Source of the DNA: a virus
IMG/VR virus record: IMGVR_UViG_3300013027_000005
Coordinates: 1-44,078 of that record
Length of the DNA stretch: 44,078 nt
Strand: one strand, 5' to 3'
Part shown: positions 1 through 44,078 of the stretch, piece after piece
Position numbering within the stretch: position 1 is the stretch's first letter
How the letters are laid out: each line of letters starts with the position of its first letter
Program-made: the position numbers and the translations under genes
Notes under the pieces: generated by a model
Told to the model about the DNA's origin: nothing
The model's database searches: none
What the model saw: only the letters and a program-made list of their open reading frames with translations

Positions 1-55
1 ATGTTTGGTGGCACACAGTCATTCAACAAACAGAACCTGGGTAAAGCCCTTCAGA
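1..55. repeat. 55-bp exact terminal overlap (copy 1): circular assembly closure
   Basis: Positions 1..55 (atgtttggtggcacacag...gcccttcaga) are identical to 44024..44078. The overlap lies inside an open reading frame and 44024 is in frame with position 1, so it is an assembly closure rather than a physical end. Confidence 0.95.
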
Positions 56-1593
56 GGGCGGCTGACCGTGGCGAAGTGGAACTGCTGGAGGAACTGACTG
101 GCAAAGAAGCCCTGAACGTACCCAAGGTAAACGGCAAAGCCTATCGTCGTGTCAAGTGGCTTAAGCCCGCACCCATCACCACTCGCTCGCTGCTTGAGGA
201 CCGTCTTACCACTTTGGATGATGAACTCAACGCACCGGACCTGACTGACGAACGGGCGAACGCCATCCTTGACGAGATGGAGGCCATTCAAGATGAGCTG
301 TTGGGCAACATTGACATCACCAGCGCAGATGCAGTGCAACGCTATCAGGCTGACCTACCAGAACACCTGGTGGGCACCACACCTGAAGCCGTACACAACA
401 CCAAGCAACTCATCAAAGCAGACGAGCAGGCTGAGGAGATATTTGCGCTTGAGGCACGCCTTGAGAGTGAGTTGGATGTCATCAAGGAGTCCATCGAACG
501 GTCACTAAACGACCTTGAGAAGTACCCTGACGTTGGCAGACTACCACTTAACGACAACCCAGTCTTTAAGCCCACCCGCCCACGCGACATTGACACAACA
601 CCGATATACACCGGACTGCCATATGAGCTTAACCAGCACACATGGTACCACGGCACTAAGGTTGACAACGTTGACTTGAGTGCTATCGACCCAAGAAGGG
701 GTGGGGCGCGGGGCGAGAACGGTCCAGCTATCTACTTCACCAACCAACCTGACGTAGCCGAGGACTTCGCCAAAGCCACACCCAACGACAACCTGCCATA
801 CCGAGACGACTTTGTTGAGGTGTCAGAAGTGGGTACGGTTCACGAGGTCAAGATGAACATCAGAAACCCTCTGGACGGCAATGAGGTTCCCACAAACCGC
901 ATACGTGACATATTCATTGAAGCTGCTCAAAAGACTGATGTGTTTGACGAGATAGTTGACGCATACGCCAGGAAGCTACGGAAAAACACAACACCACAAA
1001 AAGCCCTCAAGCTTAAGGACTACTGGAATGCTTTTGGTGAAACTATCCAAGACTACCGTGAGAAGGAGTTCTTTGAAGACTCACCCGTGCTTCCCGAACG
1101 TGCTCTGCTGAAGTGGCAGCGTGAGGTGAACCGAGGACTCATTGAACAGGGTTACGACGCGGTTGCGACACGCATTGGTGCTGGTGGTGAGTTTGTGTTA
1201 GCGGCTTTGGTTCCTGATGTTGTTCGTACCACGTTGGCCAAAACCCCGGTCGGAACAGGTGACCTGGTCGAACAGGCAACTGCTCGTGTAAACGCCACAA
1301 GTTACATCGCTGAGGTGTTCCCCGACAGTATTACCGCAAAAGTTGACTTCAGGGAGGCTACTGTGAAGGCACAGAAGCGTATTCAAGAGCAGCTTGAGGA
1401 GCAACTCGAAACTGTTCAGGCTGAGGCAACTCGCCTGGCTGACCACAGCGCTCAAGTGGAGAACAAGCTACGGAAGCAGGCGCGAACACAACAAGTTGAC
1501 CAACGACGTGCCAACGAACGAAAAGCCCTGGCTGACGACGCCAAGGTATACAACGAGAACACCAAAGAACCAGACCCCTGCGGAGCCCCATGA
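1..1593 (+). CDS. C-terminal 530 aa of the junction-spanning giant virion protein; contains an ART-PolyVal-like ADP-ribosyltransferase domain
   Basis: The track ORF starts at the window edge and its M1 is an internal Met. It carries the motifs WYHGT, GPAIYFTNQPDVAEDFA, VHEVKMNIRNPL and GYDAVATRIGAGGEFVLAALVP. Its stop overlaps the next ATG (ATGA at 1590). Confidence 0.85.
   Translation: MFGGTQSFNKQNLGKALQRAADRGEVELLEELTGKEALNVPKVNGKAYRRVKWLKPAPITTRSLLEDRLTTLDDELNAPDLTDERANAILDEMEAIQDELLGNIDITSADAVQRYQADLPEHLVGTTPEAVHNTKQLIKADEQAEEIFALEARLESELDVIKESIERSLNDLEKYPDVGRLPLNDNPVFKPTRPRDIDTTPIYTGLPYELNQHTWYHGTKVDNVDLSAIDPRRGGARGENGPAIYFTNQPDVAEDFAKATPNDNLPYRDDFVEVSEVGTVHEVKMNIRNPLDGNEVPTNRIRDIFIEAAQKTDVFDEIVDAYARKLRKNTTPQKALKLKDYWNAFGETIQDYREKEFFEDSPVLPERALLKWQREVNRGLIEQGYDAVATRIGAGGEFVLAALVPDVVRTTLAKTPVGTGDLVEQATARVNATSYIAEVFPDSITAKVDFREATVKAQKRIQEQLEEQLETVQAEATRLADHSAQVENKLRKQARTQQVDQRRANERKALADDAKVYNENTKEPDPCGAP
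637..1224 (+). other. ADP-ribosyltransferase-like domain (H-Y-E type, ART-PolyVal-like) within the giant protein
   Basis: The candidate catalytic triad is His in YHGT (codon at 649..651), Tyr in IYFT and Glu in GGEFV. The order and spacing resemble PARP/diphtheria-toxin-type ARTs and the ART domain described in phage and plasmid polyvalent proteins. This is a by-eye match only. Confidence 0.6.
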
Positions 1594-4500
1594 CCAACAC
1601 ATCGTGTTTGTACAACCCAGAAGCGAAGGTAGCACCTGAACGCAAAAAGAAGCCGTATCGTCGTAAGTACGAGGCCAACGTTCAGAATGCGAAGGCGCGA
1701 CGCAAAGCCGAAGCTGATGCCGTGGAACGCATGGTGGGCGAGCGTAAGCCCAAGCCCTACAGCAAAGGTGTGTTAACGCCCGAACAGGCCCGACGCCAGC
1801 GCCTAAAGCGACACATGGAAGCGAGCAAGCGACAGATAGCGGACGAACGCCATGCCGAACTTCTCCAACGCGCCCAGCGACGCATCGACAAGCAGCATGA
1901 GTTTCTGTTCAAGGTTGGGGACTTGGCACACGTCAACCCCAACCACATTGATGCTGTGTCGAGTTTTCTTGCCCGTAAGCTGGGCATCAAGAACCGTGCC
2001 ATCATTGACCCATCTCAGTACAGTAAGGCTGGCGAGGTGCGTCAGTTCCTCCTGAATGCCAACCGTATTGCTGAAGGTATGGTTGATGAGATAGGCAACA
2101 TCAGCGGTGCTGCCAAGATAAAAGACATGTACGAGAAGGTGCAGCGTGGTATTGGTAAGACCCTGAGTGCTGACGAACTTAACGAGTTCTTTATGGAACT
2201 TATTGAGGTCGGTCAGATACCTAGTGTGTCCCAAGCCTATCAACCACTGACGGGGGGTCGTCGTTATCTGGACAATATGTACAATGCGTTTCTCGATAGG
2301 TGGGAAGCGCGTGGCTTTGACCCCTATAAGCTGGAGGGCTTGGTAAATGAAGCGGAACAGTTCTCATCGGTCCTTGATGATGTTCGCACTGAAGCTGCTG
2401 TTTTTGGCGTTGACGTTGGAGATATTTTTAGCGGTATCGGCTACAACCCTAGGGTACCTACTGGGGACTTCGCACGGCGAATGCAGTATGCGTCCGAGGC
2501 AGACACGCTCCTGAACAACTGGATAGGCGCAAGCGACGCCAAGGCATACGACGCAGCCGTCAAAAAGAGTCGTGAGACATTTAACTACATCCCTGAGGAC
2601 GACGCCATCGTAGCAGCCCGCCTGAAGCTGTCCGTTGAGGAGATGTACGACCTGATGGACGACACCAACGCATGGCTTGACACACTACACAACAAACTGA
2701 GTGCTGAACAACTCGACACAATGGTGGACGAGGGGCTCATCTCAAAGGTGGGTTTGACCAGTCGTCAGGTGTTTGACTACTTTGTTGACCAGTACGACTT
2801 GCCGTACAAGCAACTGAATGAGATGTTCAAGACCGACCCCAGAGGTGCCCTGAAGTACTACACTGACCAGCTGAAGCGTGACGCTGGCAAGAGTGGCATG
2901 GTTCAAGCTGTTATCAGCCGTGGAACCGAGGAGGGTTGGGTTAAGGCACGTGGCACTGAGCCTAAGGGTTGGGTGCTGCTTGATGGTGACTTCCTGAAGG
3001 ACCGAGGCATTGCCGTCCCTCAGGGTTACAAGGACTACTACGTGCATCCAGCCGTTGCCAAGCAGTGGCGTGACATCCTTGACATGAGTACCGACAGCCG
3101 TAAGCTGAGCGCCGTCGCCCGTACAATGGACTTCCTCAGTTCATACCTGTCCAGTGCTGCTTTGGTGTCAACCGGGTACATCGGTCGTATTGCCCTTGGC
3201 GGCATCATCAGCAGCTTCAGTGCAGGCACAGACCTCGCCAGACTTGTGCCACGGATGGTTGAAGCCATTAACGTGCTCAAGCATGGACCAGACAAGGTTC
3301 TGGACAACACAACCAAACGTTTTGGGCGTGATGCCGATGGCAACGCGATGTACACAGAGCTGGAACTCTACAAAGAGATGCGGCTCAGACGTAAGGGTGA
3401 CCTCATCCCCCACACGCCAGGCGAACACCTCAGTGACTGGGACGACAAGGTGAAGTCCCTGAACCCCATGAATGCCAAGCGTGCTGTTGAGTACATGGCT
3501 TCGACCTTTAAGAACTACGGGGGTGGGGCTGCGGCAGTTGAGGGTCTTCAGCTTCTCAAGAACATCAACAGCGGTATGTATGCGGGCTTTGGCTGGACAG
3601 CAGCTTATCTTGACCTGGCGTTCCGGTGGTCAGCCCTCAAGACCATCATGGACCCAAGCGCGAGTTCTAAGTTTGGACAGCTTCTGAGTGGTCAACACTT
3701 CAGCTACAAGAACATTGAGGAGGGACTTCGTTACATTGACGAGTACTTCCCAACACCTGATGAGGCTGGTCGTGTCACCAAGGAGATAAGTCGCTTCATA
3801 CGACCATTCTTCAGTTATGCTGTGTACGCCCCTCCTGCGGCCCTCAGACACGCCATTCGTAACCCGTCTGGGTATATGAACGCTGAGCGCCTCCAACGCC
3901 TCATGAACAGCGACCTAGCGTCCGATGACAACCGAAACCCTGAGGGTGGCTGGTGGTCGTCAGACCTACGTCAGGTTCCCCACAGTTTGTGGAAGGACAC
4001 AGAAGGCTTTGAGCACATAGTTATGTTCACCCGAAACTTCGACCCCATTCGTGATGGTTGGCAGTCTATTCAGGACTACAGCGACCGCACCAAGGAGCTG
4101 TTTGGGCTTTGGGTTGGAACCAGTGAGGAGAAGCGTAGTCGTATCACCAACCCGGCTGACAGGTTTACCGAGTTCATCCAGGAGGAGTTTGCCTACTTCA
4201 ACCCACTCATTCAAATGGCAATGCGTACAGTTACGGGTGTAGACCCCAGGACAGGTATGCCTGTGTCCCGTGGGTTTGACGTTGACGAGCGTACCATCGT
4301 TGGCCTTCGACTTCCACCCCTGGCGGCTGAACTGCTGAGCACCTACAAGCCCATCATGGACCTGGATAGGTTCAACCCGTTCAACCTCTTTGGAACACCA
4401 GAGATACGAAACAACGACTACAACGCATCAAACAACTTCCAGGGCAGCATACGTCAACCAGGCACCCCAAGCTGGGCAGGGTTCAGCCGCAAGGCCAAAG

Positions 4501-4934
4501 CCGCTGACCGCTCGGAGGCGATGGATAACTGGAAAATACGCATGCTTCAGGCATTTGGTGCCCGTGTTGCTCCGGTTAATGTGGCGGAAGGTATGGATAG
4601 AACATACAGCAGCAACCACTTTGCAGCTAAGGAGCTGAAGGACTCCATTGAGAAGGGATACCTGCGAATGCAGAGTGACACAGGGATGAGTGCCAAAGAC
4701 AAGCAGGCATTGGCGGATGAGCTACACCAGAACATCGACTATCTGGCAGTTATTGAGGCTGACAATGCTCGTGTTCAGCAGTGGCTTGTGGACAACAAGG
4801 TGGCACCCAAGTATGCCCGTGAGAAGCTGCGAAACAAGGTCATTAAGGACATGCGCTACCCACGTGACAGCTTTGCCAACGACCTGATAAATGAAATGGC
4901 CAAACGCCATCAAGAAGTAGAGGACGCTAAATGA
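1590..4934 (+). CDS. Large virion-associated protein (1114 aa), function unknown, with a hyper-basic N-terminus
   Basis: Long ORF that is ATGA-coupled at both ends within the internal-protein gene chain. Residues about 15-110 are K/R-rich (KKKPYRRKYEANVQNAKARRKAE...RRQRLKRHMEASKRQ). I recognised no catalytic motif. Confidence 0.7.
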   Translation: MTNTSCLYNPEAKVAPERKKKPYRRKYEANVQNAKARRKAEADAVERMVGERKPKPYSKGVLTPEQARRQRLKRHMEASKRQIADERHAELLQRAQRRIDKQHEFLFKVGDLAHVNPNHIDAVSSFLARKLGIKNRAIIDPSQYSKAGEVRQFLLNANRIAEGMVDEIGNISGAAKIKDMYEKVQRGIGKTLSADELNEFFMELIEVGQIPSVSQAYQPLTGGRRYLDNMYNAFLDRWEARGFDPYKLEGLVNEAEQFSSVLDDVRTEAAVFGVDVGDIFSGIGYNPRVPTGDFARRMQYASEADTLLNNWIGASDAKAYDAAVKKSRETFNYIPEDDAIVAARLKLSVEEMYDLMDDTNAWLDTLHNKLSAEQLDTMVDEGLISKVGLTSRQVFDYFVDQYDLPYKQLNEMFKTDPRGALKYYTDQLKRDAGKSGMVQAVISRGTEEGWVKARGTEPKGWVLLDGDFLKDRGIAVPQGYKDYYVHPAVAKQWRDILDMSTDSRKLSAVARTMDFLSSYLSSAALVSTGYIGRIALGGIISSFSAGTDLARLVPRMVEAINVLKHGPDKVLDNTTKRFGRDADGNAMYTELELYKEMRLRRKGDLIPHTPGEHLSDWDDKVKSLNPMNAKRAVEYMASTFKNYGGGAAAVEGLQLLKNINSGMYAGFGWTAAYLDLAFRWSALKTIMDPSASSKFGQLLSGQHFSYKNIEEGLRYIDEYFPTPDEAGRVTKEISRFIRPFFSYAVYAPPAALRHAIRNPSGYMNAERLQRLMNSDLASDDNRNPEGGWWSSDLRQVPHSLWKDTEGFEHIVMFTRNFDPIRDGWQSIQDYSDRTKELFGLWVGTSEEKRSRITNPADRFTEFIQEEFAYFNPLIQMAMRTVTGVDPRTGMPVSRGFDVDERTIVGLRLPPLAAELLSTYKPIMDLDRFNPFNLFGTPEIRNNDYNASNNFQGSIRQPGTPSWAGFSRKAKAADRSEAMDNWKIRMLQAFGARVAPVNVAEGMDRTYSSNHFAAKELKDSIEKGYLRMQSDTGMSAKDKQALADELHQNIDYLAVIEADNARVQQWLVDNKVAPKYAREKLRNKVIKDMRYPRDSFANDLINEMAKRHQEVEDAK

Positions 4935-5479
4935 CCTACATCATTAAGTACAACCGTATTCCGGTGTTGGGGCGCGAGCCCCTGTACACGGAGGCAGATA
5001 CGGCACCACTCAACCCCGAAGTGGGAGACAGGTTTCTGCACACACCCACTGGTGACTCGTTTGTGTGGAACGGGACGTTGTGGATGGGTGAGAGTCCCAT
5101 CTTTTACACGGTGCTCCAGGATGGTGCTTCCCAAAACCGCCTAAACATGGTCACGTTTCCAACCACCACACATGACATCCTTGTACGTAACCTATCGGGT
5201 GTGCTGTTCATGTCCTCGTCCGTAAACCTGACAGACCTTAACTACTGGGAGGTGGAAATACGGAGCGCTAACTTTGCAAAGAACTACGTACGACTACCCG
5301 GAGGTCTCTACTCTGGACAGAACCGAACCCAGAACACGTTCCACCCCTTCAGCATGACGTTCGATGTCGTTCTCGACACAACAACCGTGTGGGGTGTGCG
5401 GAACCAACTCATCAAACGCGGAAGCCCAGCTCCCTGTAACTGCACGTACACAGTACGACTACATAAGGTATACCGATGA
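4931..5479 (+). CDS. Small fibre/receptor-binding-like protein, paralog 1 (182 aa)
   Basis: ATGA-coupled to the upstream gene. It shares GDxFxHTPxxxxFxWxGxLW, FPxxxHDxLxxN, NYW and VWGxRxxLxKxGxP blocks with the next ORF. It lies at the terminal position of the late operon. Confidence 0.6.
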   Translation: MTYIIKYNRIPVLGREPLYTEADTAPLNPEVGDRFLHTPTGDSFVWNGTLWMGESPIFYTVLQDGASQNRLNMVTFPTTTHDILVRNLSGVLFMSSSVNLTDLNYWEVEIRSANFAKNYVRLPGGLYSGQNRTQNTFHPFSMTFDVVLDTTTVWGVRNQLIKRGSPAPCNCTYTVRLHKVYR

Positions 5480-6048
5480 CCGCACAAAGTTTATACGAAG
5501 AAAAGAAAGTCAGAAGTCGAGTGGTTGGGCGTCAGACCCGTCACACCGCTAACATCACAGCTCCGCGTGTACGGCAGGAGGGTGACACGTTTACGCACAC
5601 ACCTAGTCAGACACAGTTTCGTTGGACCGGAAGTCTTTGGCGCAGCATTGACGGCTTCACGTTTCACCTTGACCGCATATCCGCTTCCGGTGGGTTCTTT
5701 CAACGGATAGCGTTTCCCAACAATGTGCATGACGTGCTCATCACAAACATGTGGGTAATGTTGCTGGTCAACGGTACAGCCAACGACGCGGCGAACTACT
5801 GGAGCTACGACCTGGACGGACACAAGCTGGATGGCTCACGACCCTCCACCGGTTCAAGTAACGGCTCAACGGCGGCTGATGCTCCTGGCGTCTGGCTGCG
5901 TAAGACACATCCACTCAACTATCGTGTTGGTCCGGTAAGTACGTCAAGTGTTTGGGGCTTGCGCTTCAACCTGGTCAAGACGGGTTTGCCCAGTAACCTG
6001 GACCTGTCGGTAAACGTCGAGGGATGCTTTATATACAACGGACCATAA
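5476..6048 (+). CDS. Small fibre/receptor-binding-like protein, paralog 2 (190 aa)
   Basis: ATGA-coupled and homologous to 4931..5479 (same motif blocks). It is the last gene before the convergent terminator. Confidence 0.6.
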   Translation: MTAQSLYEEKKVRSRVVGRQTRHTANITAPRVRQEGDTFTHTPSQTQFRWTGSLWRSIDGFTFHLDRISASGGFFQRIAFPNNVHDVLITNMWVMLLVNGTANDAANYWSYDLDGHKLDGSRPSTGSSNGSTAADAPGVWLRKTHPLNYRVGPVSTSSVWGLRFNLVKTGLPSNLDLSVNVEGCFIYNGP

Positions 6049-6054
6049 TATAGA

Positions 6055-6110
6055 CAAAAAAAAACACCCCCAAGGGAAGCCGTTAAGCCTCTCTTGGGGG
6101 TTTCTTGTTG
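6055..6110. terminator. Bidirectional rho-independent terminator between the convergent gene blocks
   Basis: An A-run (caaaaaaaaaaca) precedes the stem cccccaaggga / tctcttggggg (11 bp including one G.U) with a 13-nt loop, followed by tttcttgttg. A U-tract is therefore available on both strands. Confidence 0.8.
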
Positions 6111-6121
6111 CGTATTATAAC

Positions 6122-7036
6122 TTACATGTCACTCAACTTGTCCTCCATTTGTTGGAGTGTTAACTCACCTTCCTCTGGAGTGGTGTAACCAGTCACATAG
6201 CGTGTGTCTTTGTTGTAGCCATTTTTATCAGTTGTAATGTGGTAGAACACGTCAGCGTACTTGCTCCAGCGCATGGATGGAGGTATCAGGTACATCCCTG
6301 TCTCTTTACGCTTGAACACCTCAGGAACGGGTTCAGGCGCATCAAAGTGCTTGAACACATCACTCACAAACCGGGTGTCTCGCAACAGGGGAATGATGTC
6401 GTTGGCGCGTTCCAATGCCCATGTTGTGTCAGACATCTCAACCTCACGGATGTCACCCGTACCTTTGTTGTAACACAACCAGACAGCAGGAATACCTAGG
6501 CAGTGTTTGTAGATGGCTAGTTGTGTGATGTAGCCTCGTTCGTCGTTGGGTTTCTTTGTGAACTGGTTGAAGTAGCTGTCCGACATTGTCTTCACTTCGA
6601 CAAGGAGTGGCGCGCCGTTCAACTCAACTATAACGTCTGTGTGTCCCAAAACCCCAAGGTAGTTGACCTCACTTTGCTGAGATACCACTTTCATGCCATA
6701 GGCTTTCATCATAGTCACTAGCCACGCTTCGAAGTAATGACCCGTGAGGAATATGAAGTTTAGTCGTCGTTCGATATCGTTATCATGGTAGCCAAGCATT
6801 CCGAGTCCCTGGAGTACAGCAGGCTTCCCCAGACTTGAGACTCTAAGAGGGCTGAACTCGCGGTGTGTGGTGTATTGGTTCTTGAGCGCTTCATGCATTT
6901 CGTTGGAGAACGAAAGGAGGTCGTTAGCATCAATGTGCACGTCACCACGCCCATGTTGTAGCCACTCAATGAACTCAGTTAAATAAGGCATTAGTTTATT
7001 TGTGTTTACACGCGAAAAAAGGCGAGCAGGGCACAA
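6122..7036 (-). CDS. PD-(D/E)xK family recombination exonuclease (YqaJ/lambda Exo-like); likely start at Met 6991
   Basis: The motif GHTDVIVELNGAPLLVEVKT fits D...E-x-K of the restriction-endonuclease fold. It sits in the same block as a Rad52/Sak-like annealase. The first 15 codons look non-native (MCPARLFSRVNTNKL). Confidence 0.55.
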   Translation of the reverse strand: MCPARLFSRVNTNKLMPYLTEFIEWLQHGRGDVHIDANDLLSFSNEMHEALKNQYTTHREFSPLRVSSLGKPAVLQGLGMLGYHDNDIERRLNFIFLTGHYFEAWLVTMMKAYGMKVVSQQSEVNYLGVLGHTDVIVELNGAPLLVEVKTMSDSYFNQFTKKPNDERGYITQLAIYKHCLGIPAVWLCYNKGTGDIREVEMSDTTWALERANDIIPLLRDTRFVSDVFKHFDAPEPVPEVFKRKETGMYLIPPSMRWSKYADVFYHITTDKNGYNKDTRYVTGYTTPEEGELTLQQMEDKLSDM

Positions 7037-7059
7037 GCCCCACCCGCCGTGGTTAGTTA

Positions 7060-7359
7060 TCAGAACCGTTTGGCGCTACCGCTGCGTCGAGCCGGAGCAC
7101 TTGGTTTGTCCTTGGGTTGTGGGACCTTGATAGTGCCCTTGAGCTGTGGCTGACTACCACCACCATCGTGTGTCCAAAGCGCTATCTCAAGCTTTATCTG
7201 ACCACGGTCGTCAACCATAAGGGCTTCCAACGCTGCAAGAAACTCAGGAGTCAGTGTCACAGAGCCAGAAGCTACCGGGGCTTTGTCTGAGTCGCTGTTC
7301 TTTTCCCACAGACTTACGAGTGCTTTATCAGAGGGATGCTGCCAAGGTGAGTCAGCCAT
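7060..7359 (-). CDS. Hypothetical protein (99 aa)
   Basis: ORF with a coding-like composition on the minus strand and a basic C-terminal tail. No motif recognised. Confidence 0.5.
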   Translation of the reverse strand: MADSPWQHPSDKALVSLWEKNSDSDKAPVASGSVTLTPEFLAALEALMVDDRGQIKLEIALWTHDGGGSQPQLKGTIKVPQPKDKPSAPARRSGSAKRF

Positions 7360-7431
7360 GTTGTGTTGTCCTGTTTATGTTATGTTAAAAATAGGGCGAG
7401 GGCAGCCGGAAAGCTACCCTCTGTTTGGCTC

Positions 7432-8397
7432 TTATCGAGCAGTAATGGTTACGTTCTCAGTGCGTAGAGTCCCAGACTTCGCATAGAAGTCAGTGGAACG
7501 TCCAGACACAGCAACCGTAACGTTCCGAACGTACTCACCATTCGAGTTGGGAGTAGAGATAACACCTAGAGATACATCAGACTCACCAACTTTGAAAAAC
7601 TCAACAGATGATACTGAAGTGTTCTGAGGTTTGGCTTTCAGGTCGATGCGCTCGTCAGGGTTGATAAGAGTGCCGTCAGGAGGCGACACCATTACCAACG
7701 CAGGAGTGCCACCACCACTCTGACCCAGAAAGCGGTTAACTTCCTCAAGAGTGGTAGCTTCGATGTACTTCAGCGCGAACAGGTCATAAACATCGCCAGG
7801 GTACTTGGAGGGGTCGTTGTCAACCTGACTCAGGTACCAGCCGATGCGTGAACGTAGGAAGCCAGGGTCACCGTCAGCAACGATGTTGGTGGCTCGTCCG
7901 CGTTTCTCACCGTTGATATAAATATCACAGTAAGTACCGCTGCCAGTACCGTTCTTGATGAGTAGGTCAAACACCAAGTTAAAGGCGGTGCCTCGGATGA
8001 CTGGACCACAGTCTACAATGGGGTTTTCGCCAGAAGCGTTACGAGACAAGTACTGGAACTTTCCTTCCGAGATGTCCATCAAGGAGGCTGGGTTCTTGTT
8101 GTTGTCGTGCGTCTGGTAGATACCCATCAAAGCACCACCACTAAACTCTACCGAGGTAGGAATGAAGTAGCGCACCCCGATGACTTGACGAGTCCCCACT
8201 TGGAGGGACTTTACTAGGTCAGCCTTGGGTGCGGGGTCTGTACCAGAAGGGCCTTCGCGCGTTTCGATACGAAAACGAACAGCGTTCTCACCGTCGATAG
8301 TCTGGAGGGTTTTACAACCAACCTGGAAACACTCCCCGGCAGGAAAGCCGAAGTTGTTGGCGGAACTGTTGAACTCTGTTGAAAACAGAATGGTCAT
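7432..8397 (-). CDS. Jelly-roll (ConA-like) putative polysaccharide lyase/depolymerase with a C-terminal Ig-like domain
   Basis: FRIETRE, IYQTHD and RSRIGWY loosely resemble the RxExR / QxH / YxKxGxY signature of PL7/PL20-type lyases. The C-terminal 90 aa are rich in beta-strand-type sequence, like bacterial Ig domains. The match is weak and made by eye. Confidence 0.35.
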   Translation of the reverse strand: MTILFSTEFNSSANNFGFPAGECFQVGCKTLQTIDGENAVRFRIETREGPSGTDPAPKADLVKSLQVGTRQVIGVRYFIPTSVEFSGGALMGIYQTHDNNKNPASLMDISEGKFQYLSRNASGENPIVDCGPVIRGTAFNLVFDLLIKNGTGSGTYCDIYINGEKRGRATNIVADGDPGFLRSRIGWYLSQVDNDPSKYPGDVYDLFALKYIEATTLEEVNRFLGQSGGGTPALVMVSPPDGTLINPDERIDLKAKPQNTSVSSVEFFKVGESDVSLGVISTPNSNGEYVRNVTVAVSGRSTDFYAKSGTLRTENVTITAR

Positions 8398-8430
8398 GTT
8401 TTAGCTTTAGTAAGGAAACAATGGAACGCT

Positions 8431-8895
8431 TTAGCTACGCTTGAATAAGCTGCCTTTGCGTTCCGGCTTACCAGTAGACGCGGGAGCCGCAGCTTTGGGA
8501 GGCAGCAGGCTCTCTCTCAGCTCTTTGTCGTAGAGGTACAGTGCTAGACCAAACTTAGCAGCCGCCCGTCTGAAGGCCATGCTCTCAGCGTTACTGCTTG
8601 GGTCACCGTAGCTGGAACTATCCAACTCTTCGGTGCCAGTTGCCTCACGGTGTACCACACCCTCAAGACAGGGGATAGAAATACGACACACAAGAAATAT
8701 ACGTGTGTCACTGAACGTCATCTTGGTGACCTCGCTGCTCCACCCCGGTGCGTAGGTGTCCAGCAGGTTGACGGCTTTGTGCCAAGCAACATAGTGGAGT
8801 GTGGTGCCCCCCTGTTTACGCTGCTCAAGGCAGTCTTCGGGAAGGGGCTTCGACAGGTCAGCGATAATGTCGGCAATGCTTCGTTTTAGGTTCAT
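8431..8895 (-). CDS. Rad52/Sak-like single-strand annealing protein
   Basis: HYVAWHKAVNLLDTYAPGWSSEV...RISIP...ATGTEE...YGDPSSNAESMAFRRAAAKFGLALYLY matches the Rad52/Sak (DUF1071-type) core, ending in the typical FGLGxYLY-like motif. Confidence 0.7.
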   Translation of the reverse strand: MNLKRSIADIIADLSKPLPEDCLEQRKQGGTTLHYVAWHKAVNLLDTYAPGWSSEVTKMTFSDTRIFLVCRISIPCLEGVVHREATGTEELDSSSYGDPSSNAESMAFRRAAAKFGLALYLYDKELRESLLPPKAAAPASTGKPERKGSLFKRS

Positions 8896-9023
8896 CTAGT
8901 TTCCTCAACAGTACACAGTGCAGGAGCGTGTTGGTTTGCGGTGAAGGCGGTGACGAACCCGGCAAAGGCGGCGAAGCCCGTACCCAAAAACAGAATGAAC
9001 GTCCAGTATAACACGGTCTTCAT
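8892..9023 (-). CDS. Small membrane protein (43 aa), below the ORF-track size cutoff
   Basis: My translation is MKTVLYWTFILFLGTGFAAFAGFVTAFTANQHAPALCTVEETR. AGGA lies 6 nt upstream of the ATG. Its stop overlaps the start of the annealase gene (ATGA), and its start overlaps the stop of the upstream small ORF. Confidence 0.5.
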   Translation of the reverse strand: MKTVLYWTFILFLGTGFAAFAGFVTAFTANQHAPALCTVEETR

Positions 9024-9142
9024 TGGCTGTCCTGGATAACGTGTGGTGCGATGTACGGAATGATGATGTCGATGACAACAAAGCCAATGGCGATGCCCAG
9101 AAGGCTTAGAAGGATGTAGTCGAAGCAGTTCTTAGTCGTCAT
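9020..9142 (-). CDS. Small membrane protein (40 aa), below the ORF-track size cutoff
   Basis: My translation is MTTKNCFDYILLSLLGIAIGFVVIDIIIPYIAPHVIQDSQ. It has one clear TM helix and its TGA overlaps the next ATG (ATGA). The competing track ORF 8905..9087 has an implausible composition. Confidence 0.45.
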   Translation of the reverse strand: MTTKNCFDYILLSLLGIAIGFVVIDIIIPYIAPHVIQDSQ

Positions 9143-10142
9143 GGTTACCCAGGTAGTAGTTCAGTGTGAAGGCCATGACCATCCGAGTCAAGGCGTGAGC
9201 CATGTGGTCTTCAGATGTGTCGCCCATCAGGTACAGGTTGCAGTGGCGGATAACACGGTGGATGTGCTGGTTGGGTGTGCCGCTCTTCCAGTTGTCGTCA
9301 CCATACTTAATGGCACCTTCGCCCAAAACTTTGGCAAGAGTATAGATGGCTTCTGGAGGGATGAGGTCGTAACGCTCGTCAGTCTTGCTTTGACGCATTC
9401 CGGTGAATGTTGTTTCGATGACATCCGTGGGTGTGGGTGGGGCTTCGGGCTCTGAGGTGTAGGACTTGGTTGTTTGGGTTTCAGCGACTAACTCGCTATC
9501 GTAGCACCAGTGAACCTTACAAGAGTCGGTCATAACAACGCGGTGTAGTCCACTCGTGTCTGTCTCTGTAATGTATCCTAAGTCGTTTTCGAAATGACTT
9601 CCATCTCGGACAACTACACGGTCACCTACTTTGAACTTAAACTCAGGTGCTTTGGGTGGGTGCGGGTGATGCTCACTGTCAAGTTTTAACATATCAGCGT
9701 AGCCTATATAAAGGTCAGAGCACTTGTCTAACTTAACTGCGTGAATGCCAAAGTAGTCTACACTTTGAACCTTACCACACAGACCATCGTACATGCTTTT
9801 GTCGTTTACAATAACATGAGTACCAATGGGGAATGGGGGACATTTGCGGTCACGGTCGGGTTGTTTTGGGGCTTGGGACTCAGGTCGCAGACGCTCGACG
9901 CGAACACGAACAGCATTCTCAATACCCTTTAGCAGTACCATGTAACTGCGGCAGTCAGGCATGTAGTCAACTATAACACCTTTCTCCAGAACCCCCGCAC
10001 CAGACAAGTCGCACAACACCATGTCCCCAATACCATACTCATTACTCACAGGCCCAAACTCCCTTTCATAACGTGCTTGTTCAAATACTTTCACGCAAAC
10101 CTCTTCATGTACTGTGTTAGCTCGTTGTCGCGCCTCAGCCAC
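9132..10142 (-). CDS. Fusion protein: three SH3/KOW-like beta-barrel repeats plus a C-terminal MazG-like dATP/dGTP diphosphohydrolase-type domain
   Basis: The C-terminus DERYDLIPPEAIYTLAKVLGEGAIKYGDDNWKSG...RVIRHCNLYLMGDTSEDHMAHALTRMVMAF matches the all-alpha MazG-like (DUF5664-type) signature. The N-terminus holds three roughly 55-aa repeats (IGDMVLCD..., IGTHVIVND..., VGDRVVVRD...). The start is uncertain; a GTG at 10094 would be GTGA-coupled to the lysozyme stop. Confidence 0.6.
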   Translation of the reverse strand: MAEARQRANTVHEEVCVKVFEQARYEREFGPVSNEYGIGDMVLCDLSGAGVLEKGVIVDYMPDCRSYMVLLKGIENAVRVRVERLRPESQAPKQPDRDRKCPPFPIGTHVIVNDKSMYDGLCGKVQSVDYFGIHAVKLDKCSDLYIGYADMLKLDSEHHPHPPKAPEFKFKVGDRVVVRDGSHFENDLGYITETDTSGLHRVVMTDSCKVHWCYDSELVAETQTTKSYTSEPEAPPTPTDVIETTFTGMRQSKTDERYDLIPPEAIYTLAKVLGEGAIKYGDDNWKSGTPNQHIHRVIRHCNLYLMGDTSEDHMAHALTRMVMAFTLNYYLGNHDD

Positions 10143-10624
10143 CCCTTAAGGAACACACGAAGACGGGGGTTTCGGGCAACCAACTCGTAACGTCGGGCAA
10201 TGCGCTCCTGACACAACTTAACTGCTGTGTCCATGTTGTTTGCCTTGAGGAATGCCTTCTGTGTCCCAGGCCCCCAAGCCCCATCATCCGCCACGCCCAG
10301 CGCTCGCTGCATCAGCTTAGCACCACCACCCAAACCAAAGTTGACTACGGTATCAAAGTACACAATACCAAGGGGTTCATGCATTGTACCAGACTTACTG
10401 GGTAACCAGTACATCTCGTAGTAAATATCCTTCACCTCCTCAAGCTCAATGTTTCGCACTGCTCGTGGGCTCAAGCCCTGCTCCTTACGGTACTTGTTGT
10501 AGGTGTTCTGTGTCACACCGTAGTTGGTGGCCCCTCCACTATCTGCTACGTGGTTTGAATACCCACCTTCCCATTTAAGTGTAAAAGCCAGAGCGTCTGA
10601 AAATGTCATACAAGATGTCTCCAT
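10091..10624 (-). CDS. GH108-family lysozyme (N-acetylmuramidase) with a PG_binding_3-like C-terminus; likely start at Met 10609
   Basis: FTLKWEGGYSNHVADSGGATNYGVTQ contains the EGGY catalytic motif, followed by FDTVVNFG and ADDGAWGPGTQKAF. Confidence 0.75.
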   Translation of the reverse strand: METSCMTFSDALAFTLKWEGGYSNHVADSGGATNYGVTQNTYNKYRKEQGLSPRAVRNIELEEVKDIYYEMYWLPSKSGTMHEPLGIVYFDTVVNFGLGGGAKLMQRALGVADDGAWGPGTQKAFLKANNMDTAVKLCQERIARRYELVARNPRLRVFLKGWLRRDNELTQYMKRFA

Positions 10625-11079
10625 TTTTTATTTCGGTGTATCAAGCTGATAGTAGAAGCATCAACTCCGTAAGAACGCGCAAGTTCCTGTTGACTTGTCC
10701 CAGCACACAGTTGTTTGCGTATGTTTTTGACATCATCCTCTGTTAGTTTAGCTTGAGCATTCAGAGTACCCTGCGCTTTGAATGCGCGTCCTTTAGTTAC
10801 CATGTCTCTGCTGTTATCTGTCTGGGTACCTGCAAACAGGTGCTTGGGGTTTATACAGGAAGGGGTGTCGCAAGTGTGGCACGCATGGATGTCCGGACCG
10901 AGAACCTCCCCTAGTTTGTGTTCAAGAACAATGCGATGTACCGCTTTAACTTTTCCATCTACTTTGAGATGTCCATATCCTTTGTTGTTTTTACAGCCCC
11001 ACCACAATACACACTCATCTCCAAAAGGTTGAGCAAGGCGTTCGAGTAGTTGCGGGGTACGGAGGTTGGGTCTACTCAT
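10606..11079 (-). CDS. Free-standing HNH homing endonuclease with a C-terminal helix-turn-helix
   Basis: CVLWWGCKNNKGYGHLKVDGKVKAVHRIV...HACHTCDTPSCINPKHLFAGTQTDN is an HNH_3-type signature. The C-terminal SQQELARSYGVDASTISLI is HTH-like. It is ATGA-coupled to the upstream membrane-protein gene. Confidence 0.75.
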   Translation of the reverse strand: MSRPNLRTPQLLERLAQPFGDECVLWWGCKNNKGYGHLKVDGKVKAVHRIVLEHKLGEVLGPDIHACHTCDTPSCINPKHLFAGTQTDNSRDMVTKGRAFKAQGTLNAQAKLTEDDVKNIRKQLCAGTSQQELARSYGVDASTISLIHRNKKWRHLV

Positions 11080-11390
11080 TCGTGTAACTCCGGGGGTAGA
11101 AGGGTTTCGGGGGGCTTGGCACGGGGCTTACGGCGCTTGGGCGCTGACACCTCAGGAGAGGCCTCTGTGTGGTCCAACACGACGTTCTCGATGGGTCCGC
11201 TTATGGATGTGTCGTCGGTACTTTCCGGCTTCTTATTGCCAGCGTAGACCCCAATGAGCGTGTTGGTAACCAGTATATACGGCAGGAGGGCTTGGTTAGG
11301 GAACTTGAAGGCAAGCCCCAACAGCCCAGCCAGACTGATGGTCACAACTGGACCAAGGAAGTTGAACTTAGTTGTACTGTGTTGTGTCAT
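11076..11390 (-). CDS. Two-TM membrane protein, holin candidate (104 aa from Met 11390)
   Basis: The ATG lies 1 nt after the polymerase stop (TAAcATG). It has TM1 FLGPVVTISLAGLLGLAF and TM2 ALLPYILVTNTLIGVYAG, then a charged tail. It sits two genes upstream of the GH108 lysozyme. The track ORF 11076..11471 extends into the polymerase gene. Confidence 0.45.
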   Translation of the reverse strand: MTQHSTTKFNFLGPVVTISLAGLLGLAFKFPNQALLPYILVTNTLIGVYAGNKKPESTDDTSISGPIENVVLDHTEASPEVSAPKRRKPRAKPPETLLPPELHE

Positions 11391-11391
11391 G

Positions 11392-12031
11392 TTAGTGAAG
11401 GTCAGACCAGCGATGTCCGACGTGAAAGGTTGCGACGATAGGAACGGGAGCGATGTGTTGTGCGCTACCAAATGTCTTAGTCATGTAGTCACACAACGCT
11501 TCACCATTCGCAGTAGGACAGTAGCCCAACAACTCATCGTGTACACTCAAGGCCAGACGCGCACCCATGATGTGAATGGTGTCAAGACAGGTCAGTGTAA
11601 CGTCCTTAAGGATGTCGCCACTGCCACCCTGGAGTATGCCGTTGAACACCTGACGCTCAGCCCGTGACCTCAGCTCCTTGTTGTTACTTAGGAGTCCACG
11701 ATAGACAAGTCTGCGGCCCATAAGGGTGTGTATGACTCCTCCGTGCTTCCGGGCGTGGCTCCAAACCGCTTCCTTAAACTGTGTGATAGGCATGGAGTCG
11801 ATGAGTTTCTGTGCAGCTTGCTTGGTACATCCCATGATGGCAGCGACCTTTGGCGCAGCAGCTCCGTAGACGGTAGCGTACAAGATGCGTTTGGCGGTGT
11901 CTCGGTCGCATCCCCACTTCTCGACATTGACCTGGTGAGCATCGACATTAGCTCTGAAAGCTTCAGCATACTCAGCATATCCGAAATACTCTTCAAGGTA
12001 GTAGGCGAGAACTCGGAACTCGATATTCGAA
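11392..12031 (-). CDS. Family A DNA polymerase, exon 2 (motif A second half, motif B, motif C)
   Basis: The track ORF 11392..11883 starts at an artificial TTG. The same frame stays open upstream to 12069 and reads ...SNIEFRVLAYYLEEYFGYAEYAEAFRANVDAHQVNVEKWGCDRDTAKRILYATVYG..., giving IEFRVLA (motif A tail), RDTAKRxxYATVYG (motif B), AERQVFNGILQGGSGDILK and SVHDELL (motif C). Confidence 0.8.
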
Positions 12032-12751
12032 CCTTTGTGTTCAAGGAGGGGCGCTACACCCTCCTCCGGTTAGTTAACCCGCTCTGTGTTACCACAGAGA
12101 GCAGACTATATCTTCACCTCTTTCGAGGGCGTGGCGCTTCGGGCCGCTTGGCCCTACTCCCCGAAGGGATAGTCGTTAGGGGTTCACAAGCCTTCGATGA
12201 TGTCGCGAATGTTCACTGCGAGTCATCATTTGCAAGTTATCAATATCATTATCTGACTTACACTCATTCTTGTGATGGACCACATACCCGCTTGGTAGTT
12301 TATCTAGTCCGTGAGCGTTACAGTACACAGCGACATGCTCAGGTATCCGTCTCTGAGTTGTGTTGTACCATTCTGGTTTGACTACCGAGTAGTAACCATC
12401 AGGCTCAAGGCTTCTACCTTTCCAGTTGTGATGCGTCTCAAACCGTTTACCTGCCATTAACCCTAACTCTTTCTGACACACAGAACGTGTCCTGCGTTGT
12501 CGTTGTTTGAGTGCTTCAGGCTCATAGTTCAGTTTGAAGTACTTAGCTACCGTGGCGTAAGACACGCCTATAACGTTGGCTATCTGGTGGTATGAGTAGT
12601 CACCTTCGTAGTGACTGAGTATGTCATTAATGGTATCTTTACTTGTCCAGGTTGGCTTGAGCTTCCCACGGGATAAACCTCGTTGAGGTCTTCCCCCGTT
12701 TTCACCACGTTGCTCAATACATGTCACCATGCATTAGACCCTATCTAGTTA
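12032..12751 (-). mobile_element. Putative self-splicing group I intron (about 720 nt) carrying an HNH homing endonuclease ORF
   Basis: It interrupts polymerase motif A. The 5' exon end AGACCU can pair with the intron's GGGUCU 10 nt downstream, placing a U.G pair at the splice site (P1). An in-frame TAG follows 4 nt into the intron. The proposed last intron nucleotide is G (12032). The 3' 145 nt contain hairpins capped by UUCG, GAAA and GUAA tetraloops. Boundaries are inferred to within a few nt. Confidence 0.6.
12176..12730 (-). CDS. Intron-encoded HNH homing endonuclease (184 aa) with an N-terminal HTH
   Basis: The HNH motif is VVHHKNECKSDNDIDNLQMMTRSEHSRHH. The N-terminal YHQIANVIGVSYATVAKY is HTH-like. 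It lies between the two polymerase halves. Confidence 0.8.
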   Translation of the reverse strand: MVTCIEQRGENGGRPQRGLSRGKLKPTWTSKDTINDILSHYEGDYSYHQIANVIGVSYATVAKYFKLNYEPEALKQRQRRTRSVCQKELGLMAGKRFETHHNWKGRSLEPDGYYSVVKPEWYNTTQRRIPEHVAVYCNAHGLDKLPSGYVVHHKNECKSDNDIDNLQMMTRSEHSRHHRRLVNP

Positions 12752-13923
12752 AGGTCTCCTCCCCACATGACCACCTTTCCAGGGTTTGGTGTGTAGATGA
12801 GTCTACGCACCTCACCGCCAAGCTTACCACGGCGAGGTAAGTTCTGGAGGTTTGGTCGGCTTGAGCTAAGCCTTCCGGTGCGGGCGATACACTGGTTGAA
12901 GCTTCCACGAAGTATTTGTTTGTCATCAGTTTGGGTTCTGAATGTTTCAAGAAAGGTGCCAACGATGACGCCTATCTTGTTGTAAGCATTGATGTTCTGG
13001 GCGAGCGGGTTCCTCACGTCCACCAGGATGTCCTTGGATACCTTGGGTGCTTCCGTTTTCGTGAACACCTTGGGTTGCCAACCATACACCTGCGTGAGTG
13101 CTGCTGCTACCTGCTTGTCGCTGTCAGGGTTGAATGGTTCAAGTGGACAGTGGTTGTATACCACGTCAACACCAAAGCGCTCAACGTTCTTACTCGACTT
13201 GAAGCTACCACCCTCACCTTTATAGTCCGTAGGTTTAGCAGTGATGTTCCAGGGAATAATGTTGGTGATGCGCTTTTGGATGCGTGCTTGGGCATTGGTC
13301 AGTTGGCCATAGAACGGGTCCAGACTAGACTTGTCAATGACAATGCCTGTCGCCTCCATCTCCATAATGACTTCAATGTACGGCAGGTCAACGTTGTAGT
13401 AAAGCTCCAAGGCACGCTCATCCTCAGCCAGCTTAGCACTGAGATGCTTGTCAAGTTTGTGTGTCAGCTCACAGTCCCGCTTGCAGTACGCCATGAGCAG
13501 GTCCAGGTCCCAGAGTTGGGTAAACTCAAAGCCCGCTGCACTTCGTTCGTCGATGTACCCAAGGCGTATACACTCAGCACGATAGTCCATCTTGGCGTAC
13601 CCAAGGCGCTCGCCCCATGCCTCAAGCCCATGCTCCTGTCCTGTCTCAATACTGTACGACATAAGCATCGTGTCCTCATAGTCGTCAATGACTAAACCAT
13701 AACGACGCAACACAGCAACGTCAAAAGCAGCGTTGTGGAACACAGCAGTGTAGGTGTCAAAGTAATGCTGGAGCATGGCGATGGCCGCTGGCCCCCACGG
13801 AACACAACCAGAGTCATTGTCGTGTGCCCAGCCAACACAATGGATATCTGGGGGCTTACCTTTAGTAATAAAACCGTTCGTCTCGATGTCTATCGCACAT
13901 CGCTTCTTCATGGGGAAACTCAA
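12745..13923 (-). CDS. Family A DNA polymerase, exon 1 (3'-5' exonuclease plus N-terminal polymerase domain); the ORF ends at an intron-borne stop
   Basis: Exo I is CAIDIETNG, Exo II is HNAAFDVAVL and Exo III is YCKRDCELT. It also has RTGRLSSSRPNLQNLP. The ORF ends ...VVMWGGDLN*, in the first half of motif A. The proposed true exon end is 12752. The start is probably Met 13911. Confidence 0.85.
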   Translation of the reverse strand: MSFPMKKRCAIDIETNGFITKGKPPDIHCVGWAHDNDSGCVPWGPAAIAMLQHYFDTYTAVFHNAAFDVAVLRRYGLVIDDYEDTMLMSYSIETGQEHGLEAWGERLGYAKMDYRAECIRLGYIDERSAAGFEFTQLWDLDLLMAYCKRDCELTHKLDKHLSAKLAEDERALELYYNVDLPYIEVIMEMEATGIVIDKSSLDPFYGQLTNAQARIQKRITNIIPWNITAKPTDYKGEGGSFKSSKNVERFGVDVVYNHCPLEPFNPDSDKQVAAALTQVYGWQPKVFTKTEAPKVSKDILVDVRNPLAQNINAYNKIGVIVGTFLETFRTQTDDKQILRGSFNQCIARTGRLSSSRPNLQNLPRRGKLGGEVRRLIYTPNPGKVVMWGGDLN

Positions 13924-14287
13924 TGTAGGGTATCCTGACTAGGTAGTCGTAGCCGTCAGGTGCTGGGTAGAACACCTCAACCTCTCCAGTGTACGTCACC
14001 TGCTTGAGCCAGGGGATGCGCCTAGTTTTGTACTGGGGTTTGAGCCATCCAAACTGAAGGTCATGTGGCAACAAGCTCTTTATGTAGTCCCAACCAGACA
14101 CAGGATGTGTGTAGTTGTGGTGTTTTGTGTATTCATACGTCTGTTCAAACTTACGCTTGCCCACGGTCAGCCGCTTATGCATCATGTTTAGCACATAACC
14201 ACGGCCACGGGGGTCCTCCATGACGTGTGCCTCAACGTTTTGGCTAAGGGCAAACTTCTTAACTTCAGCTTCAATAACGTCTATCAC
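13862..14287 (-). CDS. Hypothetical protein (141 aa)
   Basis: ORF whose start is ATGA-coupled to the stop of the upstream endonuclease gene. Its 3' end overlaps the polymerase start. No motif recognised. Confidence 0.5.
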   Translation of the reverse strand: MIDVIEAEVKKFALSQNVEAHVMEDPRGRGYVLNMMHKRLTVGKRKFEQTYEYTKHHNYTHPVSGWDYIKSLLPHDLQFGWLKPQYKTRRIPWLKQVTYTGEVEVFYPAPDGYDYLVRIPYIEFPHEEAMCDRHRDERFYY

Positions 14288-14661
14288 AGATACCTCTTAG
14301 GAACGCGAATGCCTTCAAACCACCCAAACCCATGTGAGTCACACCAGGATGCGTATGTGACCTTGGAGGTGGGGTTAAGCCGTAAGTTCGAGTTCTGGAA
14401 CTGGAACACGAGCTCTACGTCTGGATGCGCGGCTCGGACTGCCAATGCTTTCGTCCGGTCTGCTGCTGTGAACACTCCCTTCGACTCGATGAATACCCCC
14501 TTGGGAGTCATCCAGTCCGGTGTGTACCTGTGCTTGACTTGGTACTCCAGCCGCCTCTGTTCGTACATCAGCGACGGGTTCGCCAGTGCTATTGAAGCTT
14601 CGAACTGGCTCTTGTACTTCACTCCGTCCTGTGTCGTTCGCTTTCCGCGTTGCCGTGACAT
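14284..14661 (-). CDS. T7 endonuclease I-like Holliday junction resolvase
   Basis: KSQFEASIA...HRYTPDWMTPKGVFIESKGVFTAADRTKALAVRAAHPDVELVFQF...TSKVTYASWCDSHGFGW aligns by eye with T7 gp3 (HTYTPDFLLPNGIFVETKGLWESDDRKKHLLIREQHPELDIRIVF...PTSYGEFCEKHGIKF). Confidence 0.8.
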   Translation of the reverse strand: MSRQRGKRTTQDGVKYKSQFEASIALANPSLMYEQRRLEYQVKHRYTPDWMTPKGVFIESKGVFTAADRTKALAVRAAHPDVELVFQFQNSNLRLNPTSKVTYASWCDSHGFGWFEGIRVPKRYL

Positions 14662-16195
14662 TGCTACCTACTTCTGTGAATACTCGTGTTGTTGTGTCAA
14701 GGTCGAGTTGCACGCTCCCAAACTCACCAATAAGACGGTGCGCTTTGAGGGTGCTTATTTCGGTTGTCGTGCTGTCACGCTCGCGGCCAATGCCAAACAC
14801 CGCATCACTTAGGTGCCCGATGCCTGCACTACCACGCATCTTGTCTAGTCGTGGGTTGGTGGGCTTCTCGCCCTCCGAACGTGACTGGTGACACACATTC
14901 AGGATACAGATACGTTGGCTGATAGAGGTTGACTTGAGCATCATACACATCTCATCTATCTTTTGCCAGTCATCCTGTGTTGCCGCGTTAATGTGGTCTA
15001 ACACAACAAGACCAACGTTGTCAGCCCTCACGACATGTCCAATAGTCTTGACCAGCTTTTGGGGGTCCACGCTGCCGATGTGGTTGTACAGGTGTAACGT
15101 ATCCTTGAAGCCTGAGAGCCAGCGCTTCAGGTCATCTGGGTGGACGTTGGCCCCGCCCTTGGGGTCAGAGATAAGCTTGCGTTGTGCTGCAAACTCAGCA
15201 AACTGGAGGAGTGTGGTTTCAGCGGTCATCTCAAGTGGAATGTAAAAGCATTTCATTCCAGCTTGCATTGCATTGTAAGCGAGGGCTCGTACCACATAGC
15301 TTTTACCAATGCCAGTTGCTCCGGTGAAAGTGATAAGCTCCCCTGGCCTAAAGCCACCAACAAGTCTGTCCAGACCAGCGAAACCTGTAGAGATGCCTTC
15401 TCGTTCGTCTTTGTTATAGAAATAGTGCAGGGCACGTTCGTGAAGGTCGTCATTATCGAGTACGCCATCAGGTTTAACCTCACTTGCGCGATAAATGCAT
15501 TGTTTGAGAGCTTCAGCTTGATGCTGCTGTGTTAGTTCGCATGCGTCCTTGAAGCCAGTTGGCAACACGACACGTCTGACTCGTGTGGGTTCGAACAGCT
15601 TGATAACTTCGTTGGTTGCGCGTTGGCCTGGTTCATCGCTGTCGAAGCAGATGTAAACCGTTTCGAACCTGTCGAGGTTTTCCAGGACTTTTCGGACTGC
15701 ACGTGCCGCATGGGCTGCACCGTGGCTGATGGACAGAACGTTGTAGCTGGGTCCCATTGTGTCGGCAACTGCAAGGCTGTCACTCTCGCCCTCCGTGATA
15801 ATGAGGTTGCCACGGTCCTTCAGGGTTTGCATCCCGAACAGCTCGACGTGCTTGCTGTTGCCCTCCCAGTAACGGGTACCGTCTGGTCGTTGGAACTTGG
15901 TTGCAACCCACACACCGTCAACGTAGTAGGGAAAAGCCAGGTCGTCGCCCCTGGCCCCAACCCCATACCGTGAGCATGTCCCCTCCCTGATGTTCCGGCT
16001 CTCCAGTGCAACTGGTACCAGGTCAGGAGGTGTGTAGTCAACGTAAGGCGTGAGTTCCCCATCGTGTGTCATGCCATTGCCCTTTATAAATGTATTGCAG
16101 GAGAAACAGTAGGAACTGCCATCAGAGTATAGGGAGTTAGCATCTGACGACCCACAGGCGGTACAGTGTGTGTGTTTAAGGAACTCAGCAGCCAT
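14375..16195 (-). CDS. T7 gp4-like bifunctional primase-helicase (606 aa)
   Basis: The N-terminal Zn finger is CTACGSSDANSLYSDGSSYCFSCNTF. A TOPRIM region (ITEGESDSLAV, CFDSDEPG) follows. Walker A is TGATGIGKS, Walker B is VVLDHI, and CHQSRSEG is also present. The last 97 codons overlap the resolvase gene in another frame. Confidence 0.85.
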   Translation of the reverse strand: MAAEFLKHTHCTACGSSDANSLYSDGSSYCFSCNTFIKGNGMTHDGELTPYVDYTPPDLVPVALESRNIREGTCSRYGVGARGDDLAFPYYVDGVWVATKFQRPDGTRYWEGNSKHVELFGMQTLKDRGNLIITEGESDSLAVADTMGPSYNVLSISHGAAHAARAVRKVLENLDRFETVYICFDSDEPGQRATNEVIKLFEPTRVRRVVLPTGFKDACELTQQHQAEALKQCIYRASEVKPDGVLDNDDLHERALHYFYNKDEREGISTGFAGLDRLVGGFRPGELITFTGATGIGKSYVVRALAYNAMQAGMKCFYIPLEMTAETTLLQFAEFAAQRKLISDPKGGANVHPDDLKRWLSGFKDTLHLYNHIGSVDPQKLVKTIGHVVRADNVGLVVLDHINAATQDDWQKIDEMCMMLKSTSISQRICILNVCHQSRSEGEKPTNPRLDKMRGSAGIGHLSDAVFGIGRERDSTTTEISTLKAHRLIGEFGSVQLDLDTTTRVFTEVGSNVTATRKANDTGRSEVQEPVRSFNSTGEPVADVRTEAAGVPSQAQVHTGLDDSQGGIHRVEGSVHSSRPDESIGSPSRASRRRARVPVPELELTA

Positions 16196-16206
16196 CGTGT
16201 GTCGTC

Positions 16207-16842
16207 CTATAGTGGTTTGTCTCCCCCTAGCTTTTCATACAGCTCATCAGGGGTTATGTCAATACGTCCCATTCCTAGCAGTACAGTCACAGCTTCAACA
16301 CAGGTGTAGTTACGATGCGGTTTGCCAATGAAGGAACACCACAAGTCTTTGACTGTTATCATATAACATTTCTGTGCCATTTCCACAGCCCTGTCCCACA
16401 TCTGAAGCATTTCGTCAGTACCGAAGGGCTTCATGAGGTAGTCATCACACGGTAGGTCGTGCTGGGGCTCCTCCTTAACACACAAACCTTCACAGGTCAT
16501 TTCCAGCCAACAGTCATCAGCATATAATGTGACGTGGACGTACTTGTTGTGAATGTTTCGAAGTTTGAGAAAGAACCACACAACAACACTACGGTAGTCA
16601 TTCCAGTCCACCTTGTGAAACAGGACCCACAAGAAAGGCGCATTCGTAGAGACTTTCAACATAGTGTTTGAGTTTTGATAGGAAGTTGGCACGGACACGT
16701 GGGCTTTTGACAGGTTCCTCATCACACCACGCCTTGAACAGTGCTTCTGTGTTGTAGCGACAGCCGTAGACACGGTTAATGCGCTCAACGGTAACGGCAG
16801 TTTTGATGATGGGGCTTGGGCGCAGGGCACTGGTGATGTCAC
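16207..16842 (-). CDS. Hypothetical protein; true start probably internal (Met 16722 or 16662)
   Basis: The 5' third of the ORF overlaps the preceding gene and has a poor composition. The C-terminal 150 aa look protein-like (Cys- and Trp-rich). No motif recognised. Confidence 0.4.
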   Translation of the reverse strand: MTSPVPCAQAPSSKLPLPLSALTVSTAVATTQKHCSRRGVMRNLSKAHVSVPTSYQNSNTMLKVSTNAPFLWVLFHKVDWNDYRSVVVWFFLKLRNIHNKYVHVTLYADDCWLEMTCEGLCVKEEPQHDLPCDDYLMKPFGTDEMLQMWDRAVEMAQKCYMITVKDLWCSFIGKPHRNYTCVEAVTVLLGMGRIDITPDELYEKLGGDKPL

Positions 16843-17227
16843 CCACCTCCAGACCCCGGCGCTTCAGTTGGAGCCACGTCTCAACATAGCTGAAGGTGCG
16901 GGCGAACACACTCAGGACGTACTGGGCACTCTTGCCGTCCATCACTTCCAAGGCATCGTAGAAGGCACACACACGCTCCATGTGCTCGTCATACTTGTCC
17001 TGGTAATGAGGCAGGACCGGGGCCAGGATGTCCCGCTTGGCGCCTGTCTTGGGGTGGATGTCCTGGTAGCCTCCGAAGTGGCGCTTCTCCAAGAGGAAGA
17101 TGTAGTCATTCAGAAGTACGAACAACGCGTCCCTTTTTTCGCCGTGCAAGTTTATGCGGTCGCTGAGAAGTTCAGCCAACTGGCCCTTATATTGTTGTCG
17201 CAGGGACTCGGTTAGGTTTTGGCTCAT
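16598..17227 (-). CDS. Hypothetical protein (209 aa from Met 17227)
   Basis: The internal ATG at 17227 is preceded by GAGGAG at about 7 nt. The upstream part of track ORF 16598..17332 overlaps the neighbouring gene. Confidence 0.5.
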   Translation of the reverse strand: MSQNLTESLRQQYKGQLAELLSDRINLHGEKRDALFVLLNDYIFLLEKRHFGGYQDIHPKTGAKRDILAPVLPHYQDKYDEHMERVCAFYDALEVMDGKSAQYVLSVFARTFSYVETWLQLKRRGLEVGDITSALRPSPIIKTAVTVERINRVYGCRYNTEALFKAWCDEEPVKSPRVRANFLSKLKHYVESLYECAFLVGPVSQGGLE

Positions 17228-17474
17228 TTGAGGGCTCCTCTTGTAGTGGTACCAGGCAGTAGTCATCGACGCCGTCACGTAGGGACATGAGGCACATAAC
17301 TTCAACGTTTCCAGCGGTGTCAAAGTCAGCACAAGCTAGTAAGTCCTCAGCTTCGTTTTCGATACACAGGTCAAAGATGTCAGTTGGGTAGGGGTGCCAC
17401 CGCTCGGCTGGTGCAGCCATCGCTACGGAACTACTTAGAAGCAGAGTACTTAGCGCTAAGAATAGGCGTTTCAT
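17187..17474 (-). CDS. Small secreted protein with a cleavable signal peptide
   Basis: MKRLFLALSTLLLSSSVAMA/APAERW is a classical n-h-c signal peptide with an AxA site. The mature part is acidic and Cys-containing. Confidence 0.5.
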   Translation of the reverse strand: MKRLFLALSTLLLSSSVAMAAPAERWHPYPTDIFDLCIENEAEDLLACADFDTAGNVEVMCLMSLRDGVDDYCLVPLQEEPSNEPKPNRVPATTI

Positions 17475-17585
17475 GGGCAAACCTTTGTAGTGTGGTGATG
17501 ATGGCGAGACGTTCGGCTGGGTTGTCCTCAGCTTCCTGAAGCAGCGAGCTGATAAGGTTGGCTAGCTTGGTTGTGTTGTCAGTCA

Positions 17586-17834
17586 TCAGTAAGCCTCAAC
17601 TATGTATACTTCGTAACCTTCCATCGTGAAGTACTTCTTCACCTGTGCAGCCATCTCCAGGAACAGGGCTAGCTGTGCTTTGGGTAGCTTGTGGCGGCAT
17701 TCGTAGATGCGGTAGCGGCTCTTGGGAGTTGGCCTGATGTCACCAAAGAGGTGTAACACCCCTTCCTTGTCAAACACGGTAAGGACTAGTTGCTCAGGGA
17801 CCATGGGCTTAGCTCTGTCGGATGTGTATGGCAT
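17586..17834 (-). CDS. Hypothetical protein (82 aa)
   Basis: ORF in the minus-strand early/middle block. No motif recognised. Confidence 0.45.
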   Translation of the reverse strand: MPYTSDRAKPMVPEQLVLTVFDKEGVLHLFGDIRPTPKSRYRIYECRHKLPKAQLALFLEMAAQVKKYFTMEGYEVYIVEAY

Positions 17835-17846
17835 GAGGTGTAACTC

Positions 17847-18149
17847 CTATACGTAAAGGACGAGTTGGGTCACGGGCTGACCAAGGGCTTCAAGCTGGTC
17901 TGCAATACGTCTCAGCAGTGTAGCACAGAACTCCTTGGACTTTTTCAGGTGTTCACCACACAACGTGGGGTCAATGGTAATGAACAACGACAACGTTCCG
18001 GTTTTCTCGTAGTGAAGCGGGAAACAGCCCCACTTACACAGGTGCATGACGTGTCCCATTATGTAGGCGTCATAGCTTCCCCTTGGATACTGCTCTAGAA
18101 CGACTTTCGTGGCTGCTTTCAGTAGGGAGTTGTCCATTGCGTCTCTCAT
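17847..18149 (-). CDS. Hypothetical protein; start uncertain (overlaps the HNH gene; Met 18059 is possible)
   Basis: The first 27 codons of this ORF overlap the 3' end of the HNH ORF 18070..18426. Confidence 0.4.
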   Translation of the reverse strand: MRDAMDNSLLKAATKVVLEQYPRGSYDAYIMGHVMHLCKWGCFPLHYEKTGTLSLFITIDPTLCGEHLKKSKEFCATLLRRIADQLEALGQPVTQLVLYV

Positions 18150-18426
18150 ACATAAGGATAATGTTGTCTTGTTGTGTCACTTCCTGGAGGTGACCGGGGT
18201 TATAGCACTTACGGTTGCAGCAGGTGTGGTCAATAACTTGACCATCTTCAATGAACCTCTGATGGGTAATGCAAAAGGCGAGCCGATGGACTAGCCAACG
18301 ACGACCACGAAAGAGTACCGTGCCGTAACCGCTTTTGTTACAGGCACCATGCCACTCCACGCAGTCGTCAGTTGGGTTAGCCACCAACGCCTTCACCTTG
18401 GAAAGGAGGTCAGTGTAAAGGCTCAT
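18070..18426 (-). CDS. Free-standing HNH homing endonuclease (118 aa)
   Basis: DDCVEWHGACNKSGYGTVLFRGRRWLVHRLAF...VIDHTCCNRKCYNPGHLQEVTQQDN is the same HNH_3-type signature as 10606..11079. Confidence 0.75.
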   Translation of the reverse strand: MSLYTDLLSKVKALVANPTDDCVEWHGACNKSGYGTVLFRGRRWLVHRLAFCITHQRFIEDGQVIDHTCCNRKCYNPGHLQEVTQQDNIILMYERRNGQLPTESSHESRSRAVSKGKL

Positions 18427-18469
18427 AGGTAGCTTTCTTGTTGACGTACTTGTGACCCTCAGTCAACTG

Positions 18470-18613
18470 TTAGCCTCTACAAAGGGAACAACCAAGGCAT
18501 TCACTGCATCTGACAGGGAGTCGAGCGAGGTCTTCGGGGGTGTAGTAGTCATCCTTTTGGTTTACCTTCGTACGTTTTCGTGTCGTGTGTGTTGTCAGCT
18601 CATCTGTGGTCAT
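18470..18613 (-). CDS. Small Cys-rich protein (47 aa), below the ORF-track size cutoff
   Basis: My translation is MTTDELTTHTTRKRTKVNQKDDYYTPEDLARLPVRCSECLGCSLCRG. GAGG lies 6 nt upstream of the ATG and directly follows the ParB-like gene stop. Confidence 0.35.
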   Translation of the reverse strand: MTTDELTTHTTRKRTKVNQKDDYYTPEDLARLPVRCSECLGCSLCRG

Positions 18614-18620
18614 TTTTACC

Positions 18621-19685
18621 TCACATTTTCTTAGCAGGTGGGCGTCCCCGTCGCTTGGTTACAGGGGCTGGTTCGTTCGTGGGTGGGGCTTTGGGTTCGG
18701 GTACAAACTCAAGGTCCGTGTCCACTACAGGACAGGGCTTGAAGCTCTCAGATAAAGCTGGGCTAGTCCGTTCGGACATCGCTTTCAACACGTAATGGGC
18801 AAGGTCTGCACCAATGTTCCGAGCAGCACGGGCAACGTTTGACACACCATCATAGGACTCAAGCACAAGACTGAGCTGGGCTTTGGCTGTGTCCACAATG
18901 TCGGTGAAGGAGTGGACCTTGAAGGCCCCAACCTTGGCCAACTGTGAACCGCAGCTAGAACCGATGAGGTTGAGTGTTTGGCGTGTCAGGGATGTATCAT
19001 CCTCAAAGGTCACTAGTGCCAGTCCTAGAGCCACAGAGGGCTTGATGGTGCGCTGTTCAACGCCTTCGGCAATGCTCACGATGCTGTCAGGTGACACGTT
19101 CTTGGACTGGGCAATGACGCTGGCCTTCTCGCCAGAGGTCATGGACCGCGAGCCGTTGGCGGCGAACACCGCAGCGCTTCGGTCGGCATCGGTTGCGAAG
19201 ACCTTGGCAACGACGCGCACAAGCAACTTGCCCCACACCTCACGACTGATGGATGTCATGTTGTAGGCGGTTAGGATGCCCACCAGCCTGTGTCTGCCAC
19301 TGATGATGACGAATGGGGCATCAGGCCCAAGCGCATCCCACTCAGGGGCTGTGTACCCAACCTCGATATCTTGCAGCAGTTTGTGTGTCAAGGCAAAGCC
19401 CAGAGGTGCTTCAGCTAGGAAGGTCCCAACACGCTTAGGTGTCACATCCCACTGGTTGCTCGCCTCGTCCTCAAGGGACTCAGCTAGCTGGTCGATGGTT
19501 ACCGTAAAGCCGTAGTCGGTTGTGTTAGCGGCATCCAGCGAAGGGATGTAGGAATACGACGACTGGTAGTTGTCGATAAAGAAGTAGAAGTCGTTTTCAG
19601 GAGGGAACTCCAGAGGACGCTTGTCCAAAGCTTTTAACACAGAAGGAGATAGTTGGTCTTCAGGGATGGGTTGGTAGTTAGGCAT
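18621..19685 (-). CDS. ParB/Srx-fold (ParB-like nuclease domain) protein with a C-terminal AT-hook
   Basis: FVIISGRHRLVGILTAY resembles the ParB N-terminal GxxRxxA motif. The C-terminus KRRGRPPAKK is an AT-hook. Confidence 0.4.
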   Translation of the reverse strand: MPNYQPIPEDQLSPSVLKALDKRPLEFPPENDFYFFIDNYQSSYSYIPSLDAANTTDYGFTVTIDQLAESLEDEASNQWDVTPKRVGTFLAEAPLGFALTHKLLQDIEVGYTAPEWDALGPDAPFVIISGRHRLVGILTAYNMTSISREVWGKLLVRVVAKVFATDADRSAAVFAANGSRSMTSGEKASVIAQSKNVSPDSIVSIAEGVEQRTIKPSVALGLALVTFEDDTSLTRQTLNLIGSSCGSQLAKVGAFKVHSFTDIVDTAKAQLSLVLESYDGVSNVARAARNIGADLAHYVLKAMSERTSPALSESFKPCPVVDTDLEFVPEPKAPPTNEPAPVTKRRGRPPAKKM

Positions 19686-20058
19686 GGTTCACCAATAAGT
19701 TAATGAGCTGGGCTTTGGAGTCAGATGTGCGAGTTTTTATATTACACAACAAGCAGCGGTAGTGCAGCTGCATTGTCGAAAGCTTGGTCAGAGAAGCCAC
19801 ATGGACAGGGTCCACACGACGCGATGTTCGTACAACAGCAACCACTTCAAGACGTTTGTGTGGAGGCGACACAACATGAGGGGTTGGGGCTTTGGGCGAA
19901 GGGGTTGGGGCTTGAAACTTTGTGACTGTGGGTTCTGCGGTCATTGTGGTCTTGCGGGCCAGGGCGCGCGCCCTCTCCTCGTCCTCACCAGTTGCAGTGA
20001 GCTCGTAGAAAAGGCTTGTGTTTGTCGTGTTGAAAAACTCAGGCGAGTGATATGCCAT
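19678..20058 (-). CDS. Hypothetical protein (126 aa) with a Pro-rich repeat
   Basis: The ORF contains the internal repeat APTPSPKAPTP, encoded by a duplicated ggggttggggctt on the plus strand. Confidence 0.45.
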   Translation of the reverse strand: MAYHSPEFFNTTNTSLFYELTATGEDEERARALARKTTMTAEPTVTKFQAPTPSPKAPTPHVVSPPHKRLEVVAVVRTSRRVDPVHVASLTKLSTMQLHYRCLLCNIKTRTSDSKAQLINLLVNHA

Positions 20059-20090
20059 AAAAAAGTTTTAGCAATGTTTGAGAACAACGA

Positions 20091-20333
20091 CTAGTGGACC
20101 TCGTGCGTTTCAAGAGAGGACCAGATGCGCTTGGGGTCTGTCTTGTTGAGGTAGTCAGCAGCTTTTTCTTTTGTGTCGAATACTCGCTTGATGTCATTCA
20201 TCTCATCAAACACGATGTGAACATACGTAGGTGCTGGTGTGTCCATGCGAGTCTGCTTGTATTCTTTGTTACGCAGTTGCCATTTGGCTTCATTAGCCGC
20301 AGTCATAACTTCATCAAAGGTCAATGGTAGCAT
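20091..20333 (-). CDS. Hypothetical protein (80 aa from Met 20333)
   Basis: The ATG lies 1 nt after the TAA of the upstream gene (TAAtATG). The longer track version overlaps that gene by 38 nt. Confidence 0.45.
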   Translation of the reverse strand: MLPLTFDEVMTAANEAKWQLRNKEYKQTRMDTPAPTYVHIVFDEMNDIKRVFDTKEKAADYLNKTDPKRIWSSLETHEVH

Positions 20334-20334
20334 A

Positions 20335-20847
20335 TTACATATCTCCAAGTTTGTGTGCAACTTTGGCGTCAAGTAACGTCTGAATGTTAATGATGCCGTT
20401 CCGGTAGTTCGTGTAGTGTTTGTGTGCCTGAGTGGCCTTGACTCCTTTAGTTAGGGAAGGTGACACACGCTCAAAGCCGTGCTCCTTAAGGTACTCATGA
20501 AGGAGTGTCTTGTCAATATAGAACACCTCAGCTTCAATGCGCCAGATATAGACGGTTGACCTAGAGGTGTAGAACCAGCTATCTACCCACACATCACGCC
20601 GTGGGTCATAGGCCTCCAGTTCAAAGGTGATGTTGCCACCGTAACGCTTCTTGGCTGTGTGTTGGGTTTTGATGGACACAGGCGTATCGCCAACCCACAC
20701 GTCAATATCGTTCGCAAGGTTGTCGTCAAGGGTGGCCTTCTCAGCCGCCCACCCCTTGGACTTCAAGAACGTTATTACTTCAGCCTCACTTTGCGTACCT
20801 TCAGCCCACTTACGGTCGTGGTGTTTCTTGTCTAAGTTCAGGGGCAT
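20335..20847 (-). CDS. Putative PD-(D/E)xK nuclease-fold protein
   Basis: SEAEVITFLKSKGW...ANDIDVWVGDTPVSIKTQ fits an E...D...(S/E)xK restriction-endonuclease-like pattern. The match is weak. Confidence 0.35.
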   Translation of the reverse strand: MPLNLDKKHHDRKWAEGTQSEAEVITFLKSKGWAAEKATLDDNLANDIDVWVGDTPVSIKTQHTAKKRYGGNITFELEAYDPRRDVWVDSWFYTSRSTVYIWRIEAEVFYIDKTLLHEYLKEHGFERVSPSLTKGVKATQAHKHYTNYRNGIINIQTLLDAKVAHKLGDM

Positions 20848-20943
20848 GGTGTGTTACCTCGCTTTTATTAGGGTTGTGTAGTGGACTTATCACGAACAAG
20901 TATAGCGAAAATGCGATAAAGAAAGCGTGCAGATGTCGTGTGT

Positions 20944-21204
20944 TCATAAGAGATAGTCAAGGTACTCGTCATCGACTTCATCAAACACAGAACTGGGTTG
21001 CATCAGTTCCTCAAAGGTACTCAAACACCCCGGTAACACACAACAGGGTGCTGTGACACTGTTAGGTAGTTGGTTGAAGTATTGAAGGTCATCGGTGAAC
21101 ACAAACAACGTAACGAAGTTTTCAACGTGCTTGTGAATGTCGTTGACTGCGAATGCGGGACGGGCGTTGGGAAGGAGCGCAGCTTCGCTGCTGTTCGGGT
21201 GCAT
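20944..21204 (-). CDS. Hypothetical acidic protein (86 aa)
   Basis: Its start overlaps the stop of the upstream gene at 21204. No motif recognised. Confidence 0.4.
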   Translation of the reverse strand: MHPNSSEAALLPNARPAFAVNDIHKHVENFVTLFVFTDDLQYFNQLPNSVTAPCCVLPGCLSTFEELMQPSSVFDEVDDEYLDYLL

Positions 21205-21791
21205 TAGGATAGACCTCTTAGGCGACGGTAAGCGAGCCAGCAGATGGCTTGGAGTTGGTGGGCGCGCAGGTCAAGGCTGTTGGCTACGAAGTAGTAGTCT
21301 TGGGACACAGCATTGTAGGTGCGTTCGCTCAGGCTTTTGGTGTTGGCGATGGAGTTGAACTCGCCCAACCACACATTGTAGGCGTGACTGTCCACGGTTA
21401 CGTCATGGCTGTGGTCAGGTGTAGCAATGTTGAGGTAGAACGCGGTTTGCTTGCGTCCCAGGCATTCCTCAATGTCGGTGCCCTGCATAATGGTCCACGC
21501 CTTAGCCTTGTTGGTGTTATAGGTGCACACCCTGATGTCGTCCATCGAACCGCCTGACACATACATGCTGATAAGTGCTTCAGCATCAATAACGTTGCGT
21601 GTCCACTCGTTTCTAGGACTCAGAGCAGCGATGACACCACAGACCTTGAACAGGCTGACGTTGTATGTCTCAGCAATGTGCGAGGCAACTGTGTTAGCAC
21701 GCTTGTACCAGAGGGCACCCTCCAGAAGCTCATTGGTGCTGGCCTGATAGAATATCGCGAGTATGTTTCGTTGGTTTTGGTTGTAGTTCAT
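21204..21791 (-). CDS. Conserved-looking hypothetical protein (195 aa)
   Basis: Well-formed ORF (ALWYKRANTVASHIA...IAALSPRNEWTRNVIDAEALI). No function assignable by eye. Confidence 0.55.
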   Translation of the reverse strand: MNYNQNQRNILAIFYQASTNELLEGALWYKRANTVASHIAETYNVSLFKVCGVIAALSPRNEWTRNVIDAEALISMYVSGGSMDDIRVCTYNTNKAKAWTIMQGTDIEECLGRKQTAFYLNIATPDHSHDVTVDSHAYNVWLGEFNSIANTKSLSERTYNAVSQDYYFVANSLDLRAHQLQAICWLAYRRLRGLS

Positions 21792-21948
21792 CGTGGGTTA
21801 CCGTGAAAAAGTTTTAACAAGTGCTGAGAACAGCAGCGCAGCTACGGTGCTGTTTGACACAACATGAGAAGCTAGTCCTTTGGACGGCGCGGGTGGGCGC
21901 TCAGGCGTTAGTCGTAGCGGCTAAGCCCAAGGCCCCACCCCATCCACC

Positions 21949-22410
21949 TTACCAGCCCTCAAACGCCTGTTGCAGCTCGTTGAGGTCAACCAGCTTGGCT
22001 AGTCGTGTTGTGTTGTGCCGGACGGCTTTACGAATACGACGTGCCTTGTGGTAGGGATACCCCAGGTCGTCGATGTACTCGCTGAGTTCCAGGTCAGCCC
22101 AGTCCACATCCATCGCCATGGTACACAGTACGTTCTCAAGCGTAGGTGGAGCGGTGTAGGCACTGCCTTGTGAGTAGTACACAGTCATCCGTTTACCGTT
22201 GCGCTTGAGGGTCACCTTCCAGTGTGTGGCGTCACTGGTGAAGTCGTCTACGTCTATGTTGGGGTTGGCAGACACACGCTCACACTTGTAGGTGAAGCTG
22301 TTGACCAGGGCGTTACGGCGTGCCTCAATAGCGTCGGTATCGTACTTAATGGTATCGTCGGACATTGTGCTGGACTCGCTCAATAGCTCGTTTAAGTTGT
22401 TGTCGTACAT
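21949..22410 (-). CDS. Hypothetical protein (153 aa)
   Basis: ORF in the early block, followed by a 157-nt noncoding gap. Confidence 0.5.
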   Translation of the reverse strand: MYDNNLNELLSESSTMSDDTIKYDTDAIEARRNALVNSFTYKCERVSANPNIDVDDFTSDATHWKVTLKRNGKRMTVYYSQGSAYTAPPTLENVLCTMAMDVDWADLELSEYIDDLGYPYHKARRIRKAVRHNTTRLAKLVDLNELQQAFEGW

Positions 22411-22445
22411 AGGTGTCCTTTGTGTTGGTAAGTTGTTGTTCGAGT

Positions 22446-22979
22446 TCAGTTAGTAACTGTGACAGGGATAACATACAACCTGTTTAACCTCATGAAGTAG
22501 TCGTATTGTTTGAACATCCGTTCGCCCAGTTGTTCGAGGGCTTGAGCCGAGGCCCCACCCATCCGATAAACACGCCTAACAGTGCTCGCCAGGGCACGAG
22601 CCATATTCCGTGTTGCGATGCCAGCCCAGAGAACCAGCGTAACGAGTGTGATGAAAATATTTAGGTACTGCTTGAGAACAACAGGCATCTGGTTGTGTGT
22701 AGTTGTTGTGATAACTGGAAGAGGTGAGCTTTGGTAGTGGCACACGTCACAGCTAGGAGGTGCCTCAACTGTTGCGTTGTCCACGGCATCGCCAACGACA
22801 ACAGGCTCAACAGCAGCGAAGCTGCGCTCCTTGGCAATGGGTTGTGTTGCCATCTCAGTTATGTCGGCGTTATGTAGAAGCTCAACAAGTTCAGCCTTGC
22901 GGAGGTTGCTGTATCCTTTGAGGTTACGTGCTTTGGCTTCGGCTTTAAGTTCTTTAACTGTCAGTTTGATGAAGGTCAT
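22446..22979 (-). CDS. SAP/Rho_N (HeH) motif protein with a C-terminal TM helix
   Basis: The N-terminus LTVKELKAEAKARNLKGYSNLRKAELVELL is a typical SAP/Rho N-terminal helix-extension-helix motif. The TM helix is YLNIFITLVTLVLWAGIAT. Confidence 0.55.
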   Translation of the reverse strand: MTFIKLTVKELKAEAKARNLKGYSNLRKAELVELLHNADITEMATQPIAKERSFAAVEPVVVGDAVDNATVEAPPSCDVCHYQSSPLPVITTTTHNQMPVVLKQYLNIFITLVTLVLWAGIATRNMARALASTVRRVYRMGGASAQALEQLGERMFKQYDYFMRLNRLYVIPVTVTN

Positions 22980-23020
22980 GGTCGTGTTCCTTTATTGTGT
23001 GGAGGTGGTGTGTAGTCGGC

Positions 23021-23191
23021 CTAGTTGTTTAGTGAGCGTTGGAGTGCAGCGTCAACCTGCTCGTGTGTGATGCGCTCAGTCGTCGTATCAGGTGTGTACA
23101 GGTACTCAGAAGTATCAGGGCCTGGTGCAGCAGATGTGACACCCATTGCGTAGACGATAGAAGCGAAGGCGGCGAATGCTAGGTATTTCAT
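23021..23191 (-). CDS. Small early secreted/membrane protein (56 aa from Met 23191)
   Basis: The internal ATG is preceded by AGGAA 5 nt upstream. MKYLAFAAFASIVYAMGVTSA is signal-peptide-like. Confidence 0.5.
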   Translation of the reverse strand: MKYLAFAAFASIVYAMGVTSAAPGPDTSEYLYTPDTTTERITHEQVDAALQRSLNN

Positions 23192-23461
23192 TGGGTTCCT
23201 TGTGACGCAGGTTGCGTCTATAAGCGAGGTCACATTGCAGTGACCGAGGTTGCTAACTCTCAACTCATTCGCCTAACACTGTCAAAGCGCATCCTAGTCC
23301 TGACCCAGTGCAGTCATTAGTCCGGCTTAGCAGGTGCTCAGCGTTCCTCAGTCACTAGAGATGTCGTGCCCCAGTGCTTCGGGTCAGGGAGTTTTAGAAG
23401 GGTTGCCGCTTCGTTATTTCGATGTCTTTAACTTATCTCGGTCTGTGGTCTGAAGTCAAGG

Positions 23462-23590
23462 TCAGTGGGTCAGGTTGTGGATGGTGGTGAGGTAGGTCTC
23501 CTTGAGATGGGCTAGGTCTGGCTGTCGGTCGTCGAGTGCAGCTTGGTTCAGTTCTTTTGCGGTTGCGAGTAGGTAGGCTATTCTCGTCAT
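23462..23590 (-). CDS. Candidate first early gene (42 aa), below the ORF-track size cutoff
   Basis: My translation is MTRIAYLLATAKELNQAALDDRQPDLAHLKETYLTTIHNLTH, a helical and balanced composition. AAGGAGAG lies immediately upstream. It sits just downstream of a sigma70-like promoter. Confidence 0.4.
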   Translation of the reverse strand: MTRIAYLLATAKELNQAALDDRQPDLAHLKETYLTTIHNLTH

Positions 23591-23625
23591 CTCTCCTTGT
23601 CGTCTGTCGTTTTCTCCATGTCCCT

Positions 23626-23654
23626 ACTATCTCACACCCAGAGCTCATATGCAA
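23626..23654 (-). promoter_or_regulatory. Candidate sigma70-type early promoter (leftward)
   Basis: The minus strand reads TTGCAT - 17 nt - GATAGT, with a TG dinucleotide one base upstream of the -10 (extended -10). It lies about 35 nt upstream of the 42-aa ORF start. Confidence 0.35.
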
Positions 23655-24037
23655 GTCCCCTGTGGTGGCTGGGAGCCTCTCTGTGAGGTGGTTGGGTGTA
23701 GGCAGGTGGGGTTTTGTGGGTGGCGCTTGCGCTGTCCGCAGGACTAGCTGGGGGACTGTGGGCTAGGGGGGGTGAGGGGGTGGTGGTATATGTATATAAG
23801 ACCCTAAAAAATATTTGCCACCTGCTCCTGGTCTACGTTTCAGTCATTTTTGGAGGGTGTATCACTCTTAGAACAGAATGGTCTGTGCCCAAACCCCCAT
23901 CTCCACGCACGAAAGTTCGAGCATCGCGAGTCCCTGGTCAGAGGGACGAGTGCTGCGCTGTATGGGGACTTGAGCTTAGTGGAGATGCTGTTCGTTTTGG
24001 TCGTATTTTCAGTTCCCAGATACCTATTTATTCAATG

Positions 24038-24065
24038 TTGTAAAAAAGGTAAGTTGCTATATTAA
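24038..24065 (+). promoter_or_regulatory. Candidate sigma70-type rightward promoter
   Basis: TTGTAA - 16 nt - TATTAA sits in the AT-rich block. If it is used, it would leave a roughly 430-nt leader before ATG 24500. Confidence 0.25.
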
Positions 24066-24499
24066 ACACCTACTGTCTTTACAGACTAACCCCCCCCCAT
24101 ATCATTTTTGTAAACCTTACTTCTTGGTATAAGAAGATACATTTTAGAAGAAAAGATAAGAAGAATACGATAGTTGGTGTGTGTTGTAGTATTTTTGATA
24201 AGAAAGACTCATAGGCTGAACCTCGGCGTAGCGAGCCTCGGTTCCAAACGTCGTCGGCGTTGGGAGCCTCCGAAGTTTGACGCCAATATAGATATTGCTA
24301 CGCTTCGACTCCGGCTAGCTGACGCGCCTACGTCTTCGCTTCGCGGACACAACATGAGGATGGGCTGGGCCTTGGGCCTCGAGCGCTACCCATCTTCTGT
24401 GTCACCTCCCCAGAGTGCCGCGCAACTGAGGCATGGTTGCCGAAGTAAGCGGGGGCATTCCCCTATTGTTGCATTGCACCTGAGTTAGGAATGTGAGGA

Positions 24500-24928
24500 A
24501 TGGCCGTAGATGAGCAAGACCGTTTAGAGCAACTTGAGGAGAAGCTAAACCAGTCGCTCAAAAACCAAGAACAAATACTGAATAAAGAAGTTGACATCTC
24601 TGTTAAGCCTCCTGACCTAGCTGAGCGTGTGTTGACTGGTCTTGAGAACGGGGCAGTCGGCATTGTTTTGTTGTGTGTTGCTATCGTGTTCTTTGGGCGC
24701 AAGGCCATTACAAACTATTTCGACAAAGCTATTGCGACGTTCGACTCCATTCAAAAAATAGCAGCCGACAACGAAAAGCGTTATAAGTTCTTCACTGACT
24801 TCATTGAAAGACAGGACGAGACGCTGACCGTTATGAGCCGCAAAATGAGTCGCCTTGAACGGCTATTTGACGACGAACACAACGACGACCCAAACCATCA
24901 CACCAGGGACAACCCACGAGATGGCTAA
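24500..24928 (+). CDS. Coiled-coil membrane protein (142 aa; one TM helix)
   Basis: The TM helix is GAVGIVLLCVAIVFFG, flanked by charged helical segments. It lies immediately upstream of the M15 peptidase. Confidence 0.55.
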   Translation: MAVDEQDRLEQLEEKLNQSLKNQEQILNKEVDISVKPPDLAERVLTGLENGAVGIVLLCVAIVFFGRKAITNYFDKAIATFDSIQKIAADNEKRYKFFTDFIERQDETLTVMSRKMSRLERLFDDEHNDDPNHHTRDNPRDG

Positions 24929-24958
24929 ACACAAACACGAACAGGAGACCGAAGGTAA

Positions 24959-25390
24959 ATGGCGAGAACGTTCAAACTATCTGGCTTCAAGAGCACGTTT
25001 GACCTTGACAAGCCCATCATCCCAAACGGAAGCTTCACCTGGGCCGAAGCCCTCCATGCCCAAAGTGATGACTTCCCTCGACTACCTAAGACAAAGCAAG
25101 AAGTCGAAAACATCATCGCCCTTGCGAAGCGGCTCCAGCCAATACGAGACAGACTGGGTAAACCGATACGCATCACTTCCTGGTACAGACCAGAGCCGTT
25201 CAACTCCAGGGCGGGTGGGGCGCGGTATTCTCAACATCTTACAGGCAAGGCAGTTGACCTCGCAGTTGAGGGATACACAGGAGCACAGCTCCGTAGGCTC
25301 ATTGCCCCCCATTGGAGAGGCGGTATTGGAACCTACCCCAATATTCCCAACATCATCCACCTCGACATTGGACCAGAGCGTAGTTGGTGA
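24959..25390 (+). CDS. Peptidase M15A-family cell-wall peptidase (endolysin-type)
   Basis: FTWAEAL...IRITSWYRPEPFNSRAGGARYSQHLTGKAVDL...IIHLDIG matches the SxHxxGxAxD ... H-x-D zinc-ligand pattern of Peptidase_M15_3-type enzymes. Confidence 0.75.
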   Translation: MARTFKLSGFKSTFDLDKPIIPNGSFTWAEALHAQSDDFPRLPKTKQEVENIIALAKRLQPIRDRLGKPIRITSWYRPEPFNSRAGGARYSQHLTGKAVDLAVEGYTGAQLRRLIAPHWRGGIGTYPNIPNIIHLDIGPERSW

Positions 25391-25420
25391 CACACTTGAT
25401 AAACCTACAAAAGGAACACT

Positions 25421-25642
25421 ATGAGCTTAGTTGAAAAGTCCCCAAAACCCACCAAAGCTGAAGAGACGACCAACCCCTCCAAGGTTGTGTCCCACATCTT
25501 CAATGAACGCGCTTACCGTGACGACAAAGTAGCCGAACTCAAGGCTGAAATGGTCCGTCATGCGTTAGCCAAAGACTCCAAAGACCCCAGCTACGAACCC
25601 GCAAACGAACACAGGTTCTTTGGACAGTACCCGACAGCGTGA
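25421..25642 (+). CDS. Hypothetical protein (73 aa)
   Basis: ORF with AAGGAA upstream. No motif recognised. Confidence 0.45.
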   Translation: MSLVEKSPKPTKAEETTNPSKVVSHIFNERAYRDDKVAELKAEMVRHALAKDSKDPSYEPANEHRFFGQYPTA

Positions 25643-25758
25643 GCTAGTCCGGAACCGTTCCTCCCCAACCGCTCCGGCAGACCTCCGCACACCATTTGTG
25701 TGTTGGATGTTTGTCGGGGTTTTTATTTGTACACAACGATGTGAGTGAAACGAACAAT

Positions 25759-26019
25759 ATGACCCAACGTGAAGACATTATCCACAACAACGAGGTTGCG
25801 GTAGACGAGGACGAAAACCCCAACTTCGCATTACTGGAACGCTTTCGGCAACGCGAGGAAGCCAACCCCCTGGCTCCCCGTAAGCTGGCAGCCGTCCGTG
25901 ATAAGTACAAAGCAACCACTCGTGAGCGCATGCGTGAAATGCGTCTTGCAGCCATCAACGAGCAAAAGCGCCGTGACGCCATTGCCGCTCGCAGAGCACA
26001 AACTGCTAAGGCGAGGTAA
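25759..26019 (+). CDS. Hypothetical charged helical protein (86 aa from Met 25759)
   Basis: The N-terminal 21 codons of track ORF 25696..26019 look non-native, so the internal ATG is preferred. Confidence 0.4.
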   Translation: MTQREDIIHNNEVAVDEDENPNFALLERFRQREEANPLAPRKLAAVRDKYKATTRERMREMRLAAINEQKRRDAIAARRAQTAKAR

Positions 26020-26022
26020 GTC

Positions 26023-26841
26023 ATGGTTAAGAGCCGAACCCCTACTGGCAGCGTGACAGGGGCTAGTCCTGAAGGCCAAAGCCTGATGCAAAAGCTGGAG
26101 TTTGAGCAACGCGTCAAACGGCTTGCGTACACAAAGTATGGTTGGCGGAATGGCGATGGGCCCGACGACGATAAGATACTGGCGCGGGCACGCGCAGAGC
26201 TAGCTCCCAAAGCCCAAGCCCCCCTCCCAGCGGCTGGCGCCCCCGGTGCCCAAGCCCCCACCACTCCCAAGTCAGCCATTGAACAGCTCCAAGCCCAGGT
26301 CCTTCAACCCCAGGCGTTCAACGAAGCTGCCTACCGTGCCCTCCACCCTGACGTTGACAAAAACATCAGAGCTGGGGGCTTTTTGTCTGGCAAGCAGCAC
26401 TACGACCGTGTTGGTAAAACCGAGGGACGAGCCCTTACACGCCAAGCCCAGGCCGCGCCCACGGGCATCGACCTGAACACCGCTTACGAAAAGCAACTGG
26501 GCCTCCTACAGCAGCAGATGGATAACTCGAAGAAGGCTCAGGAACAGATGCTCAAGGAGATGCAGGACCAAACCTCCATTGAGGAGAAGGCGCGTCTTGA
26601 CAACAAAGGACTCATTCAACAACAGATGCAGCGCCAAGCTGAGATGGAACGGGTTATGGGTATGGAACGCGAACGGGCGTCTATCGAAAGTCGTCGTGCG
26701 TTTGATGATGTGTTTAACGACACGTTTATGCGACTCCGTGCCCAAGGCCAACGCCGCAAAAGCGCAAGCATTATGGGACTCCATCGGGGGTCCGCACCAA
26801 CAGCCGAATACACGCGCAGAGGCGCATCACTACTAAGGTAA
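26023..26841 (+). CDS. Hypothetical coiled-coil protein (272 aa)
   Basis: The ORF has a Q/E-rich C-terminal half and the short motif YRALHPDVDKNIRAGGFLSGKQHYDRVGKTEGR. Confidence 0.55.
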   Translation: MVKSRTPTGSVTGASPEGQSLMQKLEFEQRVKRLAYTKYGWRNGDGPDDDKILARARAELAPKAQAPLPAAGAPGAQAPTTPKSAIEQLQAQVLQPQAFNEAAYRALHPDVDKNIRAGGFLSGKQHYDRVGKTEGRALTRQAQAAPTGIDLNTAYEKQLGLLQQQMDNSKKAQEQMLKEMQDQTSIEEKARLDNKGLIQQQMQRQAEMERVMGMERERASIESRRAFDDVFNDTFMRLRAQGQRRKSASIMGLHRGSAPTAEYTRRGASLLR

Positions 26842-26845
26842 ACCC

Positions 26846-27025
26846 ATGCACCCTATTTTTAAGACCGTTCTATTTTTGTGTAACTTTCTGCTTAACAGAC
26901 CTGAGCTTCTTTACGATGCGCTCAAGCACATTGTGAACCTGCTGAATGAAGCTGACAACGATATCACAGTCGAACTTGAAGAGGTTGACGAGTCTCCTGT
27001 TGTGTTCATTCCTGACGAGGTATAA
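26846..27025 (+). CDS. Small acidic protein (59 aa), just below the ORF-track size cutoff
   Basis: My translation is MHPIFKTVLFLCNFLLNRPELLYDALKHIVNLLNEADNDITVELEEVDESPVVFIPDEV. It fills the gap between flanking genes. The antisense track ORF 26870..27205 is implausible. Confidence 0.4.
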   Translation: MHPIFKTVLFLCNFLLNRPELLYDALKHIVNLLNEADNDITVELEEVDESPVVFIPDEV

Positions 27026-27027
27026 GC

Positions 27028-27618
27028 ATGGTTGCCAGCACAAAGCGACCCGGCAGCAAGTTGTTGTCGAAGAAGTATGTGCCTGGTAAAGATGGCTTCC
27101 TCCCCAGCTATGACGCAGCAATGGCTGTGTACGAGAAGTACGGGGCTGGTCCCGGTGGCAAACCAAGCAACGCTTCGCTCCTTCGAGCAGACAGCCAGCG
27201 CTCAAACGTCACCGCTCCGGCCCCTACGATGGCTCAGGTGAGGCCAAACCAGGACGAACGACTCAATACACCTCCGCCTCAAGTAACACCTCCCCAGGAG
27301 CCTCCCAAGGCTGTTGAGCGTGTCAACCAGGATGGCAAGCCAACCGTAGTTGAACCCACGAGTACACCAGCTCCCGATGACCGGACACCCAAAGAGGTGT
27401 TCGATATCATGGACAAGTTCAACAAACAGGAAGCCAAGATAGCGTTCCCCCAAGAAAAGAACGTGGGGCCGACAGCTACACCCAAAGGCGCAAAGCCCGT
27501 GGGCAAACAGTCCGTTAAAGCACTACAGGCATCTGGCTATCGTGTTGCCAAAGTCAACGGTAAAATGATGTATTGGAAAGCCGCAGGCATACTTAGTACA
27601 CCTCCTAAAAAGAAGTAA
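27028..27618 (+). CDS. Pro-rich, largely disordered protein upstream of the terminase (small terminase subunit by position only)
   Basis: The position immediately 5' of terL is the only argument for a TerS role. No DNA-binding motif recognised. Confidence 0.3.
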   Translation: MVASTKRPGSKLLSKKYVPGKDGFLPSYDAAMAVYEKYGAGPGGKPSNASLLRADSQRSNVTAPAPTMAQVRPNQDERLNTPPPQVTPPQEPPKAVERVNQDGKPTVVEPTSTPAPDDRTPKEVFDIMDKFNKQEAKIAFPQEKNVGPTATPKGAKPVGKQSVKALQASGYRVAKVNGKMMYWKAAGILSTPPKKK

Positions 27619-27623
27619 CGTAA

Positions 27624-29300
27624 ATGGCCCAGACACTCCTATCACTCAAGGTCGATGCGCTCCACGACTACTGGGCCTTTCTCGACCTCATCAAGTTCCG
27701 TGGTGGCACCAAAGCCTTCAGCGCTATCCACAAAGAACTGTCCGAGTTCCTAACTATTCCCCAGCGCCTAGAAAGCTTCACAGGCGAGAACGACCCCCGA
27801 CGCCGACTCATCCTAATGCCGCGTGGACACCTCAAGTCTACGTTGTGTTCAGTTGGCTATGTGTTGTGGCGTATCTACCGAAACCCCAATATACGTGTCG
27901 TTGTTGGTACTGCTGATAAAAAACTCAGTTTAGCCTTCGTAGGTGAACTCAAGCAGTATTTGGAGGACGAGGAACTCCAGGAACGCGTCTGGAACAACCG
28001 ACCACACCTCAAGGGACGGCTCATCCCCCTTATGGACACAGCAGCTAAGAAGCGTCGTGACCGAAAACTGGAGATGGAGGAGTTCACCGAAGCCCAGGAC
28101 AAGAAGATAGTCTGGCGTGGAGATGCCATTCAGGTCCTGCGTCCCGACATTATGAAAGAGCCGACAGTCCTAGCCGCTTCAGTTGGTACTGTCATCACGG
28201 GCTTGCACTTTGATATTGGTATTTTGGACGACATTGTAACCTTCAAGAACACAACAACACCAGTCTTGATGGAGAAAACCCTGACCTGGGTACGTGACCT
28301 TGACTCCATTATCGACCCAGCCAAGGAGGTAACTATCGGCACAGGCAAAAATGCGGTGACTGAGTGGGTTGGCGACGAAGCTGTTGTGTTGGGAACTCGT
28401 TACGCCAAGGGTGACTACTACGGTTACCTGCTACACGAGGTTGATGCCACTGAAGAGTTTGGCGACGACACTGACCAGTACATGCTGTTTAGCCGCAATA
28501 TCTATGTCAACGGCACCGATGACAGCGATGGATACATCTGGCCAGAACGCTTCAACGCCAATGTCATTGCCAAGATAAAAGCACGTCTACGTAGTCCCAA
28601 AAAGTTTGCCTCCCAATACCTAAACCGCATCCTGGCTGACGAGGACACCGTTCTACGAAAGGAACACATCCAGTACATTCACTCAACAGCCATTGAAATA
28701 CAGACAAACATAACGCTTATCAGGTTTAAGGACCTGGTAACTCCCGTTGTTGTGCGTCCAGTCTTGGTCGTTGACCCAGCCATCAGCCAAGCCAAGAAGG
28801 CTGACAACACCTGTTTGATGGTAGGGGGCTTGGACCACGAGCGAAACCTCTACATTCTGGACTGTAAGGTGGGTAAGTTCACACCAAACCAAACCGTACA
28901 ACACATTCTGGACCTGACCGAGAAGTGGAAGCTGCATAGTGTAACCATTGAAAACGTGGGCTTTCAGGCATCTCTCAACTATTCGCTTCGGGATGCCATG
29001 CGTGCTAAAAACAGGACCATTGTTATCCGAGAATGGCGACCGCAGCACATGGGTAAGAAGGTTGAACGTATCACAGCCGCCCTTGAACCCATATTTACCA
29101 ACCACAAAATACACATGATGACCTGGCTGGCTCAGGTTCCCCAGCTTATGGAGGAGATAGAGTTCTTTGGTGCATCGGGCATTAAGGATGACACCCTGGA
29201 CGCCATGAGTATTGTAGTTGAAACCGCAGTAGCGACCCCTGAACGCAAGCCACGCGTTGTTGCGAAGGTCTGGAACTCGAAATACGGAGGTAGAAGGTGA
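27624..29300 (+). CDS. terL: Terminase large subunit
   Basis: The Walker A-like motif is LMPRGHLKST and Walker B is IGILDDIV. The C-terminal RNaseH-like nuclease begins LVVDPAISQ. Size and the position before the portal gene fit. Confidence 0.8.
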   Translation: MAQTLLSLKVDALHDYWAFLDLIKFRGGTKAFSAIHKELSEFLTIPQRLESFTGENDPRRRLILMPRGHLKSTLCSVGYVLWRIYRNPNIRVVVGTADKKLSLAFVGELKQYLEDEELQERVWNNRPHLKGRLIPLMDTAAKKRRDRKLEMEEFTEAQDKKIVWRGDAIQVLRPDIMKEPTVLAASVGTVITGLHFDIGILDDIVTFKNTTTPVLMEKTLTWVRDLDSIIDPAKEVTIGTGKNAVTEWVGDEAVVLGTRYAKGDYYGYLLHEVDATEEFGDDTDQYMLFSRNIYVNGTDDSDGYIWPERFNANVIAKIKARLRSPKKFASQYLNRILADEDTVLRKEHIQYIHSTAIEIQTNITLIRFKDLVTPVVVRPVLVVDPAISQAKKADNTCLMVGGLDHERNLYILDCKVGKFTPNQTVQHILDLTEKWKLHSVTIENVGFQASLNYSLRDAMRAKNRTIVIREWRPQHMGKKVERITAALEPIFTNHKIHMMTWLAQVPQLMEEIEFFGASGIKDDTLDAMSIVVETAVATPERKPRVVAKVWNSKYGGRR

Positions 29301-31372
29301 ACGAAGTGAACCATTCGGTGAACGACAACGAGTTTATGGTTATTCAGACGGGTAACCCCCGTCCATTAAGTCAACAGTACAGTGACATTTCAGCGTTTGT
29401 CCGTGACCAACTCGACTACTTTGCCCAGGCGCGGCAGTCAAAGGAGGAGACTTGGCTGGAGTGCTGGGCAGCGTACATGCCAACGCCTGAAGCTGAGGAG
29501 CACATGCGTAAGCGTGTCCTTAAGTCCGTTGGTGACACCCACATGAACTGGCGACACAAGATAAACGTGGGCAAAGCGTTCGAAAACGTGGAAACCATTA
29601 ACGGTTATCTTCAGTCAGCATTCTTTCCGAACCGTGACTGGATGGACGTTCAGCCCAGAATGCCTGGGTATGTGGACACAGCAGAACTGGTCAAGAAGTA
29701 CATGCTCAACAAGCTTGACAGCCTCAAGTTCAAGACTTATTGGGACATGTTCACACGACAACTACTCATCACAGGCTGGTCAGTCATGGCCTTGCCCTGG
29801 CGTCATGAGACACGGAAATGGAAAAAGCGCATCAAGAAGACCTTGCCCAAGGTTGGTGCCATTACTGAAGAGGAGGCTTACCAGTTTGAGGTCATTGAGG
29901 AGGAAAAGGTCGTCCACAGCGCACCCGACTTTGAGGTGCTTGACGTGTTCGACTGCTACCTGGACCCCGATGCCCTGGACGCTAACAGCAGCGCCTTCAT
30001 CCGGAAGATAGCACGCACCAAAGCTGAGGTGTTAACGGACCTGCGGACAGGCTACTACCAGAAGGGGAACATCAACGAGCTTGAAGTCATCAAGCACGGT
30101 GCCCTGGACGCCAACCACTCCAACGACGCAAGCCGTCACAAGAACACACTCAAGTCCTTCCAGGGTGTTCAAGTCGCTCCGTATCGGATGAACGACCGTA
30201 TTGAACTGGTGGAGTACTGGGGTGATGTTGTTATTGACGGTTACACCTACAAAGACGTGGTGGTAACCATTCTGGGCGACCGAGTTTTGCGCTTTGTCAC
30301 CAACCCCTATTGGTGTGGCAAGCCATTTGTCGTCGGTACTTACATCCCCATTGTGCGCTCCCCCTATGCCCTTGGAGCTATTGAGCCCAGCTTGGGTATG
30401 TTGCACGAACTCAACCTTATCACGAACCAGCGTCTGGACAACCTGGAAATATCAGCCGACTCAATGTATACGCTGCGAGCGGACGGTACTCTTCAGCCAG
30501 AAGATGTGTGGACTGAACCCGGTAAAGTGTTCCCCGTATCGGAACACGACGACTTACGGCCTGTTGACCACAGCCAACCGTTCACCATCACCTATGAAGA
30601 AGCAACCGTTCTTGAACAACGTATTGATAAAAACACTGGTACTGGCGCTTTTATCGGTGCTGGTCCTGGACGTAGCGGGGACCGTGTTACGAAAGCTGAA
30701 GTACAAGCAGTGCGGGACGCCGGAGGGAACAGACTTTCAAGTTTGCACAAGCACATTGAGCAAACAAGCCTCCTTCTGGTCCTAGAGAAGGTACTGCGCC
30801 TTGCCCAGGAGTACACAACAGAGGATGAGGTCATAAGAACGGTTGGCAAGGAGCCAGGCACCTTTGAATATTACGAGGTGGGGCCTGAGGAGCTGAACAT
30901 GGACTTCTTTATGAGTCCTGTTGGTGCCGACCACGTAGCCGACCGTGACGATGCCTTGAATAAGCGGATGAGTTTTCTTGAACTTATCGCAAAGTTTCCA
31001 GAGCAGTTCAGCCCTCACATCGACTTTTACCAACTATTGTTGCAGATAGTCCGATATTACGGCTTCGACGACTACGAGAGCTTTGTTCAAAAAGACATAA
31101 ACAAACCCCAACCTGACCCCGCTGCAATGCCTCCTGAAGGTTTACCACCCGAAGGAATGCCCAACAGCAGCGGAGCTGCGCTCCTACCTGAGCCCGACCC
31201 ACTTGAGCAAGCCGCGCTTGAAATGGGTGGTGAAGCCGGAGCAGCAGAGCTTCAAGCACAGATGGCAGCAGACGGTGGCATGGATATGATGAAGCGCCTA
31301 TTTGGTGACATGGACCCGCGCATGGCCGCAGCCGCACCTCCCAGTCCTGAAGATGTACTAGCAGAACAATAA
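29297..31372 (+). CDS. Portal protein
   Basis: A 691-aa ORF that is GTGA-coupled to terL and followed by scaffold and capsid genes. The C-terminus is acidic and Pro-rich. Confidence 0.7.
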   Translation: MNEVNHSVNDNEFMVIQTGNPRPLSQQYSDISAFVRDQLDYFAQARQSKEETWLECWAAYMPTPEAEEHMRKRVLKSVGDTHMNWRHKINVGKAFENVETINGYLQSAFFPNRDWMDVQPRMPGYVDTAELVKKYMLNKLDSLKFKTYWDMFTRQLLITGWSVMALPWRHETRKWKKRIKKTLPKVGAITEEEAYQFEVIEEEKVVHSAPDFEVLDVFDCYLDPDALDANSSAFIRKIARTKAEVLTDLRTGYYQKGNINELEVIKHGALDANHSNDASRHKNTLKSFQGVQVAPYRMNDRIELVEYWGDVVIDGYTYKDVVVTILGDRVLRFVTNPYWCGKPFVVGTYIPIVRSPYALGAIEPSLGMLHELNLITNQRLDNLEISADSMYTLRADGTLQPEDVWTEPGKVFPVSEHDDLRPVDHSQPFTITYEEATVLEQRIDKNTGTGAFIGAGPGRSGDRVTKAEVQAVRDAGGNRLSSLHKHIEQTSLLLVLEKVLRLAQEYTTEDEVIRTVGKEPGTFEYYEVGPEELNMDFFMSPVGADHVADRDDALNKRMSFLELIAKFPEQFSPHIDFYQLLLQIVRYYGFDDYESFVQKDINKPQPDPAAMPPEGLPPEGMPNSSGAALLPEPDPLEQAALEMGGEAGAAELQAQMAADGGMDMMKRLFGDMDPRMAAAAPPSPEDVLAEQ

Positions 31373-31375
31373 CGC

Positions 31376-32146
31376 ATGACTACCGAACAAGTATTAACCC
31401 CTGGCGTTCAGACTAAAGGCAACGTTTACGACGCATCTAGCGCGCAGATAGTACACGACACTCCTGCTGTGTCTCAACCAAGTGAGACGGCTCAAGCACT
31501 TGAGGCTCTCAAGGCCCAGATGCAAGCAGCTCCGGCTCCGGAACCAGCACAGGCTTCACAGCCAACTGTCGTGGAACCCACGGCTCCAGGAGCTAGTCCT
31601 ACGGACAGCGCAGCCCCAACCGCTCCCGAAGCACAAGCGGAACAGCCCACAGTACCAACCCTGCCTCCACTGCCGGAGGCTTTGGCCCCATACCAGGAAC
31701 AACTTAACGAGTATTTCCAGGCAATGGTTGGTCAGTACATGGGAGTCACCCCAGAACAGCTTCAGTTAGGTGTTCAATACATCCAACAACAGGAAGTCGC
31801 TACACAACTAAGTCAGCTTCAGAGCACTTGGGGTGTAGATGAGTCCGAGATGGACAGGCGGCTGTCGGCTGTTCGTGAGCGTTTTAACCAGCTGTCTCCT
31901 CAGGAGCAGGCTGGTCTTGACAGTGTTACGGGTGCTCAACTGCTTTGGGCAAAGCTTGAGCAGGAGGGGTATGGCGGACGTACCCAACCCCAGGTCCCCC
32001 GTTTCGACCGTAGCCGTGGCGCAGCGAGCGTGTCCGGCCAAGCCCCGATGTTTAGTCGCGCACAGATAGCGGCTATGTCTCCTGCTGAAAAGGCTACTTA
32101 CCACGACCAGATACAGTATGCCTACCTGAACGGTCTAGTGACATAG
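31376..32146 (+). CDS. Scaffolding protein
   Basis: It lies between the portal and major capsid genes. It is rich in A/P/Q/E and of low complexity (256 aa). Confidence 0.6.
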   Translation: MTTEQVLTPGVQTKGNVYDASSAQIVHDTPAVSQPSETAQALEALKAQMQAAPAPEPAQASQPTVVEPTAPGASPTDSAAPTAPEAQAEQPTVPTLPPLPEALAPYQEQLNEYFQAMVGQYMGVTPEQLQLGVQYIQQQEVATQLSQLQSTWGVDESEMDRRLSAVRERFNQLSPQEQAGLDSVTGAQLLWAKLEQEGYGGRTQPQVPRFDRSRGAASVSGQAPMFSRAQIAAMSPAEKATYHDQIQYAYLNGLVT

Positions 32147-32184
32147 ACCCACCTAAAACCAACACAAACACAAAGGTATAACAC

Positions 32185-33195
32185 ATGGCTCTCCCCGCTG
32201 GTGGTGGCGTCTACACTGGTAGCGCTATTACTAAAACCAATGCTAACGTATTCATTGCCGACCTCTGGTCAGATGAGATAAAAATAGCTCGTGACTCCAA
32301 GATGGTCATGAGCAACACCATGAAGCGCATCAACTTCGTTGGTCGCAAAGGTGACGTTTTGCACATCCCGAACGTTGGTCGTTTGGCTGTGTACGACAAA
32401 CTGCCTGAAACCCCGGTTACGTTGCAGGCACGTACTGAGACTGAGTACACCATCACCATTGACAAGTACAAAGAAGCTTCGTTCATGGTTGAGGACATCG
32501 TTAAGCTGCAAGCGGCTTACGACAGCATGTCCATCTACACCAAGCAAGCTGGTTACGCCCTGGCGCGTGACATGGACAACTTCTGTCTTGGTCTTCGTGC
32601 AGCCATCTACAACATCGCAAGTCAGCGTGTTAACGTGACCTCCGGTGGTAACGGTGCTCCTATCGACCTCGCTGCCATCCTAGCTGCCAAACAGCTACTT
32701 GATGATGCTGACGCTCCTGAAGAGGGCCGTAAGCTCATCGTGTCACCTGCACAGTACAACGACCTGTTGACCATTCCTGAGTTCACCTCCAAAGACTTCC
32801 AGGCTGCTATGCCTGTTGCGTCTGGTGTTGTCGGTTCTCTGTACGGTATTGAAGTTTGGAAGTCCACTCAGGTGACCGCCAACTCTGCTACTGGCTACGT
32901 CAACGGTGACGGCGCTGAGGGACAACCGACTCCTGGTGTGACTGGCTCCCCGTACCTGCCGACTCAGGATGGTACCATCACCACCTTCCTGCCTACTGCA
33001 CTCGGTACCTCAACGACCGTCTACTCTGCCATTATGTGTCACTCTGACTGGGCTGCTCTTGCCGTTCAGTTAAACCCTGATGTAGAGAAAGAGCGTTCTG
33101 CCACCTACAAGTCTGACATTTGTGTCAACACCCAGTTGTACGGTGCCAAAGTCTACCGTCCTGACCACGCAGTTATCATCACCTCCGCTGCTTGA
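32185..33195 (+). CDS. Major capsid protein
   Basis: A 336-aa ORF after the scaffold gene, followed by a strong terminator. Codon usage looks like that of a highly expressed gene. Confidence 0.7.
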   Translation: MALPAGGGVYTGSAITKTNANVFIADLWSDEIKIARDSKMVMSNTMKRINFVGRKGDVLHIPNVGRLAVYDKLPETPVTLQARTETEYTITIDKYKEASFMVEDIVKLQAAYDSMSIYTKQAGYALARDMDNFCLGLRAAIYNIASQRVNVTSGGNGAPIDLAAILAAKQLLDDADAPEEGRKLIVSPAQYNDLLTIPEFTSKDFQAAMPVASGVVGSLYGIEVWKSTQVTANSATGYVNGDGAEGQPTPGVTGSPYLPTQDGTITTFLPTALGTSTTVYSAIMCHSDWAALAVQLNPDVEKERSATYKSDICVNTQLYGAKVYRPDHAVIITSAA

Positions 33196-33238
33196 GGCTA
33201 GTCCTCCGGACAGCGGTAACTAGGTTTACACACCTTAT

Positions 33239-33271
33239 GCCTCCTCTCAGTTAATGGGAGGGGGCTTTTTT
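33239..33271 (+). terminator. Rho-independent terminator after the major capsid gene
   Basis: The stem is gcctcctctc / gggagggggc (two G.U pairs) with the loop agttaat, followed by tttttt. Confidence 0.75.
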
Positions 33272-33277
33272 ATTGTT

Positions 33278-33919
33278 ATGGCTAACAGCACAACGACTCT
33301 ACTCGACTCAGTTAACAATATTCTCATTGCAACGGGTGAACGTCCGGTCACAACTCTGACTAGTATCGTGGCCAAGAAAGCCGTCAATACCCTGCGGGAT
33401 GCTCTCGTGGAGTTGGGTACCGAATGGCCGTGGGCAAAGAGCACCCTGACCGCCAGTACCTGGAACACAAACAGAGCAACTCTGACAGGGGCTTCAAAGG
33501 TGAATGGGGTGGCGTTCGGGACAGCATCCAGCGGCAAACGGTTTCTCCAGTACGTGGACTCGTGGGTGTTTGACACTCGGCCTATTGTTGAAGGTATTCC
33601 TATGTATTTCACCCTTCCCGGTTATGGGGAGGTACTAGTCAACCCTTACCCAACCGCGAGCGACCGCTCGTCCGTCCTGTTCTATGTATCTCTGGAACTT
33701 ATCCCCCCTACTACTGCCTCTGGCGTATTCCCCATCCCTGAGCGCTTCATCCCTCTACTTGAAAAGCGAGCCGAATATCTCTATGCCCTACGACATCTCG
33801 ATGACACCGACACAGCACAGCTCCTCGCAGGAGAGTATCAACGACTTCTCCAGCGGTTTCGAGATAATGAGCGCACCGTGCCTACCCGATACACCACAAT
33901 GTTCAGGAACGGTCGGTAA
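33278..33919 (+). CDS. Tail tubular protein A / adaptor-like protein (213 aa from Met 33278)
   Basis: Position and size resemble T7 gp11. The track start at 33254 lies inside the terminator hairpin. Confidence 0.5.
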   Translation: MANSTTTLLDSVNNILIATGERPVTTLTSIVAKKAVNTLRDALVELGTEWPWAKSTLTASTWNTNRATLTGASKVNGVAFGTASSGKRFLQYVDSWVFDTRPIVEGIPMYFTLPGYGEVLVNPYPTASDRSSVLFYVSLELIPPTTASGVFPIPERFIPLLEKRAEYLYALRHLDDTDTAQLLAGEYQRLLQRFRDNERTVPTRYTTMFRNGR

Positions 33920-33929
33920 GGATGGCTGG

Positions 33930-34034
33930 ATGTTGTGTGACCTTTACGAGAGATGGGGCAAGGCTATTGACGCTGTGTCGTTCGCAGGCCCCGCTCGTGA
34001 GCTGGAAAAAGTACTTGAAAACGAGGTTGTGTGA
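33930..34034 (+). CDS. Possible small protein (34 aa), coupled to the next gene
   Basis: My translation is MLCDLYERWGKAIDAVSFAGPARELEKVLENEVV. AGGA lies about 7 nt upstream. Its TGA overlaps ATG 34034 (TGATG). Confidence 0.3.
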   Translation: MLCDLYERWGKAIDAVSFAGPARELEKVLENEVV

Positions 34035-37000
34035 TGGTCCAACAACTACAACAGCAGCCAGAAGACGCCATCCAGAGCTATAACTTTGGGGGACTTATGA
34101 CAGCATCCAACCCCCTGAATATCCCACCAACCCACAGTCCTCTGCTGCTGAACGCTGACATTGACGACAACGGCAACGTCACCAAACGCAAGGGCACACG
34201 GTCAATGCTTTTCCGAGATGGTCCCATAGCTGAGGGGTTTCTCACCATTCCTTTTGTGTCCACCCTTGGTTACAACTACACAGTAACCAAAGAGGACTTG
34301 GCCATCAAGGTGTACAACACACTGGACAACGTGACCAGTTTGCTGCTGACCAAGGAGAACGTCTGGACCAGTGCTGTTAGTCGTGTGAGACCGACCTACG
34401 CCATTACGTCCGAAGCCCAACCCCGCATCATTATGTGTACCGGGGCCAACGCACCCGTGGAGTTGAAGTTCACCGAAAGCAGTTTGGATGTAGCACCTAC
34501 AACAGCCACTACCACTACTGTGTTCGGGAGTGCCTCCCCTTTCAAGAATGCCTCAACCGTTAACTGTTTGGTCTACTTCGACCGTACCCGTGTTGTGTCT
34601 CCCACATTTACATACGACGCAACAACCGGAAACCTCACAGTTGGGGGTCTGCCGAGCCACACAGGAGCACACACGGTTGACCTTGTGTTCGTTGTTTGGG
34701 GTGTGTGGGTCGAAGCCATTCGCCACTTTGGTTATGAGCTTTATGACACCACGACACGTTTTCACGTTGCACAGACCGACAACAATGTAGCAGTCCCAGA
34801 GGGCATATGGGCTGACGCTGAGCCGTTGGGGACCGCACAACTACGCTGGCCTATTCTTGCATACCCAGGTACCACTGGCAGTGGTCATGTTCTTAATGGT
34901 AGTCGTAACCCCGCAACCGCAAACGAGTACAGCTTCAGTGACGGCACAGCATACAAGAAGGACACACCTGTAGTTGGTGTCACAACCAACCCCAGTCCGC
35001 TGTTCATTACGTTTGGAGCCATCACTGCCAGCAGCCCACCCACCGCTGTTCACTTTGTGCGAGGACGTGCCCTTAACTTCCGAGGGAACCTCATTGAAGG
35101 TGTCGAAGCCAACTACTTCCAGGTGTATGTTGATGGTGTTGAGAAGCCTCAGCTCGGTAACCCACACGTACCTTACCAATACGGAACCTGGTCGCTTCGC
35201 TACCACGCTGACTATAACCTGGTGCCTGATGGCGCTACCCCTGCAAAATACATCACATTCGACCGCTACAGTGAAAACCGAGGACTTCCCAAAACAGCTA
35301 TTGTAGACCTCATTCAGAAAAAGAACTACAACAACGTTGGTACGGCATTCTATTTCGAGAACGTTGGACGTGCGACCGACATTGATGGCTGGAGGGTTCC
35401 GGCTTACGGCATCCAAAACTTCAGCAACTACAGAACTAACTCACACCCCCGTAACGTAGCCCTCTACCAGGGACGTTTGGTGTTTGGTGGTTGGAAGGAT
35501 AACCCACTGCTGGTGGCCTTTAGTGCCGTCTACGATGCCAACACTCCTGGCGTTAACTTCCAGTACTTCCAAGTCGGAAGTCAAAATACAAGTCAACTAG
35601 ATGCGCTTGACGTACTGTTGCCGTCATCCAGTGATGACCGCGTGACAGCCATCGTCGAGTGGCAGTCGTCGTTGTTCATTCTTACACGAAAAGCAGTCTT
35701 TCGACTGTACTCTGGTGAGGGTCAACAGCTAAACCTCACGTCTCGTTACGTGTCGTTTGTCTCAAACCGTGGTCTGGTAAACCCACACTGTGTCGTTCGA
35801 ACCGATGACTCTGTGTTGTACCTGACTGACCGGGGCCTCTACTCGTTGGGTAGTGCTACTCAAAGTGGTGAGTACGACACACGAGACAAGAGTGAAAGCA
35901 TCCGAGACATGTTTGGTTTGACCACGAACCTGTCATACGAGTCACTCGCCTGGGTGGCTTGGGATGGTCTTAACCAGTTCGTCTATATCGGGTACCCCAC
36001 TACGGAGTCACTGGCACACGCCAAACGTCTGTTGGTGTACAATAACCATCGTGGGTCGTGGACTGAATACGACACACCAAACGGGTTTAACCCCATCTTC
36101 ATGTCACCCTATACGGACCGGGCTTTGGGGGCGGGAATGATGATGAGCTGCTCCAGGTACAGCGGACTACACATTCTCAAGATGAACAACGACGACACAT
36201 TCATCGACTTTGCCAGGTACGTCAACATGACCACGGCAAACCTGAACACGCTACGCAACCTGGAAGTGGCTGAGATAACCCACACCACCAACACAGGTCA
36301 GCAGGAGTACCGTACGAGCTACTCAACTATTCCGCTGTCCAACATTTACGACAGCATCGTGACTTTGAACGGCGTTGTCCAGGAACCTGGGGTGGACTGG
36401 CGTAAGTTACCCAACGGCAGTATCTGGTTGAACTCACCGCCTGGAGGGGGCATAACCCTCACCATACGAATGAAGGGTACTCACGGCAACTCTCCTGTTT
36501 GTGTGTTTCTGAATGGAGAGCATCTGGATGAAGACGTTCACTACACCGTCAGTGGAAACATTATTTCAATGCTTCCTGGTGTGTTGTCAGACACTGAAAC
36601 GAATGCTGTCATTGTAGGCCAAGTCTACAACTGCATCTACACCAGTCCGATGTTCAGTCGTCAGCGTCTCGATAGCTTTAAACGCCTTCGACACATCCTG
36701 GCCTACTTCGACAACCGTAACCGCAAAGCAAGGCTGAACGCCAACATATCGTGTCTCTACAGCAGTGAGATGGATGGTGAAACCAGTGCCGACATCTACC
36801 AGTTTGATGAGATAGCCTGGGACGTGGACAACCTCACATCATCTCAGTTTCAACTCTTTAAGGAGGCGATACAGGGTGTGGGCTACAGCTTTCAGTTCAT
36901 GTTGTGGTCGTCTGATGAGGCTACCTTCCGTTTGTGTGGCTATCAGATAGACGCAAAACTCAAAGGAAAACGATATGCACACAAAGGAGCAGATGTGTAA
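34031..37000 (+). CDS. Tail tubular protein B / nozzle-like protein (about 988 aa; probable start ATG 34034)
   Basis: It is a large beta-rich ORF after the gp11-like gene, analogous to T7 gp12 by order. No catalytic motif recognised. Confidence 0.55.
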   Translation: MMVQQLQQQPEDAIQSYNFGGLMTASNPLNIPPTHSPLLLNADIDDNGNVTKRKGTRSMLFRDGPIAEGFLTIPFVSTLGYNYTVTKEDLAIKVYNTLDNVTSLLLTKENVWTSAVSRVRPTYAITSEAQPRIIMCTGANAPVELKFTESSLDVAPTTATTTTVFGSASPFKNASTVNCLVYFDRTRVVSPTFTYDATTGNLTVGGLPSHTGAHTVDLVFVVWGVWVEAIRHFGYELYDTTTRFHVAQTDNNVAVPEGIWADAEPLGTAQLRWPILAYPGTTGSGHVLNGSRNPATANEYSFSDGTAYKKDTPVVGVTTNPSPLFITFGAITASSPPTAVHFVRGRALNFRGNLIEGVEANYFQVYVDGVEKPQLGNPHVPYQYGTWSLRYHADYNLVPDGATPAKYITFDRYSENRGLPKTAIVDLIQKKNYNNVGTAFYFENVGRATDIDGWRVPAYGIQNFSNYRTNSHPRNVALYQGRLVFGGWKDNPLLVAFSAVYDANTPGVNFQYFQVGSQNTSQLDALDVLLPSSSDDRVTAIVEWQSSLFILTRKAVFRLYSGEGQQLNLTSRYVSFVSNRGLVNPHCVVRTDDSVLYLTDRGLYSLGSATQSGEYDTRDKSESIRDMFGLTTNLSYESLAWVAWDGLNQFVYIGYPTTESLAHAKRLLVYNNHRGSWTEYDTPNGFNPIFMSPYTDRALGAGMMMSCSRYSGLHILKMNNDDTFIDFARYVNMTTANLNTLRNLEVAEITHTTNTGQQEYRTSYSTIPLSNIYDSIVTLNGVVQEPGVDWRKLPNGSIWLNSPPGGGITLTIRMKGTHGNSPVCVFLNGEHLDEDVHYTVSGNIISMLPGVLSDTETNAVIVGQVYNCIYTSPMFSRQRLDSFKRLRHILAYFDNRNRKARLNANISCLYSSEMDGETSADIYQFDEIAWDVDNLTSSQFQLFKEAIQGVGYSFQFMLWSSDEATFRLCGYQIDAKLKGKRYAHKGADV

Positions 37001-38223
37001 TGGCTGGTGCCCTTCCCATTGTAACTGGTGTCGTTAGTGGTGTTAGCGCTATTGGCGGCATCAGTGCCCGACGCAAGCAGGCGAAAGCCGAAGCTGCATC
37101 CCTCATGGAACAAAAAGCTGCACGTGAGGAACAGACTCGACTACGACTACAAGAACTTGACTTTCAACAAACACTACGTGAAAAGAACCGACTTCTGGAG
37201 CAGATACAGGCGACTCTTGCCTATGACCAACAGAAACAACAACTCGCCTCCAACAACCTTCAAGACCTCCAGCAGCTTCAGACTAACCTATTTGAGAACG
37301 CTCAACAGTACCAACAGGCTGCAACTGGCAGTGTAAAAACCAAAGCCAGTGGTGACCAAGCCATAGGCCAGAGCGCTGAACAGGCAAACCAGGTCATGAG
37401 TCAAGCCCTAGGCGCAAGTACGGAAGGTTTCCAGCAACAGACCGGAACCAATATGCAGGCAGGTCAAGCCCTGGACGAAAAAGCGATGCAAGCCGCCGCT
37501 ATGGAGGGGTTGTTTGCCGCTATGGGTGTCAGTCCTCAGAACAGCCAAGGTTCAATGGGTATGCTTGACGCCAGTGCCAACGAAGCTGCCAAAACCCTCC
37601 AACAACTCACGTCTGCAAACAACAACACCTCTGGAATGGACGCCATCCAAACGGGGTATGCTGCTGACATGGCTGAGCTTATTGCGAAGTCAGGTCTGGT
37701 GAACGCCAACACACTGGATGCAACTGCCGACAACCAGATGGAGTATGCCCGTGCAATGGCTGAGGGCAACCGCAACAACGCCAAGATACAGCGTGACCTG
37801 AACTACACAGGAATGCAGGGGGCTAGGACTGGTGTTGACCTTGGTCGTCTGGCTGAAATAGAGGGTGACAGAAGCACAAACGAGTATGCCCAGAAGCTAT
37901 ATGAGAACCAGAAGGAACTCATTAAGAAAACTGGGGCTTCGGATGCTCGGCTACTGGACATTCAAAAGGGAAGCATTAGCAAGCCTGGACTGTTCAGTAT
38001 GCTAGGCGCAGGCCTTCAGGGTTACAACACCTACCAGAGTATGCGCCCCATGCCCACAGCCGTCCCCATGCCCGGTGCTCGTCCTGTGTCGTCATTCCTG
38101 ACGCAGCAGCCCATACCCCAAGCCGGAGGCATTATGAACAACAACGCCTACCGTGCCATGCTACAAGACAGCCTCAAGGCGTCTGACGGCTCAAGTCCCC
38201 AAGTCTATAACCCACAGTTCTAG
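37000..38223 (+). CDS. Internal virion protein (407 aa from ATG 37000) with an N-terminal TM segment and a Q-rich coiled coil
   Basis: It is TAATG-coupled to the upstream gene. The N-terminus is MAGALPIVTGVVSGVSAIGGI. It occupies a gp13/gp14-like position. Confidence 0.55.
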   Translation: MAGALPIVTGVVSGVSAIGGISARRKQAKAEAASLMEQKAAREEQTRLRLQELDFQQTLREKNRLLEQIQATLAYDQQKQQLASNNLQDLQQLQTNLFENAQQYQQAATGSVKTKASGDQAIGQSAEQANQVMSQALGASTEGFQQQTGTNMQAGQALDEKAMQAAAMEGLFAAMGVSPQNSQGSMGMLDASANEAAKTLQQLTSANNNTSGMDAIQTGYAADMAELIAKSGLVNANTLDATADNQMEYARAMAEGNRNNAKIQRDLNYTGMQGARTGVDLGRLAEIEGDRSTNEYAQKLYENQKELIKKTGASDARLLDIQKGSISKPGLFSMLGAGLQGYNTYQSMRPMPTAVPMPGARPVSSFLTQQPIPQAGGIMNNNAYRAMLQDSLKASDGSSPQVYNPQF

Positions 38224-38285
38224 TCCACTACGCTTCGCTCCGTTCGTCGGTCGAGCGCGACCATCTCTATTTTTGTGTAAAAACC

Positions 38286-41200
38286 ATGCCATTACGACTC
38301 ATCGGTGTCGATAGGCCTGTCGTGAATGCCCAGTTCCAAGCTGGCTCACTGGCCCAAACCAACGACCAAAGTGGCGAAGCACTCGAACAGGGCTCCCAGT
38401 TGCTCCAAAAGGCGGCTGGGACTCTGGCGGGGGCCAACGCTGACATTGCAAAGAATAGCCAACAGATGACTGAGAACACCATCCAAGGTTCTCAACGTGT
38501 TGCCGACAACGCACTTAAGATAGCTGAGGTAGCTGGTCGTCGTCAGGCTGACTTCTCTAAGAACCTCAGTCAGATATCTGAGGGCCTCACCCAGTTTCAA
38601 AACGTTAACTTCAGACGCCAACAGGCACAACTTGAGGCCAACCAAGCCCAAGCGCAGGCCATCGCCAAAACCGAGGAGGCCAACCGCAAGACCGCAGGTG
38701 ACTACGAGTACACACAAGCTAGCACCGAAATGGAGCAGCTTAAGCTGAACGCCTATGACCTCATCAACAAGGAAGGTGAGCCTGCATACGTTCGTCGTGT
38801 ACTCGAAACTGCACAGAAGTATAAGACCCTTACACCTGAACAGATACGAACACTGACCTCAAGTGGCTATGCCGATGCCCAGCGTGTCCAGAAGGACCAG
38901 GTTGAAAAAAAGGTAGCCTACACCAAACAGGTGCAGGAACGCTTAGTTGAGCAGGCTAAGCAAGAAGGCATGATGACCATCAGTGCCCTGGTAACCTCAC
39001 TCGACACACCAATGCCTGCTGACAAACGTCAGGCTAAGTTGAATGAGTTACGTGGGGCGATGGACACGTTCGTTACAGGTGTAGACGGCATTGACGACCT
39101 TGGTCGTATCAGTGTCATCACTGCACTGTTGGAGACTACCAACAAGTACACGGCTGCTGGGATGAATGCGTCCCAGGACCGTGCTCAAGTCATTACTGAC
39201 CTGAAAAACTACTCAGACGCCATTTTACCACTGAGCCTTAAGGTTCAACGTGGTGAGATGACCATTGAGGACTACTACTACGAACGTGCCAAACTCAAAG
39301 CCGCCAACAGCATTACAGGCGCAACACAGTTTGACGACCCGAACGCAGCCCTCCGTTGGCGAGCTGACCAGATGGGCCTCAACTCAACCATCAACCAGTA
39401 CGGCGACGCTGAGCGAAACCGGGCGATGGCACAGATGGAGGTTGACCCCTTCGGTCTGGCACAGATGGTTTACGCTGTTGTGTACGACGCCACTCCCATT
39501 GAAACCTTTACCCTGGACCCTGCTTACAAAGGTACGGCATGGGCAGGCGCTTTGGAGAACGTTGTTGGTGACGTTGAGAAGCTTGAGAAGCTACGTCGTG
39601 AAGGCCCAGTCCGAACCGCCAAGCTTAAGCAGGCCCTAGCAGCCGTCAACAAGCAGGAATACGACAAGTCCTACAGTCTCCTCAAGGAGGCTTACGGCGG
39701 CACTAACCAGGTGTTTGACGTGTTCTCCCAGATGATGGGTGTGACACCTCAAGCCAAGCAACAGATACCCGCTGCTGAGCGTGACGCTGTCATCAAGGGC
39801 TGGTTCCAAAACTCAGCCGCAATGAAGCAGGCGCTTGTTGATGAGTACTCAGGTATTCAAAAGGAGCAGGGAGCCCTGGAGGCCACACTCTCCAAGTACG
39901 GTCTACAGAACGGTAAGTCAAGCTACAACGTCTGGCAGAAGGAGAACCGTCCTCAGATAGAAGCGGCATTAAAACGTCGTAGTGATGTGTTGTTTGGTGC
40001 TTCGAAAGGACCGGAGGCACTACCGGACCCTATTCGGGGCGGTAATGGTTCCACTGCTGCTCTTAAGCGCATTACCGTCAACAACGATAAGGGTAAGAGT
40101 CTCAACATCCCTATCCCATTCAAGAGTTCCGTTGGTAGCCTGAAGATGACCAGTCCGTATGGTATGCGTGTTCACCCCGTACATGGGGGACACAAACACC
40201 ACGACGGTATCGACATTGCGGGGGGAACTGGTAACGACATGGTTGTAGCCATGACTCCTGGCAAGGTGACGTTTGCAGGCCGCATGGGGGGTTACGGTAA
40301 CCGTGTTGAAGTCCGACACGCAGATGGTACCGTCACGACTTACAGTCACCTCTCAAAGATACACCTGAAGCGTGGGCAGATGGTGTATGCGGGTTCAGGC
40401 ATCGGCAACATGGGAACCACTGGCACGTCTACGGGCAACCACCTTCACTTTGAGGTCCGCACTGGGACCGACGAAAACGGTAAGAACGGTCAGAGCATTA
40501 ACCCACTCATCTACCTGGAGCAACTAGCTGCTGGTAAGGTGGGCAGTACTCCTATGCCACGCAACAACACAACTGTTGGACCACATTACGGTCCTGTCAA
40601 GCTACCAGCAGGCTCTATACCCCTGGGTGACGGTACGTACTACTACAAAGGAAAGCGCCATAAAGTTCTCAATGCGACTTTTACGAATGGTGGTGTTGCA
40701 TCTCCTGGAAACACTACTCGAACACATAACAAAGCCAACCCCGTCAGAAGCGGAAAATGGAGCACAAACAAAGCCGACTACGACTGGCCAAATGACGAAA
40801 AGGCCAACTACGGCTACGGAGCGCTTAGCCGTCATGGTCCAAAAGCGACACAAAAGCTCGCCTGGGTTGCCAACAAGCTTGGCATTCCCGCCGTATGGCT
40901 GGCGGACATGTTACACAACGAGAGCGGTTTTAACCCTGATGCTGATAACGGTATTGGATATCAGGGACTCATCCAGTTCAACGCAGACAACCGACGACGC
41001 TACGGTGTCACAACCGGACAAAGCTTCGAGTCACAGATGAATGCTGTGTACAAGTACCTTCATGGCCGTGCTATGGAGATGGGTGGTCTGCACACGCTTC
41101 AACGTGGTCCTGAAAGCGTTATGCTGGCTATCTGGGCTGGCCCTGGACTACACCGTAAGTGGCTGAATGGTGAAAACATAGACGGCGCTGGCGATGGTTG

Positions 41201-41405
41201 GATAAAGTTTGGTGCGTACAAAAAGAAGATGGGCGCTTCGGTTGGACGGCAGTACAACTACGGTGGTTCATCCTCTAGACGTGCCCGTCTGACTACTGGT
41301 TTATCTGCAAAAGCAAACCCGAACACGCGTGAGGGTGCCGCGCTCATAGCTGCTGGCGCGCCTGACGTACCACACTATCACAGTTCAACTGAGGCATTAG
41401 CATGA
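38286..41405 (+). CDS. Internal/ejected virion protein with M23 peptidase and lytic transglycosylase domains (1039 aa)
   Basis: The M23 domain is PYGMRVHPVHGGHKHHDGIDIAG...GNHLHFEVR (about 40150..40470). The SLT-like domain is WLADMLHNESGFNPDADNGIGYQGLIQF (catalytic Glu codon at about 40920). Confidence 0.8.
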   Translation: MPLRLIGVDRPVVNAQFQAGSLAQTNDQSGEALEQGSQLLQKAAGTLAGANADIAKNSQQMTENTIQGSQRVADNALKIAEVAGRRQADFSKNLSQISEGLTQFQNVNFRRQQAQLEANQAQAQAIAKTEEANRKTAGDYEYTQASTEMEQLKLNAYDLINKEGEPAYVRRVLETAQKYKTLTPEQIRTLTSSGYADAQRVQKDQVEKKVAYTKQVQERLVEQAKQEGMMTISALVTSLDTPMPADKRQAKLNELRGAMDTFVTGVDGIDDLGRISVITALLETTNKYTAAGMNASQDRAQVITDLKNYSDAILPLSLKVQRGEMTIEDYYYERAKLKAANSITGATQFDDPNAALRWRADQMGLNSTINQYGDAERNRAMAQMEVDPFGLAQMVYAVVYDATPIETFTLDPAYKGTAWAGALENVVGDVEKLEKLRREGPVRTAKLKQALAAVNKQEYDKSYSLLKEAYGGTNQVFDVFSQMMGVTPQAKQQIPAAERDAVIKGWFQNSAAMKQALVDEYSGIQKEQGALEATLSKYGLQNGKSSYNVWQKENRPQIEAALKRRSDVLFGASKGPEALPDPIRGGNGSTAALKRITVNNDKGKSLNIPIPFKSSVGSLKMTSPYGMRVHPVHGGHKHHDGIDIAGGTGNDMVVAMTPGKVTFAGRMGGYGNRVEVRHADGTVTTYSHLSKIHLKRGQMVYAGSGIGNMGTTGTSTGNHLHFEVRTGTDENGKNGQSINPLIYLEQLAAGKVGSTPMPRNNTTVGPHYGPVKLPAGSIPLGDGTYYYKGKRHKVLNATFTNGGVASPGNTTRTHNKANPVRSGKWSTNKADYDWPNDEKANYGYGALSRHGPKATQKLAWVANKLGIPAVWLADMLHNESGFNPDADNGIGYQGLIQFNADNRRRYGVTTGQSFESQMNAVYKYLHGRAMEMGGLHTLQRGPESVMLAIWAGPGLHRKWLNGENIDGAGDGWIKFGAYKKKMGASVGRQYNYGGSSSRRARLTTGLSAKANPNTREGAALIAAGAPDVPHYHSSTEALA

Positions 41406-44078
41406 GTCTGATATCCGACATCCAGTCACAGAACGACAAACGGGTACAGGTACAACCCCCAATGGCAGCAATGCCCCCGACCCCAAGCCCCCTACCTGAC
41501 ACCTCTCTAATACCTGTGTCCCCAAACAGCAGCGGAGCTGCGCTCCCTGGAGAGGCATCTACAAGCCCCGTGGTGACCCCTGAGATGTCGGCCCCCACAG
41601 ATGCTGGCCCAGCGCTTTTTGACCCCGCTACGCAGGACGTGGGTGGCGCTCAGACGACATCCACTCCTGCTCCCGACATCAGCAACCCACTGACCCCCGC
41701 TTTGGACCCCATTGCGGGGGAACTCATTAACGCCCCTGTCTCTGTAGGCGAGGAAAGTAAGTTCCAGGAAGCAGGCGCACCCACAGTTGGTGAAGTAGCT
41801 GAACTGACTACTGCCAAGAACCAACTCGACAACATCAACACAAACGCACAACTTGAGAACGTCAAGGACCTGGATGCTCCTGATGCCTGGTACGACGGTT
41901 TCATGTATGAGGGCCCCTCGACTGAGGAACTGCTAGCCGAGTTTAAGACTGATGCGGCTGACATTGTTGACCGCATCGACTGGAACGCATCCCAAGCCCC
42001 CCTTGTGTCACGTATTCCTCCAGCCCCGAACGTTACACCCCAGAAGTTCGCAATGAACAGCACGGGTAACGCCTTTGGAAACCAGCCTAACGGAACGTTT
42101 ACGCCTTTTGGTGGTGCGTTCAGTGATGGTCGTCTGTCGTGGGATGAGGCCAAGATGCTGCTTCAACACGACTGGGCACGTGACAGTGACAAGAAGTTTA
42201 GGTATGGCGACCGCCCCAACGGTTTGATGTGGGCGTTATCCATGCCTGGTGCTGTTGCACGTGGTGCCATCGGCCAAGCCCTCAACGCTGCTGGTGTAAA
42301 AAGGTTTGCTGGTGTGTCGGCTGCTCAGGGTTTTCGTGGTGCTGACTACGACTCGGCTGCTTATCAGAACAAACGCAACCCGTTTGCAATGGTTGGTGTT
42401 GGTGTTCAGCAGGGCACTGCTAAACCGAAGGAGTTCCGTACTGGCATTGGCATTCTGGACAAAGCACTGAACACTGGTAGTCGTGCTGTAACGAGTTGGA
42501 ACAACAACTCAAAACTCTACAGTCAGATAGCTGCTGGCCTTCTGGTTGACGCGGTTACTGACCCACTTGACTTTGGTGTTGACAGGCTTTACGCCCTACG
42601 AAAAGCGCGCATCTCTGGCAAGGTCACACCACCTACGCCTAAACGCGCACCCATCCCTGACTCAAGTGCCCTGGTACACGTCCCAAACCCACGTGTATCT
42701 GCCCGTGTCACTCAAACCGTTCGCGCACTTCCAGCAGCCCCTGTTAAAGCCCTACCTATTCCAAGGACTATGGGCGCTCTGCCGTCAGTACCACGATACA
42801 CACCACGTATTGCGTTACCTCCGTCATCCAAACTACGTGACACAGTAAGTACTGCACGTAAAACTCGTGAGGTGTTGGAAGCTGACATCAGAAAGCGGGT
42901 TCAACAGACCATCAAAAAGAACGCCATTGTCAAACCCAAAGATGTCGAGATACCAGCTAACCTGGCTATCATTGATGTTCGTGCCGTGGAAGTACCTGAT
43001 GGTGTGTCTAAGGTAACCAACCCTGGTCACCGTGCTGTTGCTGTACCTGTCAACCGAACCCCAAGCGCAACCAAACCTGGAGAGGTTCCCAATGTTGTGT
43101 CAGAACTCGTCCGTCGTGGTGCTTACACAGTACAGGATGGTGTGCTGACTAGTACGAAAGCAGATGCTGTGTTTCAGGCTCGTGCTGTTGCCCGTGTTGA
43201 TGCGGAACTCACACGTCTAGCTGACATGGTGGACAGTGATGTGGTCGTTGAACTGAACCGCATTCTGGAGATGGCTGATGAGGTGGTCCCCGGTGCTCTG
43301 GCAAAGGTTAAGGATGAGGTGTTCAGTCTTGTTGCCGCCAAAGCCCCCGCGCCCATCAAGAAGCAAATACTACAACTCCAGGGTGTTAAACAACAACTAC
43401 TTTCTCCAGCAAAAGTAAGTGCCACCACTGAGAACATCGTTCCCACATCCACTGATGACCTCCTGGCAGAAACAGCAGAACTGCCTGTAGTTAAGCCTGT
43501 TGACCTGGTGGGCACACCTGACGCTGATGTTGTGGTGCGTGAGCTTGAAGAGCTGCCTGCTGGTGGTCGTATTGCTCCTGAAGTGGTGGAAACACCTGTG
43601 CGTCGTACCAACAAAGACTTAACCGAGTTGGCTGCGTCAATGGGACACATCAAACCACGCAAGAAACCCCTCAGCCGTAAGCAACTGGACCTGTTGGAAG
43701 CCAAGCATGGTGACCTTTACAAGCCTCTGGGTCGTGATGTTAAGGACACAGTACAGAAGTTACGGGCTTCGGGCACACAACTAGAGGTGGCTCCGGCACA
43801 GGTGGATGGTACACCTGCCCAGACTATGACACTGGACATGCGTCAGCCACTCAGTTACGAAGAGGCCAAGGCGGTTGAGCGCAGTATGCGTGAAACCGAA
43901 ACAGCAGGCAGAGCTGAGCGTGTTGCGCGTGAAAACGCCACGTCTCCACTGGCGGCTGAAGCGCGTGGAGTTGACGATGAACTACTTCGTCGTGTGTTGG
44001 ACCAGACTGACGACATTGCTTCGATGTTTGGTGGCACACAGTCATTCAACAAACAGAACCTGGGTAAAGCCCTTCAGA
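41402..44078 (+). CDS. Giant virion-associated (internal/ejected, polyvalent-type) protein, N-terminal part; continues across the junction into 1..1593 (about 1404 aa in total)
   Basis: This ORF is absent from the supplied track because no stop occurs before the window end. I translated from ATG 41402 (MSLISDIQSQNDKRVQVQPPMAAMPPTPSPLPDTS...) to 44078 and found no stop. The ATG overlaps the TGA of the preceding gene (ATGA). The frame is continuous with ORF 1..1593 through the 55-bp overlap. The listed antisense ORFs 41650..42153 and 43174..43704 are shadows of it. Confidence 0.85.
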   Translation, partial: MSLISDIQSQNDKRVQVQPPMAAMPPTPSPLPDTSLIPVSPNSSGAALPGEASTSPVVTPEMSAPTDAGPALFDPATQDVGGAQTTSTPAPDISNPLTPALDPIAGELINAPVSVGEESKFQEAGAPTVGEVAELTTAKNQLDNINTNAQLENVKDLDAPDAWYDGFMYEGPSTEELLAEFKTDAADIVDRIDWNASQAPLVSRIPPAPNVTPQKFAMNSTGNAFGNQPNGTFTPFGGAFSDGRLSWDEAKMLLQHDWARDSDKKFRYGDRPNGLMWALSMPGAVARGAIGQALNAAGVKRFAGVSAAQGFRGADYDSAAYQNKRNPFAMVGVGVQQGTAKPKEFRTGIGILDKALNTGSRAVTSWNNNSKLYSQIAAGLLVDAVTDPLDFGVDRLYALRKARISGKVTPPTPKRAPIPDSSALVHVPNPRVSARVTQTVRALPAAPVKALPIPRTMGALPSVPRYTPRIALPPSSKLRDTVSTARKTREVLEADIRKRVQQTIKKNAIVKPKDVEIPANLAIIDVRAVEVPDGVSKVTNPGHRAVAVPVNRTPSATKPGEVPNVVSELVRRGAYTVQDGVLTSTKADAVFQARAVARVDAELTRLADMVDSDVVVELNRILEMADEVVPGALAKVKDEVFSLVAAKAPAPIKKQILQLQGVKQQLLSPAKVSATTENIVPTSTDDLLAETAELPVVKPVDLVGTPDADVVVRELEELPAGGRIAPEVVETPVRRTNKDLTELAASMGHIKPRKKPLSRKQLDLLEAKHGDLYKPLGRDVKDTVQKLRASGTQLEVAPAQVDGTPAQTMTLDMRQPLSYEEAKAVERSMRETETAGRAERVARENATSPLAAEARGVDDELLRRVLDQTDDIASMFGGTQSFNKQNLGKALQ
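44024..44078. repeat. 55-bp exact terminal overlap (copy 2)
   Basis: Identical to 1..55. Removing one copy gives a 44,023-bp circle. Confidence 0.95.

Follow-up and report, generated by a model that had tools for sequence, protein, structure and literature searches.

A predicted H-Y-D ADP-ribosyltransferase domain on a gp27-like phage ejection protein

The window analysed here is a contig of 44,078 nt from a cyanobacterial virus (IMG/VR record IMGVR_UViG_3300013027_000005), which encodes a protein homologous to the ejection protein gp27 of cyanopodophage A4. By sequence profiles and structural modelling, the domain formed by residues 1088-1305 of this protein is a divergent new member of the known ART-PolyVal kind of ADP-ribosyltransferase (ART). 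We think it reasonably likely, from the sequence, the model and the analogy with characterised systems, that this domain would act as an injected H-Y-D ART of the polyvalent-protein clade that modifies a host macromolecule.

Gene structure and the ejection-protein cluster

The contig is circular, its two ends overlapping by 55 nt (bases 1-55 are the same as bases 44024-44078), and because of this repeat the gene that crosses the junction resumes at window base 56. After circularisation and translation, the true start of the open reading frame was located at position 41402 and its end at position 1593, so that a 1404-aa protein is encoded. The 5′ part of this gp27-like gene lies at 41402..44078 (plus strand), as deduced from circularisation, translation and the junction sequence, and the 3′ part at 1..1593 (plus strand), which encodes residues 875-1404 with the ART-like domain and a C-terminal helix, and matches A4 gp27 (9k3a_B) with the family profile at E 3e-22. 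The first-pass annotation spoke of a giant virion protein, a description that fits the 1404 aa, but only once the contig has been circularised. In the numbering used below, His217 of the window ORF is H1091 of the full protein and Asp386 is D1260. The ATG of the 1404-aa ORF overlaps the stop codon of the upstream gene (ATGA). No other effector domain was found with Pfam in the 1404-aa protein, and no tRNAs are present in the window.

Four consecutive genes of the window are homologous to A4 gp29, gp28, gp27 and gp26, in identical order, and these are the proteins that form the A4 pre-ejectosome in the cryo-EM structure (PMC12002296). All four are on the plus strand. The gp29-like innermost ejection protein (36934..38223) was recognised by a nearly full-length match to 9k2v_V (E 0.0029) together with synteny. 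The gp28-like protein (38286..41405; 9k2v_E, 8.7e-35) carries M23 peptidase and lytic transglycosylase domains (Pfam M23, 2.4e-27, plus SLT), and the gp26-like protein (1590..4934; 9k3a_A, E 1e-101), whose start also overlaps the upstream stop (ATGA), is the partner of the ART-bearing protein. A4 gp27 was detected in virions after purification and is seen in the pre-ejectosome structure; its Cys1715 is disulfide-bonded to Cys5 of gp26 (PMC12002296). Both cysteines are kept in the window proteins: the gp26-like protein begins MTNTSC, with Cys6 at 1605-1607, and the C-terminal helical tail of the gp27-like protein (1294..1590, plus strand) ends in PDPCGAP, with Cys1401 at 1579-1581. A Cys placed 2-4 residues from the C-terminus was found in 7/7 isolate or window proteins, and it is nearly invariant in 31 full-length representatives. 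The window protein is thus of the A4 gp27 type by homology, gene order and the Cys pair, with the sequence alignment to 9k3a_B covering the C-terminal domain only.

The homology of these four genes to the A4 pre-ejectosome proteins indicates that the ART domain rides on an ejection protein; that the domain lies among a series of internal or ejected proteins, as had been proposed from the sequence, is supported by the synteny with A4 gp29-gp28-gp27-gp26. In this way the domain would reside, by homology and synteny with A4 gp27, in a large virion-packaged protein, as the proteins that carry polyvalent-type ARTs do when they are packaged or delivered by conjugation. The label "ParB-like partition nuclease" of PHROG 33290 was rejected for this protein, since neither the window protein nor the Cyanophage PP protein to which the label is attached has a ParB match in Pfam, and the PHROG match is confined to the ART-like domain plus the C-terminal tail (profile positions 1416-1698 of 1712). 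The analysis corrects several labels used in this phage group, namely "tail fiber", "ParB-like partition nuclease" and "tail protein".

ART fold, family kinship and the predicted active site

Four ordered blocks, WYHGT, GPAIYFTNQPDVAEDFAKA, VHEVKMNIRNPL and GYDAVATRIGAGGEFVLAALVP, had been noticed at 637-1224 (frame 1, plus strand); they are all there, and by the profile and fold matches they amount to more than chance. The ART-fold domain, delimited with AF2, Foldseek, Pfam ART-PolyVal and hhalign, occupies window-ORF residues 214-431 (640..1293, plus strand). An AF2 model built from 51 homologues was confident (pLDDT 93.4, pTM 0.89) and has the ART fold, whereas the single-sequence model reached a pLDDT of 36.6. 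The model, whose ART fold would comprise the split beta-sheet NAD-binding core, matches both ART-PolyVal-like predicted structures and solved ARTs. When the model was compared with the PDB by Foldseek, the best 50 matches were all ART-fold proteins or A4 gp27, except for one chain (NrdR, rank 29); the best was 9k3a_B (1.6e-10), then MbcT (4.7e-4) and AcrIF11 (5e-4), and after these tankyrases, exotoxin A, PARP13, RES proteins and diphtheria toxin (DT). Against BFVD, many phage proteins labelled "ART-PolyVal-like" were recovered (E 1e-9 to 1e-4). The AlphaFold model suggested as a check in the first-pass annotation was confident, and its fold search returned ART proteins, tankyrases, exotoxin A and DT among them.

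At the sequence level, the window protein matched Pfam ART-PolyVal (PF18760) at E 2.2e-5 to 2.9e-5 (25.3-25.7 bits, profile positions 9-101 of 140), which is below the gathering threshold of 31.2 bits; the profile search that had been proposed thus gave a match at E 2.2e-5, but one that falls under the cut-off. The prototype of the family, the ART of Roseovarius Plymouth podovirus 1 (RPP1), itself scores only 36.5 bits (profile positions 5-70). When helices 127-181 of the model were removed in silico, the match extended through GYDAVAT and the score rose to 28.2 bits, still below 31.2. Among the homologues (n=51), at E<0.01, ART-PolyVal was matched by 21 (best 8.3e-7), the ART-clan DUF3990 by 12 and PARP by 1. 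With hhalign the family profile aligned with RPP1 alone at 92.9% probability, and with the ART domains of three N4-like virion RNA polymerases (vRNAPs) at 95.4% probability (E 1.7e-8). The word-indexed homologue search gave nothing with the domain sequence, nothing with the RPP1 ART and only four fragments with the family profile; the exhaustive representative search showed the domain to be common to 95 representative clusters. A phmmer search of the PDB sequences with the full-length protein gave no match, and A4 gp27 was found with the family profile only. Profile, AF2 model and Foldseek all bear out the ART-like fold, and the suggested kinship with the ARTs of polyvalent proteins was upheld by the hhalign probability of 95.4% and by the ART-PolyVal-like Foldseek matches.

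The predicted active site is H1091-Y1119-D1260, and this H-Y-D arrangement is the one by which the ARTs of polyvalent proteins are defined. The strand 1 motif WYHGT (643..657, plus strand) contains the predicted NAD-binding His1091 (649-651), followed by Gly1092, and agrees with the "HGS/HGT" signature tabulated for PARPs (PMC7955679). The strand 2 motif GPAIYFT (721..741, plus strand; strand call from the AF2 model) contains Tyr1119 (733-735). Strands 3-4 correspond to the VHEVKMNIRNPL block (820..876, plus strand), which hhalign aligned with PHVKEVAVDLQKPM of the RPP1 ART; the Glu that this block contains (844-846) is not the catalytic one. The GYDAV motif (1150..1164, plus strand) marks the start of strand 5 and carries the predicted catalytic Asp1260 (1156-1158). 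In the model, strand 14-20 contains H1091 and strand 43-46 contains Y1119, and D1260 directly precedes strand 186-191.

The His and Gly of the strand 1 motif are invariant across the family (97/97 sequences) and are followed by T or S in 96/97. In strand 2, G1115 is kept in 95/97 and T/S1121 in 89/97, and position 1119 is Y in 74, H in 19 and W in 2 (n=97). In the GYD motif the G is found in 83/87 and the D in 77/88 family sequences; the Asp column is non-acidic in 9/87 members and Glu in only 4/87, and H-[Y/H/W]-[D/E] is retained in 78/87 complete domains. By hhalign, the Asp of GYD aligned with the strand-5 Asp of GYDG in the three N4-like vRNAP domains. In full-length alignments (~1500 aa), the positions other than prolines that hardly vary are, with few exceptions, ART motif residues and the C-terminal Cys; these best-conserved positions stand out against a mean column identity of 11% for the whole protein.

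An H-Y-E site had been assigned in the first-pass annotation, and here the assignment failed: both of its Glu candidates for the catalytic acid were rejected because they are unconserved across the family. Only 42/97 sequences have E at the position of the VHE Glu (E1156), and only 10/62 at that of the GGEF Glu (E1271), which sits within an indel; the conserved acid is the strand-5 Asp1260. Since Asp1260, not a Glu, is the predicted catalytic acid, the domain is of the H-Y-D type (ART-PolyVal, Tox-ART-HYD2-like), with the His on strand 1, Tyr on strand 2 and Asp on strand 5 by which Iyer et al. 2017 defined ART-PolyVal (PMC5512222), and not a PARP/DT-type H-Y-E enzyme, in which strand 5 provides a catalytic Glu at the position held here by Asp. 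The mutant to make for the predicted catalysis is hence that of the Asp, not of a Glu.

The helical insert described between the Tyr block and the acidic block is real. It is a four-helix insertion of ~84 aa between strands 4 and 5 of the AF2 model (residues 1173-1256; 895..1146, plus strand; helices at model residues 98-109, 115-126, 137-154 and 165-181), ~65 aa longer than that of the RPP1 prototype. No other part of the domain varies as much: in the family, its column entropy is the highest (3.2 bits) and its occupancy the lowest. By analogy with AcrIF11, in which a comparable variable helical region was proposed to recognise the target (PMC12421852), we propose that the insert may be a target-recognition module.

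Possible action of the domain and competing explanations

An ART-fold domain in a packaged and ejected protein suggests that the bearer is probably an injected host-modifying enzyme. For the window phage, we infer packaging, access to the cytoplasm, catalysis and the existence of a target along the following lines. Judging from the A4 homologue, the gp27-like protein would be present in the capsid as five copies in the outer pre-ejectosome ring, with each copy tethered through its C-terminal Cys to a gp26-like neighbour, and all would be expelled at infection along with the three other ejection proteins. In the cytoplasm, where NAD+ is found, His1091/Gly1092 and Tyr1119 would hold NAD+ and Asp1260 would activate the ribosyl-nicotinamide bond, so that ADP-ribose could be passed on, with the variable helical insert selecting the host macromolecule that receives it. 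Such a modification would precede any phage gene expression and could serve host takeover or anti-defence.

Some relatives of the window protein add a further ART. In the LPP-1 and Pbo-yong3 homologues and in P0010, the same protein carries a second, canonical R-S-E ART (LYRG, STS, ESE), and in the LPP-1 homologue PF01129/PF03496 matches and the R-S-E motifs were found in a separate C-terminal domain. The GenBank label "mono-ADP-ribosyltransferase-like" of the Pbo-yong3 protein was rejected as a precedent for the H-Y-D domain because it most likely reflects this separate C-terminal ART. The presence of an intact R-S-E ART in relatives argues that the protein serves to deliver ART activity. More tentatively, the gp27-type ejection proteins of podoviruses of filamentous cyanobacteria might constitute a modular ART-delivery platform, in which all the examined members carry the H-Y-D domain and some also the R-S-E domain; this wider reading, which we hold as a conjecture short of an even chance, would make the H-Y-D domain active, its specificity set by the fast-evolving insert, and the A4 structure (9K3A) the first in which a virion-packaged ART is visible in situ by cryo-EM, unrecognised. 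A cyanobacterial target would then be modified within seconds of infection, with RNA polymerase, a defence complex or the DNA packed alongside as candidates.

The domain could instead be a pseudo-enzyme that carries out no NAD+-dependent chemistry and whose ART fold is kept just as a building element, structural or in contact with DNA, of the pre-ejectosome and ejectosome. The A4 structure shows the homologous region ordered in the outer ring of gp26 and gp27, with the first turn of DNA in the cleft between the two (PMC12002296); as an ordered block beside the packaged DNA, the domain might play a purely architectural role. The A4 authors saw no reason for an enzyme label, the word "ribosyl" occurring 0 times in their paper (PMC12002296), the Pfam ART-PolyVal score is sub-threshold, and the Asp is missing in some family members; the His that takes the Tyr column in 19/97 also speaks against the injected-ART explanation. 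However, a scaffold needs no invariant His-Gly, G-x-G-x-Y-[LF]-[TS] strand or G-Y-D motif, the conserved residues are exactly those that define the active ART-PolyVal and AcrIF11-type enzymes, and the second ART of the relatives argues for ART delivery, so that we regard a purely structural role as unlikely. Somewhat less probable still is an activity other than the modification of proteins: the domain might consume NAD+ by hydrolysis or phosphorolysis, in the manner of MbcT/RES or an NADase, or be a DarT-like ART directed at nucleic acids, with the DNA/RNA of host or phage as its substrate. Among solved enzymes the best match is the toxin MbcT (E 4.7e-4), an NAD+ phosphorylase with the ART fold, RES-Xre toxins were also recovered, the homologous domain of A4 adjoins DNA in the capsid (PMC12002296), and some enzymes of the ART superfamily modify nucleic acids (Iyer et al. 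2017, PMC5512222); but the MbcT/RES fold matches are weak (TM 0.36-0.45), the H-Y-D signature is not that of the RES family, and the sequence kinship is with ART-PolyVal and the PARP-like H-Y motifs. As the present data do not discriminate protein from nucleic-acid targets, this is a variant, not the opposite, of the injected-ART explanation. Chance resemblance in a fast-evolving, low-complexity virion protein that lacks an ART domain, which the empty phmmer and word-indexed domain searches and the single-sequence pLDDT of ~36 might suggest, is extremely improbable and already refuted by the 95 clusters that carry the domain, the confident ART-like profile-based model, the concurring independent profile methods and the experimentally resolved domain of A4 gp27.

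Comparison with known ART systems

Like the PARP/DT-type ARTs, the window domain has HG[ST] and G-x-G-I-Y-[FL]-[AT] motifs, and weak sequence matches to PARP12 (E 0.04) and tankyrases (E ~1) were obtained, with fold matches to tankyrase, exotoxin A and DT at a TM of only 0.3-0.4. It differs in the third residue, Glu in those enzymes and Asp here, and in lacking the regulatory/helical domain of PARPs. Membership of the PARP/DT clade was rejected on the Asp in third place and the unconserved Glu candidates.

The proposed analogy with T4 Alt held for the logic and not for the enzyme type. As would be the case here, Alt is a head-packed ART that is injected with the DNA and modifies host proteins such as RNA polymerase (PMC5512222); the likeness is confined to this logic because Alt is an R-S-E enzyme of the Alt/VIP2 clade, and a myovirus internal protein instead of part of a podovirus ejectosome. 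A weak PHROG 832 match was seen (1.4e-5 over 54 residues). Alt/VIP2 membership was rejected on the H/Y/D motifs and on the lack of any PF01129 or PF03496 match in the window protein with Pfam.

The phage/plasmid anti-CRISPR AcrIF11 (6KYF) is a proven phage ART with an H-F-H-D site and a catalytic Asp (PMC12421852). Like the window domain, it has a small ART fold whose key residues are a His, an aromatic one and the catalytic Asp; in both, a helical region of low conservation separates the NAD-binding strands from the catalytic loop. The two folds matched with a Foldseek E of 5e-4 and a TM of 0.49 (target-length normalised) at ~10% identity, and no sequence-level relationship between them was detected. 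AcrIF11 differs in being a free-standing protein of ~130-180 aa that is expressed after entry and not virion-packaged.

The closest kind is ART-PolyVal (PF18760; "N4-ART"; Tox-ART-HYD2-related), whose prototype is the vRNAP of RPP1 (CBX87992.1; PMC5512222). Shared features are the strand 1 His, the strand 2 aromatic (Phe in the three N4-like prototypes), the Asp of G-Y-D at the start of strand 5, the block order YHGT / G-x-[YF]-[FL]-T-N..A..[YF]AK / V.EV....P[LM] / GYD[GA], and a location within a very large virion-packaged podovirus protein; virion packaging was predicted for ART-PolyVal proteins by Iyer et al. 2017 (PMC5512222). Unlike the prototype, the window domain is longer by ~65 residues, which form three more helices after strand 4 and ahead of the helix that precedes strand 5, and its carrier is a structural protein of the ejectosome, not a vRNAP or a peptidase-containing polyvalent protein. 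The searchable literature yielded no ART-PolyVal domain whose activity had been shown by experiment, and apart from T4 Alt, ARTs packaged in the head have until now been predicted by bioinformatics (Iyer et al. 2017, PMC5512222).

A4 gp27 (9K3A chain B/9K2V) is homologous to the window protein (profile E 3e-22 over the domain; Foldseek 1.6e-10, TM 0.66) and shares the H-Y-D residues in YHGT, GTYFS and GVDAL, with a domain identity of only ~21% and a length of 1717 aa vs 1404 aa. Hou et al. 2025 described gp27 as an ejection and DNA-anchoring protein, with the ART fold unmentioned (PMC12002296). The family puts an ART domain on a protein whose position in the capsid and packaging have been solved by cryo-EM in A4, and since A4 and its host Anabaena PCC 7120 are both genetically editable, the action and the target of an injected ART-PolyVal are directly testable.

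A gp27-like ejection protein gene across the contig junction

The window has the same 55 bases at both ends (1-55 and 44024-44078) and is therefore a complete contig, circular or terminally redundant (unit 44,023 bp), and no fragment of a larger replicon; ORFs that touch base 1 are artificially truncated. The reading frame that apparently starts at base 1 continues upstream past the junction, and circularised translation places its true ATG at 41402, i.e., the gene (41402..1593, + strand) encodes 1404 residues, and residue n of the window ORF becomes residue n + 874 (H217 of the first-pass annotation is H1091). The four blocks at 637-1224 that had been read as an ADP-ribosyltransferase (ART)-like domain were found exactly as quoted in the frame 1 translation, starting at full-length residues 1089 (WYHGT), 1115 (GPAIYFT), 1154 (VHEVKMN) and 1258 (GYDAVAT). 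Long proline-/alanine-rich low-complexity stretches occupy residues 1 to ~230 (window 41402 to ~42100) and ~430-500, and the N-terminal half holds the nearly invariant prolines of the full-length family alignment. In Anabaena cyanopodophage A4, N-terminal residues 114-154 of the homologous protein form a plug between gp28 and gp29 (PMC12002296).

DNA and tblastn comparisons grouped the contig with podoviruses of filamentous cyanobacteria (Pf-WMP3, Cyanophage PP, LPP-1/LPP-2, TR020 and CHP58), several of which are classified in Saffermanviridae, and within the domain the protein identity to them is only ~27-33% (tblastn). The homologue has 1471-1712 aa in every annotated isolate examined, and its gene lies directly 3′ of that for a ~1000-aa M23/transglycosylase protein (where annotated) and upstream of that for another 1000-1150-aa protein; the unannotated CHP58 homologue has ~1205 aa. 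When a profile of 51 domain sequences was compared with the PDB, one strong match was obtained, residues 1415-1619 of the 1717-aa chain B of 9K3A (E 3e-22), which is A4 gp27. The four A4 ejection proteins, gp26-gp29, assemble within the capsid into a three-layered, pentameric pre-ejectosome that sits on the portal (PMC12002296). All four have counterparts among consecutive window genes, in the same order: 36934-38223 matches gp29 (E 0.003, almost full-length), 38286-41405 gp28 (E 8.7e-35; Pfam M23 and SLT), 41402..1593 gp27, and 1590-4934 gp26 (9k3a_A, E 1e-101). ATGA overlaps at 41402-41405, where the ATG shares bases with the upstream stop codon, and at 1590-1593 join the gp28-, gp27- and gp26-like genes, which suggests translational coupling. 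In A4, gp27 Cys1715 is disulfide-bonded to gp26 Cys5 (PMC12002296). The window protein ends in PDPCGAP, with Cys1401 at 1579-1581, and the next protein starts with MTNTSC, with Cys6 at 1605-1607; both partners of the A4 disulfide are present. In 7/7 isolate and window proteins a Cys lies 2-4 residues from the C-terminus, and it is almost invariant among 31 full-length representatives. The earlier placement of the domain in a chain of internal or ejected proteins is borne out by the homology and order of these genes and by the experimental structure of the A4 homologue.

The PHROGs label 'tail fiber protein; host specificity' (E 1e-156) on 1590-4934 was rejected, since the product is homologous to A4 gp26, an ejection protein of all-alpha fold that is located in the capsid; the PP, LPP-1 and LPP-2 records carry the same mislabel. 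Two small ORFs (182 and 190 aa, 4931-6048) follow this gene, neither with a PHROG match. The A4 genes numbered next to gp26 encode cement protein gp25 and tail fibre gp24 (PMC12002296), and no obvious tail-fibre gene was found in the window. A leftward replication module starts with a Cas4-domain exonuclease gene (6122-7036, - strand; PHROG 1990, E 7e-30) and includes DNA polymerase (12745-13923) and primase/helicase (14375-16195) genes. There are no tRNA genes in the window.

Fold and classification of the domain

The only meaningful Pfam match of the domain (residues 1088-1305) was ART-PolyVal (25.3-25.7 bits, E 2e-5, profile positions 9-101 of 140). At E<0.01, this family matched 21/51 homologues (best 8.3e-7), DUF3990, an ART-clan family (PMC7955679), 12/51, and PARP 1/51; within its His and Tyr blocks, the family profile also matched PARP12 (E 0.04) and tankyrases (E ~1). 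Iyer et al. 2017 (PMC5512222) gave the vRNAP of Roseovarius Plymouth podovirus 1 as the prototype, and the ART segment of this vRNAP itself reaches only 36.5 bits on Pfam (profile positions 5-70). In hhalign the family profile matched this segment at 92.9%, and an alignment of three N4-like vRNAP ART segments at 95.4% (E 1.7e-8).

An AlphaFold2 model was built from the 51-sequence alignment (pLDDT 93.4, pTM 0.89). It places His16 in strand 14-20 and Tyr44 in strand 43-46, followed by a helix, strands 73-84 and 89-91, four helices (98-181), and strands 186-191, 196-201 and 207-216. In the PDB its best fold match was A4 gp27 (E 1.6e-10, TM 0.66), and therefore a homologous domain is resolved in the cryo-EM map; MbcT (4.7e-4) and AcrIF11 (5e-4) came next, and then tankyrases, exotoxin A, PARP13, RES toxins, PARP4, PARP1 and diphtheria toxin. 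Among predicted viral structures, Pf-WMP3 gp26 was first (2.9e-15, TM 0.83), followed by dozens of proteins with ART-PolyVal-like names (1e-9 to 1e-4). Sequence profiles, prototype comparison, structure prediction and fold search are independent lines that agree on a predicted ART domain, so that the first-pass reading, with both a profile hit and an ART fold found, stands.

By most tests the domain is assigned to the ART-PolyVal/N4-ART clade, the exception being the Pfam score, which for the window sequence is below the cut-off (31.2 bits). The resemblance to the ART of polyvalent proteins proposed earlier agrees with the hhalign result, the fold matches and the H-Y-D configuration described below. 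A PARP/DT-type H-Y-E enzyme and an Alt-type R-S-E enzyme were rejected, and so was a ParB-like nuclease (PHROG 33290, 'ParB-like partition nuclease'; NC_022751.1 V420_gp26); Pfam detected no ParB domain, either in the window protein or in the PP protein so labelled.

Predicted active-site residues and helical insert

An exhaustive search of 1.84 billion representatives yielded 95 clusters, most of the complete ones being proteins of 1000-2200 aa. In the alignment made from them, His1091 and Gly1092 were kept in 97/97 sequences, Gly1115 in 95/97, Thr/Ser1121 in 89/97, Ala1127 in 93/97, Ala1131 in 86/97, Glu1240 in 78/88, Gly1258 in 83/87 and Asp1260 in 77/88, and residue 1119 was Tyr in 74, His in 19 and Trp in 2 of 97. 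H-[Y/H/W]-[D/E] was kept in 78/87 complete domains. When the 31 full-length proteins were aligned, the mean column identity was 11%, and the nearly invariant non-proline positions were almost all ART motif residues plus the C-terminal Cys. The predicted active site is H-Y-D and not the H-Y-E triad of the first-pass annotation, because both of its Glu candidates are poorly conserved (VHE, 42/97; GGEF, 10/62, within an indel), whereas Asp1260 is conserved, directly precedes model strand 186-191, is aligned with the GYDG Asp of 3/3 N4-like ARTs (hhalign, relaxed alignment threshold), and fits the family definition, in which strands 1, 2 and 5 contribute His, Tyr and Asp, respectively (Iyer et al., PMC5512222). 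The pocket geometry was derived from secondary structure and alignments. The PARP-like look of the domain comes from its HG[ST] and G-x-G-I-Y-[LF]-[TS] strings (PARP motif table, PMC7955679).

The helical insert noticed earlier is reproduced by the model, in which four helices spanning ~84 residues lie between strands 4 and 5; the N4-like prototypes have ~30 residues at the equivalent place, i.e., the window domain has roughly 65 extra. After in-silico deletion of model residues 127-181, the Pfam match was longer, taking in GYDAVAT and ending at profile position 113, and the ART-PolyVal score was 28.2 bits instead of 25.7. No other part of the family varies as much as the insert or has as many gaps (entropy 3.2 bits vs 2.1 in the His-Tyr core). 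In AcrIF11, a proven phage ART (key residues H-F-H-D, catalytic Asp115), a helical region with little conservation occupies a similar position and was proposed for target recognition (PMC12421852), and by analogy the insert may have this role.

Proposed delivery and comparison with known systems

By homology with A4, the outer ring of the pre-ejectosome would contain five copies of the gp27-like protein, with the C-terminal helix and the disulfide locking it to the gp26-like protein, and infection would expel it. The ART domain immediately precedes this helix. If the domain reached the cytoplasm, it could ADP-ribosylate a host macromolecule at the expense of host NAD+, ahead of any phage gene expression. 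We consider it fairly probable that the domain is an active injected ART effector. A purely structural pseudo-enzyme is unlikely, and a NAD-consuming or nucleic-acid-directed variant is somewhat less likely still.

Comparative support for the delivery of ART activity comes from the LPP-1 and Pbo-yong3 homologues, in which the H-Y-D domain lies mid-protein and the C-terminal region holds another ART, of the canonical R-S-E type (motifs LYRG, STS and ESE; Pfam ART 38.7 bits and ADPrib_exo_Tox 34.2 bits, both above cut-off). In LPP-1 g29 (L005:4018-8433) it spans residues 1261-1416, and it is also found in Pbo-yong3 (L001) and in the database homologue P0010, so that all three are dual-ART ejection proteins; the window protein lacks it. 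A Pfam scan of the 31 representative full-length proteins (E<0.001) returned ART-type domains only. The GenBank label 'mono-ADP-ribosyltransferase-like' on Pbo-yong3 was rejected as a precedent for the H-Y-D domain, the separate R-S-E domain being its most likely source. The Morrisvirus and Wumpquatrovirus homologues (L001, L005, L006) have their H-Y-D domain at ~residues 620-830; in PP, TR020, CHP58, A4 and the window protein it is ~100 residues from the C-terminus, and two further homologues (P0039 and P0091) have two copies each.

Virion-packaged ARTs on large podovirus proteins have already been described, and the window domain is a divergent addition to them. No experimental test of any ART-PolyVal domain was found in the searchable literature. 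What is new here is the carrier, a core ejectosome protein of cyanopodoviruses, the predicted added helical subdomain, and the homologous domain that is resolved yet unrecognised in the A4 cryo-EM structure, whose description never mentions ADP-ribosylation (PMC12002296). By analogy, the domain would work like the ART-PolyVal/N4-ART clade. The proposed logic of an injected ART that acts before phage expression is shared with T4 Alt, and a T4 Alt-like injection logic was predicted for the ARTs of polyvalent proteins by Iyer et al. (PMC5512222).

Follow-up and report, generated by a model that had tools for sequence, protein, structure and literature searches.

How does an uncultured T7-like phage make its DNA polymerase when the gene is interrupted within motif A, the best-conserved carboxylate motif in family A polymerases? 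On the minus strand of the window, by which we mean the whole stretch of 44,078 nt that was analysed, two polymerase reading frames flank a 720-nt insert (12751..12032) that itself encodes an HNH endonuclease. The initial annotation had read the insert as a putative group I intron and offered a polymerase working as two separate polypeptides as its alternative. We conclude with high confidence that the insert is a mobile group I intron of subgroup IA2 with an HNH gene; the group I reading is supported on every in silico test that could be run.

Removal of the insert restores the polymerase reading frame exactly. The exons are the following:

12752..13911, minus strand: exon 1 of the family A polymerase, from the ORF list, with the 3'-5' exonuclease domain and the N-terminal part of the polymerase domain
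12752, minus strand: end of exon 1, ...GGD plus CT, bases 1 and 2 of the Leu387 codon
11392..12031, minus strand: exon 2, with the remainder of motif A, motif B, motif C and the stop codon; its first base completes Leu387

Exon 1 (13911..12752) and exon 2 (12031..11392) join in frame to a coding sequence of 1800 nt for a 599-aa family A polymerase. As first described, exon 1 ends in ...VVMWGGDL followed by N and a stop. Only one in-frame junction is available, 12752/12031, and it reads GGA GAC CT/T TCG AAT ATC GAG TTC CGA (slashes within sequences mark splice or insertion sites), that is GGDLSNIEFR, a gap-free motif A; the predicted spliced sequence around it is ...GGAGACCT/TTCGAATATC. Aligned with 13 uninterrupted homologues (37-53% identity), the spliced protein shows no gap across GGDL/SNIEFRVLA, which bears out the claim that the polymerase is split exactly in motif A, and D386, L387, I390 and E391 are invariant in this alignment. 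The spliced protein also aligns to solved Pol I structures across ...ADYSQIELRVLAH. The Pfam DNA_pol_A profile falls into two contiguous halves, positions 23-153 on exon 1 and 160-380 on exon 2; exon 1 also matches DNA_pol_A_exo1, and the ATG at 13911 as polymerase start is backed by the homologue alignment. Both exons are open, of full length and retain all invariant residues.

The insert has the anatomy of a complete group I intron:

12032..12751, minus strand: group I intron of subgroup IA2, 720 nt, with U12751 as its first and G12032 as its last base, based on Rfam, homology to the Berlin and CP1 introns, model R1 and the helices
12736..12757, minus strand: P1, in which exon AGACCU and intron UA (12757..12750) pair with UAGGGUCU (12743..12736)
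12745..12747, minus strand: UAG that closes the exon 1 frame two codons past the splice site, located in the P1 loop
12718..12733, minus strand: P2 hairpin UGCAUG-GUGA-CAUGUA, holding the AUG of the HNH frame (12730..12728)
12703..12709, minus strand: P3 5' strand CGUGGUG, pairing 7/7 with 12136..12130
12668..12699, minus strand: P4-P5-P4' (ACGGGG / ACCUC-AAC-GAGGU / UCCCGU), preceded by J3/4 AAA
12654..12667, minus strand: P6 5' strand GGG, AAG internal loop and P6a 5' strand CUCAAGCC, pairing with 12192..12180
12176..12730, minus strand: HNH homing-endonuclease ORF, 184 aa, with an N-terminal helix-turn-helix-like region and its body in the P6a loop
12180..12192, minus strand: P6a 3' strand GGCUUGUG, AA and P6 3' strand CCC
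12104..12174, minus strand: 3' half of the catalytic core, P7 to P7', from BLAST matches to CP1, Berlin and IMG/VR, the consensus fold and the pair check
within 12104..12174, minus strand: P7 5' strand GACUAU; P7.1 CCC-UUCG-GGG; linker A-GUA; P7.2 GGGCC-AAGC-GGCCC
within 12104..12174, minus strand: P3' CGCCACG (12136..12130); P8 CCUC-GAAA-GAGG; J8/7 GAAGAU; P7 3' strand AUAGUC
within 12032..12099, minus strand: P9 CUCUGUG-GUAA-CACAGAG; P9.1 GGUU-AACU-AACC; P9.2 AGGAGGG...CCCUCCU
within 12032..12099, minus strand: conserved tail UGAACA-CAAAG-G, ending in the terminal G12032

All core helices from P2 to P9.2 were found and pair-checked in the window. The 5' half of the core, P1 to P6a, lies inside 12757..12654 and takes up the first 98 nt of the intron; the 3' half, P6a', P6' and P7 to P9.2, lies inside 12192..12032. 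Between the two halves, the P6a loop measures 461 nt and holds most of the HNH gene. P1 consists of 8/8 standard pairs: exon bases AGACCU (12757..12752) pair with GGGUCU (12741..12736), placing U12752·G12741 at the 5' splice site as proposed initially, and two further intron pairs (UA/UA) extend the helix. The early reading also proved correct for the in-frame stop just inside the intron (UAG, 12747..12745), the G at its 3' end (G12032) and the hairpins with UUCG, GAAA and GUAA tetraloops 3' of the HNH ORF, which cap P7.1, P8 and P9 within the 3' 147 nt. From 12174 to 12130 the RNA reads GACUAU-CCC-UUCG-GGG-A-GUA-GGGCC-AAGC-GGCCC-GAAG-P3'. Introns with P7.1 and P7.2 between P7 and P3', linked by GUA, belong to subgroup IA2 (PMC3428280), and we assign the intron to this subgroup because its P7.1 and P7.2 are linked in this way. 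Its tail follows the pattern UGAACA-N5-G common to the Berlin, CP1, L117 and LUZ24 introns. The helices carry minor flaws: a U·U mismatch interrupts P6a, P8 forms only if one U is bulged out, and P9.1 is weak with just 3-4 pairs. A search for a convincing P10 found none, the pairing of U12031 with A12742 being the sole possibility.

The Rfam group I scan of 12032..12751 on the minus strand, suggested at the outset as a check, gave a match to the full RF00028 model (1-253) at 12761..12082 with 30.9 bits (E of 1.2e-5 when 1.4 kb was searched, and of 3.8e-4 for the whole window), below the gathering score of 50, which is a curated operational threshold. No other Rfam match in the 44 kb reaches E <= 0.1. 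Searched in the same manner, the intron of cyanophage Pf-WMP3 scores 31.9 bits, that of LUZ24 40.8, that of Yersinia phage Berlin 26.1 and the ORF-less one of Xanthomonas phage CP1 64.3. Since the ORF-bearing introns range from 26.1 to 40.8 bits and just the ORF-less CP1 intron passes, the gathering threshold does not discriminate for introns with large ORFs. The Pf-WMP3 and LUZ24 introns are validated, and the Berlin intron is annotated as a join. Taken together, the split polymerase halves, the gap-free junction and the sole RF00028 match are far more than chance.

The 5' half of the core was found by a covariance model, R1, built from 38 relatives with the window excluded. Searched against both strands of the 44 kb, R1 gave one full-length match, 12739..12658, with 37 bits and an E-value of ~1e-6, which is rough owing to a shortened calibration. 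R1, in which P3 is not encoded, located the 5' strand of P3 independently; this strand pairs with its partner over a span of 567 nt. The covariance model alone finds the 5' core: BLASTN at word size 7 detects no similarity between the 5' 110 nt and family members, and a sequence-only nhmmer profile of the 5' core misses the window.

Homologues of the 3' 147 nt are present in the introns that Yersinia phage Berlin and Xanthomonas phage CP1 carry in their polymerase genes, and at no fewer than 119 IMG/VR loci. The CP1 intron is the best nucleotide match to the core (95.5% identity over 44 nt, P7-P7.2), the Berlin, Yepe2 and Yep-phi polymerase introns are ~71% identical over all 147 nt, and dozens of IMG/VR loci show 80-89% identity over ~83 nt of the 3' half. 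The alignments to these phage introns stop exactly at the 3' splice site. A consensus fold of 69 sequences recovered P7, P7.1, P7.2, P8 and P9, with compensatory changes at 9 pairs; P9 of the window is itself a compensated variant, and the invariant family positions (P7, J8/7, P7.1-GUA-P7.2) are all kept. Pairing of at least 6/7 positions occurs in 43 of the 46 unique P3/P3' combinations of the family, compared with ~20% for shuffled partners, and all four Watson-Crick pair types occur at P3 positions 2-4. P6 likewise covaries: GGAAG...AACC in the window corresponds to CCAAG...AAGG in the family, GG...CC compensating CC...GG. We rejected the P7 placement given by Rfam (5' strand at ~12620, ORF between P7 and P3') and assign the P7 5' strand to GACUAU at 12174..12169 because this element is invariant across the family and lies 3' of the ORF. 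The minimum-free-energy fold of the isolated 3' 147 nt is stabler than that of shuffled sequences (z = -3.9); we set it aside as structural evidence because it does not reproduce the family structure, the partner strands of P3 and P6 being absent from the isolated fragment.

This anatomy suggests that the intron splices and that its core is catalytic. The transcript would fold into a standard group I core from the P1-P6a and P6a'-P9.2 halves. An external guanosine would attack after U12752, base paired with a G in P1, and the freed end of exon 1 would then attack after G12032, so that the exons are ligated as CT/T. Ligation would restore motif A (D386-L-S-N-I-E391-F-R) and yield a single 599-aa polymerase. 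Ribosomes on unspliced RNA would halt at the UAG two codons in and would thus be kept out of the core. In other phage introns, an exon-frame stop keeps ribosomes off the core in the same way. Going by homology to I-PfoP3I, the HNH nicking endonuclease of the Pf-WMP3 intron, the intron is probably mobile: the HNH endonuclease may introduce a nick or cut close to the conserved motif A DNA of polymerase alleles that lack the intron, and recombinational repair may then copy the intron into the cut allele. Indirect support for this comes from the two nearest relatives, which lie on syntenic contigs, have polymerases 52-53% identical to that of the window, and carry uninterrupted genes. At the insertion site, GGAGACCT is shared by one of them; the other reads GGCGACCT, a single base different, with GACCT, the equivalent of AGACCU, kept. 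The allele sequence of an intron-less relative reads GATGGAGACCTATCCAACATTGAAGC.

The intron is a well-known kind of mobile element, and it leaves the current understanding of group I introns unchanged; its site in motif A is not among the described sites that we found. These are RLSSS/NLQN ('674/676') and motif B, to which motif A adds another, in line with the rule that invariant catalytic DNA is what homing elements choose. A motif A exon lies downstream of none of the 122 family hits in IMG/VR. A pattern of UGAACA tail, terminal G and a degenerate exon reading S-[NQ]-[IL]-E-x-R, which covers just introns with the UGAACA tail, gave 4 matches in IMG/VR and 69 in a metagenome collection lacking the window's own contig, all of them chance matches or uninterrupted genes. 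No second intron was found at the motif A site by these searches, and the 5' splice-site context is known from the window alone. Exon 2 used as a query in IMG/VR for related loci returned nothing, and megablast of the locus against GenBank phages matched just 44-80 nt of the ribozyme core. The LUZ24 polymerase intron was considered as a motif A precedent and rejected, as it lies in motif B. Three further introns (L009, L033 and L117) have a P1 like that of the window (GGAGAU/UAAC) and were set aside, being located at the start of a capsid-like gene rather than in a polymerase.

The closest characterised counterpart is the group IA2 intron in the polymerase of cyanophage Pf-WMP3, which carries I-PfoP3I (PMC3428280). 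Both introns reside in the family A polymerase gene of a T7-like podovirus, and the ribozymes share the UAAC intron start, the UAGGG guide, P3-AA-P4...P4'-xxAAG-P6, P7.1-GUA-P7.2 and GAUAUAGUC. Both have the endonuclease gene in P6a, overlapping core helices, and an exon-frame stop just inside the intron (UAA, the first codon of the Pf-WMP3 intron; UAG, two codons into this one). They differ in P2, absent in Pf-WMP3 and present here, and in site: Pf-WMP3 is inserted at RLSSSxP/N(L/I)QN ('674', E. coli numbering), whereas the intron described here lies 35 codons downstream at motif A D-L/S. In Pf-WMP3 a separate GGAGG-ATG within the P6a loop serves the ORF, which continues 3' into P7-P7.2; that of the window ends just short of P7 and reaches 5' to the AUG in P2.

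PhiI and W31 carry a self-splicing IA2 polymerase intron with I-TslI (Bonocora and Shub 2004, as reported in PMC3428280); we represent it by the intron of Yersinia phage Berlin (NC_008694). The Berlin intron, too, occupies the polymerase gene of a T7-like phage, is co-linear with that of the window up to the terminal G across the ~71% identical 3' 147 nt, and has its ORF in P6a with a TAA stop abutting P7 (TAACGACUAU). It differs in its insertion in motif B (RDNAKTF/IYGFLYGAG), in a 5' half without detectable sequence similarity, and in an endonuclease of a different HNH/EndoVII-type family that showed no similarity to that of the window in our searches. The CP1 intron shares the overall architecture, with a P3 that differs by four compensatory pairs; unlike the window, it lies in motif B (KVFSFQR/AYGAG), has no endonuclease gene but just a 26-codon remnant, and scores above the RF00028 gathering threshold. 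The IMG/VR locus L068 holds an IA2 intron in a family A polymerase with the closest intron-borne homologue of the window HNH. Ribozyme family, host gene and ORF position in P6a agree with those of the window, while its site (RLSSS/...NLQNMP) lies upstream of motif A and its ORF, provided with a separate GGAGG-ATG within the P6a loop, continues 3' into P7-P3'.

The endonuclease gene raises a question of its own. The protein matches Pfam HNH_3 over residues 132-176 (43.2 bits against a cut-off of 24.8, E 3e-11) and phrog_7545 over residues 40-180 (E 1e-27); it is 32% identical to I-PfoP3I over 144 aa (pairwise E 2e-14), with which it shares a C-terminal HNH and an N-terminal helix-turn-helix, and 36% identical to the L068 intron ORF over 140 aa. 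A protein search returned only itself and one free-standing homologue, P0002, the nearest in the protein database. The putative enzyme is a diverged relative of I-PfoP3I and presumably recognises motif A DNA. Its ORF starts 21 nt past the 5' splice site. The initial annotation had rightly called this position unusual; its corollary, that most of the ribozyme core would have to lie 3' of the ORF or within it, does not hold, since P1-P6a occupy the first 98 nt and are overlapped by ~26 codons. The P6a loop, where the body of the ORF lies, is the usual location, shared with PhiI, W31 and Pf-WMP3, and just the 5' end of the ORF is unusual: codons 1-26 overlap P2-P6a, the last ~6 codons overlap P6a'/P6', and the TAA stop abuts P7. 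The beginning of the conserved protein is near codon 27-32.

One possible reading, though short of probable, concerns the endonuclease only: the gene may be in the early decay phase of the homing cycle, with the loss of a start codon and ribosome-binding site of its own, in an intron that would still splice but be immobile. The homologues begin at window codons ~20-32 (M1 of I-PfoP3I and of P0002 at ~D32, M1 of L068 at ~S20), and the phrog_7545 profile starts at about codon 27; the window has no canonical start codon where the homologues begin, and its P6a loop has neither the GGAGG nor the ATG found in Pf-WMP3 and L068. The sole AUG lies in the P2 stem because the open frame runs 5' through P6-P2. 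The only in-frame AUG/GUG codons are 12730/12727, inside P2, and nothing resembles a Shine-Dalgarno sequence except UAGGGU, which is the internal guide sequence. Because of these features, the HNH gene could be poorly expressed or already decaying. The 31 extra open codons would arise by chance in about 1 in 4 cases, and the ORF starts at least 32 nt after P3, never upstream, in the 30 further family members that bear an ORF and have a family-like P3 assignment. Against decay, the rest of the ORF contains no frameshift or stop and can be aligned with homologues from end to end, the HNH motif (HH...N...N...H...HH) is preserved, and an in-frame AUG 15 nt after the exon-frame stop would allow termination-reinitiation.

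It is rather unlikely, though worth stating, that the endonuclease is functional, with its translation signals deliberately buried in the ribozyme and motif A as a new homing site of the lineage. If so, ribozyme folding and endonuclease translation would be mutually exclusive: the enzyme would come solely from transcripts on which a ribosome from exon 1 had entered the intron, melted P1/P2, terminated at the UAG and re-initiated, giving a built-in switch between splicing, to the benefit of the host, and homing, to the benefit of the element. The first 26 residues would then be a mere translation of P2-P6a, and motif A would be a new I-PfoP3I-like homing site, 35 codons from the usual RLSSS/NLQN. 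The overlap of ribozyme core and endonuclease 5' end is a tidy test case for the interplay of translation and splicing, and the putative endonuclease could interest collectors of sequence-specific nickases.

We consider it improbable that the intron is a dead relic that no longer splices, which would make the polymerase a pseudogene and the phage genome defective or mis-assembled. Such a view could draw on the U·U in P6a, the weak P9.1, the unclear P10, the contig being a singleton from one metagenome and the Rfam score under gathering. Validated introns nevertheless score no better in Rfam, every core helix is intact with the invariant family positions kept, the exons are open and complete with all invariant polymerase residues, and they encode the sole polymerase of a 44-kb genome that otherwise looks complete.

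Group II introns and inteins or split inteins find no counterpart in the window, where Rfam gives no group II match at E <= 0.1, the ORF is HNH only, Pfam detects no Hint domain and the exon 1 frame ends 2 codons inside the insert.

Two separate polymerase polypeptides with a free-standing HNH gene and no RNA splicing, the alternative named initially, would agree with the three ORFs given by gene callers, the JGI call of exon 1 as its own 343-aa protein (P0003) and the free-standing state of P0002, but are effectively excluded: the exon 2 frame is open for just 12 codons upstream of the junction, with no ATG, GTG or TTG, so that its earliest possible start is L438 and S388-I437, with the invariant E391 of motif A, would never be made; the interruption splits a single codon (Leu387, CT/T); 13/13 close homologues are single chains; and a complete group I core, both halves verified independently, lies between the exons. 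Free-standing HNH genes are frequent in phages, and the window contains one at 10606..11079. The group I intron reading has a direct consequence for annotation: the polymerase, now called as fragments, should be one spliced gene, and the same correction is due for Xanthomonas phages CP1 and phiXacJX1.

Joining nucleotide 12752 to nucleotide 12031, as the initial annotation had proposed, yields an in-frame polymerase CDS of 1800 nt (599 codons plus stop), and in an alignment of the spliced protein with 13 uninterrupted homologues (37–53% identity) the junction is gap-free. The reading frames concerned are as follows:

13923..12745, minus strand: ORF with exon 1, 392 codons, containing a 3'-5' exonuclease domain and Pfam DNA_pol_A positions 23–153
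12030 (opening), minus strand: exon 2 frame, containing Pfam DNA_pol_A positions 160–380
12730..12176, minus strand: HNH ORF, 184 codons

The polymerase start is likely the ATG at 13911, and the ORF with exon 1 closes with ...VVMWGGDL-N-stop. Columns D386, L387, I390 and E391 at the junction are invariant among the homologues, and solved Pol I large fragments also align with the spliced protein across ...ADYSQIELRVLAH, which is motif A with its metal-binding Asp. The alignments to homologues and Pol I structures thus place the break between the second and third bases of the codon following the catalytic Asp. The terminal intron base must be G, for which 12033 and 12032 are candidates; since only 12032 keeps the frame, it is the last intron base, and the junction is exact. 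Upstream, a 141-aa ORF (14287..13862, minus strand) overlaps the likely polymerase start by ~50 nt (13862..13911).

A polymerase made as two separate polypeptides, considered initially as the alternative to splicing, will not work. Just 12 open codons of the exon 2 frame precede the junction, with no ATG, GTG or TTG among them, and its first possible start is L438, so that S388–I437, including the invariant E391, would stay untranslated unless the RNA is spliced. The insert is out of frame, with a stop two codons in, and contains no Hint domain, which excludes both an intein and a 'fractured gene' with a split intein.

Rfam Intron_gpI aligns over its full length (model positions 1–253) with 12761..12082, at 30.9 bits and an E-value of 1.2e-5 in a 1.4-kb search or 3.8e-4 across the whole window, which has no other match with E ≤ 0.1. 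Such a scan had been suggested in the initial annotation as a check on its group I reading; it gave the end-to-end match, but at a score below the gathering score of 50 for this model. The identical search was run on four known introns as a control.

Rfam Intron_gpI scores of known phage introns
Pf-WMP3 intron: 31.9 bits; self-splicing in vivo and in vitro (PMC3428280)
LUZ24 intron: 40.8 bits; splicing observed in cDNA (PMC10914365)
Yersinia phage Berlin intron: 26.1 bits; joined CDS in annotation
Xanthomonas phage CP1 intron: 64.3 bits; without ORF

The ORF-bearing introns of the control thus fall short of the gathering score too, and this threshold does not discriminate for or against an intron with a large ORF insert, such as that of the window.

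The 147 nt following the HNH stop (12178..12032) share ~71% identity with the Berlin, Yepe2 and Yep-phi polymerase introns, with alignments extending exactly to the last intron base, and 12177..12134 is 95.5% identical to a CP1 stretch that lies unannotated between 'DNA polymerase' and 'hypothetical protein' and is itself an intron. At least 119 IMG/VR loci contain the signature GACTATCCC-N3-7-GGGAGTAGGGCC. We aligned 69 of these 3' halves, the window among them, and found P7, P7.1 and J8/7 to be invariant; P7, P7.1, P7.2, P8 and P9 emerge from their consensus fold, in which 9 of the 24 pairs show compensatory changes. P9 is commonly CUGCAUG/CAUGCAG; the window has CUCUGUG/CACAGAG instead, with every change compensated. 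The three tetraloops noticed initially were borne out, with UUCG capping P7.1, GAAA P8 and GUAA P9. P7.1 and P7.2 are linked by GUA, which by the criterion given in PMC3428280 assigns the intron to subgroup IA2. At the J6/7–P7 junction, the alignment and ORF table show that ORF-bearing members mostly read TAACGACTAT, where TAA is the ORF stop, and ORF-less members CAACGACTAT; a single base at this junction appears to vary with whether a member has the endonuclease gene.

BLAST detected no similarity of the intron's first 110 nt to the family. The family's 5' architecture is nevertheless clear and comprises P2, an A-rich linker, P3, AA, P4, P5, P4', (C/G)(C/G)AAG and P6/P6a. A covariance model of this 5' core (R1), built from 38 members with the window left out, has a single match on both strands of the 44-kb window, spanning the whole model at 12739..12658 (37 bits; E ~1e-6 by rough calibration). 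CGUGGUG (12709..12703), placed at P3 by R1, pairs at 7 of 7 positions with CGCCACG (12136..12130), which falls exactly at the family P3' position. With the 5' strand of P3 located by a sequence-only profile without knowledge of P3', 43 of the 46 distinct P3/P3' combinations in the family form at least 6 of the 7 pairs (shuffled partners, ~20%), and positions 2–4 show all four Watson–Crick pair types. P6 covaries as well, reading CCAAG...AAGG in most members and GGAAG...AACC in the window and the IMG/VR loci L023 and L040. All helices were pair-checked at window coordinates, with these flaws: P6a contains a U·U mismatch, P8 has a bulged U, P9.1 is 3–4 bp long, and the window intron has no convincing P10. 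The initial observation holds; the end-to-end Intron_gpI match, both core halves and the exact junction support the initial group I interpretation, and by sequence comparison the insert is very probably a splicing-competent IA2 intron.

The intron is a new member of a well-known kind, with a modest twist in its insertion site in motif A. Knowledge of HNH-bearing group I introns in the family A polymerase genes of phages goes back to SPO1, and for T7-like phages to PhiI and W31 (2004) and Pf-WMP3 (2012). PMC3428280 gives three sites for polymerase introns, numbered '674', '676' and '881' after the E. coli enzyme. Direct reading puts the introns of Berlin, CP1 and LUZ24 in motif B, and those of Pf-WMP3 and of L068, the IMG/VR polymerase intron with the closest intron-borne HNH homologue, at RLSSS/NLQN; the window site, 35 codons downstream of RLSSS/NLQN, differs from all of these. 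The window endonuclease belongs to the lineage of I-PfoP3I, the HNH nicking endonuclease of the Pf-WMP3 intron; the other members of this lineage that introns carry are found at RLSSS/NLQN. No second motif A intron was found among 122 IMG/VR family members, nor by a targeted pattern scan for UGAACA-tail introns in IMG/VR and a metagenome collection; the latter lacks the window's contig (its own 3' splice junction pattern did not return it), so that the negative there comes without an internal positive control.

Nucleotides 2326..2639 of CP1 (L003, NC_019933) form an ORF-less group I intron of ~315 nt that is missing from the annotation and is found at the same place in phiXacJX1 (L004); in both phages 'DNA polymerase' and the next 'hypothetical protein' are two exons of a single gene, split in motif B (KVFSFQR/AYGAG). 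The CP1 intron scores above gathering in Rfam (64.3 bits), and the 26-codon CxxC mini-ORF in its P6 loop is probably what remains of an endonuclease gene. Three related phage polymerases, P0035 (934 aa), P0041 (856 aa) and P0042 (859 aa), carry in-frame insertions of 190–280 aa at intron hot spots, namely in motif B and at RLSSS; that of P0042 opens with a weak Hint_2 match, so these inserts are probably inteins.

The window is an entire 44,078-bp JGI contig with a T7-like gene set (primase-helicase, PolA, terminase, portal, capsid and tail fibre). Its polymerase most resembles those of freshwater cyanopodoviruses, yet at just ~28–35% identity; the nearest polymerases in a large protein collection (52–53% identity) lie in syntenic contigs, where primase-helicase is followed by PolA and GH108 lysozyme. 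In these contigs, L130 and L131, the polymerase gene has no intron. The insertion site reads GGAGACCT/ATCC in one relative, GGCGACCT/GTCC in the other and GGAGACCT/TTCG in the window, and the bases pairing with the guide sequence are conserved in both relatives. This presence/absence pattern is what would be expected of a homing element, although the distance of the relatives does not allow the insertion to be dated. Downstream of the polymerase, two genes on, is a free-standing HNH gene (10606..11079, minus strand, 157 aa; phrog_1872, E 8e-30; phrog_59); it has no counterpart in L130 or L131 and thus looks like another recent homing-endonuclease insertion.

A second, modest twist is that the sole start codon of the endonuclease frame lies inside P2 of the ribozyme. 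From the ORF's proximity to the 5' splice site, the initial annotation had concluded that most of the core would have to lie 3' of the ORF or within it; the 5' end is indeed unusual, but the ORF body occupies the usual P6a terminal loop, as in PhiI, W31 and Pf-WMP3, and the 5' core is present (R1). The TAA stop adjoins P7 (TAACGACUAU), as in many ORF-bearing relatives, and ORF-less relatives read CAACGACUAU there. HNH homologues begin at window codons ~20–32: M1 of I-PfoP3I and of the free-standing homologue P0002 correspond to about D32, M1 of the L068 intron ORF to about S20, and the start of the phrog_7545 profile to about codon 27. Pf-WMP3 and L068 have GGAGG-ATG in the P6a loop, whereas the window has no canonical start there. 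Towards the 5' end, its frame remains open as far as an AUG at 12730 in the P2 5' strand, one codon past an in-frame stop and 15 nt past the UAG closing the exon frame, and the sole purine-rich stretch upstream is UAGGGU, the internal guide sequence. Among the ORF-bearing members other than the window, 30 have a family-like P3, and their ORFs start at least 32 nt past the P3 start; the window is the sole member with a reliable P3 whose ORF starts upstream, at −21 (L104 and L122, which have upstream ORF starts, were set aside because their P3 candidates are not family-like).

In the somewhat likelier of two readings, the endonuclease is functional and would be made with a 26-residue N-terminal extension of translated ribozyme, perhaps via re-initiation past the UAG. 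In the less likely one, the start has been lost and decay of the gene is setting in. A 31-codon open run is expected by chance ~1 in 4 times, so that the sequence by itself does not tell the two apart. Within the IA2 family, a sub-group (IMG/VR L009, L020, L033, L034, L073, L086, L103 and L117) interrupts a capsid-like gene 17–18 codons past its start (MSNSLLTIDMITRKALE/...NNLVLTRTVNRQYDDSFA...). The intron ORFs of this sub-group (~178 aa) have their ATG in the P5 3' strand and read through P4' and P6, so that overlap of the ORF 5' end with the core is common in the family, if less extreme than in the window.

Follow-up and report, generated by a model that had tools for sequence, protein, structure and literature searches.

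The pre-ejectosome of the Anabaena cyanopodophage A4 (A-4L), described in 2025 by mass spectrometry and cryo-EM, includes gp27 as one of four capsid-internal proteins (PMC12002296); residence in the virion core is known, from these two methods, for A4 only (PMC12002296). In A4 the C-terminal helix of gp27 enters a cleft of gp26 and Cys1715 of gp27 is joined by a disulfide to Cys5 of gp26 (PMC12002296). The core proteins gp14, gp15 and gp16 of T7 (IVP-B, IVP-C and IVP-D) and gp50 of N4 are likewise capsid-internal and stacked on the portal and, once ejected, bridge the cell envelope; some core proteins of the T7/N4 type have lytic domains or enzymatic domains directed to the cytoplasm. Unlike that of T7, the A4-type core is a pentameric structure of four proteins in three layers, with the SLT domain on a different subunit. 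The ADP-ribosyltransferase (ART) domains of polyvalent proteins, in which the H-Y-D residues are distributed as His on strand 1, Tyr on strand 2 and Asp on strand 5 (Iyer et al., 2017, PMC5512222), are predicted to reach the host cell together with the phage DNA (PMC5512222). The same concept is realized in T4 Alt, a head-packaged ADP-ribosyltransferase that is injected together with the DNA and modifies host proteins.

We analyzed a viral sequence of 44,078 bp (IMGVR_UViG_3300013027_000005, hereafter the window), in which one late gene is split between the two contig ends (Table 1). Positions 1-55 and 44024-44078 form an exact direct repeat of 55 bp, the sole long direct repeat across the window, and the 55-mer is absent elsewhere in the contig. 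The default largest k-mer of SPAdes is 55, and the overlap has the appearance of an artefact of the assembler's k-mer. Recircularization with removal of one copy, as suggested in the original prediction, yields a circle of 44,023 bp, in which the frame starting at ATG 41402 (892 codons with zero stops up to the window end) continues into the ORF at 1..1593 and terminates at TGA 1591-1593. The predicted single gene of 874 + 530 codons is thus intact, with a product of 1404 aa, and the chance probability of 1404 open codons at the base composition of the window is ~5e-28. It had also been noted that no plus-strand ORF was listed for 41402..44078, which is true because ORFs running off the window end were omitted from the listing, and that the product would be the largest protein of the phage, as it proves to be (the next ORFs encode 1114, 1039 and 989 aa). 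The public database entry for 1..1593 is a truncated protein of 530 aa (P0001). Biologically the contig junction means nothing: the circular assembly was opened there arbitrarily, and the genome does not end at this point. On write-out the circle was cut within the gene, whose 5' piece was left without a listed ORF at the end of the window and whose 3' piece became the 530-aa ORF at its beginning.

Table 1. Features of the split gene and its neighbors (window coordinates).
Feature	Position	Strand	Basis
Ejection protein, gp28-like (M23 peptidase, SLT), 1039 aa	38286..41405	+	Pfam; PDB 9k2v_E 8.7e-35; blastp
Gene, 5' part: codons 1-874, plus codons 875-892 within the duplicated 55 bp	41402..44078	+	Open frame; N-terminal motif
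Conserved N-terminal motif MSLISDIQSQNDKRVQ, aa 1-16	41402..41449	+	Present in CHP58, A4 gp27 (MSIIKDVQDSNDPQ) and many metagenomic homologues
N-domain, aa ~211-330	42032..42391	+	Conservation profile; signature YG.(Y)G.G..G..Y.L.L..N...G ... G..Y.F
Module RTN..LT.LA...G......PLS..QL..L, aa 721-780	43562..43741	+	Conservation profile
Lineage-specific variable linker, first part, aa 781-874	43742..44023	+	Low alignment occupancy
55-bp duplicate of window 1-55	44024..44078		Terminal overlap of circular assembly, one copy to remove
Gene, 3' part: codons 875-1404 and TGA 1591-1593	1..1593	+	ORF listing, frame check
Variable linker continued, aa 875-960	1-258	+	Holds contig opening point together with first part
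Predicted ART-fold domain with helical insert, aa 1089-1291	643..1251	+	Pfam, AlphaFold, Foldseek, residue conservation
Candidate H-Y-D active site: His1091, Tyr1119, Asp1260	649-651, 733-735, 1156-1158	+	Conservation, PMC5512222
Long C-terminal alpha-helix, aa 1318-1395	1330..1563	+	78-residue single helix in model; matched to 9k3a_B
Cys1401, sole Cys of the 1404-aa protein, four residues from C-terminus	1579..1581	+	
Gp26-like all-alpha ejection protein, 1114 aa, downstream partner	1590..4934	+	phmmer, PDB 9k3a_A 1e-101
Cys6, sole Cys of the 1114-aa gp26-like protein	1605-1607	+	
Two small genes, 182 + 190 aa, end of ATGA chain	4931..6048	+	ATGA overlaps

The 1404-aa protein belongs to the gp27 family (A4 gp27, Pf-WMP3 gp26), which is carried by Saffermanviridae-like cyanopodoviruses, and the gene is real and well explained by this known cyanophage family rather than new. 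A family profile that includes the protein (A1) matches A4 gp27 in the PDB (9k3a_B) at 3.4e-76. Direct blastp against A4 gp27 aligns residues 1080-1401 with 1415-1715 (3.6e-8), ending cysteine on cysteine, with weaker matches at 936-1052 and 1-68; pairwise identity is only ~25% and limited to three stretches. A phmmer search of the PDB with the single 1404-aa sequence found nothing, so that a profile or a small database is needed to make the link. In an AlphaFold model covering aa 1040-1404 (pLDDT 83), the predicted C-terminal fold consists of an alpha/beta domain that leads into a long terminal helix, as in the gp27 family, and Foldseek pairs the model with 9k3a_B (E=1.5e-14, TM 0.67, 366 columns) and with Pf-WMP3 gp26 (1.7e-20, TM 0.75).

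The genomic setting is that of the family as well. The window order of nozzle (34031), gp29-like (36934), M23/SLT (38286), 1404-aa gene (41402) and gp26-like gene (1590) is identical to the late gene order of A-4L, Pf-WMP3, Pbo-yong3, TR020 and CHP58, and the gene occupies the slot between the LT+M23 and gp26-like genes that is held by A4 gp27, Pf-WMP3 gp26, TR020 QKE60844 and the 1205-aa ORF of CHP58. The nozzle gene product matches PDB 9k09_U (7e-164), and blastp of the M23/SLT protein against A4 gp28 gives 1.3e-37. The 182- and 190-aa proteins further downstream are paralogues (28% identity, E=1e-19) and showed no similarity when compared with A4 gp25 and gp24. The N-terminal motif, the N-domain, the ART-fold domain and the long C-terminal helix are common to the 1404-aa protein and A4 gp27-type proteins. 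Compared with A4 gp27 it is shorter by 313 aa, and it has its own variable linker of ~90-180 aa, in place of which ParB, zincin or R-S-E ART inserts are present in other members.

No start earlier than ATG 41402 is possible, since the closest in-frame stop upstream lies at 41390; GAGG is located 8 nt upstream, and the N-terminal motif of the homologues (M[SG]LI......ND[PK]R) supports the same start. The ATG overlaps the TGA of the M23/SLT gene. This ATGA link and those at 1590, 4931 and 5476, which had been taken to form one coupled chain of late genes, were all located, and translational coupling along the chain may be supposed. Further four-base overlaps occur in the genome, as GTGA at 29297 and at 34031, with two more on the minus strand (11076, 14284); as such overlaps are common elsewhere in the genome, the chain is real yet not exceptional. 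The only chain overlap that recurs in relatives is that of the gp26-like gene with the next gene, found in A-4L and CHP58, and where the 1404-aa gene joins both neighbors by ATGA overlaps, A4 instead has gaps of 51 nt and 5 nt.

The original prediction stated that most of the N-terminal 870 aa match nothing recognizable. This holds for curated families, none of which is matched, but not within the gp27 family, where three modules of this region are conserved (aa 1-30, ~211-330 and 721-780); the N-terminal 870 aa are family-specific modules linked by Pro-rich linkers. In the family profile the N-domain region aligns to A4 gp27 residues 238-535 (2e-8), and its AlphaFold model is poor (pLDDT 45). 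The module at aa 721-780 has the highest conservation outside the C-terminal region. The variable linker amounts to a ~90-aa insertion relative to P0002 (1363 aa), the closest full-length homologue. A dispersed motif of 22-25 nt also has one copy within the gene (41522..41546, plus strand, aa 41-48); its four copies compare with zero expected by chance, and their flanks are unrelated.

At the other end of the protein, the C-terminal helix (aa 1318-1395) is predicted, by analogy with A4, to insert into the gp26-like partner. Cys1401 aligns with Cys1715 of A4 gp27, and a cysteine within the last 8 aa is found in 70 of 76 homologues, being the sole cysteine of the protein in 69. The arrangement of one cysteine per partner is found in the window phage and in four of the five phages compared (A4 with 1715/5, Pf-WMP3, Pbo-yong3 and CHP58); the downstream partner of TR020 has three cysteines in total, Cys5 among them. 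The A4 disulfide thus suggests its probable counterpart in this phage, between Cys1401 and Cys6.

The region of aa ~1089-1291, which is the one universally conserved globular domain of the family, folds in the predicted model as an ART and bears the H-Y-D signature that marks the ARTs of polyvalent proteins. His1091 lies in predicted strand 1, Tyr1119 in strand 2 and Asp1260 immediately before the fifth strand. Among the homologues His1091 and Gly1092 are conserved in 76/76 and Thr/Ser1093 in 75/76, position 1119 is Tyr in 57, His in 16 and Trp in 2 of 76, and position 1260 is Asp in 63 and Glu in 3 of the 73 aligned. ART-PolyVal (PF18760) is the top Pfam match, yet it scores 19.8 bits with the full protein and 24.6 bits with the C-terminal domain alone, under the gathering cut-off of 31.2 bits; six of 15 family members match it at E<0.01, each time as the top Pfam match and each time below threshold. 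The domain is therefore named ART-PolyVal-like and not assigned to PF18760. It resembles ART-PolyVal PF18760/Tox-ART-HYD2 (PMC5512222) in the H-Y-D residues on strands 1, 2 and 5 and in belonging to a large, putatively virion-associated phage protein, and is unlike PF18760 in having a helical insert of ~85 residues between strands 4 and 5. After gp27, the Foldseek matches in the PDB are AcrIF11, MbcT, PARP4, exotoxin A, tankyrases and NatT, and among those in BFVD are several proteins whose annotation reads ART-PolyVal or PolyVal ADP-ribosyltransferase (E 1e-8 to 1e-6).

AcrIF11 (PDB 6KYF), the best structural match other than gp27 (E=9.6e-4), is a small ART of diphtheria-toxin type, encoded by a phage, in which Asp replaces the catalytic Glu. 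It differs as a free-standing early protein of 132 aa with H-F-H-D, expressed after infection and unpackaged, and has no sequence similarity to the 1404-aa protein. T4 Alt differs in belonging to the R-S-E clade and in being a separate ~76-kDa myovirus head protein outside any podoviral ejectosome, so that homology is limited to the ART superfamily. The ART-like domain is the sole predicted enzymatic domain of the 1404-aa protein, which is therefore not itself polyvalent, a term defined by at least two disparate activities; other gp27-family members qualify through ParB-like, zincin HExxH or R-S-E ART inserts. We infer that the ART-like domain uses NAD+, is enzymatically active and has a host target.

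The domain could nevertheless be structural only, as its A4 counterpart is an ordered part of the core for which no enzymatic role is reported: a catalytically dead fold serving as a pre-ejectosome building block in DNA anchoring and ejectosome assembly, and delivering no enzymatic effector. The whole C-terminal region, ART-like domain included, superposes on ordered A4 gp27 inside the capsid core, and the A4 study assigns only structural and DNA-binding roles (PMC12002296); the subthreshold Pfam scores, the His at position 1119 in 16 of 76 members and the missing acidic residue at 1260 in 7 of 73 point the same way. Yet His1091-Gly1092 is invariant among representatives that are otherwise 20-35% identical, the H-Y-D pattern is complete on the same strands as in polyvalent-protein ARTs predicted to be active, and activity is known for H-Y-D and H-F-H-D ARTs (Arr, AcrIF11). 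We thus consider a dead domain possible but doubtful; a structural role would not preclude an enzymatic one. Orthology to gp16 of T7 (internal virion protein D), which is canonically the largest ejection protein, is suggested by size, the 1404-aa protein being the largest of the ejection-protein block and lying close to the equivalent position, and by the known occurrence of cytoplasm-directed domains in podoviral homologues of IVP-D, with the N4 vRNAP as an example (PMC4819975). It is very improbable, however, given that hhalign, comparing the family profile with gp16 and gp15 of T7 (each a single sequence, which limits sensitivity), returned probabilities of 0.1%, and that phmmer against the PDB did not find the T7 core proteins. 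Moreover, the SLT domain of T7 gp16 resides here in the upstream protein and is lacking from the 1404-aa protein, Pf-WMP3 gp26 was regarded by Hardies et al. as inserted between IVP-C and IVP-D, and A4 has four ejection proteins, not three.

Even less credence is due to the idea that the closure is an assembly artefact, in which the 55-bp repeat joined two molecules or dropped a segment and the 874- and 530-codon pieces are separate or truncated genes. Closure is evidenced solely by an overlap of k-mer size, the junction sits in a lineage-specific stretch of ~90 aa that is missing from all homologues, and a search for a second, independent contig bearing the junction found none. Against this, the frame is kept across the closure without a stop, the 55-mer has no further copy in the contig, and the genes of the genome form a full Saffermanviridae-like set, its 44.0 kb fitting the family range of 39.7-44.8 kb. 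The two pieces also hold exactly complementary, colinear halves of the family architecture: the N-terminal modules are confined to the upstream side of the junction and the C-terminal modules to the downstream side, and the alignment with P0002 is colinear on both sides (126-878 with 152-932, and 934-1401 with 892-1361). Least probable of all is an external tail or tail-fiber protein or a ParB-like nuclease, as GenBank and PHROGs labels of the homologues would have it ("tail fiber protein", "tail protein", "ParB-like partition nuclease"; PHROG 33290 at 1e-17). A4 gp27 lies inside the capsid by cryo-EM, and the real fiber of A4 is gp24 (PMC12002296). Of the 1712 positions of the PHROG 33290 profile only 1416-1698 are matched, and these correspond to the ART and helix region and not to a ParB domain; Pfam found no ParB domain in the 1404-aa protein, and ParB-like DGRHR motifs occur only in inserts of some other members (P0014, P0028, P0032 and P0039).

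Taken as a whole, the reading of a gp27-family pre-ejectosome protein, its gene split by the contig opening, that delivers an ART-like domain to the host has in our estimate a probability of about 85%. The proposal that the protein is an effector-delivery vehicle appears essentially right, judged from its homology to A4 gp27 and from the H-Y-D ART-fold domain. By analogy with A4, the protein would be packaged and ejected in this phage: about five copies would sit in the outer ring of the capsid-internal pre-ejectosome, alternating with the 1114-aa gp26-like protein and held to it by the inserted helix and the disulfide, and this ring would help to hold the first-packaged turn of DNA. Upon infection the complex would leave through the portal and tail, along with the LT+M23 protein encoded upstream, and the ART-like domain would enter the host as part of the 1404-aa protein, where, in analogy to T4 Alt, it may ADP-ribosylate a host target at an early stage of infection.

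The frame starting at ATG 41402 is open to the window end and runs on in frame into the ORF at 1..1593, which closes with a TGA at 1591-1593; the rejoined gene is intact and comprises 874 + 530 = 1404 codons. An open frame of this length would be expected by chance, at the base composition of the window, with a probability of ~5e-28. A GAGG lies 8 nt 5' of the ATG, which is the earliest possible start since the closest upstream in-frame stop is at 41390. The gene is absent from the ORF list because the lister leaves out frames still open where the sequence stops. Positions 1-55 of the window are an exact copy of 44024-44078; the window has no other long direct repeat, and this one lies exactly at its two ends. 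Removal of one copy yields a circle of 44,023 bp in which the 1404-codon frame is preserved. The original prediction of an unlisted gene fused through the 55-bp overlap is thereby borne out, as is the claim that its product is the largest protein of the phage, since no longer ORF product is encoded in the genome. The default largest k-mer of SPAdes is 55, and the overlap is best read as the trace of a de Bruijn graph path that closed on itself rather than as a biological terminal repeat.

N-terminal modules of the protein family are found only upstream of the junction and C-terminal modules only downstream, and the rejoined product is colinear with P0002, its nearest homologue of full length (1363 aa; global identity ~32%; window 126-878 with P0002 152-932, and 934-1401 with 892-1361). 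The genome carries a full set of genes and is of a length usual for the family; the contig opens at codon 874/875, inside a ~180-aa linker of the window protein's own. Searches of IMG/VR and of the JGI metagenomes by protein, as well as with a junction-spanning DNA pattern, returned no independent contig with the junction or close relatives, which leaves a small doubt, and we consider it very improbable that the closure is not real. The public protein collection contains just a 530-aa 3' fragment of the gene (P0001, JGI). Several short family members that end with the family C-terminal cysteine (P0003, 358 aa; P0034, 407 aa; P0033, 456 aa; P0043, 540 aa) may likewise have been cut at a contig edge. 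Arbitrary opening of a circular viral contig can thus conceal or shorten its largest virion gene.

PHROG and Pfam scans identified a large terminase, portal, scaffold, major capsid protein and gp11-like and gp12-like tail proteins, together with a primase/helicase and a DNA polymerase, and the genes are arranged as two opposed arms. The annotated relatives recovered by tblastn were exclusively podoviruses of filamentous cyanobacteria, namely the Saffermanviridae Pf-WMP3, PP, LPP-1/2, A-4L, TR020 and Pbo-yong3 and the hot-spring Mastigocladus phage CHP58; at the nucleotide level, 17 kb from the late region had no megablast match among phage genomes. The window and its relatives share a late gene order of nozzle, ~400-aa, ~1000-aa M23 peptidase, 1200-1700-aa and ~1100-aa proteins followed by small or fibre genes, in which the window gene occupies the slot of gp27 of the Anabaena cyanopodophage A4 (A-4L). 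Its surroundings match A4 as well: the 989-aa protein the nozzle (9k09_U, 7e-164), the upstream 1039-aa M23/SLT protein gp28 (9k2v_E, 9e-35), and the downstream 1114-aa protein gp26 (9k3a_A, 1e-101). The 2025 study of A4, which combined mass spectrometry with cryo-EM, shows a pentameric pre-ejectosome of three layers that sits on the portal within the capsid and is built from gp29, gp28, gp27 and gp26 (10, 10, 5 and 5 copies, respectively). In its outer ring gp27 (1717 aa) alternates with gp26, and the initial circle of packaged DNA is bound in a basic cleft between these two (PMC12002296).

An exhaustive HMMER search over 1.84 billion representatives recovered only 76 relatives of the 1404-aa protein, nearly all of 1000-2200 aa, most of which align only with the last ~400 aa of the window protein. 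Word-indexed searches with the full protein, its C-terminal 433 aa or a 15-sequence alignment returned only the contig's own 530-aa call, and a look-up of contigs encoding this call gave none. Phmmer with the single window protein found no match in the PDB, and the route to A4 gp27 led only via an intermediate sequence, a profile and a predicted structure. The relative P0062 matches the gp27 chain 9k3a_B at 5.6e-76, and a 21-sequence family profile including the window protein does so at 3.4e-76, in an alignment that takes in the N-terminal motif and N-domain (2e-8) as well as the C-terminal region as far as residue 1716. Direct blastp against A-4L gp27 aligned residues 1080-1401 with 1415-1715 (24.7% identity, 3.6e-8), ending cysteine on cysteine. 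With 15 homologues as input, AlphaFold gave a confident model of aa 1040-1404 (pLDDT 83, pTM 0.74), which has 9k3a_B as its best PDB match (E=1.5e-14, TM 0.67 across the whole query) and Pf-WMP3 gp26 as its best viral match (E=1.7e-20, TM 0.75). The window protein is a divergent member of the A4 gp27/Pf-WMP3 gp26 family, a type already known, and a divergent metagenomic phage is now linked to the one pre-ejectosome of four proteins whose structure has been solved.

Pf-WMP3 gp26 was regarded by Hardies et al. as an additional gene between IVP-C and IVP-D (PMC4819975). Homology to T7 gp16/gp15 was rejected, as neither phmmer against the PDB nor profile comparison detected any. Annotations of the homologues are inconsistent among databases (tail fibre, ParB-like nuclease, hypothetical protein), and the ParB-like nuclease and tail-fibre identities were rejected on the Pfam/PHROG results and the A4 literature. 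Public records label the gp26-like homologues (see table) 'DNA-directed RNA polymerase' or 'tail fiber protein; host specificity', which is probably wrong since A4 cryo-EM shows the gp26-like protein to be internal to the pre-ejectosome.

Most of the N-terminal 870 aa had originally been described as unmatched. This holds for curated families, none of which (Pfam, PHROG) matched the N-terminal part, but the homologue alignment resolves conserved modules with Pro/Ala-rich or variable linkers between them. An AlphaFold model of the N-domain in isolation (aa 150-425) was too poor for use (pLDDT 45), consistent with a domain that folds only inside the assembly. In other members, the stretch that joins the RTN module to the C-terminal region contains an inserted ParB-like DGRHR, zincin HExxH or R-S-E ADP-ribosyltransferase (ART) domain, in place of which the window protein has its linker.

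Locations of features in the window, its 1404-aa protein and related phages
Feature	Location	Strand	Remark
N-terminal module	aa 1-30		motif M[SG]LI......ND[PK]R
N-domain	aa ~211-330		signature YG.G..G..Y.L.L..N...G
'RTN..LT.LA' module	aa 721-780		homologue alignment
C-terminal region	aa 961-1404		homologue alignment
DNA polymerase ORF	12745-13923	-	392 aa
Neighbours of polymerase ORF	11688-12730	-	
gp29-like ORF	36934-38223	+	listed start GTG 36934
Chain-ending gene	4931-5479	+	182 aa
Chain-ending gene	5476-6048	+	190 aa
Dispersed motif	21174-21198	-	
Dispersed motif	22806-22830	+	
Dispersed motif	31160-31184	+	
Dispersed motif	41522-41546	+	
PNSS[GE]AAL site	aa 3-10		86-aa ORF
PNSS[GE]AAL site	aa 622-629		portal
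PNSS[GE]AAL site	aa 41-48		1404-aa protein
gp26-like homologue, Pbo-yong3	L002 11436-14579		
gp26-like homologue, Pf-WMP3	L001 13327-16788		
gp26-like homologue, A-4L	L005 10899-14243		

The gene had also been placed in a translationally coupled chain. Its four consecutive ATGA start/stop overlaps (41402, 1590, 4931, 5476) are present, and each of the four downstream starts has a purine-rich, SD-like sequence ahead of it within the preceding gene, but 4-nt overlaps are frequent elsewhere in the genome and among relatives only that between the gp26-like and the next gene recurs, in A-4L and CHP58. As the A4 stoichiometries are moreover unequal (10 gp28 : 5 gp27 : 5 gp26, plus 20 gp25 trimers; PMC12002296), we read little into the chain, for which ordinary translational coupling is plausible; an interpretation as equal stoichiometry was rejected on the A4 copy numbers and the frequency of 4-nt overlaps in the genome. 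The two genes that end the chain encode mutual paralogues (28% identity, E=1e-19). A4 has gp25 (cement) and gp24 (fibre) at these positions, whereas the window proteins show no similarity to either, and no longer fibre gene exists between the chain end and the strand switch at ~6.1 kb, so that receptor binding or decoration may in this phage fall to a different, duplicated protein.

The listed start of the gp29-like ORF creates a 67-nt overlap with the nozzle gene; as the N-termini of homologues begin to align at Met23 (MAGALPIV...), translation probably starts at ATG 37000, giving a 407-aa protein with a 1-nt overlap with the nozzle stop TAA (TAATG). The DNA polymerase ORF aligns with the PHROG polymerase profile over positions 668-1007 only, and the polymerase may be spread over several ORFs as in Pf-WMP3. 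There it is interrupted by an intron carrying an HNH endonuclease. Rfam at gathering threshold found no group I intron in the window, which gave no hits at all when scanned with Rfam and for tRNAs. A motif of 22-25 nt, CC[ACG]AACAGCAGCG[GA]AGCTGCGCTCC, occurs in four copies with unrelated flanks, where none is expected by chance. It holds a GCAGC-GRA-GCTGC hairpin, and three copies lie in frame 0 of a same-strand gene and encode PNSS[GE]AAL. All synonymous sites of its core are identical, which suggests an element at the DNA or RNA level; no copy was found in five related phage loci, IMG/VR or reference genomes.

The 1404-aa protein has one cysteine, Cys1401, four residues from its end, and the downstream 1114-aa protein also has one, Cys6. 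This one-and-one pattern recurs in A4 (1715 and 5), Pf-WMP3, Pbo-yong3 and CHP58, and the TR020 downstream protein has Cys5 among three cysteines altogether. A cysteine within the last 8 residues is present in 70 of the 76 family representatives (the sole one of the protein in 69 of these). The pairing of single cysteines across the family, a modest addition of this analysis, strongly suggests that the covalent gp27-gp26 tether seen in A4 is family-wide and applies to the window phage, in which we infer the same bond.

The best-conserved stretch of the gp27 family, aa ~1089-1291, has an ART fold with a conserved His/Tyr/Asp (H-Y-D) site. Its top Pfam match, ART-PolyVal, is sub-threshold (the full protein scores 19.8 bits and the domain by itself 24.6 bits, cut-off 31.2), and 6 of 15 family members match it at E<0.01. 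After gp27, the PDB matches of the model are all ART folds, i.e., AcrIF11 (6KYF, E=9.6e-4), MbcT, PARP4, exotoxin A, tankyrases and NatT, and its matches in the viral library include proteins annotated 'ART-PolyVal-like' or 'PolyVal ADP-ribosyltransferase' (E 1e-8 to 1e-6). In the polyvalent-protein ART described by Iyer et al., the His lies in strand 1, the Tyr in strand 2 and the Asp in strand 5 (PMC5512222); the predicted model has His1091 in strand 1, Tyr1119 in strand 2, and Asp1260 directly before the fifth strand, after a helical insert of ~85 residues. All 76 homologues have His at position 1091 with Gly after it, and in 75 of the 76 Thr or Ser comes next; at position 1119, 57 of the 76 have Tyr, 16 His and 2 Trp, and at position 1260, 63 of the 73 homologues aligned there have Asp and 3 have Glu. 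Active ARTs are known with H-Y-D (Arr) and H-F-H-D (AcrIF11) sites (PMC8120803). Together with the sub-threshold Pfam match, the fold matches and the conserved residues, this leads us to consider the region, on its alignment and predicted model, an ART-PolyVal-like H-Y-D domain that is probably active. Recognition of this invariant core of gp27-type ejection proteins as an H-Y-D ART fold is likewise a modest addition; the main text of the A4 paper nowhere mentions ADP-ribosylation or NAD for gp27 (PMC12002296).

We assign a probability of roughly 0.45 to the reading that the ART domain is active and universal in the fourth ejection protein of A4-like cyanopodoviruses, first as an ordered element of the capsid ring and later as an injected ADP-ribosylating enzyme. 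The main alternative, that the ART-like domain is now structural only, seems to us unlikely, if a serious contender; the conserved H-Y-D residues point to activity. By analogy with A4, ~5 copies of the 1404-aa protein would be built into the procapsid core in alternation with the 1114-aa protein, held by a Cys1401-Cys6 disulfide and helping to form the basic cleft in which the first-packaged DNA is anchored, and at infection would exit via the portal-tail channel alongside the LT+M23 protein opening the peptidoglycan. If the domain is an injected enzyme, its ring-stage form, disulfide-tethered to gp26, may unfold, be ejected and then modify a host target. The polyvalent-protein concept and the precedent of T4 Alt suggest that in the host it would use NAD+ on a host protein or nucleic acid, a modification that would favour the phage.

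Were this reading true, the near-absence of cysteines besides the tether in these 1000-2000-aa proteins would be an adaptation to unfolded passage through the tail channel, and host RNA polymerase or a defence protein would be candidate targets of ADP-ribosylation. Since A4 is genetically tractable (PMC12002296), the predicted ART activity of an ejectosome subunit is directly testable. If true, the reading would make the ejectosome itself the effector, a possibility that the A4 structure paper does not take up in its main text.
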